61,731 nt of DNA. Source: Octopus bimaculoides (lineage: Eukaryota). The notes under the pieces were generated by a model. That model was not told the origin of the DNA and did not search any database. It saw only the letters and a list, made by a program, of their open reading frames with translations. Shown here in pieces: positions 1 through 61,731 of this stretch. The DNA lies in NCBI RefSeq assembly GCF_001194135.2, contig NC_068982.1, forward strand, positions 121,944,550 to 122,006,280. The letters are read 5' to 3'. The position numbers were made by a program, and so were the translations under genes. The stretch's first letter is position 1; the number at the start of each line of letters is the position of its first letter.

Positions 1-470
1 GGACCGCCTTAAAGCCTTGAAGTTCTACTCTCTCCAGCGCCGCTGCGAGCAGGACATCATTTGTACGATTTGGAAAATATACCGCCAGCATTGCCCAAAC
101 GACCTGAACATTAGTTTCAAGGTTCATCCAAGGCTAGGACCACGAGCCATACATCCCCTGCTCAATTCAGGATCACAACATATAGGTACACTGCGGCATA
201 ATTTCTTTTCTTCAACAGGCCCTGCCCAGTTTAACATTGTCCCGAAACAGATAAAAGAGGAAAATGATCCTATCAGCTTTAAACGGAGTCAAGACAGATT
301 TCTTCAAGGAATACCAGACAAGCCACCCATACCTGGATACAACTCACTCAATAAGAACTCACTACTTGAATGGACCATAGACAAAACTTGACTGTAAAAA
401 GAATTTAGATAATCCTATCAGGTGGTGCTATTAAGTTAGACATGGCCTGGACCAATCTTTGGTCAAAATA
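1..470 (+). mobile_element. 3' end of a non-LTR retrotransposon ORF2 (CR1/L2/Jockey-like group) plus 3'UTR
   Basis: RLKALKFYSLQRR...IWKIY...GPAQFNIVPKQIK...SFKRSQDRFLQGIPDKP is the typical post-RT C-terminus of this LINE group. Confidence 0.8.
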
Positions 471-1121
471 TATCTAAGTTTTACACATAGAAATTATATT
501 GTTTTCTCAGCTTCTATGTGAGAATACAACATATGCAAAATTACTTTGAGAAAACGGAGTTTAAAATATTCTTTACTCCTGCACAGTTGTAGAGTTGCCA
601 TTATCCAGGCCCGCTTCACCATTCACCTACTTCTATGACCAAAATACATGACAGCATCTCATAAAAAGTTACATGCCTTATAAGCAACTATTCAACGCAA
701 ACCAATTACAGTCATTGTCTTTGCTGAATTGTTACCCTCCGCTGCTGTGACCATTGTCATAATTACAACTACTACACCACTAAATATGCTCCCTTCCACT
801 TTTCTTATAACATGATCATGATGCAATTCCTTATGATCATAATTCAGATCACAAACACCACCTATTATCAAGTTCTTCCTCCCACAAAACTACAACCCTT
901 TCGACCTTCCCACTGTGACTGCCGTTATCTAGGCAAAACTGATTAACTTATTTTATTATCCTTTTCATTCCAGCTCAGTCAGATCTTTGGACTAATAAAA
1001 CAGAATAACAAAAGCCTTAAAATTTCAAGAAACTAGTAAGGAATGCACACTTTACTGAAAATATTTAAACCATTCCTCAACCAAATTACTTAAGCAGAAC
1101 TACTTAAATAAACGGTCCATG

Positions 1122-1162
<41 letters not shown>

Positions 1163-1637
1163 CCTGAACCATTAAATACTGTTCAATAAATAAAAAAGAT
1201 ATAACTCCAACTTTTCATATTTCATTTGTGATACTCAACTTGATGGCAAACTACTAAAAACAGATTATCACCTTCTGATATTATTTTACATCACAATGAC
1301 ACTAAAAAAAACAAAAGTTATAGGTACAAAGAAGAAAATTACCTATAACTATAAAACATCATACCTCAGTTCTTGTCAGTAGTTAAAATAATCTAATGGC
1401 GATAATTTTCTTAATCTATTTAAACTGAATAAGATATTTAGCTAAAAAGGGTTGCATTCAATCGTTTTGATAAATTTCAATATTTTCCAATTGGAATGAT
1501 GGAAAATAGTTCAGAAATCAAAATTTTGTAACTAAAAAGAAAATTCATTTTAAGAATAAAAAAAATTATGGTTTTTGAGAAAGCAGAGCTATGCAGGCTT
1601 AAGATAAAACATAAGAAAAGTAAAAAAGAAAACTTAC

Positions 1638-1889
1638 AGATGATATTCGTGATGTACTAGGTGAAGCTGGAGTGTGAGGGTTGGATGGTGGGGTCATGGG
1701 GTTTTGAAAGCGTAAGTTACCATCTTGTCGAGGCCGGGAGGCTGGTGAACCAACTGAGGGGTTCTGAGGGAGAAAGATTTCAACTGAATCCATTCCAATA
1801 GGAGACAGAGGATGGTCTTCTTCAGTGGTGGAACGCCGCCGAGGATGGCTCCCAGTCACCGTTTCATCAACAAACATGTTTAAGAAAGC
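1638..1889 (-). CDS. MED14: MED14 exon (AFLNMFVDE...[14 protein letters not shown]...SP-rich)
   Basis: ORF track 1599..1877; tctag/gtaagt; start of the SP-rich disordered region. Confidence 0.95.
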
Positions 1890-4800
1890 CTAGAATATTA
1901 AAAAAAAAAAAAATACTTTTAATAAAAATAAAGATTATATAATATTAAAAAGCTGAGGCTGTTTCACAATATTCAAGAAGATATTGTTCTTACAAATAAA
2001 ATCACATCACACAAGTCTGTTTGCTCCAAGACTATGCTGGAGCAGTCTTGGAGCAAACAGATGTTCTTCCTAAATTCAACCCTCACTGGTCTCCAAACAA
2101 CATAATAATCTAGTCTCTCAAACAACATCCATGTGTGTGTGCTGGGGCAGGGGTAGAGATATCTTTTGATATCTCTATAGTAACTTCAATGACATTATTA
2201 CACTCATTATACAAAGAAACTCTAATTGATTTTCTGCAACACATTAACACTCAGTTTGTAAAGTCATAAAAAATTTATAAATAATAGCATCACAGCTTAC
2301 AGGCTTCCAATAGGTAAATCACTGGTCCATCACATTTCTGACCAAGGTGTTATTTTTTTTTTCTGCCAATGGTTAAATCCTTTATATATACATTTTATAT
2401 GTATGTATATTATATGTATCAGCAAAAGATGTAAACAGTGATACATATAATATATGTGTGTGTGTGTGTATATATATATCATCATCAGCATCATCGTTTA
2501 ACGTCCGCTTTCCATGCTAGCATGGGTTGGACGATTTGACTGAGGACTGGTGAAACCGGATGGCAACACCAGGCTCCAGATATATATATGTACATACAAA
2601 CAAAAAAGCTTCTGCACAGTCTCTGTCTATTTAATGCCACTAACAAGGGCATTAGTTAAACTGAAGCTATGGTAGAATTTAGTGGCACACAGCTGGAGCA
2701 AGACCATGGAATAACGTGTGTATGAAGTAAACTTCTTAACAACACTGACATGCCTTCCTATTTACTTTCTACACAACCAAGTTGCTGACCATGATATATA
2801 AGTGTCTCAGGTAGGAAGAGGAATAACCTATCGATGAAAATGTTTCAGAAAATGAACCAATGACTAACTAATATCATTAATTTCACATCCAAAATGGAAT
2901 GTACAGCTGCAAAAAACAAGTAGTTGTAAGAAAAATACACTACTACCGATTAAACCTATACAAGGCTGAGTTAGCCATTTCAGTCAGCTTTCATAGCAAG
3001 AGGTCTTTAACATTAAGACAGGCCTGTGATCACATGTTTTAGTCAAGGATTTACTGTTGTTTTCTCATATATAGTGTACCTAGGACTACATTATCTAATG
3101 TTCCTCACCTTCTTTTCTTAAGATGGCAAGGTGTTAATTGAGACATGGACATTAAAGAATGATGATGATGATGAATACAGTTGCAGATGAATTGCATGAA
3201 ACATACAAAGTGAACATGAATACCATGACTACTAGTAACAAAAAGTTTATTATATTTACTTTGAGACCGGGCGTAGGTGTGAAGCCATCAATCACTTTGC
3301 TGGTATCGAACAAACTGATAGCACCATCTCTGACGGCTACCATTTTACCACTTCGGAAATGTACATCAACACAACTCCTGTTTTAAGTTAAGGAAATAAA
3401 ACAACTAACATATTCATACAAGTCACACATATGTTTATACTTGTGTAGGAGTGTTTGACTTAGGGTTTTCGAGCGAGATCGTTGCCGGTGCCCCTGGACT
3501 GGCTCGTGCGAGTGGCACATAAAAGACACCATTTCGAGCGTGGCCGTTTTCGTGCGGGTGACACGTAAAAGCACCCACTACACTCTCTGAGTGGTTGGAG
3601 TTAGGAAGGGCATCCAGCTGTAGAAACTCTGCCAAATTAGATTGGAGCCTGGTGTTGCCATCCGGTTTCACCAGTCCTCAGTCAAATCGTCCAACCCATG
3701 TTAGCATGGAAGGCGGACGTTAAACGATGATGATGATGATGATGATGATGATGAGACATACCTCTACACATACAAATATACCTATAATTCTTTTCAGATA
3801 CACATATAATCATCATCATCATTTTAATGTCTACTTTTTCACGGTTGCATGAGTCAGACAAGACTATGCTGGAGAAGTCTTGGAGCAAACAGATGTTCTT
3901 CTTAAATTCAACCCTCACTGGTCTCCAAACAACAGTAATCTAGTTTCTCAAACAACACCATGTGAATAACTCTTTTATCTACAAAGATTATGCAACATGT
4001 CGAGAAGCCTGGACATGCTTTCACTGAGAACAGCAAGCAAAACATCATCCAACACCATCAGCAAAGGCTGTTGCTTACAACCAGCAAATGCACAGGAAGA
4101 TGAGGGACTTTGGTTGACCTGAGGCTATAGTAGAAGACACTTGTCCAAGGCACCAGGACTGAACCCAGAACCAAGTGGTTGGGAAGTGAATTTCTCAACC
4201 ACACAGCCACAACTTTACACCAATATGAGAAAAACTTATTGTCTGTATTACATTATTCATGAATGAAGGAATTATACACTCATGAAGAAAATCTATATTT
4301 GTAGAAGAAACTTCATTAGTTTTATGTTCACTTTTCCATGCTCACGAGGAATAGGAAGATCTCTGCACCTGTCATGGTCTTTGTCAGGTCTACTATTTCA
4401 AGATTAGCACCTCTAATGCCATGATTTTCTTTCAACAACATACTTTCATTTGACCCATGCAAGCACAGATGTTAACATAGAAAGATTTTAGAAAATATAG
4501 CAACTTTTTACTATATTAATTCTGCCCCCTTTCTTGTATTTTTTATCTTTTACTTACCTCTTATCAGACTGCAGCCATGCTGGGGCACAGACTTGAAAGG
4601 TTTAGCTGAACAAATTGACTCCTGAAATTATTTCTTAAACCTGGTACTTAAAAAATAATTACTGGGGTCAATTTGTCCTCATAACTTTGCCAAACTGCTG
4701 TTATGGGGTCATGAACAAACCAGCACTGGTTGTCAAGCAGTGGTGGGGGACAAATACACGCGCATGCACACACTCACACATACACACACAAAGAGGCTTC

Positions 4801-7800
4801 TTTCACTTTCCATCTACTAAATCCACTCACAAGGCTTTGGTTGGCCTGTGGTTATAGCAGAAGACACTTGCCCAAGGTGTCACACAGTGGGACTGAGCTT
4901 GGAACCATGTAGTTGGGAAGCAAACTTCTTACCACACAGTCACACCTGTGCCATCTACTACCAAGCAGGAAGGCTGTGGGCTATGCCCAAGACTCTTTAC
5001 AGAGCCTCCAAGACTGGTAGGAGGAAGGCACATAGGGAGCATGAAACAGGAACTTGGCATGAACACATGCAAAAGAGTAAACTCACCATCATCATCATCA
5101 TTATTATCGGTTAACGTCCGTCTTCTATGCTAGCATGGGTGGAACGGTACTACAAGAGCTGGCCAGGTTGAAGCCTGCACCAGACTTCTGTGACTGTTTT
5201 GGCAGGATTTTTACAGCTGGATGCCCTTCCTAACACCAACCACCCAGCAGAGTGGATTCAGTGCATTTTACGTGGCACAAGCACAGGCTAGTGGCATCAT
5301 TTTAGATACTCGACTACAAAGGTCAGTATCAGTTCAAATGTCACTAGGCATTGTGCCTCCACTACAACAAGGTAACTTTGCTCAGAACTACTTCAAGGTT
5401 GAGTTATTAGCGTTAATAAAGGAATCCAGTTGTAAACATGGACTAGTCTGGCAGTATGTAATGTAAAGAATTTTGTTAAAACCAGTCTATCACTGAGTGC
5501 CAGGATTTAATGATAACATCAAAATGCTAAAAAGCACTGGTACTGGTACCACATAAAAGGCACTGAAGATAGTTCCATGTAAAAAAGCACCCACTACACT
5601 CTGTAAAGTAGTTGGCATTAAGAAGGACAACCAACCATAGATACCAGGCCAGAACAGACTATGGAACCTGTTACAGCCCTGGTCTTTGCAGTTCCTGTCA
5701 AGCATTCCAACCCATGTCAACAAGGAAAACAGATGATGAATCAGGATATGATGGTATATAAGCATAAAGATATCAATGTAAAAGAAAAATTATTCAAAAG
5801 AAAAGGATACACATTGCGAAAGGTAATTCTAACATGTGTTGTTGACTGTGGTATAATAGTGAAGCTAAGCATAGATTGCTTTGGATGCTGTAAATAGAAG
5901 ATAACAATAGTTATAATTTCAAGTAGTTCTATAGTTTCTTACAACACTGAGTAATAAACAAAAGACAAATAAAATACCAAGAATTTGTGACACTTACAGT
6001 CGAACCACCCAATAATGGAGAGGTGCTTAATTTATTTATTGATGTTAAAGGACTCCATGTATCATTCAGTAACTGAAATAAAAAAGGAAAAGAAAAATGA
6101 TTTGACAGAAAAGAATCAAACATTAAATTCACAGAAATATATAGAAATGGTATATTAAATGCCACAGAACCTCCCAAAACTAGACACCAATATTTAAGCC
6201 TTATTCAAGCCTAATTAAGTTACCTATGAAGAAAACCAAATAATACCAAAGTAAGCAATCCCCACAAATTCTTTCCACTTTACAAGAATGAAAGACAACC
6301 CAGAATCTAATCCACACAAGAAAAATATTTACACTTGGTCATTTACATATTGAGATTTTATTCAGTCCCATCTAAAAATAAAGTGACTGACCATACACAA
6401 CACATTAGGTATTCAGGGTTATTCACCATTAGCAAAAAAATATTTTGGGAAAAAGTTTGTTTTCAGTTTAGAAGTGCAATAAATAGTTATAATAGTACTT
6501 ACTTGAACCAAATTAGCAACTGCATCTGTACTATTAGCACAATTAAGCTCCTCTTGAAGCTGGGTGATTACTAAAACATGGGGGTTGATAGTGGATGCAT
6601 TTTGACCACATGTTCCTAGAGTGAGATGGAAAGACTTAGTGTCTATTCGCCAAGCTATGTTTACCTGTAAGCAAAGAAAAAAATTTTTTTAGCATAAAAA
6701 TGATAAAATGATTTTTGTTTTCAATTTATAGGAAAGAAAAACTATAGATCAGATATCAATTAAAGTTCTATATTGGCAAAATCATTATCTTCATCATCAT
6801 TTAACATCAAGTTTTCCATGCTAGCATGGGTCAGACAGAATTTGTTGAGGCAGATTTTCTATGGCTGGATACCCTTCCTGTTGCCAACCCTCCTCGTTTC
6901 CAAGCAAGGTAATATTTTCCCATTGGTAGTCATGTTTTTCCCAGAAGACTGGAAAAAACATTGCTTGTATGACAGTGATGCTCATTTACAACTATTACAT
7001 GCTATCAAGTTGAAGGCACATTCACATACATATGAAGAGCTCCTTTCAGTTTCCATCTCCCAAACTCACTGGCAAGGCTTTGTTTTTGCCTGGGGCCTTA
7101 GTAGAAGTTACTTGCTCAAAGTACTACACAGTGGGACTGAACCTGAGATCACAAGGTTCAGAAGCAAACTTCTTAACCACGGTTTTTTCCTGCAAGCTTC
7201 AGGTATTGATTCAATAAACATCTGATAACTTTCAGAATGTCTACAATTTATATGAATACAAATATTATAATAATGACTATCAGAAAGATAGTTAACAGGA
7301 GAATATGGAAAAAGGTTCTAATTCAATATTCATATCGTATTTCTTCAGTCATTAAATAGAGAAAAAATACTTGGGGGTTTAATCTCCTGGGTATGAATAC
7401 CTGATAAATCCAACATGCAAAACATATATGCTTTGCTCTATAGCATTTATTTGCTAGATAACTACTATTCAAGAGAGTTTATTCCATCACTAATATCACA
7501 ACTCTAGATCATAATCTATGTAAAATTCAAAATTCGAAAAGTTTACATACTTTCTGAAAGGTTTCTTCCAACTTGATGCAACATTCATGGCAAATGACAA
7601 GAGAAAGACTAAATTCTACCAATAATTTAGAATCCTCAAGAATCGAGATTTACCTAATATAGCCATCAAGGACATAATTGTAAGTCATTTCTTGCATTAA
7701 CAATTTCACATGTAGAATGTAGTGAACCTAGAAGCAAATTCTAAGATAATCCTTGATAGCTGTAATCTATTTTATAGTACCACTTTCATAAAAGGGGTCT

Positions 7801-10800
7801 AAGAAGGTATCATATATTCTAGTTAAATATATAGTGACCAAGCAATAGCCAGGTAAAAAATATTCCAGTTATTAAATCAGAATTAGCTGTTCTCCCTCTT
7901 TCTCTCTGTATGAAATGCTTAGAAACTTTGAACTTACAAGACTTGTCTGAGTAACTCCATAAACAATGGTCAGTTTTCTGTAGTTATAAGACCGTACTTC
8001 AATCAGTTTCTGTAAACCTGTCCTGCTATCTGGAATTGCCAGAGACATATATCAAACAAAATCAATATTACAGAGATATTTCTCAAAAGGTATATAGGAA
8101 TAGACATTACATAAAAATAGAATGTTTCTAATCTTCAATATGTTAATTTGCTAGATGATAATTACTTGTACCAACAATATCATAGTGTTTGCAAATTTGC
8201 TCAGCAGCTACTTTAAATAATTAATCTCATTGTGACAAAATGCAAGCAGCATTAGGGAGTAAACATTCAAATTACATTTCATTGTTGACCAAGATGAAAT
8301 TCAGCATAAACAGTATGGCTGCCTTAGTCATACAGATCATGCTACAAGTTAATTTTAGAACTGAAATTTAGTTGAGTGAAAAGATGTGATATTTGCATCT
8401 CATCCAAAGGTCAAAATTTTCTTTACTAAAGTGAAAAAATGCATTAAAAGCTTCATTCCCATAATCTTACATTTCAATTCAATAACAATAATATGATGAG
8501 GAAAAAGACAATTCATAGAGAATCATAACTTGTTATTTTATATATCAAATAACATTACATCAAATATATTTTTGATTTCTTTTAATAAACAAAAATTATT
8601 TAATTATGCAACTGCTTTCTATTTAAAACCTGTGTTATGTTGCAAATTTGTTAAAGTGAATCAAATTAAACAGAACACCACCACCCCAACACTTATAGAA
8701 GATATGAAATCAGAAGGTTAAAAATCCTACAAATTACTGACAAACTGTAAAGAATAACATATCTTGAAAAGTATAACAGTACACTGAAAAAATGGAGTTT
8801 CACAGTTTGTTTGCATTTCTTTAATCTTTTCCTATGCCTCTAACATCTAAACTTCAGTATCTAATAGATGATGTTTATGTCCTGCTGCAATGTGAAGAAT
8901 AAATATTTAAAATCAAAATAGCTTCACTGTTGTAATCTACCAGTTATGGACTTTTAACCTCCCTTCAGTACAAAAAGAAAAATTATATTCTCTTGACAGC
9001 ATACATTTGCAAGGTAAAAATTTTATAGTACACATAAAATGGTAATATACAATACTAAATAGAGATCAAGTTATTATTGTAAATCAATTTGCTTACCATT
9101 AAAAAAATGTGAAAAATTATAAACTGCCTGATACAGGTTAGCTACCAAGGTCCACTCATCAAGAAGGTCTTGAACAGTTTTACTGGCTTGGTCCGTGTTG
9201 AGATCAAAGGAGAAATAAACTCGTTGTATGGGACCTAAAAGAGAAAAGAGTGCAGCAGTGAATATTTTAGTTATCCACTATTACAATGTATTTGGGTTGT
9301 AAAATACAAATAAAGACAGTAAAAAAGAACCACAATACTTTTTAATGCAGGCATGGTAAGCCTCTTTCAAGAAGTAGGCTGCAAAAGACATGGTTCATCA
9401 TGAGGTGAGCCACACTAGTAAAAACATTCATGGTAATTTTTCATTAGGCATGCCATTCAGAAAGTTGCACAGCCTGCAGTTTGCCCAAGACTGCTTTAAT
9501 GTCATGAGCAAACATGTCAATAACAATGGTGACATAGCTAAACTGATAGTAATGTTTTAACAGATTACATTATGGCATTTGATTCAAAGACATCAATTCT
9601 ACATCATGGGTATTTTTTAAGAATAGTATGAAACTTTTTCACCCAAAATTCATCAACTACTTGTTCACACTACGTCTAGGTCAGGGTGGTTATCTACCTC
9701 TCTTATACACATCAATCATTGCCTTTAATAGCTAACCACTCACCCAGCTTACTATTTTTAGAGAATCATCACACTAGGACTTCGCTCATAGCATCCACAA
9801 GCACTCTTAGACACAAACACTATCGTAAAGTCTACACAGTTAATGTCTAGAGGGAATCATAAATATTTTGTTTCATCAAGAGTTATCCTAGTTAACAAAT
9901 ATTTAAGAATAAATTTAATGTCTTTTTATTTCAATTTAAAAAAACAAATGATACAAAATACTTCAAGATTTGGAAAGAATTTACCTTGTTCTTTTGGACT
10001 AGTAGTTTTGATTGGACAGTTGGTGAAAACAAACTAAAAAGACAAAAAGTTAACAACAATAGTATTTTAGGCAGGAAGAAAAACATTCAGAAAACACAAG
10101 AGATATTGACAATCATGGGAAGCGATAGGATGATGGAGGTTTCAAAGGATATACATGATGTTAGGTGAAGAGAGGGACAGCAAGATGTATGATGAACACT
10201 TAGCAGACAGCAAATATTAACCTCGTGCCAGGCTCTTCTGCAGCACCACAATCAGCTCAGTCCTTTGTCATCTCTTCTGTGAGATGCAGCATCTTTAGGT
10301 CAGTCCCACTTCATCTCAAGTCTTCCTTATCTCCCACTTCCACAAGTTACATTAACTTAGCACTTCTTTATGCAGCAGTCATTCTCTATACACATTACAT
10401 CCCCTTACCAGCACAGCATTCTCTCTTGTACACTACACTTAATTCTTCCTATAACCAGGTTATCTCTCAACTCATTTGTATTCTGGTGCTCATGCATATT
10501 AACACTGCACATCTATTGGATTATGTTTCTTTCATTTCTTTCTAGCCTTTGCAGCCTTCTGAATTTCTCTCAATCTATGGCTGATATGCACACAAGCATG
10601 CACACAAAAGTGCTAAAAGTTAATTTCAATATTTAGCTAATACTAGTTCTTGTGATCGTTCAGGCTTAAATGAAGTCTTACCTCAACAATCCAGTTCCTT
10701 GTTGGACGAACTTGAATCCTGAATTTGCTAGATAATAAATTCTTTCTTAATTCATCCATGGTTTCCGGTGTACAACCTTTACAATTTGGCAAACTGAAAG

Positions 10801-13800
10801 CAATTTAGACACAATGATAAAGTTATTGTCATTAAAGTGAAAAAGCATGTTCAGTTTCAATCTATCACTATTTTGATTAACAGATGGCCAGCCAACACTG
10901 AAGAACTGAATTTTGACTATATCAGAAGCAATTACCTGATTTTACTTTTAAGCTTAATCTAGATTTCTTTGGATAAATAAAAAATTAACCCCTAAAATAT
11001 TTCATAGCTCCTGTTAATATACAGAAAGAAAATTACTGTGAATCAACAAGCGAGTTGTTAAACATGCTAGAAATAGCAGCCAAATCTCTCTCTCTCTCTT
11101 TACTGGCTTTCAAAAGGAAGAAAACATTAGATAATGTTTAATGAACATTAAATGAAATAAAGAACAGTCTGATTATAACTAGAATGCTTTTGATAAGTTT
11201 GCTCATTCAGCACTGAACTACCTCTAGTAAAGATGTGGTTCAGAGTAGAGTTTCTGCAATGGGACACAGGGTAAGTCATGATAACTTTGCACACAGTTCA
11301 CTAGTTTATCTCTATTTTCAGGTGGTGATTACAGTTGATCTACTTAGTTCATCCAATCAGGGTTGGTAATTAAGCATAGATGCAACTGAAGTAAATAGAT
11401 CTTGAGTGCGCATTTAATTAAGATTTGTCTAATGAACAGATTTTCTTTTCTCTGTGTTGAACTGATTAACTATAAAAAAAAAAAATAAACACAGGACGAG
11501 CTTAAAAGGAAAAAAAAAACAAGTTTATCTCAATAATTAACATTATACAATGTAGCAGTGATAACCATAGATGGATAAGTCAATAAAGGATTGGTCAACT
11601 GCCACAGTTTCAGATACTCCACTCTCCACAACTTAGTCCACCGAGCTGTAAATAGGTAACTAAACACTACACAATGCTGCACTGTTACTTCACATAGTAG
11701 CAACATACAACACTGCATACCAGGTTACTTAGAGTTATGCAATACCATTTATAGGATATGAACTGCTGATAGGCTAGTATGCTATTGATTCAACTAGTTG
11801 CAATCCTTGAGTAATATAAGGTACAAAAATTTCTCATGAAAAAAGAGATATGACTAACTATTTATTTACTTTTCTATCAAATATAGAATGTGTGTGTGTG
11901 TGAAGAGGGAGAGAGAGAGAGAGAGAGAGAAAGGCATCTTTTGTTAAACAAAAAGTGTAAAAGACTTACTCCATTATTGTGAGGGTCATACAGCTACCTT
12001 CACCATCTACTTGGATACCTTGATGTGGAATATTTCTTCTTGTTAGCTGCAAATTATATCAAAATCAATTAAAGTTTTTTACCCCTGAGAAACACAAAGA
12101 AAAAAAAAATGACAATAGTGGAATAAATCATAAATATAAAACATTTATTAATGTTTCATTTTGGTTCAATAACATTTTCTTGAATATTAGCCATAGATTC
12201 AGTCACTGAAGCCATCCTGACAAAAACTGAAATAGCTAACAGTGTCAGTATATCATCATCATCATCGTTTAACGTCCGCTTTCCATGCTAGCATGAAAAG
12301 CGGATGTTAAACGATGATGATGATATAAAATATATCATAAAGAAATTAAGATATAAACTATTTTTATAAAAACCAGTAATTTTGTTGCATCAAGTATCAT
12401 GCTTATTCTAGGATAAAACTACTTAATCCAATCTGTTTTGTCTCTCTCCAGAGCGAGATAAAATCAAACAGAGAGCTTGGAAGCATGAAAAAAAAGATGT
12501 ACACTGATGGAGTGTAAATGAAACAATCAAGAGAAGACAATAAAACTGGTGACTAAACAATTTAGTGCAGCCAACTGCCATTTTTGTGTGTGTATGTATT
12601 TTGTGTTTGACAACCATTTTCCCTTAAATTAGAAGCTTTTGTTGAAATAGAAGCAAATGTGTCATTTTGTCTTTCCAATATGCTGAGGTTGTTATGATTT
12701 CAAATTTTGACACAAAGCCAGCAATTTTCAGGGGAGGGGTAAGTTGATTACATCAACTCCAGTACTAAACCAGTACTTATTTTATCGACCCCCAAAAGGA
12801 TGAAAGGCAAAGTCAGCCTCAGCAAAATTTGAACTCGGAACACAAAGACAGATGAATTGACACTAAGCATTTTGCCTGGCATGCTAAGAATTCTGCCAGT
12901 TAGCCATCTTATGTTGAGGTAATAATGAATCATAAAAAAGGAAGCAAGAGAGAGCAGCTACCATGAGGCTGGAACTCAAATCTGTGTGTTCAACAGACAA
13001 GCACTTTAACCATAAAGCCATTTTTATGCTTTAGAAAATTTAACACTTAATGCAGATGGCTATATTACCATCACTCAAAGAAATGAAATGATAAAAAAAA
13101 AAAAAGAACCAACCTCTTCAGTTAAAGAAACAAATGGTAGCTTTTCCTCACAATGAGCCAACAAGAATGCTAATGGGGCAACAAAATAAGGAGATTCTTT
13201 CCTCATCTTAGCTGGTGGCCCCTCTTGATCACCCAACAGCAACTGCATACATACATAAAAAGAAATAAAATAGAAAAAATGTAAGAAAATAATTAAAAAT
13301 GTAAGAAAATCTGATAGAGAACTAGAAAAAGAAATATGGTACTTCACTGGGGTATTCAAAGAACTGTCCATATTGGTCACACTCAACTAGAAAAATATAC
13401 AGCAATTAAATGATAAGAGTGTATTCAATAGTGTACATATGTATCAGCATGCAAATGTAGCTGAATAGTGAAACAGTTCATTTTGGAGTTATGGTGACCT
13501 TAGTTCTATCTTACTACACAGAGCTTTAGAATTGTCTTCTAAAATAACCTGGGGTCAACCCAAGCCTTGTGAATGAAACTGTAAGCTTCTCAGATGATTG
13601 TAACTTATAATTCAAAGGGCCAGCCTAGTCATACATAGTGCTATGCTAATCTTCTTTACTTTAAGGATCTGTGAAATACATAGGGACTTGAATTATAGAC
13701 TCATTAAAATATACTGTAACTGATTGAACAACTAGAGTACTCATTGTCAAAACTGACAGGTTTATTTACTGATTTACTTGCATATACACGTGAAAAAAAA

Positions 13801-16800
13801 CTCCCTATATTTGGCTTCCTTGTATATAGATGTTTTTTTTAGAAATAAAGGCAAATATGTCATTTTGTCGTTGGCTGAATCATGAAAAGGGAAGCAAGAG
13901 AGAACTGCTATCATGAGATTGGAACTCAGATGTGTGTGTTCAATAGCTGATATAATAATTTGATATAAAATTAGATGATGTAATAATTGATATAAAATTA
14001 TCAAATACTTAAAAACTGCATCTCATCTTCATCATTTAATATCCATCTTCCATGCTGGCATGGGATGGACAGTTTGACAGGAGCTGGCAAACCACAAGAC
14101 AGCACAAAGCTCCATTATCTATTTTGGTATGGTTTCTATGGTTGGGTGCACTTCCTAGCACCAACCATTTTAAAGAGTGGAAAGGATGCTTTTTATGTGG
14201 CATCAGCACCAGCGAGGTCTGCTTTGACATGGTTTTTACAGCTGGATGCCCATCCAAATGCCAAACACTTTACATCTCATTATTATCATCATCATTGTTT
14301 TACATTCATTTTCCATGCTGGCATGGGTTGGACAGCTCAACTGGGGTCTGGGAAGCCAGGAGGCTGCACCAGCCTCCAGTCTGATCTGGCAGCGTTTCTA
14401 CAGTTGGATGTCCTTCCTAATGCCAACCACTCTGAGAGTGTAGTGGGTGCTTTTTACGTGCCACAAGCACAGGGGCCAGAGGGGGCTGGCAACGACCATG
14501 ATCGGTCGGTGCTTTTTACATGCCACCGGCACAGAAGTTAGTCAAGGCGGTACTGGCATCGATCATGTTCGGACGGTGCTTTTTATGTGCCACCTGCATG
14601 GGGATCACAACTACAATTTCCATTTGATTTAGAAGTTATAATTCAGTTTCAATGTTTGGAACTAACTTACCTTTCGCTTTCTTGACAGACTGTCCAATTC
14701 CAATTCATCGCCTTCAGCTTAAGAAATAAAAACACAATTAAAATACCCTGAACATTCTCATGTTCACATCAGTAACTTTTACACATCCTTTCTTATTATA
14801 CACATGCACATCCAACAGTTACTGAGTACATTCTTTGAAACAAAGCTAAACAATTGGTTGACATTTCAAGTCAGTAGATTTAACAACTACAACTACTGTC
14901 CTCAGACTATCACAGTTTTACCATATAAAGTAGCAGTTCTCAACCATTTTTTTTTTACTAATGGATCCCTTTAATTCCTATTTTACTTGGATGGGCCCTC
15001 AGAGTTGTTGAATGCTCAAAAAATTCTGTTATATATTTTTAATTAAATATTATTAGGAATTGTATAAAATAAGTGTTAAAATATTTGGCATATTGTATAA
15101 CCAATTTATTGCACACAAATCACCACTAAAATATCTCAACATTAAAACAGATTAGGATGGACAGAAATTACATTTTGTATGAATTTTGGTAAGTCTGACC
15201 AATTAATTCTTTCCACAGTCATAAGCTTTTTCTTATACAATGCACAGTTCATTTGAATATGAATTAAATATTCAATATTTTGTGTTTCAACAAGTCATCA
15301 ATCTGTAACAGTTGTTTCACACGTTCTCACAACAAAACAACACAGAGACACAGCTAAATTAAATGGATGCAAAATGAGAAAAGATACTCACAAAAAACAG
15401 TAGCATATGGACCATGAGTCAATGAAAATATGTTAATAGGTGTAAGATGTTTGGCTTTCAGGAATGGCTTCACAGCTCCATTATCTTCAACTAAAGTGTT
15501 GTCAGTATTTTCAGTACTGGCAGTAGCCATCTCTAGAAGGTAGTATTTGTAGACAAATGATTTTGGAGGAACATCCTCCACTTCGACAACCTTTAAGAGA
15601 AAATATTCATAATAAGATCATAATAAGATCATATTCTATTATATGATATACAAAATATTCTTTTATGTTAACATAATAAATCTTTTGTAACTAAATTTTG
15701 TAGAAAACACACCAAACTTTGATGAAGTTTGATAAGAAGATTCAATTGTACACATACCACAGCATATGAAGTCTGCTTGGGAACTCGAACATACAACTTG
15801 TGTTTCGAGAGTGACTCTAGGGCATGGCCAGCAAAGTTTATAAAGGGCAACTGGCGATGGCTGCTGGCAGGGAGCTGTTGGACAGACTTTTCACACCGCA
15901 GTAAAGCTAATTCTGATCTGGTTAAAAGAAAAGAAAAAAAAAAGTGAAAATGTTTTCTGAAATAATATTATTTCAAATATCAAACTTCAGGAAAAAAAAA
16001 AGCAAAAAAACTGTTCAAACTGTAACTGTAACAAACAAAAACAAATTAAAACATCTTTCTATTGTATTAACTCATAACAAAGTAAATAGTTAACTATCAC
16101 TGGGCACTAGTCTCATAGAGGGCAATTGTTGGAGAAAAAAAAACAAAATTGGTTGCACCGGAAATTAGTTAAAATATAATTTATCATAATGTGTTGATGA
16201 TGACTGCATGGTCAAGAAGTTTGCTTCTCAATCATGTGGCTCAATCCCACTGTGTGGCACCTTGGGCAAGTAACTTCTATTATAAGCCCAGACCAACCAA
16301 TTCCTTCTGAGGCAATCTGAAAGACGTGTGTGTGTGTAAGCTTTACCCACCTATACCTACTGACCGGTCTTCACACTCTCTTCTACTCACCTTCTCGTAC
16401 CTTCAGGATAGGTTCTGGTACCTCATCACCACCGTCTTTATCTCTCTCAAATCCCACATCAATTACTCTCATCCATTCTTATATAATGCAAAGTAACATT
16501 GTACCTCTTTCGAAGCAAGAAACCTGTTTAAGATACTTTAAATTTCAACATAAAAGTTGCCTTTCTACAAGACACCCACTCAGCTGAGAAGTAGCTTTAT
16601 GATAGGTCTTGCGAGTTACATGCCAACTTCACTGGTGCTGGTGCCATGAAAAAGGCACCCAGTACACTCTAAGTGGTTGGCATTAGGAAGGTCATCCAGT
16701 CACAGAAACCAGGAGCTCAACATAGTCCTTCAACCGAGGCCAGGATGGAAGATGGACATTAAATGATGATGGTGAAAAATTAAAGACAGTGTCCGCTCTA

Positions 16801-17358
16801 AGTAATTTGAACTTAGTGTAAACATCTGGTACAAGCCATTACAATTAATACTATGATATATAATTAGCATGAAACAGATTACTGACCATAATATTTGGAA
16901 CATACCTCAGTTTGGCAATTTGTTTATCAAGGTGTCTTCTTTCCCCATTAAGGTTTTCTTCAATTTCTTGAATGACAGGATGATCTGAAATAAAAGATGA
17001 TGAAAAACATATATATAGGAAATGACAAGAGACCGGGAGATGTGGCAATTTGCTGTACTTGATAAGAAGCATTATCTTAAGTAAAATTGCTGTCTTCCAC
17101 ACATACAGGCTTGTCCTCTCAGGTGTCAGTGCCACCTAAAAAGCACCCATGCTGGTGCTGCACAAATGCATCCGTGCCAGTGGCACGTAAAAAGCACCCA
17201 GCACATTCTGTTAAGTGGTTGGCATTAGGAAGGGCATAAAAATCATGCCACAACAAACAGTTGGAGTCTGGACAGCTCCCTGGTAGCTAGTTCCATGACA
17301 AACCGTCCAACCCAAGCTAGCATGGAAAGCAGAAGTTAAACAATAATGATGATGATAA

Positions 17359-17412
<54 letters not shown>

Positions 17413-20400
17413 TTTTACTTGTTTCAGTAATTTGACTGCGGCCATGCTGGAGCACCACCTTTTAGTCGAGCAAATCGACCCCAGGACTTATTCTTTGGAA
17501 GCCTAGTACTTATTCTATCGGTCTCTTTGCCGAACCGCTAAGTTATGGGGACGGAAACACATCACCATCGGTTGTCAAGTGATGCTGGGGAGACAAACAC
17601 AGACACACAAACATATACACACACATACACATATATATATATACATATATATACGACGGGCTTCTTTCAGTTTCCGTCTACCAAATCCACTCACAAGGCT
17701 TTGGTCGGCCTGAGGCTATAGTACAAGACACTTGCCCAAGGTGCCACGCAGTGGGAATGAACCCGGAACCATATATATATATTCAAATAGTAAGTATATA
17801 TATATATATATATATCATCATCATCATCATCATCATCCTCATCGTTTAACGTCCGCTTTCCATGCTAGCATGGGTTGGACGATTTGACTGAGGACTGGTG
17901 AAACCGGATGGTGTCTTTTATGTGCCACCCGCACAAGCCAGTCCAGGGGAACTGGCAACGATCTCACTCGAAAATCCTACGGGAGCCAGTCAGGCGGTAC
18001 TGGCAACGGCCACGCTCAAAATGGTAATATATATATATATATAAAAGAAGTTTAAAAAGGAACAAGAATAGAGCCTTAGTCATTAGAATCACCAACTTGT
18101 TTCTCAAATTTCTTTCATGTAGGCGAGAGGATTCAGAGTAGTTTCTCTTCGTCCAACACTAACTATTGTGAGTCATTCTCTGGATGCAGCCAAACTTTCT
18201 AACATCTCTTACAATTACAACTTACTATTATAATTACCATCCCTTTTCATTTAGTACACATCATCTGTTTTCAACTGGAACTATATAACAGAAAGCATAT
18301 TGAATGATATCAGACCAACATCCATAGGGGAATAGGTAGGTGTCAGATTTTACCTTCAGTCTGTTATAAGAATTTATCCATCCCAAAAGAATGAAACACA
18401 AAAGGGATCTAAATTCAGAACCCAGAAGTTTCAACGCGAATATTTTCAGTAATGGTTAACAATGATCTAAGGTCTTACTTGAGCAAGGTACTGATGTTAA
18501 GAATGTTCCTCGCTGGATATCAATAGCAACACGCAAAACTTCAGCAGAAGTGAATGGATTTAAGACTGGTACATGGAGAACAGCTGGAACATCTTTGATT
18601 TCACCTAAAAACGAGCAATAATAAATAAATGCTTTAAATACTATTATTTTTCAAATGCATGTCATATAGCATGATCAGGACAGAAATCATGATTACTATC
18701 ACTTCTAGGTTTCCTAAAAAACCTTTACTGACAATTTTATAGTTTTCATGCAATATTTTATCATTTATATTTCAATTTATTTAACCATTTAGTATTCAGA
18801 TTACTCTGTCTAATGTAATCCTTTTTTATTCACATTGTTTTGAATTGTTCCTAAATTATCTACTAGCTTAGAGATTTCAACAATGTAATAGATTATTTTT
18901 AGAATGACATTGTATGATGGGTGTGAAGGGCCAGATATGGCCAATTTAAATATAAAGCAAGTTGACTATTTTGGCTGGATATGGCCAGTTTAAATACTAA
19001 AGGGTTAAATAAAAATTTGCATTATGTAGATGTTCAGAAATTTCCAAAACATATAAAGCAGTATTAAGAACTATGTAACTGAAATTGACATCTTTGTTAC
19101 ATGAATGTGCATGCATGCATGTATTATGAATTTGTGAAAAGAAGGGCAGGGACAATAACCTTTTTCAGAGCTACTGAGATTTGTGGAAGGAAAGGAGGAA
19201 GTTATTTTCAAAAAGATCTGTTCCAAATGCTTGCAACAGAGGGGGCTACAGTTAAAGCACCCCAAGACCATATAATGGTGTTAAACCAAGTTTTAAGTTA
19301 ACTCTTGAGGCTTTAGTAGAAAACATTTTCACATGGTGCCATACAAGAATCCCCAAAACACTTGGTCACAAAGCAAACTTCCTAGCCACAGACATGTTAG
19401 CTATAGCAGACAATGGGAAGAGAGAGAATTTATAAGCTAGAATTCTAGACAAAAATATAATTTATAAAAAAACATTGGAAAGCAAAGTTTATTTTACAAA
19501 AGCATAATTTGAAAACAAAAATGAAAGGATTACTTACAGGGACCATCAACATACTTTTGAAGATCTTTAGCAAACTCCTGAAGAATAAAAAAAATATTGT
19601 GAAAAACAAGTCATTAATAGGAAACATCATATGAAGGGGTGCTGAAAAGTTCCTGGCTTTAAGGGTATCATGAAAGGCCTGCTTGGAGGCCCAACCTTCC
19701 AAGTTCTTTAACAGGGCTTAGAAAAACTGAAAGACTGCTGCAATAGATGTGTGAATCTGAGAGTGGAATATGTTGAATAAAATCATAATTAACTGATCCA
19801 CCTGTATTTTCTTTTACCTTAAGCCAGGGAGTTTTCAGCACTCGTGTGTGTATGTGTGTGTGTGAGAGAGAGAGAGAGAGAGTACAGATGCATGAATTTG
19901 CTAGTTATGTTCTAACATTATGAAAATCTGGGACACATGAAAAATTTTAATTCAACTTTTAAATGTTAGAAAGTTTCCAATTTAAGCAGGTTTTAACTGT
20001 AATAGTCTTCTTTCTTTGATGTTAGGTAAAATGCATTAATCTTTGACATAAAAGTTCTCAAGAACAATGCTCTAAAAGATGAAACATATGATGCAATTTT
20101 TGAAAAAAATACTTTGGACTAAAATAAATTCAGATAGTGAGTACCACCTTGGAGTAGCTTACTGTATGCAAAAGGGCAAATTTATCTTTTGACGATCTAA
20201 TTTATAAACCAGATTGCCTACATATCTCCATTCAGAATCAAAGACACAACAAGCATTTTAAGGCTATTTTACCAGCAAAAACAGGAGTTAATCTCCATTT
20301 TGCCCTCTTCACCATAACCACTCTACCCTTATTTCATCCCCATCTTTGTGGGTCTTCCTATTCATCTATTACCTTCCATAATCATTTTCAGCACTCCTCT

Positions 20401-23400
20401 CACCCAGTCACCTTCATCTTTCCTCAGCACATGACCAAGCCATTGCACCCCATTTTTCTTCATAACATCCATCACTGATTCTATTCCCATCATTATCGGT
20501 AATTCATTTTGCTTTCCTCTTGCAGAAGAACTTCACTTAGCTAGCAAATCATTTTCATATCTGTCCTGCCCTTCTAGGTTCATTACCTAAATCTCATGCC
20601 TAGAGATGCAAAGATATTTCAAACATAAATGTCAACGAAACAAAACTTTAACCACATTTAGTATGCCAATATATAAATTCACACCAATTGACAAAGACAA
20701 GTGTTACCTTATCTAAATTCATAAATATGGTGTTCAGACTTTATAAAAGAATTACTGATACATTAATTGCTGCAAAATGTTTAAACAGATACTCCTCTTC
20801 AAAGAAAATCTGAGACTCCTAACACTTTGAGAGAAAAATGATTAAAAAAAACACAGTTGTATAATGTAGGTATTAAAAAAAAATAATATGTTCAAATGAT
20901 AGGAATGAGCAAAATATACAGTAAAAAATTCTTTGGACAGGTAATTGTTGACATGAACAAAGACACAAAGAAGGTATCTAACATTGATGATGATGATCAT
21001 GATGGTGAGATTGGTAACTAAAAGTAAAAAGGACTTACCTTAAGTTTAGCATGAGTACGGACTTCAATTGTTTGAATGATGAGTTTCTCAATGGAGAGAT
21101 GTTCACTCTACAATGAAAGGTACAAAATATATAACACATTTCTTGTATATTTCAATTACAAAAACAGATGAAGCTTACACTATACACTTTAAGCTAACAA
21201 TTTTAGAATGTAGAAACAATCTGTATGAGTAATCCATTATGATGCTTTAGCAACATTTCTGCTACTTCTCAAAAATAAACACGGATTACAAACCATCTGT
21301 ATTGTACAAAGTAAAGCTATATTTTTTGTTTTAGTTAACTTACATCTAGAACATATGACAGCAAATTTGGATACACATGCATACATTACAGCAGATACAC
21401 TTACAAATTGAGAAAAGCTGAGTAATAACAATGATTATTGTAGGTTCTTAATGCCTGTCTATGTAGACCCACAACTTGACCTTCGAGAGTTACAGACTTA
21501 TAACATTTATCTAGTAATGATATTGTGAAAGCACAATGCCATTTTATAATAGAGAGCTGTTAAATTTATAGTGAATTTAACAGCTTGGTATATTATTAAA
21601 TAGTTAGAATGGCTTTTGGCTCAATGAACAGAACATCGGGTTCACAATCATGAGATAGTGAGTTCAGTTCCTGGACCAGGCTGTGTGTTGTGCTCCTGAG
21701 CAAGACACTTTATTTCATGTTGCTCCAGTTCACTCAGTTGTAGTAATGAGTTGCAATGTCACTGGTACCAAGCTGTATCGGCTTTTACCTTTCCCTTGGA
21801 TAACATCCTGCTGTGGAGAGGGGAGGTTTGTATGCATGTGCAACTGCTGGTCTTCCATAAATAACTTTGCCTGGACTTGTGCCTTGGAGCGTAACATTCT
21901 AGGTGCAATCCCATGGTCATTCATGACCGAAGTGGGTATTTACTCTTTACCCTAGAATGGTTATTGAATGATGTAGACACTTCTGTTTCAACATACAACC
22001 TCAGATCATGTCACCTGCTACACAAATACAACACTAAAACACTTCGAATTTATACAGTTAGTCTAGCTGCAATAAAGTAAAGACAAGTAGCTGTACAAAC
22101 GTTTCTCAGCCAACAATCAATGAAAGTCTTGATGTTATTTATTATATTCTATTTATTTATTTTTCAAGAGAGTTTGAAAAAGTATAACAGCTTGTATGTG
22201 ATTCAGCTACCAGGTTCAAGGTAAAGTCCTTTTTTATCCCCTAGAAACCATGAGCTTTCATAAAGTACAAAAAAGGAGCTTTGATAAAGTACAAAAAAAG
22301 TGGTGACATACATTGCATGCATACGTGTGTGTGTGTGTGTGTGTGAAGAGAAACAGAGATAGATATGTGAGGAGATTAAAGTAATATCCAATATTTATAT
22401 AGAAAAGCTTGTCTCTGATTCTTACCCTTATGGATAATCCTACTTTTCGAGCTTCCTCAACAGTCATGAGTGGAATGTGACTTATCTGTAACGGTTTACC
22501 TTCATCTTCTTCTGATACATGAACACTTAGTTTATAAACTAGTTAAAGAAATTTTAAAAGCAATTTGTCAACCATTTTAGCTAATTGGCATATTACTGGA
22601 CTGTTTAACAAATTTTAATGTTCACTTAAAATACTGGGACAAACATTTAATAACTGAAAAAAGTTACATTAACAAGACCTTAACCATAGCTGAGTGGTTG
22701 GTGTTAGGAAGGATATCCAGCTGTAAAAATCCTGCCAAAACAGTCACAGAAGCCTGGTGCAGGCTCCTGCCTGGCCAGCTCTTCTCAAACCGTCCCACCC
22801 ATGCCAGCATGAAGGCAGACATTAAACGATGATGATGATGATGGGATGGGACATAAACCACTGCTGTTTTTTAACTGGTGGTGTTTAAAAATGTGATTTT
22901 GTTTCTCATGTGATAGAGCCATATGACATACATATTTTGGGAAAGATGATTTTTTTTTTTTTAACTTCAAAATTGAAAATGGAGGAAAGTGAGATACATT
23001 TTCATGATTTGATACTCTTTTATGTCCAGAAAGGATAAAAGCACTGTACAAACAGCAAAAAATATGTGCACTTTATAGAGGTGTCATAGCTGAGAGGACT
23101 GTTCATAAGTAGTTCACTAAATTTAGGAGTAAAGATTTTAAACCAGGAAACTATGAATGTTCAGGCAGACCTACAACCATTGATGATGGCCAAACTGAAA
23201 TGCTAGTCTAAAATAACCCAGATCACATGACACAAGACATTGCAGAGATACTGCACATATTACATAAGATCATTATGAAGCATTTTAAAACACTTGGATA
23301 CATGAATCACAATGATGTTTGAGTGCCTCATAGTTTAATGGAAAAATTTCCAGCTGTGAATCTCAGTTTAAATGCAACAAAAAAAGCAACTCATCTTGAA

Positions 23401-24731
23401 AAATAACAACCACAGATGATAAAAAAATGGACTGTTTCCAATAATATGGAGCAAAAAGGATCCTGGAGAAAAGAGCCAGTCACTATCCAAAGAAGGAGCT
23501 ACTCTGTATCTAACAGGATTGGAAGGGCATTGTGTATTACAAGATCCTTCTGCAAAATCAGATGTTGAATTAAAATAATTATTGGTCCCAATTGGTGAAA
23601 AACATCCAGGACTGACAAATAGGAAGTACATTGTCTTCCTTCAAGTCAACACTAGACCTCATGTTTCTTTGCAGACCCAAAAGAAATTGGTACAGGTTGG
23701 TTTGGATGTCCTACCACACTCACCAGTGAATTATCATTTATTTATAATGTAAATGAATTACCATTTAACATGTTAAGAACTTTGTTATCAATTCTTTCAA
23801 TTTTAATAAAACTAATACCATGCTGAAAAGTTCAGATATTTGTAGGAATAGAGTGAGCAACACCAGAGAAGCCTGATTGTTGAAGTTAAGGTTGAAAAAA
23901 ACATGAAGGAATATAAAATGTAAATAGAGATGCCAAGTTAAAGTATGCCTATTAGTCAAACTAAAAGTTCTGTGAAAAGGAGTACAGTCTCAGGTGTGTG
24001 AATGAAATACAAAAATAGGTTATTTTTGTGGGGTTTGATAATTGTATTTTAGAAATAAATCTTTAACTATTTTAATATTTCATCAATGCCAATTATTATT
24101 TTACATCATCATCATTGTTTAACACCCGCTTTCCATGCTAGCATGGGTTGGACGATTTGACTGAGGACTGGTGAACCAGATGGCTACACCAGGCTCCAAT
24201 CTGATTTGGCAGAGTTTCTACAGCTGGATGCCCTTCCTAATGCCAACCACTCCGACTGTGAAATTCAAATAGAAGCATGAATGTTTTTGCAAGTTTTCTT
24301 CATATTCAAATTGCTAATCTAAAGACAGCAAAATTAGAATTAGAGGTTTATATTGAATTTATATTATTATTAATAATAATAATAATATTTAATAAAAAAA
24401 ATTAGTTCTTACCACTGCTATCTTTTTCTTTTTTAATTTGATCTCTGAAATAGATAGAGAAGTACTTTTAGTACAATTATAATTGCTGATTAACATTGAC
24501 TATTACCGAAGATGAAGGTATCTATAGCTCATTAATATAATCCAATATATAACTGGTACTTAGGTATAACTGTGCAGTTGAGAAGTTCACCAACCACATG
24601 GATCTGGATTTAGTCCCACTATGCCAAACATGGAAGTGTTTTCTATCAAAGCCTTGTCAGTGGATATGGTAGGTGCAAGTTAACAAGAAGCTCCTTGTAT
24701 GCATATGTGTATATTATATACATACACATGT

Positions 24732-24766
<35 letters not shown>

Positions 24767-27700
24767 TATATGTACACATATACATGTATGGTTAAGCAGG
24801 CTGAAACTTCTAAGTCATGGTCAGTATTATTCTAGCTAAAGAATAATACACATATATTCTTTTTCATTTCACATCCTTTCTTTTCCTTGCTTGCATGGAT
24901 TGGATGAATACATTATTTGAAGCATTGTTTTACAGTTGGATGCCTTTTTCTGAAGTTAACCCATACTTGTTTTTCAATTAAGGGAACACTTGTCCCACCT
25001 GACTTCAAAGGCATGAAATGCCCAAATGATTTGCTAACAATAAACACTAACACCTACCACTTTCATATAAGTGATTGCAGAAGTAAACAAACACACTTAT
25101 ATGACAGTCACCAAATTCACCCAGAAAGCTTTGATTGATCCACACAATTGGTCTAAACCTAAAAGCCACATGGCTGGGAAGTGTACTTCATACCTTCAAA
25201 GCCATGTGAAATAAGAGATGCCTTACTTGAAAAACAAGTATTAGTATCAGGAAAGACATCTTATTGTTAAACAAATATCTTAATAGCATTTTTATCCAAC
25301 CTGTGCTAGCATGAAAGAAATGGACATAAATAAAAACACACGAAAGATAAAGTTCACCCAACAAAATATTGAGAATAATGAGATAATCTACATCATACAG
25401 AATCTAACTCGGTTTTAAATCATTTAAGTTAGATTCATATATTGCATTTAAATATAAAACTGCCTTTATCAAGCAGAAATAAAAGTGTGAAAAATAATCT
25501 TACCTCCAGTAAGATACAACCAAACATTTCCCAGGTGTATACTCCTCTACTCGAACACTATCACCAAGCCGTTCTCTAACAAGGCGTTGAATCTTAACAG
25601 AGAAAAAATAAACACATTTATGTTACATAAACTGATGAGTATAAAATTTCATTAATATTTTAGAAGGTATATGAGTAAAGTCATTTAATCAAAATAGTTG
25701 ATACTTCTCAGTAGTTATATCTTTATCATTTACAGAAAGAGAAAACATTTTTACTGTAACTAGCTTAATTGTATTTAACATAAGTCTGGAACGAATTAAC
25801 AAACATTGATTTGAATGTGACATATACATATTTTTTGGAGTAAATGTAAGGGCTATAGCTGCATGCTACTCAAGATGTCGATGGGAAGTGCAATGACATT
25901 TTCTTGATATGAGTAGCATTTGTTTTCTTGCTTTTCAAAGAGATAAGACCTTCAATGAAAGATGCTTTTGAGATCCCTACTCATTGAATCAAAGAAGGTT
26001 TGGCATATAGTGTCTAGGTTGCATATGGTTGAGAATCATTTGGAAAGAATAAAGGACAATATCATCAACATATATGTAGGTATTGTAGTGAATCTAGAAT
26101 GGTAGAAGACAGACAGATTCAGAGGTGATTTGTCAAGTTTGAGCAGTAGGAAGTTGGATGCAAAGTGAGCAGTCACCTAAACTACTTCAAGGACTTAAAA
26201 AATTGAGTTTTTACCTAAAAGGAAAAGTTCAGTCAATTGCCCAGCTGTCAGAGATTGCTCAGGAATGAAACAAATGTGCTCCCAAGAGTAATTAGCATAA
26301 AACTGGCACAAGTTTGACCAGTTTGCTGAACTGAAGTGCAATAGGGTGTGGTGTGTGGATGCATACTAGGTGATTGCAATGAGGCAGTGGATGGATGATT
26401 TAATAGGTGTAGAAGTATTTATAGTTTGATAGAGATTAGGTAGGTGAAAGGACTCAAGGGTGTTTTCCTTATTTCAATGAAATATATATCAAATTTAAAT
26501 AACTGTATATACATACCTGTGAGTGCAATACTTCCAGTTGTAAAGACAAACAGAAGGAATCTTAAGAGATGACTTAAGGAAATATATCTAAAATTATTGT
26601 GAAAAATATAAAGGAAGATACTTTTGTAAATTTGTACATATAAGATACAAAACATCAATTAGCTTTGATAACAATTATGTTAGCATGGAAAAATAAATGC
26701 TAAAACATTAATGAGCTTAATGTCAAAGGCTCTCTTTCTAAAATAAAGAGAAGAGGGATGTTTTGCTTTAAAACAGTATGTTAAAGGTACTTAAATTAAT
26801 TCTCTAAGTATAAGAAAGGTAAAATAAGACAATTATAATCCAACAAGAGAATGCCTAGCTTTAAAGTTAGAGTGTACAGCAAATGCTCAATCTCTTTCAG
26901 ACTGGAGCTATGTACAAGCTCTTTTAGTAACTAATTTAAATGAATTGATTAATAATAATCTTCTCTCATAACAAAAAGAAAAACATTTCTTTTTCCTTCC
27001 AAAAACCCTGGGGTGAAAGTATTACTCATTTCTATTCACCAGAGATACTTAGTAATATATTCTAAATAGTTAACGAAATCAGTTTTTTTAAGTCAACAAG
27101 ATCTTTGGTTTCACATTACCAATTATGGCTGAAAGTATTTTCATAAAATATAGGACCAATAATGTATCCTCCATCTCATTTTATCTGTTACACTTTCTTC
27201 TGAAGTGATAATTCCACATTTGTCCAATCTCATACACGTGTGCCAGGGTAGATCATTCATCATCATTTAACGTCCATTTTCTATGCTGGCATGGGTTGAA
27301 CTGGCAAGCCAGGAAGCTGCACCAGGCTACAATCTGATCTGGCAAAGTTTCTACAGCTGGATGCTCTTCCTAACACCAACCACTCCGAAAGTGTAATGGG
27401 TGCTTTTTACATGCCACCAGCACGGGAACCAGTCAGGCAGCATGATGAGGATTTTATAATAAGTTGACCAAAATAAGAAAATCAATGTTTTGTATTTCAA
27501 ATTTTAAAGCACTACAAAAGCAATGCAGCAGAAATCATGATTTGATCAAGTCAAGATTAACCTGCTTAGACATGTTAAGAATAAATATGCAAATAATTGT
27601 TCCAGATCTTGATTTTCACAGTACAAATAACATTTTATCTTTTACTAAGGAGTGGCTGTGTGTTAAGTAGCTTGCTTACCAACCACACGATTCCAGGTTC

Positions 27701-27806
27701 AGTCCCACTGCATGGTACCACCTTGGGTAAGTGTCTGCTACTATAGCCGCAGGCTGGCCAAAACCTTGTGAGTGGATTTGGTAGACGGAAACAGAAAGAA
27801 GCACAT

Positions 27807-27844
<38 letters not shown>

Positions 27845-30800
27845 TGTGTGCCTGTGCTTGTCCTACCACCATTGCTTGACAACCGATGTTGGTGTGTAAC
27901 ATAGCGGTTCAGCACAAGTAACCGATAGAATAAGAATCAGGCTTACAAAGAAGTCCTGGGGTCGATTTGTTCAACTAAAAGGTAGTGCTCCAGCATGGCC
28001 ACAGTTAAATGACAGAAAAGAATAAAAGAATCTCTAAGTTTCCTTATTTCAAAATACTGCTTCAGTACTAAGATACTTCTTACTCATTAGACAATATATT
28101 TATCAAAAGTGTTTATACACATTAATTTAACAACAAAAATGTTCTATGTAATGCTAACCACTATTAATGAAACAAACTGAGCAGATTTATTATATTCTGA
28201 GCATGTAGACAGATTAGTTCTACAACTTGTAACACAAATAAAGATAGTTCACTAATTTTTTGATTGTGTTTTGTGACATTAAACAAATGCATCAGATAAT
28301 TCTTTTATAAAAATCATGAAAAATATTTCATCTTTGCACAAAAAGTATACGTAGCATTCTGTAGAGATCATGTAGAGGTTTCTCATTATCCAGAAGACGA
28401 GACTGCACTAGTCTATGGATGTAGTTTACCTAATAAAATAAAAATGACTTCTTTAATGTATTTTTTTTAATATTCATGTATAACATAATGTTTAAAATGA
28501 ATTTAGTCGAACAGAAAAATAACACAGCTTGAAACAGTATTACAAGTGATATATTCCAAATTGTTGAATATGTATGCAAGTATATGTACAAATTTGAAAA
28601 AAATCTCTAAAATATTTTTTGACTGAGATTATTCCTTATAAAATCACTAAATGTACCAATTATGGATCCTTATGAACACATAACAATAAAACAAATAAAA
28701 TAATAAATTATTTATTAATAGCCACATCTTGATATATGGTGATAATCCTTTCTTCTATAGGCACAAGCCCTGAAATTTTGTAGGAGGGGACTAGCCAATT
28801 ACATCAACCCCAGTGCTTGATTGGTACCTATTTTTATTGACCCCAAAAGTATGAAATGCAAAGTTGACCGTGAAGGTATTTGGACTCAAAATGTAAAGAT
28901 GGGCAAAATGCCACTAAGCATTTTTGTCTGGCATGTTAACGATTCAGCCAGCTCACCGCTTTCATACATGGTAATAATGAGAAAGGAACTTTGGCTAAAA
29001 CATTAAAACAATGTGCATTATTTTTAAATGTATTTGAACCATGCTTCAATTAGTTTAAAATTAGACGCCAATTAAGTGTTTCTTTTGCTAAGTATTTGAC
29101 ACATTAAGCTACTTTTTTAATGTAAATAACATTTTACAGAAACTAAAATTCAAGAAGAATGTTAGCTCACACATTGAAAAAGAAATTGTTATATTAAAAA
29201 ATATCAGCAAATTTCTCTATTACTGAAAATCCCAAGTTGAAAGTGCCACTATAATGATGTATATATCTCTTGAAATAAAATTTACTTAGAAAAATATTTG
29301 AATATGTAAATACTAAAATTCAACAAGTAAATCGATGCTTTAAACTTAGAACTATTAAATGTTTACCTGCAGAGAGTGGACCAAGCTTTTTCCATCTACA
29401 AAAACATTTTTAAAAAAAGCATAGAATGATCAACAGAAATATAAAATGAACAGGTGATAGGTCTAATTTCATATGAAAATATTAAATTGAAAGACTATAA
29501 CAACTCTTAAGATTAATTAGTTCTACATGTTTCAATCAATTTTTAAATAAATATCTTTATGGGATTACATTCTTATTTTAATTAAACTGTTTCAATTAAT
29601 TGTTGTCAATAAGCCCTATATTGGGTTTAACTAGTCAGATCAAATATCAAAAGCCTCCCAGACATGACCACCTCTTTATTTTTCATAGGCATAGTGTACC
29701 TGAAGTCCAGTATTCAAAGTATCGTTTTTTTAAAGACAGTATGAGCTAAAGAAGATTTAGCAGATAGTTCTAACAGTTCAAGCAACTATATAGAGGCTCC
29801 CACATTGTATGACATATGCCATGGGACTAGTCATGGATATTCATGCTTATTTTCATATTTGATAGTAAGTATTTAAAGAATTAAAAGATTCAGTAGTTCA
29901 AATTGATAAGCTGCCAGCCTAGACATGACCACCCAGTCCTTTTCCTAGGCATAGCATACCAGGACATAATCTATTGTCCCTTTTTTTTTTAAGACAGCAA
30001 AGTGTGATATGAGGAAAATTTAGCTGCTAATTCCAGCAATTTGTGCAAGAGTTTGTATTCTAATACCAACAGTTGCTGTTTCTGCAGTCAAATCATTTTA
30101 TTTGTATTGGTCATGCCTAAGCAAGCCAAGTGAAATTGTAGTCATGGCCAATGCCAGTGTTGCATAATTGGCACCTGTGCCGGTAGCATGTAAAAAGCAC
30201 CCTTCGAATGTTGGGCCTCATGGAAGCAGTGACAAGGGACCAAGACCTATGGTAATATACTGTGCTTGGGAGGACCTGTCAAGCCAAATGAGATCATAGT
30301 CATGGCTGATGCTGGTGTTACATAACTGGCACGTGAAAAGTACCCACTACACTCTCGGAGTGGTTGGTGTTAGGAAGGGCATCCAGCCATAGAAACCATG
30401 CCAAATCAAATTGGAACCTGTGCAGCTCCCCAGCTTACTAGTTTTTCAGTCAAACTGTCCAACCCATACCATCATGGAAAGTAGGTGTTAAATGATGATG
30501 CTGATGATGAGCTAAATTTGAGGAAGTAGTGTCATTAGCTTACAGTGCTAAGCTTAAGTCACTCTATGGTAACCCTAGGGAAATATTGATACCTTTTTCA
30601 TTGAATACTTCACTGAAGTTTCTATAGATGATTTTTTTTAATACACAAATCACTAGGGATAGTCTACAACTCAAAAATGATCCTTTAACTTAGTGCATCA
30701 CTAAATTTGCCCTGCAATATTCTTTCTGTTCGACTTCCTATATTCTGAAGAACATTTCTAAAATTATATTTTTAACATTTTTATGGAGAAGCTTCAAGAA

Positions 30801-33800
30801 CATTTGTGGAATCTTGGTTATTCAACATTTATTTGTTTTAACTAGGTTAACTGCCATATCGATTTTGTCTACCATTCTTCTGGTGTCAATAAAATTTCAA
30901 TCTTTCAAATTTCTTTTGAATTTCACACAAATTCTTAAAATCCCTTATTGTTTGGATGTTTTGAGAAGTAATGGAATCATTTCAAAAAGATACAAAATGA
31001 TATTAAAAATAAAAGTCCCAATCAAATACTGGCTTTGGTTCAACAGTCTACAGTTCTACCCAAAAAATGTTGGCTTTTTGTCAAAACATATATGAATAGT
31101 AAAAAAAAAAATCAACCTATATCAGAGATATCAATATATATAACTTGATTAAGAGAAATATTTAAACAATACCAACCACCAGTCTGATGATCTTCTACCA
31201 AAATAGCAATGTCTAGTAATCGCCATGGTATAGTAGGACTGTCTCCCATCAGAGTTAGTGTCACCTGAATCACATCAAAAATATTCTTACAGGTAACAAA
31301 TACTCCAGAAAGAATACATCAAGATAAAGTCACATCAATCAAGATACTAAAATTAGATAACCTTTCAGTTTTAATACGAAGAAAATACTAAAGATAACTG
31401 AATTAAAATATCAATACGATTATATTAAAATATGTTGAAACAGTGGGAATGTATATAGAAGTTAATCTATCTTAATATTGCCTCTTTACAAATAAACACT
31501 TCTATCTAAAGAGAGATACTAATTAAACTTACCTCAAATTCATGTTCCACAAGAAACTTTACTCGACCATTTTCTAAACAATAAACAAAATAAGGAAAAT
31601 CAATTTTAACTATAATATAGGATAATGCATTTGATTAAAAACAAGAATTTAAAATTAAGTTAGTAAAATATAACTCATAGTTCACAAAAGAATTGAAAAG
31701 TAGAATAGGCATAGAAAAAAGATCAAGCATTTCATCAAACAGATATCCTATGTTTTGGGGTTTTTTTTTTTTTTTGAGGTCTTTTTCTTTAAAACTTTCC
31801 ATCAACAGATTTTGAAAAGACCTAAGATTTCAGTAGACACAATCTTTTATCTTGTTTTGTCATTAGATTAGGCCATGCTGAAGGGTTTAATGAGACAAAA
31901 CTCCAGTACTTATTTTTTTTCCTTAAGTCTGGTACGTATTCTATCAGTTTCTTTTGCCAAAGCACCATAGAGCCATAAATAAACCAATGCCAGTCAAGTG
32001 GAGGTGGTAACAAATGTTTGCTTGTACATCAGGGATTAAACTAGCCAAATGTATATATACTATTTTTAAAGATGGTTATGATTTGAGAAAGGTCTAGTTG
32101 CTATTTCAAGCATTTGAGTAAGTACATAGATGTCCACATTGGCACATGACTTTGTTCTATAAAGATACATAGTTATGTGTCTATATCATGAAATTTTAGT
32201 CATAAATTCAAAAGAATATTAGTATGTTTTTACAGCACCCACCTAAACTCACAATTCAGCATTGAATATATAAAACAAATCAGATTAATAATTTAAAGCA
32301 ATGTAAAAAACAACTATTAAATAATAATTCAGATGTATGACCATACCTATTTTTAGACGTCTCATTTGTGGAGGAAGCTCACTGCACACTAACCGATACT
32401 CTATCACTTGACTCAATCTTTGTAAAGTGAGGCGTTTCTCTGTCACTGTTATTGGATCAACAGGAACAATTTTGTCCTAAAAAAAGGCAAAGATATTTCT
32501 TTTTTGTCAGAACACTCTTGAAAAAAACATTTTATAAAAACTTCATTTATGTGACGGTTACTTGAAAAGTTCATAGGCTGGCCAAGATACTCTCACAGAA
32601 TGTGATCAAATGAAATTCATTTTTCAACATAGTCCCCATTGCAGTTCACACACTTCTCCCATCGATGTTTTAGTCCTTGGATCACATTGGTGAAGAAGCT
32701 TTTCATCTCATTGGTTGAAAAAGTCATCAACAGCAGATATATCGTCATCACTGAGATACAAGTTCCCAGCCAAGTGTTTTTTCATGTTGGGAAACAAATG
32801 ATAGTCAGATGAGGCCAAACTAGGAGAATATGGAGGATGATGAACCAGTTTAAAACATAGTCATGCACAGAAACAATGTACTTATTATTAATAAGAAGAG
32901 TTGAAATTAATGCATGGAAGATTTCACAGCTCTAGCATCACTCCTTCATGGTCAGCCTATGAACTTTTCAGCCCACCTTCGTAAAATTTTATAAAGATTT
33001 TCTTTTAATTAGAATAAAGCCAAACTTATTAAAAAGGAAAGGGTGTAATAGATTGACACTACCCTAATATATTACCAGTATTTATTTTATAAATACTAAG
33101 TAATGAGATTCAATGTCAATATCAATGGATTTAAATTGAAAACAGGGAGAAAAAGCTAAATACTTTAATGTGTTTAGTTTGACACTACTATTTCACCAGC
33201 CGTTTTATAATAATAGTTAAATTAGTAATGATATCACAATATATTCTCTTCAAATATAAAATAAGATATTTTTTTGTGCTACAATAAAAATGGTTATTGT
33301 AATGAATTTATATTTTGCCGTATAGCAGTACTAATTACATGACAGATATATCACAAACGAAAATAAGAGCAGTAGTTGATCTTACTCGAATGCAGGTTGG
33401 TAATCTGGGGTAGGTCCCAGTTGTTAAGACATCAACAGCATAAGGCAATGGAAAGTTTGGAAGACTAAAATGTAAAGAAAACAAAACAGACTGTATTCAC
33501 CAGCTAGCTCTCACTTTAATTCAGTACAAGTTACAACGGTTAGGCAAATTAATAACATATCAGTCTCTAAATGTGAAAGTGATCACAATCATATGCTACC
33601 AGTACAACTTTATTATGATGGAGTTAAGTTACTGAAATTCCCTAACACAGTAGAGTATTTAAGAGAAACTACTAGAATAGCACTCACTTTCTAGCTGAAA
33701 GGTTTGCATTCTATTAAAGGAAAATAACGTTTGTTTAGCAAGTCAAATGCATTTTAGCTACAGCTGTTTTTCTTCACCTGATCATCCTCATTGTCATTTA

Positions 33801-35400
33801 CAGTCCCTTTTTCCATGCTAGGATGATAAGAAAAGATGAGCCAGAGGGCTCTATGTCTGCTTTGACATAATTTCCACAGTTGGATTCCCTTCCTAACACC
33901 AACTGCACTCCCTCTTTATATATATATATATATATATATATATCGTTTTTGGATTTGGTTTGCAAGATTTTTTATGTGATTTCATGTGTTGAAGCATATT
34001 CTGTTGTGTCTGGGGAGAGTCATTCTCTTATTGTGCCTTAAAAGAGTCAAGACAATTGAAAAGGTTGCAAGATGCAATGAAAATTTTAAGAAAATAAAAA
34101 TAAGAAATAAGTGGAAATTTTACTGGTGAGTGTGTTAAATTTTAAGGCACAATAAGAAAATGACTCTCCCCAGACACAACAGAATATATATATATATGGG
34201 GAGCAACAAAGAAAGGTTTCTGAAGGATATAAATATGTGTATGTTGTGCCATCTGATACATACAAGACAGAAGAGAAAGATGCTTATACATCCATTCATA
34301 TTAAATATCTAACCTGCACACATAAACACTAGATATATGCCTCACAAAGTCTCAGCTAAAAACTTTTTACACAGTTTTTTACTAATGCCAGTAACATGTT
34401 GTAAAGCATCAGTTACTGATGATCCAGAGTGAGAAGCTGGATCCAAATTCAAAAACATACGTAGACACCAAAATACCTGTAACATCACACATCATTCAAA
34501 ATTTTGTAAATGTTGCCAATAATTTGCAGTGGAACCCAGGAATAAACTAACTCCAACTTGTCTCTGCTGATGCAAAACTACTTAATATATACTAGGCAGC
34601 ATACAAGTACATATCTGATTTAGCACAATGTGGTATATTATCCAGTGTGTTTCCAAACCAAACTTAAACAGGTTATATCTGAGGAGAAATATCCATAATG
34701 TTATTTTCTGGGAAAGGAGAAATCATTGCCACAAAAATTAGGAGTTGTAAGCAATAATCACTGACAAGCTTGTTATAAACATTGACAAATAACATTAGTA
34801 ATAATTTTTGCAGGACAAGAAAACTTATTACAACAGGATATAAAGAAAGGCTACAATTTTCTTTGTCAAAGACAGAAAAAGAAGAAAAAGCACACTGAAC
34901 TTACCGAGCATTAACTAAAGTTTCTCTTGCCATTCTGGCCATAGCATCAGCTGTTTCTACAAACAATAATGATTGCTGTTCCAAAAAGTTGCATATTTCC
35001 TACAAATATCAAATTCATTTTAGATGTTGCACAGGTATCAAAATATGTTAATGTTAAGTCTATAGCTATAATACTGTAACATTTAATGTAAACATGTACA
35101 CAATATAACAGATGCTACTAAAGATAAATTGATAACTTTCTATTAATTAAGGTATGGAACAATGGCATTAGGTATATTAATTAGGTAAGTATATGATGAT
35201 AATAGTTCATCTGTCAAATCTGAGGATGACCTAGTGACTGCTAAAACTATAACATATAAGAGAGAGAAATAAGGAAAACAAAAGAAGATGCCTCAAGTTA
35301 TTATGTTCATCTATGGTGATCAATGAAGACAATAACTTTGACCACACAGCACGTCAGCAGAAGAGACAACCATGCAACAGACTGGAGAATTACTACTGCT

Positions 35401-35448
<48 letters not shown>

Positions 35449-38400
35449 TGTGTATTTCTTCTATCTTAATGAATAAAAATTCTTCTGATNNNNNNNNNNA
35501 TAAATGGGTTAATAGAAACCAATGTAGCAAAGAACACAAAATAACTGTGGTTAGCTCCTGTTTTTAAGGCAGGAACTCTTTGAAATTTTGGGTATTTGAG
35601 TATATTTAAGAATTTAAGGATTGGAGAAAACGCATGTTATAATTGCATACTTTATTCCTACATATGTTTCAAAGGATTACAACCTGTGTGATCCATAGGG
35701 ATCTTTGATATTAAAATTGTAACCTTCTCATCAGGGAAAGCATGGGAATCATCTTAAACGTAAGACATTATGACCGATTATGAAAACAATAGATGGATAA
35801 GGTTATGACTTGATTCATTTGAAAAAAAAAAAAAAAACTCTTCAATTGCCTGTGCTATGGAAGTGACAGTATTTCAGTCACAAATGTGTGATGTCCAAAC
35901 CCCTGCAATGAAAGGTCTGTCATTGGCTCCAAGCAGTTTCATTATCTACTTTGACATTATTATTTTGTTAATGTTGAGATAAAAAAAAATAGCATTCACT
36001 TGCTTTCAAATAAAGTTAGTATATACTTATTTTCATATTTTCATAAACTAACAATATATGATGTCTGATAGTTAGTAGTGTTTGATAGGATATTTATCTT
36101 GATGTTTATATCAATGTCATAGAAAGATAGTTGAAACAGTTGGTAAAAAAAAGAGTGCTACATAAAGTGTTCAGTTAAGATTATGGCTTGAATGCCAAAA
36201 AGCACTTTGCACTTGAAATAAGAGATTTTGTTATAGAACAGCTGACAAATGAAGACAACTTATCAGAAGGATGTAGTGTCAAAGATTTATCTGTGATAAG
36301 TAGTAAAAAAAAAAAAAAAAAAAAAAAGCAGGAAGCAAATGTGCCTAGTATTGTAGAAGTAGTAGAGTCAATAAAAATGATGTGGATTAAATAAAGGATA
36401 AGTTAATTAAACAGAAAGAAATGAAGTTAGAAATAATCATTGAAGTTTTCCCGTTATTTGCAATTTTCTTCTTTTAAATCTCACTAATTCTAACCTTGAA
36501 TAAATATTGTTTTAACTAGGAAAATATTGTTTTGATGTGAAAATAACTGATACATAAAGTCTACATGTGCAAATGAATTGTCTGGATATTGTAATATAAA
36601 TGGTTACTTAGCAAATAGGAAATTGTTTGCACAAGTGACAAACATAAAAAGGATTGCAATACAAATGACTGATTTATGTTTTATATGATAAATAAGCATA
36701 GGTATTCATAATGGTAGCACAAATCATCAAGTAACAAACTAATTCCAAAATAAATATTGGGTTAGACAGCTGTTGTCTTAAAAATCTCTCAGCAAAATGT
36801 ATTTGAGTTGTTAAGAAAGAAATCATATAAGTGACAAAAAATTTACCCCGCATTTATCCACTTTACTAGCGCTATTAGCCCACTTCACCAAGGCCAAGAG
36901 GCGAACAAATAACTGGCGTGTTCTCTGTGAAAACTGGACAATCTCTATTTTTCTGAAATAAACAAAAATAATAAATATATAAAATAAAACAGGACATCTA
37001 TGCAGCAAGTTTACTCAATATGTGAAAGCATTTTTAATGTTTACACTATACCTAAAACACACCACAAACATTGATAAACCAAACACCTCAAAGTTGTTCT
37101 CTTTTAGCTTAGCAAAATTCCTTTAAATTTAACTTTAATATTATCTTTCAACAAGACTAAATATGAAATAAAGTGTTAATGTAAACTGTATTAAATATCA
37201 TAAACAGTATTATACACAGATGGATAAAGAAATTCTAAGAACAGGAAACCAGCATCGAAGACAAACCATGCAGTGGAAGACCATCAATTGCAACCAATGA
37301 TATGAATCACCAGCAACAGAATAAATTGATTCAGGCAGACAGATGCAGCACAACCTGTGAACTTGCTACACGACTGAACTGTTGTCATAATACATAGGAG
37401 ATGATGGATGACTGAGTATCAGAAAGTGTGTGTAAAGTGGATAGCTTGGTTGATGAGACTAGATTTGAAGGAGAGAAAGGTGGAAGTCTACTTCAATCTG
37501 CTGTAAGTATTTGAAGCCACTGAAAACATGGTTTTGCCCACTTTTACCTTACTTCCAGTACAACCTTTGTATATACACTCAATTTCTACATCTAGATCTC
37601 TCCATAACTCTCTTTCACCCATCACCAACAACTTCTTTCAAGACAAATAAGAATTACCCATGCCATTAAAATATTAATGTAAAAAAAATGTATTATTTAC
37701 CGTTCCATATCTGATTTTCGTGGAAGCCTGTAAAATAAAATTTTTAGAAAATGAAGATATTTGAACAATTAATATATTTTTGTTATGCAAATTATATTTG
37801 AGCCTAACATAAAATAATAGCAACACAAGTGTTTCCTTGAGACAAGTTGGGGAGCAAGAAGTGTGGCTCTTTGAACAAAATAACAGTCTATCAACAACAG
37901 CTGATAGAAGAATTGAAACCTCAAAACGGGTAATCTACTGCTAATGAAATGCCGAAATATCAGCAAGAGAGACAATCTCATAATCCACATAAGTACTACA
38001 TAGTTACCATATCCACAGCAATCACATAAATGACTGGATGAGAATCTTTGAAGCACTCTTCTACAGCCAAATACTCTTCTTGATGCTCATCCTTATTTAT
38101 TTTCAGATGAAGTACTTTGTTCAGATAGGGTTCTTCTTCAACATTTAGGAGAATTGTAACATTTGGATAAATGTGAAAGTCAACAAATTTTATTTGAGCT
38201 TACAAAATTCATAAAATATATATAAATACTTATATACTCTTAAGAGTGATGCATATACATTGGACCTCATGGAAGCAAAGTTGCTGAGCTCCCTACGAGT
38301 GTTGAGCCTCATAGAAGCAATGACCAAGACCTTTGGCATCATGTTGTGTTTGAGAAGAAGACCCGTCAAACCAAGCAAAATCACAGTCATGGCAGATACC

Positions 38401-38786
38401 AGTGTCACGCAAATGGCACCCATGCCAGTGGCACATAAAAGCACCCATTACAATCTCGGAGTGATTGGAAAGGCATCCAGCCATAGAAAACCATGCCAAA
38501 TCAGACTGGATCCTGGTGCAGCCTTCCAGCGTGCCAGCTCAGTCAAACCGTCCAACCCATGCCAGCATGGACAATGGACGTTAAATGATGATGATGATGA
38601 TAACATGAATAACTTATGAATAAATAACAATATATACACTTACAATTCTGACAGTACAGACATTTCTGCATAAGTTCTTTGAATAATATAGTCAATAAGA
38701 GTGTTAAGCGCAATACTTCCACCTCCTGTACCTCCCCCTTGTGACGGGCCAGTCGGCATAGGAAGCTGACTGTCAATGGGGGACAT
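1638..38786 (-). CDS. MED14: Mediator of RNA polymerase II transcription subunit 14; spliced CDS, 32 coding exons in window (3096 nt, 1032 aa), 3' part continues beyond position 1
   Basis: Exons in transcript order: 38786-38644, 37727-37701, 36952-36847, 34999-34905, 33464-33386, 32476-32347, 31573-31533, 31264-31177, 29395-29367, 28429-28351, 26560-26517, 25592-25504, 24444-24413, 22538-22426, 21107-21039, 19577-19538, 18604-18479, 16984-16906, 15917-15758, 15590-15392, 14717-14671, 13242-13114, 12046-11970, 10793-10682, 10033-9985, 9234-9097, 8029-7938, 6664-6503, 6072-5998, 5887-5811, 3377-3260, 1889-1638. All introns are GT..AG and all phases join in frame. The peptides match remembered MED14 motifs ([77 protein letters not shown]). 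Confidence 0.96.
2478..2578 (-). repeat. RTE LINE 3'-tail fragment flanked by (TA)n
   Basis: catcatcgtttaacgtccgctttccatgctagcatggg... matches the reverse complement of the 43020-43103 tail. Confidence 0.9.
3260..3377 (-). CDS. MED14: MED14 exon ([39 protein letters not shown])
   Basis: ORF track 3152..3343; U12 branch point upstream; gtaaat donor. Confidence 0.96.
3378..5810 (-). other. MED14: U12-type (minor spliceosome) GT-AG intron of MED14
   Basis: 5'ss GTATCCTTTT; branch point TTCCTTAAC (plus coordinates 3387-3395) 9 nt before the end of the intron; no polypyrimidine tract. Confidence 0.95.
3455..3752 (+). repeat. RTE LINE 3'UTR fragment with (GAT)n tail
   Basis: Near-identical to 42820-43103. 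Confidence 0.92.
5811..5887 (-). CDS. MED14: MED14 exon ([25 protein letters not shown])
   Basis: tacag acceptor; U12 donor GTATCCTTT; F.I.PQS.TH.R..FRN motif. Confidence 0.94.
5998..6072 (-). CDS. MED14: MED14 exon ([25 protein letters not shown])
   Basis: ORF track 5929..6177; ttcag/gtaagt. Confidence 0.92.
6503..6664 (-). CDS. MED14: MED14 exon ([17 protein letters not shown]...QLQEELN...LVQ)
   Basis: tacag/gtaagt; in frame. Confidence 0.92.
6788..7190 (-). mobile_element. tRNA-derived SINE carrying an RTE-type 3' tail; related copies about 24870-25200, 45560-45895, 46780-47215, 60930-61340
   Basis: tRNA-like head (gttaagaagtttgc...ggttcagtcccact), CORE-like ...ttgagcaagt..., and tail acccatgctagcatggaaaa...gttaaatgatgatg. 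Confidence 0.75.
7938..8029 (-). CDS. MED14: MED14 exon (...[15 protein letters not shown]...)
   Basis: tccag/gtaagt; EVR.YNYRKL motif. Confidence 0.94.
9097..9234 (-). CDS. MED14: MED14 exon ([11 protein letters not shown]...LLDEW...[13 protein letters not shown])
   Basis: tttag/gtaagc; in frame. Confidence 0.9.
9985..10033 (-). CDS. MED14: MED14 49-nt exon ([16 protein letters not shown])
   Basis: tttag/gtaaat; matches VFANCP...S.REQG. Confidence 0.9.
10220..10615 (-). mobile_element. Old RTE LINE ORF C-terminal fragment
   Basis: Degenerate reverse-complement similarity to 58540-58860. Confidence 0.6.
10682..10793 (-). CDS. MED14: MED14 exon ([20 protein letters not shown]...NWIVE)
   Basis: ttcag/gtaag; in frame. 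Confidence 0.9.
11970..12046 (-). CDS. MED14: MED14 exon ([17 protein letters not shown]...)
   Basis: tgcag/gtaagt; IPHQG.QV.G.G motif. Confidence 0.93.
13114..13242 (-). CDS. MED14: MED14 exon ([15 protein letters not shown]...[16 protein letters not shown])
   Basis: ORF track 13075..13386; tgcag/gttggt. Confidence 0.9.
14030..14630 (-). repeat. Cluster of RTE 3'UTR fragments. Other approximate copies: 5087-5290, 5530-5745, 16620-16770, 17120-17357, 17816-18025, 22660-22842, 24106-24255, 27258-27440, 30095-30510, 38250-38600, 39633-39697, 43240-43545, 52068-52160
   Basis: Shared ggatgcccttcctaa.gccaaccact, ccatgct.gcatgg and (cat)n motifs. Confidence 0.85.
14671..14717 (-). CDS. MED14: MED14 47-nt exon ([16 protein letters not shown])
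   Basis: ttaag/gtaagt; basic KRK patch as in vertebrate MED14. Confidence 0.85.
15392..15590 (-). CDS. MED14: MED14 exon ([19 protein letters not shown]...GPYATVF)
   Basis: ORF track 15354..15581; taaag/gtgagt. Confidence 0.9.
15758..15917 (-). CDS. MED14: MED14 exon ([16 protein letters not shown]...[17 protein letters not shown])
   Basis: accag/gtatgt; in frame. Confidence 0.9.
16906..16984 (-). CDS. MED14: MED14 exon ([26 protein letters not shown])
   Basis: ORF track 16851..17135; ttcag/gtatgt. Confidence 0.88.
17363..17410. repeat. (TA)n microsatellite. Similar tracts near 24740, 27810, 33920, 35403, 41250, 43775; (GA)n/(GT)n near 11890 and 19850; poly-A at 1122-1159
   Basis: Direct inspection. 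Confidence 0.95.
17411..17772 (-). mobile_element. tRNA-derived SINE (octopus-type, CORE-like); related copies about 4565-4950, 27650-28030, 41880-42190, 47925-48318
   Basis: ccgggttca.tcccactgcgtggcaccttgggcaagtgtcttc head/core, (CA)/(TA) microsatellite, and tail ggtgctccagcatggccgcagtcaaa. Confidence 0.85.
18479..18604 (-). CDS. MED14: MED14 exon ([17 protein letters not shown]...IDIQRG...)
   Basis: tttag/gtaaga; in frame. Confidence 0.88.
19538..19577 (-). CDS. MED14: MED14 40-nt exon ([13 protein letters not shown])
   Basis: ttcag/gtaagt; phase 0-1 fits its neighbours. Confidence 0.82.
19630..19845 (+). mobile_element. Internally deleted mariner element (TIRs plus transposase C-terminus)
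   Basis: TIRs gtgctgaaaagttcctggctt / aagccagggagttttcagcac; internal [21 protein letters not shown]. Confidence 0.85.
21039..21107 (-). CDS. MED14: MED14 exon ([23 protein letters not shown])
   Basis: tgtag/gtaagt; HLSIEKL motif. Confidence 0.93.
21610..21945 (+). mobile_element. tRNA-derived SINE of a further family; other copies about 39405-39600 (-), 47750-47900, 48530-48722 (-)
   Basis: tRNA-like head followed by tgtgttgtg.tcctgagcaagacacttta core; body shared with 39405-39600. Confidence 0.75.
22426..22538 (-). CDS. MED14: MED14 exon (YKLSVHV...KPLQISHIP...LSIR)
   Basis: actag/gtaag; KPLQI.H.P motif. Confidence 0.9.
23075..23990 (+). mobile_element. Decayed mariner transposase relic, with an inverted 5' piece at about 23780-23990
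   Basis: Remnants of SGRP, W.PH.L, TD.KW and N.RPH motifs with many stops. Confidence 0.7.
24413..24444 (-). CDS. MED14: MED14 32-nt microexon ([10 protein letters not shown])
   Basis: ttcag/gtaaga; supplies exactly the phase 2 to phase 1 bridge that the flanking exons require. Confidence 0.82.
25504..25592 (-). CDS. MED14: MED14 exon ([30 protein letters not shown])
   Basis: ttaag/gtaag; in frame. Confidence 0.92.
26517..26560 (-). CDS. MED14: MED14 44-nt exon ([15 protein letters not shown])
   Basis: Peptide matches the remembered vertebrate sequence; U12-like acceptor region; gtatgt donor. Confidence 0.95.
26561..28350 (-). other. MED14: Probable second U12-type intron of MED14 with a non-canonical 5'ss
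   Basis: 5'ss GTATACTTTT (+5 C>A); branch-like TTCCTTAAG (26573-26581) 12 nt before the intron end; no typical polypyrimidine tract. Confidence 0.65.
28351..28429 (-). CDS. MED14: MED14 exon ([26 protein letters not shown])
   Basis: attag acceptor; unusual donor GTATACTTT. Confidence 0.92.
29367..29395 (-). CDS. MED14: MED14 29-nt microexon ([10 protein letters not shown])
   Basis: tgtag/gtaaac; matches DGRALVHSMQ. Confidence 0.9.
31177..31264 (-). CDS. MED14: MED14 exon ([29 protein letters not shown])
   Basis: ttcag/gttggt; the phase-1 end is confirmed by the next exon. Confidence 0.92.
31533..31573 (-). CDS. MED14: MED14 41-nt exon ([14 protein letters not shown])
   Basis: tttag/gtaagt; matches NGRVKF.VE.EFE. 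Confidence 0.93.
32347..32476 (-). CDS. MED14: MED14 exon ([10 protein letters not shown]...[11 protein letters not shown])
   Basis: tttag/gtatgg; in frame. Confidence 0.93.
32548..32983 (-). mobile_element. Internally deleted mariner element
   Basis: TIRs gaaaagttcataggctg / cagcctatgaacttttc; minus-strand [23 protein letters not shown]. Confidence 0.88.
33386..33464 (-). CDS. MED14: MED14 exon ([26 protein letters not shown])
   Basis: tttag/gtaag; near-identical to the conserved MED14 motif. Confidence 0.96.
33945..34190. repeat. Repeat with internal inversion (48-bp inverted arms) inserted in (TA)n
   Basis: 33996-34043 versus 34140-34187 are 47/48 reverse-complementary. Confidence 0.75.
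34905..34999 (-). CDS. MED14: MED14 exon ([32 protein letters not shown])
   Basis: tgtag/gtaagt; in frame; motif similarity. Confidence 0.93.
35646..35744 (-). ncRNA. Type I hammerhead ribozyme motif (Penelope-like/retrozyme type) in a MED14 intron, sense to the pre-mRNA
   Basis: Core CUGAUGA (35734-35728), GAAA (35670-35667), GUA cleavage triplet; stem I of 4 bp + UAA bulge + 6 bp; stem II of 11 bp with an inner GAUCC/GGAUC hairpin; minimal stem III with palindromic CAUAUG. Confidence 0.75.
36847..36952 (-). CDS. MED14: MED14 exon ([35 protein letters not shown])
   Basis: ORF track 36823..37008; ttcag/gtaaat. Confidence 0.97.
37240..37410 (+). mobile_element. Mariner HTH-region fragment
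   Basis: [14 protein letters not shown]...IQADR peptide. Confidence 0.6.
37701..37727 (-). CDS. MED14: MED14 27-nt microexon (LPRKSDMER)
   Basis: tacag/gtaaat, phase 2-2; matches LPRKSDVER of vertebrate MED14. Confidence 0.92.
38644..38786 (-). CDS. MED14: MED14 coding exon 1 (MSPIDSQ...[19 protein letters not shown]); the exon acceptor is at 38814, giving 28 nt of 5'UTR
   Basis: tttcag acceptor, ATG at 38786, gtaagt donor; resembles the MED14 N-terminal LSTLI.F...RAY.EL.VL helix. Confidence 0.9.
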
Positions 38787-41245
38787 CTTGGAAATTCAAA
38801 GTTACAACTCACAGCTGAAAAAATAAAAGATAAATATAGATGAATTTAATACAAAGCAAAATGTAAATCATTTAAAACCAATGAAAAAAAAGTTTAAAAA
38901 CCATTAATAAAAATTAAAAAATTTACTGTGCTTATGTTGTCATTAAGGGTTTAAAAGACAATACAGATTCTTGTACCTTAGTGAATACTATGGTAGCACT
39001 TGATGCAGCTATGCAGTCAATTTTTCAAATGGTAGTTTCCTGCTGTAAACACCCACAAATGAAACAATGTCCCTTATCAGAACATAGGCTGTGTTGCACC
39101 TTTTTTGTTTACTCACACTGATCTTTGCTCTTACATTACCATTTCCTATATTTCGGGATTAACCAAGCAGATTTTTGTCACATTTGCATGTGTCCTAGTA
39201 ACAAAGAGTACCATAAGATAGACCTTTTCATACATACCATTTACAGTCTGGCATGGGTAAACACTGTTGTTATAGACCATTTTACAAATATTGTTAATCT
39301 ATTATTTAAAATTTACAGGAAACTATCATTTTTATCTTGATAACATAAATACAAGACGATGTTATAATAGTGTATTTATATCATAATGTTACTGTAAAAG
39401 ATCCCTTTCAGTCATGAATGACCATACAATTGCACCTAGAAAGTTCCCCTCCAAGGTACAAGTCCGGGCAAGGTTGTTTATGGAAGACCAGAGTCACTCA
39501 TGCATACCAACCTCCCCTCTCTACGCCATTGATGTATCCAAAGGAAAGGAAAAAGCTGATACAGCTTGGCACCAGTGATATCACAACTCATTTCTACAGA
39601 AGGTTTTGACTTGAAGGAAAGCTGGTTCCTTCTATCATCATCATCGTTTAACGTCCGCTTGCCATGCTGGCATGGGTTGGACGGTTTGACTGAGGATCAA
39701 GTTTAGCAAATATAAAGAGGCTTCTTTGTTGGCCTTGTCTCCACAAGATATAGAATACATCATTGTATCCTCAATTACTATTTTGCTCTCACATCCAACA
39801 TTTCAAGAGGGAAGGAACTAATCATAAAAGACAACCTCCGAAATCAACCGTAAATCACTCTTTTCCTTTACGACCAGTATACATCAAAGCAACTGAGCAC
39901 ATACCCGCCTCCAAAACACACTAGAAATTTCTTGTCCTTCAATATATTGAAATCAAATCCTTTTACTCATAGTTAACGATTTATCTACAGTTATTATCCC
40001 TGAATGACTAAATAAAGTATTTTGGATTGCTAAAAACAAAGTAAAGTTGTTTATTCTTCTTGATAGCGGCAAACGATTCAACCTTTGAGAACATTCTAGC
40101 AAAGCTAATCGTCTTTAGATTCCACCTTAGCACTAATCACTGACGGAGCGGTTTGAACCCAATTTCGAGATTCTTTACAAACCGATTTCATTCTCATGCT
40201 AAACTGTCAGACAGTCTTTCATTTAGAGTAGAATTTATCTGTCGGAGAATTCAAGCACGTTACCATCTATAATTGGTTTAAGATGCCATGTAATAAAAAA
40301 CTAAATCTTTGCTTCAATTCTAATAAACAAATCCTAAATAGTTGTAAACATGATTCCATCAAACTTTTTTTAAATAGTAATAAAATAAAATGTTAGATTT
40401 AATAATTAAAATTTAACACAAAACTTATTTCTAGTAACGGAATGTTTTACATCACAGCTAACTTTATATAGAGCATTATTAAAGAATGGTAAAATCTTTT
40501 TTCTTTTAATATGGACAGGTTATTTTAGCCCCCATCCACCCCCATATCCATATCTGATCGAGTTGACCTACAATTAAAGTCGTTCCGATCATAACCATCG
40601 CGTTTTATTCTCTCGAACTTTTCATGTATAGAACAACATTATCTAAACTGTCATTTTATCTTATTTAAAGATGGTATATGATTCGAAGTGAATTAGGTTG
40701 CAATTTCTAGCAGGTCGAGCGAGCGTGTAAGAATCCTCCTCGAAGCTCGTCAATCTGGACAGTTTGCTTGTTTTGTGATTGTCATCTTCATATCAGAAGT
40801 TGCGAAGTTTCGAAAGCATTGCTGTGTTGTTCACAGACGTAGATTTTCGATGGGAAACAGGGAGAAAAATCATCAAGCAAAACTACATTACAAAAATAAA
40901 AGAGCCGTAATAATTCAACACTTTATATGAAAAATAAATAAGAGCCGGCCACTGGAGTAAACAACGAGTTAAACTTATGAACCAGTTTCTATTCTTAATT
41001 ATTTCATATATACGTTATATAGCTCTTGAGAATCTCATTTCTCCTCACCTATATTTTTTTAGAAATTTGTGGGACCTCAACATACCATTTATTATTACAT
41101 CAGTTCAAACTCATGTAATAATGCCTAACAATAACAACATATTGGAATGAAATTCTTTCACTGATAGCTGACGATTTACTACAAAATTAAACACCCTAAA
41201 TAGATATATAATGTATTTACAATAAGCTGAACTCCTGAAAAGTCG

Positions 41246-41285
<40 letters not shown>

Positions 41286-41312
41286 GATAGATATGAAAGA
41301 ATAAGAACGTAC

Positions 41313-41375
41313 CGTGAAAAAAAAAATGCTGCACTTCAGAGAAGAAAGATACGAAGATGCGATTATGCCTCGCAC
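41313..41375 (-). other. MED14: Probable non-coding first exon (5'UTR) of MED14; upstream boundary approximate
   Basis: Minus-strand donor CACG|GTACGT at 41312 in a CpG-enriched patch. The start-codon exon has a true acceptor at 38815, so an upstream exon is required. The pairing of the two is inferred. Confidence 0.6.
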
Positions 41376-41416
41376 TGATGGCGGCTTAGATTTAGCACTT
41401 TGCGCCACCTGCTGGC
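41376..41416. promoter_or_regulatory. Core of a bidirectional promoter with a CTCF consensus site (41402-41415) and a YY1-like ATGGCGG (41378-41384)
   Basis: Minus strand CCAGCAGGTGGCGC fits the CTCF consensus CCASYAGRKGGCRS exactly. It lies between divergent splice donors at 41312 (-) and 41474 (+). Confidence 0.6.
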
Positions 41417-41471
41417 TGATATTCATCAAACGAAGGGGAGGAAACTTTCCTAGTTACTATCAACTTCCACG

Positions 41472-43769
41472 ATGTAAGTGTAACTTGTTTAATTCTTTGT
41501 GGCATTTCTGAACATTGACTGTTTTTAATTGTTAATTGTTATGATTTTACAGTGATGTTAAGATGCATTATGCGTGTTAGATAAATGCCTAAATTTAAAA
41601 ACTCACAAGGTGCTTGATGAACATACTCCGAAGTAAAATGTTACGACTTAGTGGAGCAACATTTCATAAAGGCGGCATATCTTCGGTTTAGTGCCCCCAC
41701 TACCGGTATTTTTTTTTAATGCATGTTTTTAACTGAAATTTTGCAGGCATACGTTATTAAATGCAATATTGATGAAATAAAAACAAAAACTTGTCGATTT
41801 TTTTTACTAACTTGTTCGTGATTATTATACAACTGAAAAAAAAATCGATATTATCTTAATTAATATCATTTATTATTTACTCTTTTACTTATTTAAGTCA
41901 TTTGACTGCGGCCATGCTGGAGCACCGCCTTTAGTCGAGCAAATTGACCCAGGACTTATTCTTTGTAAGCCTAGTACTTATTCTGTCGGTAACTTTTGCC
42001 GAACCGCTAAGTTACGGGGACGTAAACACACCAGCATCAGTTGTCAAGCGATGTTGGGGGGACAAACACACACACATATATATATATACGTATATATGAA
42101 GACACTTGCCAAAAGTGCCACGCAGTGGGACTGAACCCGGAACCATGTGGTTGGTAAGCAAGCTACTAACCACAGCCACTCCTGCGCCAATATAAATTGG
42201 AAGGCTCAATAAAAAATTCCTATTTTCGTTTGGTCTGCAACAATTCAGTATTATTACTGAATGCTTTTGTTTTGCATTGTGTACCCATACTTTTGATTTG
42301 TATTGTAGTTCGCTTTATCGTGCCTTTGACTTTCACGTTGATAATAAATGATATAAAGTAAAGATTATTTGCCAACCTAATGTGGCATCATCTCCAGCTG
42401 ACTATACGACGATATCTCCTAAGCGTCAGTAGTGGTGTGCAAGAGAGACGATTGCGCTGGTTTGGACATGTGGTGAGAATGAATGAGGATAGCTGCGTGA
42501 AAAAGTGCCACTCCCTAACAGTTGAGGGAACCCGTGGAAGAGGTAGGCCCAGGAAGACCTGGGCTGAGGTGGTGAGGCAAGACCTTCGAACATTGGGCCT
42601 CACCGAGGTGATGACTACTGACCGAGACCTTTGGAAATGTGCTGTGCGTGAGAAGACCCGGCAAGCCAAGTGAGATCGTTGCCAGTNNNNNNNNNNNNNN
42701 NNNNNNNNNNNNNNNNNNNNNNNNNNNNNNNNNNNNNNNNNNNNNNNNNNNNNNNGGTGGCACATAAGATGTACCATCCTGAGCGTGACCGTTGCCAGTA
42801 CCGCCTGACTGGCCTTGTAGGGTTTTCGAGCGAGACCGTTGCCAGTGCCCCTGGATTGGCTCTTGTGCAGGTGGCACATAAAAGACACCATTTCGAGCGT
42901 GGCCGTTTTCGTGCGGGTGACACGTAAAAGCACCCACTACACTCTCTGAGTGGTTGGCGTTAGGAAGGGCATCCAGCTGTAGAAACTCTGCCAAATTAGA
43001 TTGGAGCCTGGTGTAGCCATCCGGTTGCACCAGTCCTCAGTCAAATCGTCCAACCCATGCTAGCATGGAAAGCGGATGTTAAACGATGATGATGATGATG
43101 ATGTACATAAAAGCATTGATAAGTATTCACGTTCACATACTTTTCATGTACAAACATGTGCACACACTTATGTACATGCACATCCACATATATAAAAAAA
43201 AGATGCACATAAAAACATACATATATATATATATGCTCATCCATGCTGGCATGGGTTGGACGGTTTGACTGGGCTAGTATGCTGGAAGGCTGCAACACGC
43301 TCCAGTGGCTTTCTACGGCTGGATGCTCTTCCTAACATCAAGCACTCCGAGAGTGTAATGGGTGCTTTTACATGTCACTGGCACGGGTGCCATTTGTGTG
43401 ACACCAGTATTTGCCATGACTGCGATTTTACTTGGTTTCATGGGTCTTCTCAAGCACGACATAATGCCAAAGGTCTTGGTCATTGCCTCCGTGAGGCCCA
43501 ACACTCGAAAGGAATGCTAGCCACTTTGCCTCCATGAGGCCCAACGCTGCTGATATATATATATATTCATATTCAGTTAAATGAAAGCAAGAAAATGGAG
43601 AGTTAATAATAATTATCTATTATTAAAAAATTGGTAATCTTTATTTCTTATAGCTGTTTCCATTAGTACTCAATAGGTAAATTACAAATTTATGCTTCAA
43701 ATTTGCATTTATATGTTATTAGCATAATTTCATCAAAGAAAGACATACATTAAGATATTACATGCCGAC

Positions 43770-43812
<43 letters not shown>

Positions 43813-46800
43813 GTATGTATGTGAGTGTGTGTAAACCCTCTAAGAATCCATAAGTCAGGAAAAAATGCTCTCCTATATCTGTTAGTAGAGTGGGTATGTT
43901 AATCAAAGTGTACGGTATTATGTATTGCACCTGATCTTACCAATCAGTTTTGCACTAGGTGTTCAACGGAGTGTCAGGTAACAGTTCGATTAAGTAATTC
44001 TGTGCTTTTAAGAGTTGGCATTTAATACTTCATTTCATAACTACCATCTCAGAAGAGTACTGCATTACATAATCGGACTGTTACTTAACACTCCATGGAA
44101 CTCCTAATGCGAAACTGATTGGTAAGATTAGCCATAATGGATTTTGTGTTTGTGTCCCTGTAACTTTGCGGTTCAGCAAATATCTACAGTATAAGTACCA
44201 GGATTTAAGAAAGTACTAGAGTCAATTCATTTGACTAAAAATTCTCAAATCAAAGCCCCAGCATGGCTGCAGTCTAATTATTGAAACAAGTAAATAAAAA
44301 AAAGATAAAGTTATGGTGAAAACAGAGATAGGAGGGCACTAAACCGTAGTTATGTCCTACTGAGGCTATGCACTGCATGCCTTTCACTTTCATGTTGATC
44401 AGGATAATAATATCAATTTTTAAGTTGTGCAATGATCAAGAGCCAAGTTGTAGGATGGTTTTAAGTATAAACTTCTTTTCCGTGTAAAAGAAAATATGAA
44501 AAAAATTTATAAAAAATTTATCAATCAAAATTTTCATCATCTACACTTTGAAAATGTATTCAGGAAAAATTCATTTAAAAATTCCACTAAAATATATCTA
44601 TTATTAAGAAGATTATGTAAAAAAAAAAAAAAGTCCCTCATTCACCAAATGCTTCATATCAGAGAAAGACTGACGCTATGAAAGTGTTGCCCCAGCATGG
44701 CCGCAGCTCTTGTGCTAAAGCGATTAAAACAGTACACACACACACCAACACATATGAATATTCATGCACAAATAACTATGTGTACATAAATGTTCATATA
44801 TATTGATATATGCATGCATCTATATAACACGCAACGTACAGAATACATCCACATATATACACAGCTCACAACCACATACTTCTCATATGACGTATTTACG
44901 CAACTCTATTTCGATATAAATATGTCGGATGTACTTTTCTAATACTTCCTTAGTTGTTCTCCAGTTTGACAAACTTTTAAGAAGCATTAAACCCTTCTGC
45001 AAGTACGCCCACGAACACGCTCATATACATACACAAAAAGCACATACATACATAAAATGTACTTAGGTCATAGGGGACCTAAGAAATTGGTTGGTGAATA
45101 GTTTCCTCTTTTTACCTAATGTAGATACCACCTCTCAGACTGTTGCTTGAGTTTCAGCACATATGAGATACCCTTACAAAACTTATGCCATTACAACACA
45201 GAAGATCCCCACTACCCAATCTATTCCATAATTTGGTTTTTTATCAGGGGTAGGGGAACAAAAATAGGATTTAAGCTAAATCCTTTACTTCCCTAAAGAG
45301 TACTCCTTATGCATCTGCTTATCAATAAAGGCTTCACCATAACTCTAGGGGAGTTTTACTTTTTGATCCCTAATTTTTCACTTGTGAATATGAAGAGTAA
45401 ACGCATTGTATTGGCAGATTCTATGAGCAGTAGCAGCAGCAGGTCAATTCTAATCAAGCAGACCTATAATGAACAGGCATTCCAGCCATGACAATCACAT
45501 CTTTGTTTTCTTCAAATGATGAATTAGCTCAGTGTTCAGAGCACAAGTCAAACTGCGTTGCAATATTTGTTCCAACTCTCTACACTCTTTTTGCATTTAA
45601 TAATTCTTTCAGGGGTGATAAAGTTAAAATATACCAGTCCAAGTTGTTCGTACAAATACACTGACTATGTATATATGTTTGTATTACTATCTCCTTGCCT
45701 TTCATCATGTGATAGTTGTAAGCAGTGTCCTTCATTTCAGAGACACGTCTAGTCATGGGGAAAAATTACCTTCCTTGGAAAATAGATGAGGGTTGGTGAT
45801 AGGAAACGCATCCAGTTGTTGAAAATCTGTCTCAACTAATTTCATGTGACCCATGCAATCATGGAAAAGTAGACATTAAAATGATGATGACAACAACAAC
45901 TCTCTGTTAACTGTTTTTATTTACAAATTAATGTGTTAATCATTTGCATGAGAATGTATTCAAATGATTCTTGCAACCAGAACTTACATTATGTTCTTTG
46001 TAAGTAATTATTCTTTGCTACTCTTTTTTTTTTTCTCATTTTGCAGGCCAGCACCAAGTACCTTATCAAATTGGTCAATGTATAGATTACTTGAATTATC
46101 GTCAGTTAACTGCCTATTTGTAATTGATGCCATTAAATATTTATACCCACAATTGAATTCAAGTTGTCCTGATGACTGTAAAATAGATAAACTGCAAGAC
46201 TTCCATAAACAATTTTCAACTATACACTCAATTCATAGTTGTAAAAATTTTGAAAATATCAAAGAACATGATTTTAATTGGTTTATTAATTTATATTCCA
46301 AGTAAGTTTCCTATTTTTAAAAAAATTTTCTTGTACTTTTTAACATTCATTTTTTCAATGCTGGCTTGTGTATAATTTCTTTTGTGTTATTGTACACATG
46401 AACATGTTGGTACTCATTTCCAAAATGGAAATAAGTACCAACACTTGAACAATTGTGAAGATCTTTTCACATGAAATCATTGGTAGCCTTGTTAACCCAC
46501 AAATAAACATATATATATATTTTGAAGGTTGTCTGTTATGGCCAGTCAGAGAGTGACCATTGGTTTTGCACTTAGCTGTATAGGCAACTCATCAGATGTA
46601 CTTTCAACCATTTGAGTCTGACAAGTCACCTATACAGTTAAGCAAAACGAATGGTCTCTCTCTGACTGCATATAACAAACAACCTACTAAATATACTACT
46701 GCTCTAATGTGTTAGAGTGTGCTTTTTTTTGGTGGGGGGGATATATGAACTACTGATACACACACTAACACATAGGGGCAGATATAACTCTGTGGTTAGG

Positions 46801-49517
46801 AAGTCTTGATATCCCAAGCATATAGTTTTGGATTCAGTCCCACTGCATGGCACTTTGAGCAAGTGTCTTCTGCTATAGCCCAATACCAAACAAAGTCATG
46901 TGAGTAGATTTGGTTGAGAGAAACTGAATGAGGCCTGTTGTATATGTATGCATATATATATGTGTGTGTATGTTTCTGTCTACTTGTCTTGACATCATGT
47001 GATAGTTGTAAAACAAGCATCATTATCAAAGAAATGGTGTTGTTCATTTTCCAGTCTTCCATGGAAACCCGTTTGGCTATGAGGAAATATTAACCTTGCT
47101 TGGCAAAATGTGAAGGTTGGTGACAGGAAAGGCATCCAATCATAGAAAATCTGGTTTGACAAACTCTGTCTGACCCATGCATACGTAGAAAAGTGGACAT
47201 TACAACAATGGTGAAATATAAATGCAACTCCAGCTCACAAGATATTATAATCTCAGTTAGACATACATTTGGAGCTTAGATGAATGCACAAATTACAGCA
47301 TTCACATTCCATTGAACTTTCTATATACATACATACATAAGGTAACATAATGGATAGTAAAAATATCAACTAAATTTGAAGTCAATCTTAATCATAAATA
47401 TTTTATCAGAGAGTTTATGCTAAAATCAGAAGAAATATCTATGTAGGGCAGGTAAAATTCCTGAGATCCATGGACAAGTTCTCTCCAGCAGTTTTTGTTC
47501 CTCATCATCACAGCCTTGTCCTGTGTCTCCCAGAGACCAGTATCTATCCTTAGGGCATCGACATATGTCATCTTTGGTCTCCCTCTTCTAGTGTGTCCAT
47601 GTAGGGGCTCCCACAGAAGTACTGAGTGCAGTACCAACTCTGAATGATGGTGAGCACATCCAGCTAACCTCAGTCTCCTCTGTGTTATTTTCAAGCTAAC
47701 TTTTGGGAGGCTCTCATACAGCTCAGAGTTCTTCATCCTCAGTGTATACAGATTAATGTTTGTGCTTTCAATTCCTAGACCAGGTGGTGTGTTGTGTTCT
47801 TGAGCAAAACACTTATCTCACATTGCTCTGCAGTCACTTCAACACCTGATGTGTGGTACATTGTGCACCTGTTCAGACAACATCGATTTTATGGTGGAAG
47901 TGAGCTAATATACAGCACATGCATTTACTCTTTTACTTGTTTCAGTCATTTGACTGCGGCCATGCTGGAGCACCACCTTTGGTCGAGCAAATCAATCCCA
48001 GGACTTATTCTTTGTAAGCCTAGTACTTATTCTATCAGTCTCTTTTGCCGAACCGCTAAGTTACGGGCACGTTAACACACCAGCATCGGTTGTCAAGCGA
48101 TGTTGGGAGGGACAAACACAGACACACAAACATATACACACATACATATAGATATACATATATATGACAGGCTTCTTTTAGTTTCCGTCTACCAAATCCA
48201 CTCACAAGGCTTTGGTCGGCCCGAGGCTATAGTAGAAGACACTTGCCCAAGGTGCCACACAGTGGGACTGAACCCGAAGCCATGTGGTTGGTAAGCAAGC
48301 TACTTATCACACAGCCACATCATTTGTGCAGGTTGTTCAGCAAGAAACTTCAGAACTGTCTTTTTTTGAAGTACAAGAGACTACCATCATCAGCATACAT
48401 CTTAGTCACTAGAAATAACATTTCGGCTGATGATGGTAGTCTCTTGTACTTAAAAAAAAAAACAGTTCTGCAGTTTCTTGCTAAACAACCTGTACAAATG
48501 ATTTGTTTATTGTGATCAAATGTATATTAGCTCACTTCCTCCATCAAACCAATGTTGCTTGAACAGGTGCACAGTATACCACACATCAAGTGTTGAAGTG
48601 ATCACAGAGCAATGTGAGATAAATGTTTTGTTCAAGAACACAATGCACCACCTTGTCCAGGAATTGAAACCACAATCCTGCAATCATGAGTGCAACACCC
48701 TAACCACTAGACCATGTGCCCTCACCAAGAATAGAGTGTATAAGCTAAAAGAAACCCATATGAAAGGGAAAGTTTCGGATATTTTAAGAAATATTTTTTC
48801 ATGTGAAGTAATTTACTCATAACCACATTTCTAATAATTATTTGTTTGTATTTTCAAAAGTTTCTACAGACTAATGACTTCCTTCCTTTCTTTTTTTTTC
48901 GTTTTTTTTCATACAGGGTCAATTCCTCAGAGACATGTAGCAGCCCCTCAAAGGGTGATATTTTCCAGTTATGTCAAAAAACTAATGAAGATTTCAGTAA
49001 ACTGTTGAAGCAGTTAATGGAACAATATTCTTGTCTAAGCTTAGAACAAAATTTTGATATAACAAAACAGTTAGCTTTATTAAAATTATTCCACCAGAAT
49101 ATGCTTGAGCTTCAAAGCAAGACAGAATTCAATATAGATAAAGAGATGAAGTCTCCTTTTACTTGGTCAGACATAGAACCATTGAATCAAGATTGTTCTG
49201 AATCTAATTCAAAGACACTTCATCCAGTTAGTACAACAAAAGGAATAATTTTAATCTTGCAAGATAATGATACACAGAAATGTTTAGATGCTCAACAACT
49301 ATTAAACAATGCATCACCTAGTTCATCATACAATCAAACTGCAACACAGAATGCTCCAGTGGATACACTAAATAAACACTCAGAAAGTGGAAATGTGATA
49401 TTTCAAAAGATATCTGTTAATAAATCAAAAAAAACTATCCAAAGAGAGATTGACAGATTTGTTTCTGAAGTGTGTAGAAAGAATAAATCATTGCTTCTTG
49501 AGATAAACGAGAACTAA
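41472..49517 (+). CDS. Uncharacterised ~285-aa protein (MPAPSTLSNWSMYRLL...LLLEINEN); exons 41472-41473 (AT), 46047-46301, 48917-49517
   Basis: Strong donor GAT|GTAAGT at 41474; tttgcag acceptor at 46046; CAA|GTAAGT donor at 46302; catacag acceptor at 48916. Exon 2 (phase 2-2) joins in frame to the 200-codon exon 3, which is very unlikely by chance in AT-rich DNA. The exon-1 link is inferred. Confidence 0.75.
42379..43103 (+). mobile_element. Young RTE LINE 3' fragment (ORF C-terminus, 3'UTR, (GAT)n tail), spanning an N gap
   Basis: RRLRWFGHVVRM...GRGRPRKTW...DRDLWK peptide followed by the same tail family. Confidence 0.9.
46047..46301 (+). CDS. Exon 2 of the uncharacterised gene
   Basis: ORF track 45964..46305; long pyrimidine tract acceptor and gtaagt donor. 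Confidence 0.8.
47440..47740 (-). mobile_element. RTE/RTE-X LINE C-terminal fragment
   Basis: QRRLRLAG...LLWEPLHGHTRRGRPKMTYVDAL..DTG peptide. Confidence 0.8.
48917..49517 (+). CDS. Terminal coding exon of the uncharacterised gene
   Basis: ORF track 48846..49517; pyrimidine-tract acceptor; in frame with exon 2 (AA|G). Confidence 0.82.
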
Positions 49518-50078
49518 ACTATATGATAAAAGCATAAATCTTGGTATACCTTTAACTCATGAAGATGTATATCTTGTTAATTCTGAAAACAAGGAAGATG
49601 TTTTGTCAAGATAAAAAAAAAAAAAAGACGGAAATCAAATCTGAAAAAATTCAAAGATAAAATTATGGGAAAAAAGCATAAACAAGTACAAGTGTAAACA
49701 ATTATATAAAAGAACTCAACCTTGTAAAATGCTTGTTTTTAAAACAAAAACCCATTACCTCTGATTTCCTTGTAATTTTTATTTTTCTCCAATTTCATGT
49801 AGTGATTTAATTTGTTACTTTCATTTTGGTGCTAGTTCAATTTTTTTTATAGAGGAGAGACAGTCAAATGAGTCTACTGCCTTACTGTTGCCTTGTTACC
49901 ATCTTAGAGACATTGAGTTTATATACCATAAAAAAATCAGGGACAACTCATTGATGTTTGTATTAATGCCACTTTTATGGATATTTTTTTAGTTGAAATT
50001 TATTTTTCTTAATATATCTTGTTCTTGTTGCTATATTCTCTCAGTAAATTTCTATATCTTTTATACCTATTTATGAAC

Positions 50079-50084
50079 AATAAA
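50079..50084 (+). terminator. Candidate polyadenylation signal (AATAAA) of the uncharacterised gene
   Basis: AATAAA about 560 nt after the stop, at the end of a U-rich 3'UTR-like stretch and just before a repeat; an earlier AATAAA lies inside the CDS. Confidence 0.4.
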
Positions 50085-50123
50085 GTCTAAATCCCAAATA
50101 CTTGTCTGATAAAGAAATTTTAT

Positions 50124-50748
50124 CATCATCGTTTAACGTCTGCTTTCCATGCTGGCATGGGTTGGACAGTTTGACTGAAAACTGGCAAGCCAGGAGACTG
50201 CACCAGGCTCCAATCTGAACCAGCGAGATTTCTACAGCTGGATGCCCTCCTAACACCAACCATTCCAAGAGTGTAGTGGGTGCTTTTTATGTGCCACCAG
50301 CACAAGGGCCAGTCAGATGGTACTAGCATCAACCATGCTCGAATGCTGCTTTTTACACGCTACTGGCATGAGAGCTTGTCAGGCAGTACTGGCATTGACC
50401 AGGCTCAAATGGTGCTTTTTACATGCCACCAGCACAGGTGCCAGTCAGGTGGCACTGGCATCAGCCATAACAACAGCTTCACTTGACTTACCAGGTTTTC
50501 TCAAGCACAGCATATTGCCCAACAATTGAAAGGTACTTTTAAGTGGGCCGGTTATGCAACACTAGCATCAACCATGGCTACGATCTCACTTGGCTTGTGG
50601 GGTCTTCTCAAGCACAGCATATTTCCAAAGGTCTCAGTCGCTTGTCTTTGCCTCTGTGAGGCCCAATGTTCGAAGGTTGTGCTTCACCACCTTATCCCAG
50701 GTCTTCCTGGGTCTACCTCTTCCACAGGTTCTCTCCACTGTTAGTGTG
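50124..50748 (-). mobile_element. RTE LINE 3' fragment
   Basis: Reverse complement of the 42.4-43.1 kb family (RGRPRKTW region and tail). Confidence 0.85.
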
Positions 50749-50794
50749 TGACATCGTAATACATATACTTGTCTGAGATTTTAATCTTTTCTAC

Positions 50795-51000
50795 TCTAGG
50801 CACAAGGCCTGAAATTTTGGGGGAGGGGGCCAGGCGATTAGATTGACCCCAGTACACAACTGGTACTTAATTTATCAACCCCAAAAGGATGAAAGGTAAA
50901 GTCAACCTCAGTGGAATTTGAACTCAGAATATAAAGACAGACAAAATACCGCTAAGCATTTCATCTGGTGTGCTAACGTTTCTGCCAGCTCACCGCCTTG
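50795..51000 (-). mobile_element. SINE family (ggtactt...tatc.acccc.aaaggatgaaagg); copies also about 12700-12910, 28750-28960, 54500-55120, 55270-55620
   Basis: Recurrent ~200-bp unit; strand is tentative, taken from a B-box-like gagttcaaattcc on the minus strand. Confidence 0.7.
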
Positions 51001-51351
51001 TCTGAAATGTTAATGCTATTAGACTATGAAGAGGAAAATGTGGAAGAGAAAGGTGAAAATATTATTCATGCAGTGAAGAAGTCATTATCAATCATTCACT
51101 CAATACATTTGGAAAGTCTATTATTTAGTTATTCATTGATATGAAAGCACAACCATCCAACTTATGCCAGCATGGACAACAGACTTTAAATGATGATATC
51201 ATCACTGGTTTTTATGCTTATTTCTTAGTATTTGAACTGTTGGAGTTATTTTCGCAATTTATCCAGTACAACCCTTAAACAAGTAAATAGTATTTTCTTA
51301 AACAATAGATCCACTTATTTCAGTTTGTGACTTATTCATGAATAGACCAAC

Positions 51352-51796
51352 ACTAGCGCCCCTGAGGGTAATATTCTCTGGGAACACACAAAAGCCCTTT
51401 TCAGAGTTATTTACTTTGAATTGTTATTATCTCATATCTGATTAGTCTGTTATTACGTAACATGCTGCATGATTTTAGTATACATACCTTATTAATATTT
51501 CTTCCTATGTCCTATATACACTGGGAATGCATTAAAACCCTTTTCAGGGCTGCTTTATTTGAATTCTTACTATCGGGTAACTAATTTCATGTTATTACTT
51601 AACTGACTTTACAATTTGGGAATTCCTAAAAACAAGATCCTGTGTAAGACAGTTTGGTATTCTCTGTAAATGCACAAAAACCGTTTTAAGGGCTACATAC
51701 TTTGTATTGTTGCTATTGGATTAGCGAAACAATTATGAGAATGGAACCAAGGGATAAGCCCCGCTTTCCCAGGAATTACCGGGTACGGCAGCTAGT
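51352..51796 (+). mobile_element. Possible non-autonomous Helitron-like element
   Basis: Short GC hairpin cccagg-aatta-ccggg followed 8 nt later by CTAG|T (51792-51796), which is the Helitron 3' signature; a similar end in opposite orientation at 51352. Confidence 0.4.
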
Positions 51797-53455
51797 TGTT
51801 ATGATAAACAGTAGCATAGTACCCATAAAAAATGACCGAACTTAATTCCTAGAAAAAAGGGAGGGAAGAAACAGCTTAATGATGGTCAGATACTTGAAGA
51901 AGGTAATCTTTGGTTATAAAGGACCACTTTGAATTTGTCACACTGTAGCTGATAACAATAGTGATAGCAGCTGAAAATCTTTGTCTGAATCTGTGCTTCG
52001 ATCAACTTATTAGTCATTGAGGATATTTTTGTGAGTACGTAAAAATTATTTTTTGCATAGTTCATCATCTCATCATCATTTAATGTCCTCCTACTATGCT
52101 GGCATGTTTTGGACAGTTTGATAGGAGCTGGTCAAGCAGAAGCCTGCACCATACTTCTGTGTCTTGTTAATTTTTGTGTTAAGAGTTCTTGTTCATTTTC
52201 ATGTTGTTCAGTTTTAACTTTACAGCCACTTTCTGTGCTGGTTTAGATTGATACATCCCTATCCAAGTCAGTTCTTATTCATAGTTTCTGCCTTGTTTGA
52301 TGGATCATAGGACCATGTATTGCTCATATATTTTATTTAAGCACAGTTTCTATGACAAGACACTCTCCCTAACATCAACCAGTTTTAAAGACTGTATTGG
52401 GTGCATTTTATCATGGCATCGTCTCTAGAGGCGTTAGTTAACCATAATGAAATGAGCAAATTACCAGTGCGTGAGTTTTTGTTAGTAGAATGACCCTCCC
52501 AAAATATTCGACTGAATCAGTGGAGATAGAACAATGATGCACATAAGCATGGTGACAACCTAGAATTTTTTTGAAAGATTTTATTGCTATTTGTGAATAA
52601 TATCCTGTTTTTGTTTTTGCTGTCCCAAAATATAAAACTACTTCTATTTGCTGTAAATGGCAGTGTTCTGGAATTGGAGAAAATGTGTCTTGTCTGAATT
52701 ATTGCTATGATAATATTGTCTTCGTTTGTTTCAACTTTTAATCCCTAAAGCAATATTATTGTTTGTATCATTCTTTTGCACAACTGCTAAGAAAGCTCTA
52801 TTTTGAGGGATTAAGCTATCTTTTTTTTTTTTTTTTAAGAAAATAAAACAGGAATGAACGAATTATTCTCGCTTTTAAACTCATAAAAACGTTAATTGAA
52901 TAATTTCAATTCTTAACGAAAGGCGCATCTATGCGGTCTCTCGTTCTGCTAGAAATCGAAGCCCCACCTCTGCTATCTTAACAAAAACAACATAAAATAA
53001 ACGATAAAACAAAACAAATTCAATATACAAAAGTAAACAACACAAAAATGGGTTACAACAACAACACAAAATAATTTTTAATTATATCTGAAGATTCCCC
53101 CATGATAAGCAAGCTAGCTCGTCGCCACAAATAAATAAATTCCTTGAGGTCTCCAATTCAAATCCTACCAGCAACTATAGTTTGATAAAGTGTAAGTGGC
53201 ACGTTATAATCAAAGATCACCAAATTTAAGACCAGAGAAAATGTAGATACAGCTGTTGACTAGTGCATTTAGCAGACTGCGTGGCTATGTAAGTTCCTTT
53301 ACTAATTCAAATAATTGGAATAGAACTAGAAGAGTGTCTGAGTGCTGAAAAGCCGTTGTTTTAATTTCTACGAAAACACAAGAATATTTTTAATGTCCAT
53401 TAAGAAAATGTATTTACAAGATGATAAATACAATTAAGTAGTCGACATATCAATG

Positions 53456-53500
53456 ACCGGAAGTTAACGAATGACAACGGATGTTTACGTATGACAACGA
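53456..53500 (+). promoter_or_regulatory. Candidate TOP3B promoter: ETS/GABP motif ACCGGAAGT and a twice-repeated ATGACAACG
   Basis: Perfect ETS core at 53456-53464 in a locally CpG-rich patch about 210 nt upstream of the TOP3B ATG. Confidence 0.45.
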
Positions 53501-53670
53501 AAATCATTCGACATTAGTTACGAAATTATCCGAAGTCAACCGTATATATACGGAAAGTTCCTCAATGAATATTTCATATTTCAAGAGTACAAACTATCGG
53601 TGTTCCAGGAGTAAAATGAATGTTGTTCTGTTTATGCATATGGTATTTAGGAATATTTTATAATTGAAAA

Positions 53671-53904
53671 ATGAAGACTGTATTTATGGTGGCTGAAAAG
53701 CCATCTTTGGCTGCTTCGTTAGCCAAAATCTTATCCAACAACAGCATGACATCTCGAAAAGGTTATAATGGAGCCTGTTCAGTGCATGAATATCGAGGTA
53801 AATTTCAAGGCGAACCGGCTTACTTCAAATTTACATCAGTGTGTGGTCATGTCATGACCCTGGATTTTACTGGCAAGTACAACAATTGGGATAAAGTCGA
53901 TCCG
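53671..53904 (+). CDS. TOP3B: DNA topoisomerase 3-beta, first coding exon (Toprim N-terminus, 78 aa); remaining exons not found in the window
   Basis: MKTVFMVAEKPSLAASLAKILS...GACSVHEY...TSVCGHVMTLDF.GKYN.WDKVDP closely matches TOP3B rather than TOP3A; phase-0 donor CCG|GTAAGT at 53905. Confidence 0.96.
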
Positions 53905-54581
53905 GTAAGTTACTTACTTAAGCTACTATTTTAGACTTGTAGTAGTAATTTTTTTTTACTATTACTAATACTACTTTGGCTTTAGTCACAATCCGTCTGG
54001 CTTACTACACTGCTTACTGCTTGAGCAATCTTAGCTTTATATTACCAGTTCAACTTGATACTTGTTCCAAATTTTGCATACACTAATCGCATACTTTCCA
54101 AACGTCTACATTTATCACGCCAACCTCATGCTCTTTTTTTTAATCCCAGACTACTATAACAGCTTTCTTTGAACATGATCATGACCCCACTCCATCCACA
54201 CACACACCTCCGTTGTTAAGACCAATAAAGAGAGAGAAATATTGGTTATATCTGTCGAACCTCTAGGTTATAGTGCAGCTGAAACAAGACCGCAATCGGA
54301 TTTCCATTTCTGGCGGTATCCACCTTATTCATATAATGCTTTTTGGAAAGTGTGTGTATGGGTAGGTAGGTTCTTCCCACCCTCTAAATCTGACATGTTT
54401 TAACAAATCGATTTGCGAATTGAGGGTCAGTTATCGTTTAACAATTATTTTAATTACACTACACAGTTATTGGAGACTGTCTTTTGCGGCTAATAATTAT
54501 TTCTACTATAGACACAAAGCCTGAAATTTATGAGGAGGGGGTCTGGTGGATTATATCGACCTAGTGTTTAACTGATACTTA

Positions 54582-54985
54582 GGTAGAGATGGACTATATG
54601 TAATCTGAACCTTTCCCCCCCTTATTTATTAACTTTTTTTTTTACGGAATCCCACGTTTTAGGCTATGGANNNNNNNNNNNNNNNNNNNNNNNNNNNNNN
54701 NNNNNNNNNNNNNNNNNNNNNNNNNNNNNNNNNNNNNNNNNNNNNNNNNNNNNNNNNNNNNNNNNNNNNNNNNNNNNNNNNNNNNNNNNNNNNNNNNNNN
54801 NNNNNNNNNNNNNNNNNNNNNNNNNNNNNNNNNNNNNNNNNNNNNNNNNNNNNNNNNNNGGGGGGGGGGGATCGAAATTTTAAAATTGAGATTTTTGAAA
54901 TTTTTTTTTCCAGAATCGGATTCTCCATGGTAAACAAAATTTAAAAGTGGGGGTATACCCAGATTACATATACTCCATCTCCACC
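54582..54985. mobile_element. Non-autonomous TIR element with 26-bp TIRs and 8-bp TSD (Merlin-like), nested in a SINE; contains an N gap
   Basis: TIR GGTAGAGATGGACTATATGTAATCTG versus right end 24/26; TSD GATACTTA at 54574-54581 and 54986-54993. Confidence 0.8.
54671..54859. other. Assembly gap; other gaps at 35490-35499, 42687-42755, 56614-56704
   Basis: N runs. Confidence 1.
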
Positions 54986-56199
54986 GATACTTATTTCATC
55001 GTCCATCTACCACCATCATCAAAGGATGAAAAGCAAAGTTGACATCGGCGGAATTTGAACTCAAAACGTAAAAACAGACGAAATGCCGCTAAGCATTTTG
55101 CCAGCTCGCCGCCTTCCTTTTTCCACTAGTTAGTTCTCTTCGTGCAATCAGGCACATAAGGCCGCAACCCGATCTCTCCAACCAGCTCTGTTTTTTGCCA
55201 GTCTTCTGGTATCATTCCAGCTTCTCCACCCTTCTCACCTCTTTTCCTTAGTTTCTAATTTAAGCACATGGCCAACAAATTAGTCGATACTATCGACCCT
55301 GGTACTTTATTTATCGACCCTGGAGAGATGAAAGGCAGAGTTGACCTCTGCGTGATTTGAACTCAGAACGTAAAGAACTGGGTCAACAAATACTGCAAGG
55401 CATTTATTCCAACGCTCTAACGATTCTGTTAGCTGGCCGCCTTCTATCAGATCGCCATAGGCACAAAGCCTTAACAGGAGACGATTAAATTGACAAATGC
55501 TTGACTAATATTTTATCGATTTCGGTGCAATGAAAGGCAAAATTGGCGATGAGTTGTGAACTCAGAAGGTAAAGAGCTAGGACAAATATTGCAAGGTATT
55601 TTTGTCTAACGTTCTAATGATTCTGAAGTCAAGATAAAAAAAAAAGAGAAAATGAAAAAGAGGAAAAAAATGGGCAAACAAATCTTTCGCTAACCAAACA
55701 GCATCAAGAAGATAAAGAACATAAGTCTATTCTGGATTACACTTTCAGGTGATCTTTGAAAAAATATATGGTCATGGTTTGAATGCTTTTGATGACCGGT
55801 TAGCTTGTTCAAGGCTGACTTCGGGCCAACTGTGTGTGTATAGATAGATAGAGAGAGACGGAACGACCATCGCTAATCCGGCATTATTGGGACCTGAAGA
55901 GTGTTGGATTAGTGGTTTTACTCAATTAAAAAGTAGTTAGAATACACTTGAAATATTAACTCAACGGCTGACTTCCTCCTACTTTTAAAATATTCCTCGT
56001 AAATCAGTGCAGATTGATTATTAAAGAAACATTAAATGGCAAGTAAGTGCAATTCTAATGACTAACAAACAATTTCATCACTGCCATTTCTGAAGCGAAA
56101 AGTAACTAAGCACATCTGCATTGTTTCGGAGTGAAGGCTGCCAGGATTAGCATCTTTTTGATATGAAGGGCTACCGAGGTTCTTTCTTTGAAAGGTGAC

Positions 56200-57370
56200 T
56201 AAGATATCAGGAACTAATAATGAAGGTGACAGCACATCTGGTAAGCAGATATTGATTGAGACCGTTATATTGTCAAATGATTACTACTTCGTTATTCTAG
56301 ACCTGTTAGAAGTTATCCTGTCAACTGAATTTATCAATAGAGGCCCTTTTGCAATATTTGTTTCGTTGCTGTCTTTTCCACTGGCTTGTTGCTGTGGGCT
56401 TATAACAATCTACAATTTCTGGGTCAGTGCACTAATGAACGGTTGTTGCATCTTCATTTACACTCATCCATTCTCCATGATATTCTCCTATCTTTGAATG
56501 CAAGATACTTTGCAAAGCATAAGAAAGCTGGGAAAGACTTCCTCCGCCCATTTTCTCCCAATTTTTTTTTCTTTTCTTTTTTTTGCCAAAAAAACCCGTT
56601 TTCGGATACGGAGNNNNNNNNNNNNNNNNNNNNNNNNNNNNNNNNNNNNNNNNNNNNNNNNNNNNNNNNNNNNNNNNNNNNNNNNNNNNNNNNNNNNNNN
56701 NNNNAATCTCCGTATTTTTCCGCAAATTTCGAGAGAAAACAAAAATTCTGAAAAAAGTTTAAAATGAAGAAATTTGGGGGGGGGGGGCAAAATACGGATT
56801 TTTGCCAGTTTTTTTGCGTATTCTCTGTAGCTTAAACGGGTGTCTGTGTATATAAATAAAAAAAGACTTTTTGAAGGGGTGTTTTTGGGGGGTGGGTACA
56901 AAAGGAAGTCTTGCCGAAAACTGTTCATATGTAATCTGTTTTTCCTTTGAATTTCAAAATCCTTCAAAAGCATTTCCATTGTCTTCATCTGGTGCACTCA
57001 AACATCAGTTCTGACCACAATTTATGCCATCCATTTTCCTACAGACTTCCAAGCATTGTCAACATGGTAAACCGTATCTTTTACATTAAAATCATTAAGA
57101 AACTTACGTACTGACTTGCCAGTGTTAACTGTACATGGTACCTCATAAAAGGGTGTGATGTTTAGACTTAACATATCGTCACTGTTCTGAGGATGGATTA
57201 ATGCTGTGCTGTTTAGGCAGAAGATAAATACCAATAACATTTTTTATCAGTTCTGATGCTTTATCACTTCATAATGATTCTGTATCCTCAGTTGTCAGTG
57301 TTCTTCTTTGCAAACATTCCAAAACTGTTCTGTATCATCTTGCATTACAAACATACTCAGGATTTAAATA
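56200..57370 (-). mobile_element. pogo/Tigger-type transposase relic (DDE_1 and C-terminus), interrupted by gap-associated low-quality sequence at 56540-56900
   Basis: LNSTALIHPQ...FNVKDTVYHVDNAWKSV and WMSVNEDATTVH..TDPEIV peptides. Confidence 0.7.
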
Positions 57371-57427
57371 CTCATGGATGCTTTTTGGTCTTGACGTTAA
57401 TACCCCCCCCCCAAAAAAAAAGAAATA

Positions 57428-59223
57428 GAGTCAACTGCTACAAAGGTAAAGGTGATGCCTTAGATAGAAATAATTACAGAGGTATCAGATCGTTGGATCA
57501 GGTGATGAACATTACAGAGAGAGTCATAGCCCAAGTAATTAGGGAGAGAGTCAGTCTAGATGAGATGCAGTTTGGTTTTGTGCCAGACTGAAGCACCACT
57601 GATACTATATTTCTGGTAAGGCAGCTGCAGGAGAAATACCTAGCCAAAAATAAACCTCTGTACTTGGCTTTTGTTGACTTGGAGAAAGCCTTTGGCAGGG
57701 TCCCCCAGTCCCTTATCTGGTGGCCAATATAGAAACTAGGGATAGATGAGTGGTTGGTGAGAGCTGTACAACCCCTATATAGGGACACTATCAGTAAGGT
57801 GAGGGTTGGCAACTAGTACAGCAAAGAATTCAGGGTACAAGTAGGGGTTCACCAAGGATCAGTCCTCAGCCCCCACTTATTCATCATAGGCCTCCAGGCA
57901 ATGACAAAGGAATTTAACACAGGCTGCCCCTGGGAACTGCTCTATACTGATGACCTTGCTCTTATAGCTGAATCACTACCTGAACTAGAAAAGTTCCCGG
58001 CATCGAAGCAAGGTCTAGAATCGAAGGGCCTTATAGTTAACCTAGGAAAAACCAAAGTCTTAGTAAGTAGGAAGGTAGACAAATCACAAATCCCTTCAGG
58101 TAGACAACCCTGCTCGATCTGTAGAAAAGGCATAGGTAGAAACTCCATAAGATGCACCCAGTGTAAGCTTTGGATACATGAGAGGTGCAGCAATATCAGA
58201 GGAAGATTAACAGGGAAAATAGCTTTTCTGTGTGGAAGATGCACAGGTACAATGAACACTAAAAATGTACAGAAAATAAACTCCATCAACTGCCAGTGGT
58301 GTAAGCTAGAGGTAGTGGATAGCTTCCGTTATATAGGTGACCAAGTTAGTAGTGGAGGTGGATGTTCCGAGATCGTATCTGTAAAAATAAGAATAGGCTG
58401 GACAAAGTACAGAGAGCTCCTCCCTCTGCTGACAACAAAGGGCCTCTCACTCAGAGTGAAAGGCAGATTGTATGATACCTGTATGCAAGCAGCTATACTA
58501 CATGGCAGTGCAACATGGGCTGTGACAGCTGAGGACATGCATAGGCTTGGGAGAAATGAAGCCAGTATGTGCAATGTCAGTGTGCATGTTTGACAGAGTG
58601 TAAGCATCTTGAGAGAAAAGTTAGGTATGAGAGGCACCAGATGTGGTGCTCAAGAGACGATTGTGCCGATATGGTCATGTGATGCATATAGATGAGGACA
58701 GTAGTGTAAAGAAGTGCTGATCTCTAGCTGTGGAGGGAGCCTGTGTTAGAGGTAGACCCAGGAACACATGGGACAAGGTGGTGAAGCATGATCTTCGAAC
58801 TTTGGGCCTCACAGAGGCAATTACTAGTGACAGACCTTTGACAATATGCTGTACTTGAGAAGACTTGCCAAGTGAAGTTATAGTCGTAGCAGATGATGGT
58901 GATACATAATTGGCATCCATGCTGGTGGCACGTAAACAGTATCTTTTGTGTGTTGGGTCTCACGGAGACTATGACCAAGACCTTTGGCATTATGCTATGC
59001 TTGAAAAGACCCATCAAGCCGAGTAAAATCACAGTCGTGACAGACACCGGTGTCATGCAAATGGCATCCATTACACTCTCAGAGTGCTTGTTGTTAAGAA
59101 GGACATCCAGCTGTAGAAACCATGCCAAATCAGACTGGAGTCTGGTACAGCCTTCCAGCTTGCCAGTCCTTGTCAAACTGTCCAACCCATACCAGCATGG
59201 ACAATGGATGTTAAATGATGATG
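57428..59223 (+). mobile_element. 5'-truncated, inactivated RTE-clade LINE (RT domain with PHD-like insert, C-terminus, 3'UTR, (GAT)n tail)
   Basis: KGKGDALDRNNYRGI, QFGFVP, AFVDLEKAF, GVHQGSVLSP, LLYTDD motifs; several in-frame stops and frameshifts; tail ...aacccataccagcatgg...gttaaatgatgatg. Confidence 0.93.
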
Positions 59224-59319
59224 TTGAAACAGTAACTACCTTGAATAGAAACAGTGCCTGGTTGGACAATTTAATTATTTCTGTCAACTGAGAAGTATCA
59301 CCACTGTATCTGTTAGAAT

Positions 59320-59760
59320 TTGAAATTGCATTTCTCCTATGCATGCTGGTTTTGGGAAACTGCAAAATACTCTTCTGTTGTGATAAAATCAACACATGCA
59401 CAACTGTTCCCACAACTCTCTTGCATGTGAAACTTGGATGTTTTTACAAAAAAAATATAGAGAAGTTGGAATGCTTCCATCAGATAAAGCTATAAACCAT
59501 CTTGGGCATTTGTTGGCAAGACCATGTAAAAGATAATGATATTCTTAACAGAATCAGATTAAAAACCATTAGGCTGGGGTGTTACATCACAGGTTTGATG
59601 GGTTAATCACACTCAAAAATGAAAATACTTATGTGTAGAGAATTGTAAGAGGGAACACATCCAGTCAGAGTTCCAAGACAGTAATACAAAGATCAGCCAA
59701 AACAAGCATCCAAAATCTTTAATATTACTACTTCCTCCTTGACTGTTGAGGTAATTGTGT
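59320..59760 (+). mobile_element. Degenerate RTE (BovB-like) LINE fragment of a second family
   Basis: Decayed peptide resembling KLE.FHQ..L..ILGI.WQDHV.N.DIL...EL.EG.HP. Confidence 0.6.
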
Positions 59761-61462
59761 GCTCTGGATGAAAAAGTTCTACATTAGATACAAATTCTTT
59801 GAAAGTAATCGGAAACATGAGATCAAACAAAAGAAGCTGATTTGCAACAAAGACTCTAAAAGCCACCTACACCCCAGTATCCATGCCATCATTGTCAGAA
59901 TTCTTTAAGGGCTAAAATAGGCTTATAAAGACATTGCGAAACACCTAAATTCATGGAACTGAATTCTTGGTAATTGCTGGTCATTTGTCCAGTTGGTCAT
60001 TAAGCATGTGGGTGCAAGCACACACATACACACACACACACACACGGTACATGAGATAGTAATTGAAGGAAAGCAGAGTCAATTCATAATATAATTATAA
60101 ATTCATAGTAATGCTTTTAATTTTGGTATGAAAAATACATCAATTATTGATAAGTGGATATAGAGTAGATATTTGAAATTATAAAAAAATTGTGATAATA
60201 GGCAAGTTAGCTTGATTCCCAACTGGTCCCAAGAGGAGTTTGAAGTGTTTTCCAGATAGATAGTTCACCCTAATTTATTGCTACTTCATTGGATTCATAA
60301 AGCACATGGGCACACACAATTTAATCATAGCATTCCGGAATACTTCAGGACATGCCAATCCCTTTATTACAGGGTAACTCTTTTGATACTAATTGAAAGA
60401 AAGGGTTAGTAAGTGCAGCAAACAGTTGTAATTAAAAGTATGCTGGATCAGATTCTTCCATATTACCCTAATTACAAAATACTGCTTGAGACATTTGAAT
60501 ATAGGTCTTTGTTCTACTGACTAGTGTTAAGAGGATCGACTAACTTAGATATTTATATGTGATATTGCTATTTTTATTATGGTGTTGCATACGTTTTACA
60601 TTCATACATATGGAAGAGACTCTTTTTGTCTTGTTAGTTACTTGGTGACCTCACTTGTGTTAGTGCCATGAAAAAAGTGCTCAGTACATTCTGTAAAGTG
60701 GTTAGTGTTAGAAAGGGAATGCGTATCTAGCTGTAGAGACCATTCCAAAGCAGACATTAAAGTTCAATGCAGTTTTCTGGCTTGTTGGATCCTGTTGAAC
60801 TGTCCAACCCCTGCTGGCAGATATAAAATCAGGATGATCAACTTGCACTCAGTGACCTGAATAAAACAGAAGTTTGGCTACAATGCTTTACCACTATGAG
60901 TGTAAAAATATTTTAGGCACTAATAGGTGTAGGTGTGGCTGTGAGGTTAACAATCTTGTTTCCCAACCATGTGGTCTTGAGTTCAGTTTCACTGCACAAC
61001 AACTTGGGTAAATGCCTTCTACTATAGTTCCAAGCTGACCAAAACCTTAGTGAATTTGGTAGACAAACTGGAAGAAGCTTATATGTGCATGTGTGTGTTT
61101 GTATGCATCTTTGTCAAGATATGCAATAGCTTTAAATGAGCATCTTTATCATAAAAGCAAGGTTGTCCATTTCCAGTGTTGCATGAGAAACATCTAGCTA
61201 TGGGAAAATATTACCTTGTTTAGAAACAGTTGAGGGTTGGTGAGAGGAAGGTCTTCTGATTGCAGAAAATCTGCCTCAGCAAATTCCATCTGACCATGGC
61301 AAGCATGGAAAAGCGAACTTTAAATGATGATGATGATGACTAATGATGCTAAACAAATAACATTTTATTTCCATCAAAAGTAAGTATGATGGCTGTAGGA
61401 AAAGATTTTGTTATAATAAAACTCTTGGCAATCAAAGAAATGAATTTTAGCCATATAAGATC

Positions 61463-61731
61463 TGTTATGTTTCCCTCGGGTGACTCGTAGAGATAACATA
61501 ACGAGTTATACAATTTAATTATTACATTTATTGTTCAATTACATACAAAGAACGCACTCACCCAATGTTCGTTATGAATAAACAAAAGTCATGTCCGCCA
61601 TATATATATCAATGACATTTTACTACGACAGTCCCACAAGACAACAACAATGAAACAATGAACTCAGACGAACCACATGACACACGGAACGTCAGACGAA
61701 TTACATATCTAACAGTCCATATAACAAGATC
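61463..61731 (-). mobile_element. Probable 3' part of an LTR (continues beyond the window)
   Basis: Minus strand shows TATA-like tatatata, then AATAAA, then a terminal ...ACATAACA; CpG-richer than the flank. Confidence 0.4.

What the first reader, a model, noticed from the sequence alone, without database searches (positions are those of the whole stretch)
35646..35744. Complete type I hammerhead ribozyme fold, sense-oriented inside a MED14 intron
Seen on the minus strand: CAUGCUUUCC-CUGAUGA-G[AAGGUUACAA...GAUCC CUAU GGAUC...UUGUAAUCCUU]U-GAAA-CAUAUG-UA^GGAA UAA AGUAUG. All catalytic core positions are present (C3-A9, G12-A14, A15.1-U16.1, GUA triplet). The only defect is G10.1 pairing with U instead of C, consistent with CpG decay. 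Stem I is 4 bp, a 3-nt bulge and 6 bp; stem II is unusually long with an internal hairpin; stem III is minimal, with a self-complementary CAUAUG. Established: minimal-stem-III type I hammerheads with palindromic loops occur in Penelope-like elements and retrozymes and are thought to cleave as dimers; here an AAUAAA overlaps the 3' arm of stem I. Inference: the MED14 pre-mRNA carries a latent self-cleaving site (between 35659 and 35658) in the intron between exons 36847 and 34999. It may be a relic of an octopus retrozyme/PLE family, or may be activated in trans by other copies.
Basis: partly seen in the sequence, partly recalled or inferred. Interest (0 to 1): 0.85.

Follow-up and report, generated by a model that had tools for sequence, protein, structure and literature searches.

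The report
Lone hammerhead-ribozyme-like motif in MED14 intron
A 99-base stretch inside an intron of the MED14 gene has every conserved base and all three helices of a type I hammerhead self-cleaving RNA, on the transcribed strand, but it is a single unsupported copy, so it is most likely a leftover of a ribozyme-carrying mobile element and not a proven working ribozyme.

Summary
On the minus strand, 35744-35646 reads stem I / CUGAUGA / a 57-nt helix II / GAA / A-C-AUAU-G-U / A17 / stem I. It lies in sense orientation in MED14 intron 2, between the exon ending at 36847 and the exon starting at 34999.

It is the only one of 38 CUGANGA sites in the window with hammerhead architecture. A match this good is expected about 0.0015 times per window under a Markov null. 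With the short palindromic helix III that the literature gives for metazoan type I hammerheads, the rate is about 4e-5 per window, or a few per Gb-sized genome.

Independent support is missing:
- No Rfam hammerhead model matches, even at E<=10.
- The window holds no second copy, no tandem array and no Penelope coding remnant.
- No relative turned up in any collection I could search.
- The G10.1-C11.1 pair is G.U, helix II is far longer than usual, and the thermodynamic model prefers a competing fold.

Best reading (about 0.5): a solitary relic of a hammerhead carried by a Penelope-like element or retrozyme, weak or inactive as a monomer. Chance is about 0.35. A domesticated, functional intronic ribozyme is about 0.05. 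This would be a new member of a known kind, of modest interest.

The parts
35735..35744 (-). Stem I, 5' strand (CAUGCUUUCC): the distal 6 nt pair with 35651-35646, the proximal UUCC with 35658-35655
35728..35734 (-). Catalytic core C3-A9, CUGAUGA
35671..35727 (-). Helix II domain, 57 nt. G10.1.U11.1 wobble, then AAGG/CCUU, a bulged U, UUACAA(UUU)/(AGG)UUGUAA, an internal loop and the apical hairpin GAUCC-CUAU-GGAUC. MFE -13.2 kcal/mol, z = -2.0
35668..35670 (-). Core G12 A13 A14
35660..35667 (-). Helix III: A15.1-U16.1 and C15.2-G16.2 closed by the palindromic tetraloop AUAU. ACAUAUGU can form an 8-bp intermolecular helix of -9.0 kcal/mol
35659..35659 (-). A17. The predicted cleavage is 3' of this base, between 35659 and 35658, in the triplet GUA
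   Evidence: position rule from established hammerhead numbering
35646..35658 (-). Stem I, 3' strand (GGAA-UAA-AGUAUG) with the 3-nt bulge. AAUAAA lies at 35656-35651 and is not significant (159 copies in the window)
36847..36954 (-). Upstream MED14 exon ([36 protein letters not shown]), GT donor at 36846-36845
34904..34999 (-). Downstream MED14 exon ([32 protein letters not shown]), AG acceptor at 35001-35000
35490..35499 (.). Assembly gap (10 N), about 150 nt downstream of the motif on the minus strand. Hidden sequence, including further copies, cannot be excluded
35403..35455 (.). (TA)n microsatellite downstream of the motif. This is a common feature of the window, so its closeness is weak evidence at best

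Best explanation
The motif is a solitary remnant of a type I hammerhead ribozyme of the kind carried by metazoan Penelope-like elements and non-LTR retrozymes. It was inserted in sense orientation into MED14 intron 2 and has since been cut off from any recognisable element.

Shown: the full core, the three helices in type I topology, and the short palindromic helix III.

Inferred:
- Its origin from a mobile element.
- That U11.1 arose from C by CpG decay.
- That as a lone monomer it cleaves poorly or not at all. Helix III is only 2 bp, the base of helix II is a wobble, and a competing fold that pairs core bases is 4.3 kcal/mol more stable.
- That efficient cleavage would need a second copy to form the 8-bp intermolecular helix III, or a helper protein, neither of which is available to a single-copy intron.
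- That it therefore has no consistent effect on MED14 expression.
For: - **Complete motif at the stated coordinates**.
- **Rarity.** It is the only one of 38 CUGANGA sites with this architecture. Chance expectation is 0.0015 per window at equal constrained energy, and about 4e-5 per window when helix III must be 1-2 bp with a palindromic loop. That helix III form was defined in advance in the literature for metazoan type I hammerheads (PMC4209133).
- **Null model checked.** Decoy-core descriptors on the real window match the null.
- **Strand-specific fold.** z = -1.84 on the transcribed strand against -0.01 on the other.
- **Resemblance to Penelope-type variants.** A short helix I (4 bp), a large bulged helix II and a palindromic helix III are the traits listed for Penelope-type hammerhead variants. 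Most of those occur as single motifs from truncated elements (PMC4209133).
- **Such elements occur in cephalopods.** Penelope-like elements are an established repeat order in Octopus vulgaris, with 329 recent insertions (PMC13282606). A squid genome has 235 Rfam Hammerhead_1 hits (PMC6962438).
- **The U at 11.1 has a simple explanation.** Strong CpG depletion (0.14 in the intron) makes C11.1 to U plausible.
- **A weak helix II base need not abolish cleavage.** An axolotl hammerhead family with a U.U mismatch at the base of helix II still cleaves (PMC7229834).
Against: - **No Rfam hammerhead model** (Hammerhead_1, HH9, HH10, II, 3) reaches even E<=10 on 119 or 601 bases.
- **No second copy, tandem unit or flanking repeat** in the window.
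- **No reverse transcriptase or GIY-YIG remnant** in the intron or in the long ORFs of the window.
- **No related sequence** in the protein-word search, the 1.84-billion-protein scan, or the metagenome and viral collections.
- **Helix II is atypical.** It is 57 nt, against the usual 4-8 bp with a small loop.
- **The 10.1-11.1 pair deviates.** The highly conserved G10.1-C11.1 pair is G.U, and the extra nucleotide between A9 and 10.1 that is typical of Penelope min-hammerheads is absent.
- **Singletons are normally discarded.** The authors of the descriptor approach set aside hits that cannot be grouped into a family (PMC4209133).
- **The fold is not favoured.** The hammerhead fold has a probability of about 1e-4 in the ensemble.
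Confidence: 0.5

Rival explanations
1. Chance constellation. An AT-rich intron happens to contain CUGAUGA, GAAA and UA at spacings that allow three modest helices. No ribozyme ancestry, no activity.
For: - The loose descriptor matches 0.36 times per window. A match of equal energy occurs 0.0015 times per window, which means dozens per Gb-sized genome.
- Even the strictest estimate leaves a few per genome, and the number of windows the first stage read is unknown.
- No covariance-model hit.
- Single copy.
- Fold z-scores are only about -2.
- Helix II is atypically long and 10.1-11.1 is not G-C.
- CAUAUG-like words are common in a (TA)n-rich sequence.
Against: - For one window the probability is 1e-3 to 4e-5.
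- All 13 invariant core positions plus H17 are intact.
- Helix III has exactly the form described for invertebrate type I hammerheads (PMC4209133, PMC7229834).
- The stability is specific to the transcribed strand.
- The expected density of true hammerhead-derived loci in genomes rich in Penelope-like elements is probably higher than the chance rate. This last point is inference.
Confidence: 0.35
2. Domesticated, functional intronic hammerhead. The motif is kept by selection in the MED14 pre-mRNA and cleaves it conditionally, with protein help or in particular folding contexts. It would tune splicing or transcript yield, like the conserved intronic hammerheads of amniotes.
For: - Sense orientation inside an intron of a conserved gene.
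- Intact core in a strongly decayed, CpG-poor intron.
- Precedents: type I hammerheads conserved in RECK, CTCL and DTNB introns (PMC6155905), and a Penelope hammerhead that cleaves only when its protein is added (PMC11167929).
Against: - No conservation data could be obtained. A related-species genome exists (L001, about 80% identity), but its intron 2 is out of reach.
- The motif does not match the HH9/HH10 models.
- The weakened helix II base and the unstable helix III argue against efficient cleavage.
- Retrozymes are depleted from introns, which implies selection against such insertions (bioRxiv 10.64898/2026.07.22.740005).
Confidence: 0.05
3. The motif lies antisense within a plus-strand, poly(A)-tailed retroposed fragment whose A-run is at 35821-35838. 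The hammerhead-like fold on the minus strand would then be incidental.
For: - An A18 run lies immediately 3' of the region on the plus strand.
- There is a possible short direct repeat, AACTCTT, at 35573-35579 and 35838-35844 (read).
Against: - A 7-nt repeat at that distance is expected by chance about one time in five (my estimate).
- No other copy of this stretch occurs in the window.
- A and T runs are common here.
- No tRNA-like head.
- The plus strand has no fold signal.
Confidence: 0.07
4. Intronic box C/D snoRNA, with UGAUGA as box C.
For: Weak Rfam snoRNA alignments cover the site (Afu_328 at 15.7 bits, DdR12 at 16.2 bits, E 2-5). Intronic sense location is typical of animal snoRNAs.
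Against: - The scores are far below the gathering thresholds (70 bits).
- There is no CUGA box D: the aligned word is UUGA.
- There is no terminal stem joining the flanks of boxes C and D.
Confidence: 0.01

Closest known systems
Hammerhead variants in the pseudo-LTRs of Penelope-like elements (Cervera & de la Pena 2014, PMC4209133)
   Same: Type I topology, short helix I (4-5 bp), a larger helix II that may carry a bulge, and a minimal palindromic helix III that implies action as a dimer. Most genomic copies are solitary motifs from truncated elements.
   Different: Here there is no flanking pseudo-LTR or RT/GIY-YIG remnant and no family of copies to define a consensus. 10.1-11.1 is G.U instead of the conserved G-C, there is no extra nucleotide between A9 and 10.1, and helix II is 57 nt instead of 6-8 bp plus a small loop.
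Canonical type I hammerheads of metazoan non-LTR retrozymes (PMC7229834)
   Same: The same core. Helix III of 2 bp capped by a tetraloop is described there as the invertebrate form. One axolotl family (HHR_Amex2) has a weakened helix II base and still cleaves.
   Different: Retrozymes are tandem arrays of about 170-400-bp units, whereas this is a single unit with no tandem repeat. Canonical helix II is 4 bp with a loop that contacts loop 1. The Rfam Hammerhead_1 model does not match.
Conserved intronic hammerheads of amniotes (HH9 in RECK, HH10 in CTCL; reviewed in PMC6155905)
   Same: A type I hammerhead in sense orientation inside an intron of a protein-coding gene, thought to descend from retroelement ribozymes.
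   Different: Those are ultraconserved across species and match dedicated Rfam models. Conservation could not be tested here, and the HH9 and HH10 models do not match.

Membership tests
Hammerhead ribozyme, type I | Conserved core: C3 U4 G5 A6 N7 G8 A9, G12 A13 A14, A15.1-U16.1, H17 | tested here: met
   CUGAUGA at 35734-35728, GAA at 35670-35668, A15.1 at 35667, U16.1 at 35660, A17 at 35659
Hammerhead ribozyme, type I | Three helices around the core, with the open ends in helix I | tested here: met
   The descriptor scan gives 4, 5 and 2 contiguous base pairs for helices I, II and III. The constrained fold is -18.6 kcal/mol
Hammerhead ribozyme, type I | G10.1-C11.1 pair at the base of helix II | tested here: not met
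   G10.1 (35727) faces U11.1 (35671), a wobble pair. The pair is called highly conserved in PMC4209133
Hammerhead ribozyme, type I | Match to a curated covariance model (Rfam Hammerhead_1, HH9, HH10, II or 3) | tested here: not met
   No hit at gathering score on the window. No hammerhead hit at E<=10 on 601 or 119 bases
Hammerhead ribozyme, type I | Hammerhead fold is the favoured or a near-favoured structure | tested here: inconclusive
   Hammerhead fold -18.6 against MFE -22.9 kcal/mol. Pair probabilities are 0.85 (10.1-11.1), 0.125 (2.1-1.1) and 0.006 (15.1-16.1). A weak helix III is normal for this class
Hammerhead ribozyme, type I | Site-specific self-cleavage 3' of H17 | not testable with these tools
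   Needs in vitro transcription or RNA end mapping
Hammerhead ribozyme, type I | Covariation in the helices among homologues | not testable with these tools
   No homologue could be retrieved
Penelope-like-element hammerhead | Located in a pseudo-LTR next to an RT/GIY-YIG ORF, often with a second copy nearby | tested here: not met
   No Pfam domain in the three sense-strand reading frames of intron positions about 35500-36846 or in long ORFs of the window. No second hammerhead in 61.7 kb. Solitary truncated copies are nevertheless common for this family (PMC4209133)
Penelope-like-element hammerhead | Minimal, palindromic helix III (positions 15.2-16.2 and loop 3) | tested here: met
   CAUAUG is self-complementary. 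The 8-bp intermolecular helix is -9.0 kcal/mol
Penelope-like-element hammerhead | Unpaired nucleotide between A9 and 10.1 | tested here: not met
   G follows A9 directly and is needed to pair with U11.1
Non-LTR retrozyme | Tandem repeats of about 170-400 bp, each with one hammerhead | tested here: not met
   Tandem Repeats Finder and self-BLAST find none around the site. Caveat: a 10-N assembly gap at 35490-35499
Domesticated intronic hammerhead (HH9/HH10 type) | Sense orientation in an intron of a host gene | tested here: met
   MED14 exons lie on the minus strand on both sides
Domesticated intronic hammerhead (HH9/HH10 type) | Conservation of the motif in orthologous introns | not testable with these tools
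   A related genome exists (L001, 80-84% identity), but its intron 2 cannot be fetched
Box C/D snoRNA | Box C (RUGAUGA), box D (CUGA) and a terminal stem | tested here: not met
   Only box C is present. Rfam snoRNA hits score 15-16 bits against cut-offs of 70

The most novel reading that the evidence does not exclude
The motif is a host-retained, conditionally active hammerhead in the pre-mRNA of an essential Mediator subunit. It would be the first invertebrate counterpart of the conserved intronic hammerheads of amniotes, with cleavage gated by its weak helix III and wobble helix II base, for example by protein assistance or pairing in trans.
Probability: 0.05. Interest if true: 0.65.

Novelty: new member of a known kind. 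Interest (0 to 1): 0.3.

Why it matters
If it is a relic, it is one more trace of ribozyme-carrying retroelements in a cephalopod-like genome. It also shows that descriptor searches find complete hammerhead motifs that covariance models miss when helix II is long.

It would matter more if the motif proved conserved or active. A self-cleaving site in the sense strand of an intron of an essential transcription co-factor gene would give a tractable invertebrate system for a long-open question: what intronic hammerheads do to co-transcriptional splicing.

Tried and rejected
- **Rfam.** Gathering threshold on the whole window, then E<=10 on 601 and 119 bases. No hammerhead hit, only noise (MicA, CRISPR-DR46, two snoRNAs).
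- **Other copies in the window.** BLASTN, mismatch pattern searches, repeat and tandem-repeat finders. Only (TA)n and A-runs match.
- **Orthologous intron by way of proteins.**
  - MED14 exon queries found only distant animals or intron-poor genomes.
  - Exact look-ups of three window ORFs near the site found nothing.
  - The exon-1 ORF led to a related species (L001, 80-84% identity), but only for the exon 1 region.
- **Multi-copy family by way of translated frames.**
  - The word-based protein search found nothing.
  - The full HMMER scan gave one apparent hit (P0048, E = 4.8e-12). It is the translation of a 62-bp satellite that shares only an 'ISKIP.D' word, its score is inflated by six repeats, and its DNA has no hammerhead core. 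Rejected.
- **Metagenome pattern scan.** Six matches, about the number I estimate by chance for the pattern, none resembling the motif beyond the searched bases. Two scans of viral contigs found nothing.
- **Penelope coding remnants.** No Pfam hits in the intron or in long ORFs.
- **tRNA-like SINE head.** None.
- **Target-site duplication for a plus-strand retroposon.** Only a 7-nt repeat, not significant.
- **Own covariance model.** I did not build one from remembered hammerhead sequences, because it would not be independent evidence.
Full report
**1. The observation**

Read on the minus strand, 35744-35646 is CAUGCUUUCC-CUGAUGA-G[AAGG...CCUU]U-GAA-A-C-AUAU-G-U-A-GGAA-UAA-AGUAUG. In standard hammerhead numbering the positions are:

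| Element | Window coordinates |
|---|---|
| C3-A9 | 35734-35728 |
| G10.1 / U11.1 | 35727 / 35671 |
| G12-A14 | 35670-35668 |
| A15.1 / U16.1 | 35667 / 35660 |
| A17 | 35659 |
| G1.1 | 35658 |

- Stem I is 4 bp, a UAA bulge and 6 bp.
- Helix II is a 57-nt imperfect hairpin.
- Helix III is 2 bp closed by the palindromic tetraloop AUAU.
- AAUAAA at 35656-35651 is real, but this hexamer occurs 159 times in the window.

**2. Gene context**

- The ORF at 36823-37008 (minus) contains [34 protein letters not shown].
- A query built from it and the exon 1 peptide finds only MED14 proteins, Pfam PF08638.
- A MED14 probe maps 16 colinear segments on the minus strand, from 36954 down to 1764. The exon 1 ORF at 38795-38643 lies upstream of them.
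- The flanking exons end at 36847 (GT at 36846-36845) and begin at 34999 (AG at 35001-35000).

The motif is therefore sense-oriented in this 1.85-kb intron. The tools did not identify the organism.

**3. Is it more than chance?**

I wrote a descriptor: CUGANGA, helix II up to 90 nt, GAAA, helix III up to 40 nt, U-H, and stem I, with G.U pairs allowed. It finds exactly one site on both strands, even at its loosest setting. The window has 38 CUGANGA sites, against 27.6 +/- 5.1 expected.

| Null test | Expected matches |
|---|---|
| First-order Markov, stems >=3/3/1 | 0.36 per window |
| First-order Markov, stems >=4/4/2 | 0.02 per window |
| First-order Markov, stems >=4/5/2 | 0.008-0.011 per window |
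| Constrained hammerhead energy <= -18.6 kcal/mol (the candidate's value) | 6 sites in 4000 windows, 0.0015 per window |
| 48 decoy cores of the same composition, real window | 0.29 (loose) and 0.02 (4/5/2) per decoy |

The decoy result shows that the null is not badly optimistic.

The literature describes metazoan type I hammerheads in advance as having helix III of 1-2 bp capped by a small palindromic loop (PMC4209133). When helix III is restricted to that form, 2,000,000 random core contexts give 297 matches, and only 3 of them reach the candidate's energy. That number of contexts equals about 72,000 windows. The rate is therefore about 4e-5 per window, or a couple per genome of a few Gb (the genome size is my assumption).

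The motif is thus improbable for one window. It is not impossible in a genome-wide scan of unknown extent.

**4. What fails**

- No Rfam family reaches its gathering score anywhere in the window. No hammerhead model appears at E<=10 when only 601 or 119 bases are searched.
  - Those E-values include a factor of 4227 families, so the cut-off is near 14 bits. The long helix II would cost a covariance model heavily.
  - The miss therefore weakens the case for ribozyme ancestry but does not refute it.
- The fold is only modestly stable: z = -1.84 for the 99 nt and -1.99 for helix II alone. It is strand-specific, with z = -0.01 on the plus strand.
- The thermodynamic optimum (-22.9 kcal/mol) pairs core bases. 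The hammerhead fold is 4.3 kcal/mol higher, and its helix III closing pair has probability 0.006. A weak helix III is normal for hammerheads that act as dimers.
- ACAUAUGU can form an 8-bp intermolecular helix of -9.0 kcal/mol. A single-copy intron offers no partner.

**5. Relatives**

- *Within the window:* there is no second copy, no tandem unit and no flanking repeat. A 10-N gap sits 150 nt downstream.
- *Coding remnants:* no reverse-transcriptase or GIY-YIG remnant is detectable in the intron or in the window's long ORFs.
- *Outside the window:* nothing related was found.
  - The word-based protein search on translated frames found nothing.
  - The full protein scan gave only a satellite artefact.
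  - The metagenome scan returned six matches, about the number I estimate by chance, none resembling the motif beyond the searched bases.
  - Two scans of viral contigs found nothing.
- *A related species exists but is out of reach:* a Logan contig (L001) is 80-84% identical around MED14 exon 1. That is the right distance for a conservation test. Intron 2 of that species could not be reached.

**6. Comparison with known systems**

- Penelope-type hammerheads have a short helix I, a larger and sometimes bulged helix II and a palindromic minimal helix III. They cleave poorly as monomers and occur mostly as solitary motifs from truncated elements (PMC4209133).
- The candidate shares these traits, but with three differences:
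  - It lacks the conserved G10.1-C11.1 pair.
  - It lacks the extra base after A9.
  - Its helix II is several times longer.
- Invertebrate retrozyme hammerheads have the same 2-bp-plus-tetraloop helix III, but they sit in tandem arrays. An axolotl family with a U.U mismatch at the base of helix II still cleaves, 22% per hour as a monomer and much better as a dimer (PMC7229834).
- An Anolis Penelope hammerhead cleaves only when its protein is present (PMC11167929).
- Sense intronic type I hammerheads are known and conserved in amniotes (PMC6155905).
- In Xenopus, retrozymes are depleted from introns (bioRxiv 10.64898/2026.07.22.740005).
- Cephalopods carry Penelope-like elements (PMC13282606) and Rfam-level hammerheads (235 in the giant squid, PMC6962438).
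- CpG observed/expected is 0.14 in this intron. The canonical C11.1-G12 is a CpG, so decay to U11.1 is a reasonable inference.

**7. Verdict**

My estimates are:

| Reading | Probability |
|---|---|
| Lone relic of a hammerhead from a Penelope-like element or retrozyme lineage, weak or inactive as a monomer | about 0.5 |
| Chance constellation | about 0.35 |
| Incidental antisense feature of a plus-strand retroposed fragment | about 0.07 |
| Domesticated functional ribozyme | about 0.05 |
| Box C/D snoRNA | about 0.01 |

If real, it is a new member of a known kind. The decisive tests are copy number and consensus in the genome, conservation of the orthologous intron, and a cleavage assay. None can be run with the tools available here.

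Noticed in passing
window 2385-2516, 4932-5129, 12159-12287, 17694-17976, 27284-27503, 39481-39696, 43240-43516, 50074-50359 (minus-strand frames): The same translated words ([32 protein letters not shown]) recur at many places. This indicates at least eight copies of one short interspersed repeat family inside the MED14 introns. It is unrelated to the hammerhead site.
   Followed up: no
L001 (Logan SRR11869384) against window 38253-39354: A contig from another sequencing run carries the identical 48-aa MED14 exon 1 ORF but is only 80-84% identical in the surrounding DNA. A related species at a useful distance for intron conservation tests therefore exists in public data.
   Followed up: partly
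window 35490-35499, 42687-42755, 54671-54859, 56614-56704: Four runs of N (assembly gaps). The first lies in the same intron, 150 nt downstream of the motif.
   Followed up: no
window 57901-58593 (+): A 230-aa ORF upstream of MED14 has a PHD-finger match (PF00628, E = 1.9e-5, just above the curated cut-off). It could be an exon of a neighbouring gene or a domain derived from a transposon.
   Followed up: no
window, whole; intron 35000-36846: Strong CpG depletion (observed/expected 0.33 in the window, 0.14 in the intron) with an excess of TpG/CpA (1.28-1.34). This is consistent with germline methylation of this gene body.
   Followed up: partly
window 17361-17411, 24736-24790, 27810-27850, 33917-33943, 35403-35455, 41249-41295, 43773-43818: (TA)n microsatellites are unusually frequent, roughly one per 5-9 kb, and there are several A/T runs of 16-24 nt.
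   Followed up: no
L003 1431-1494 (metagenome contig Ga0124853_1113318): The pattern hit falls in what looks like a CRISPR-type array. A repeat of about 37 nt containing CTTTGAAACCCCGCCCTGATGA recurs with a spacer between copies. It is unrelated to the finding.
   Followed up: no
L009 4949-6174 (ENA contig ctg20549l): A 62-bp satellite with about 20 copies is translated as a 408-aa 'protein' in the public protein library. It produced a misleading E = 4.8e-12 hit because its six repeats add their scores.
   Followed up: yes
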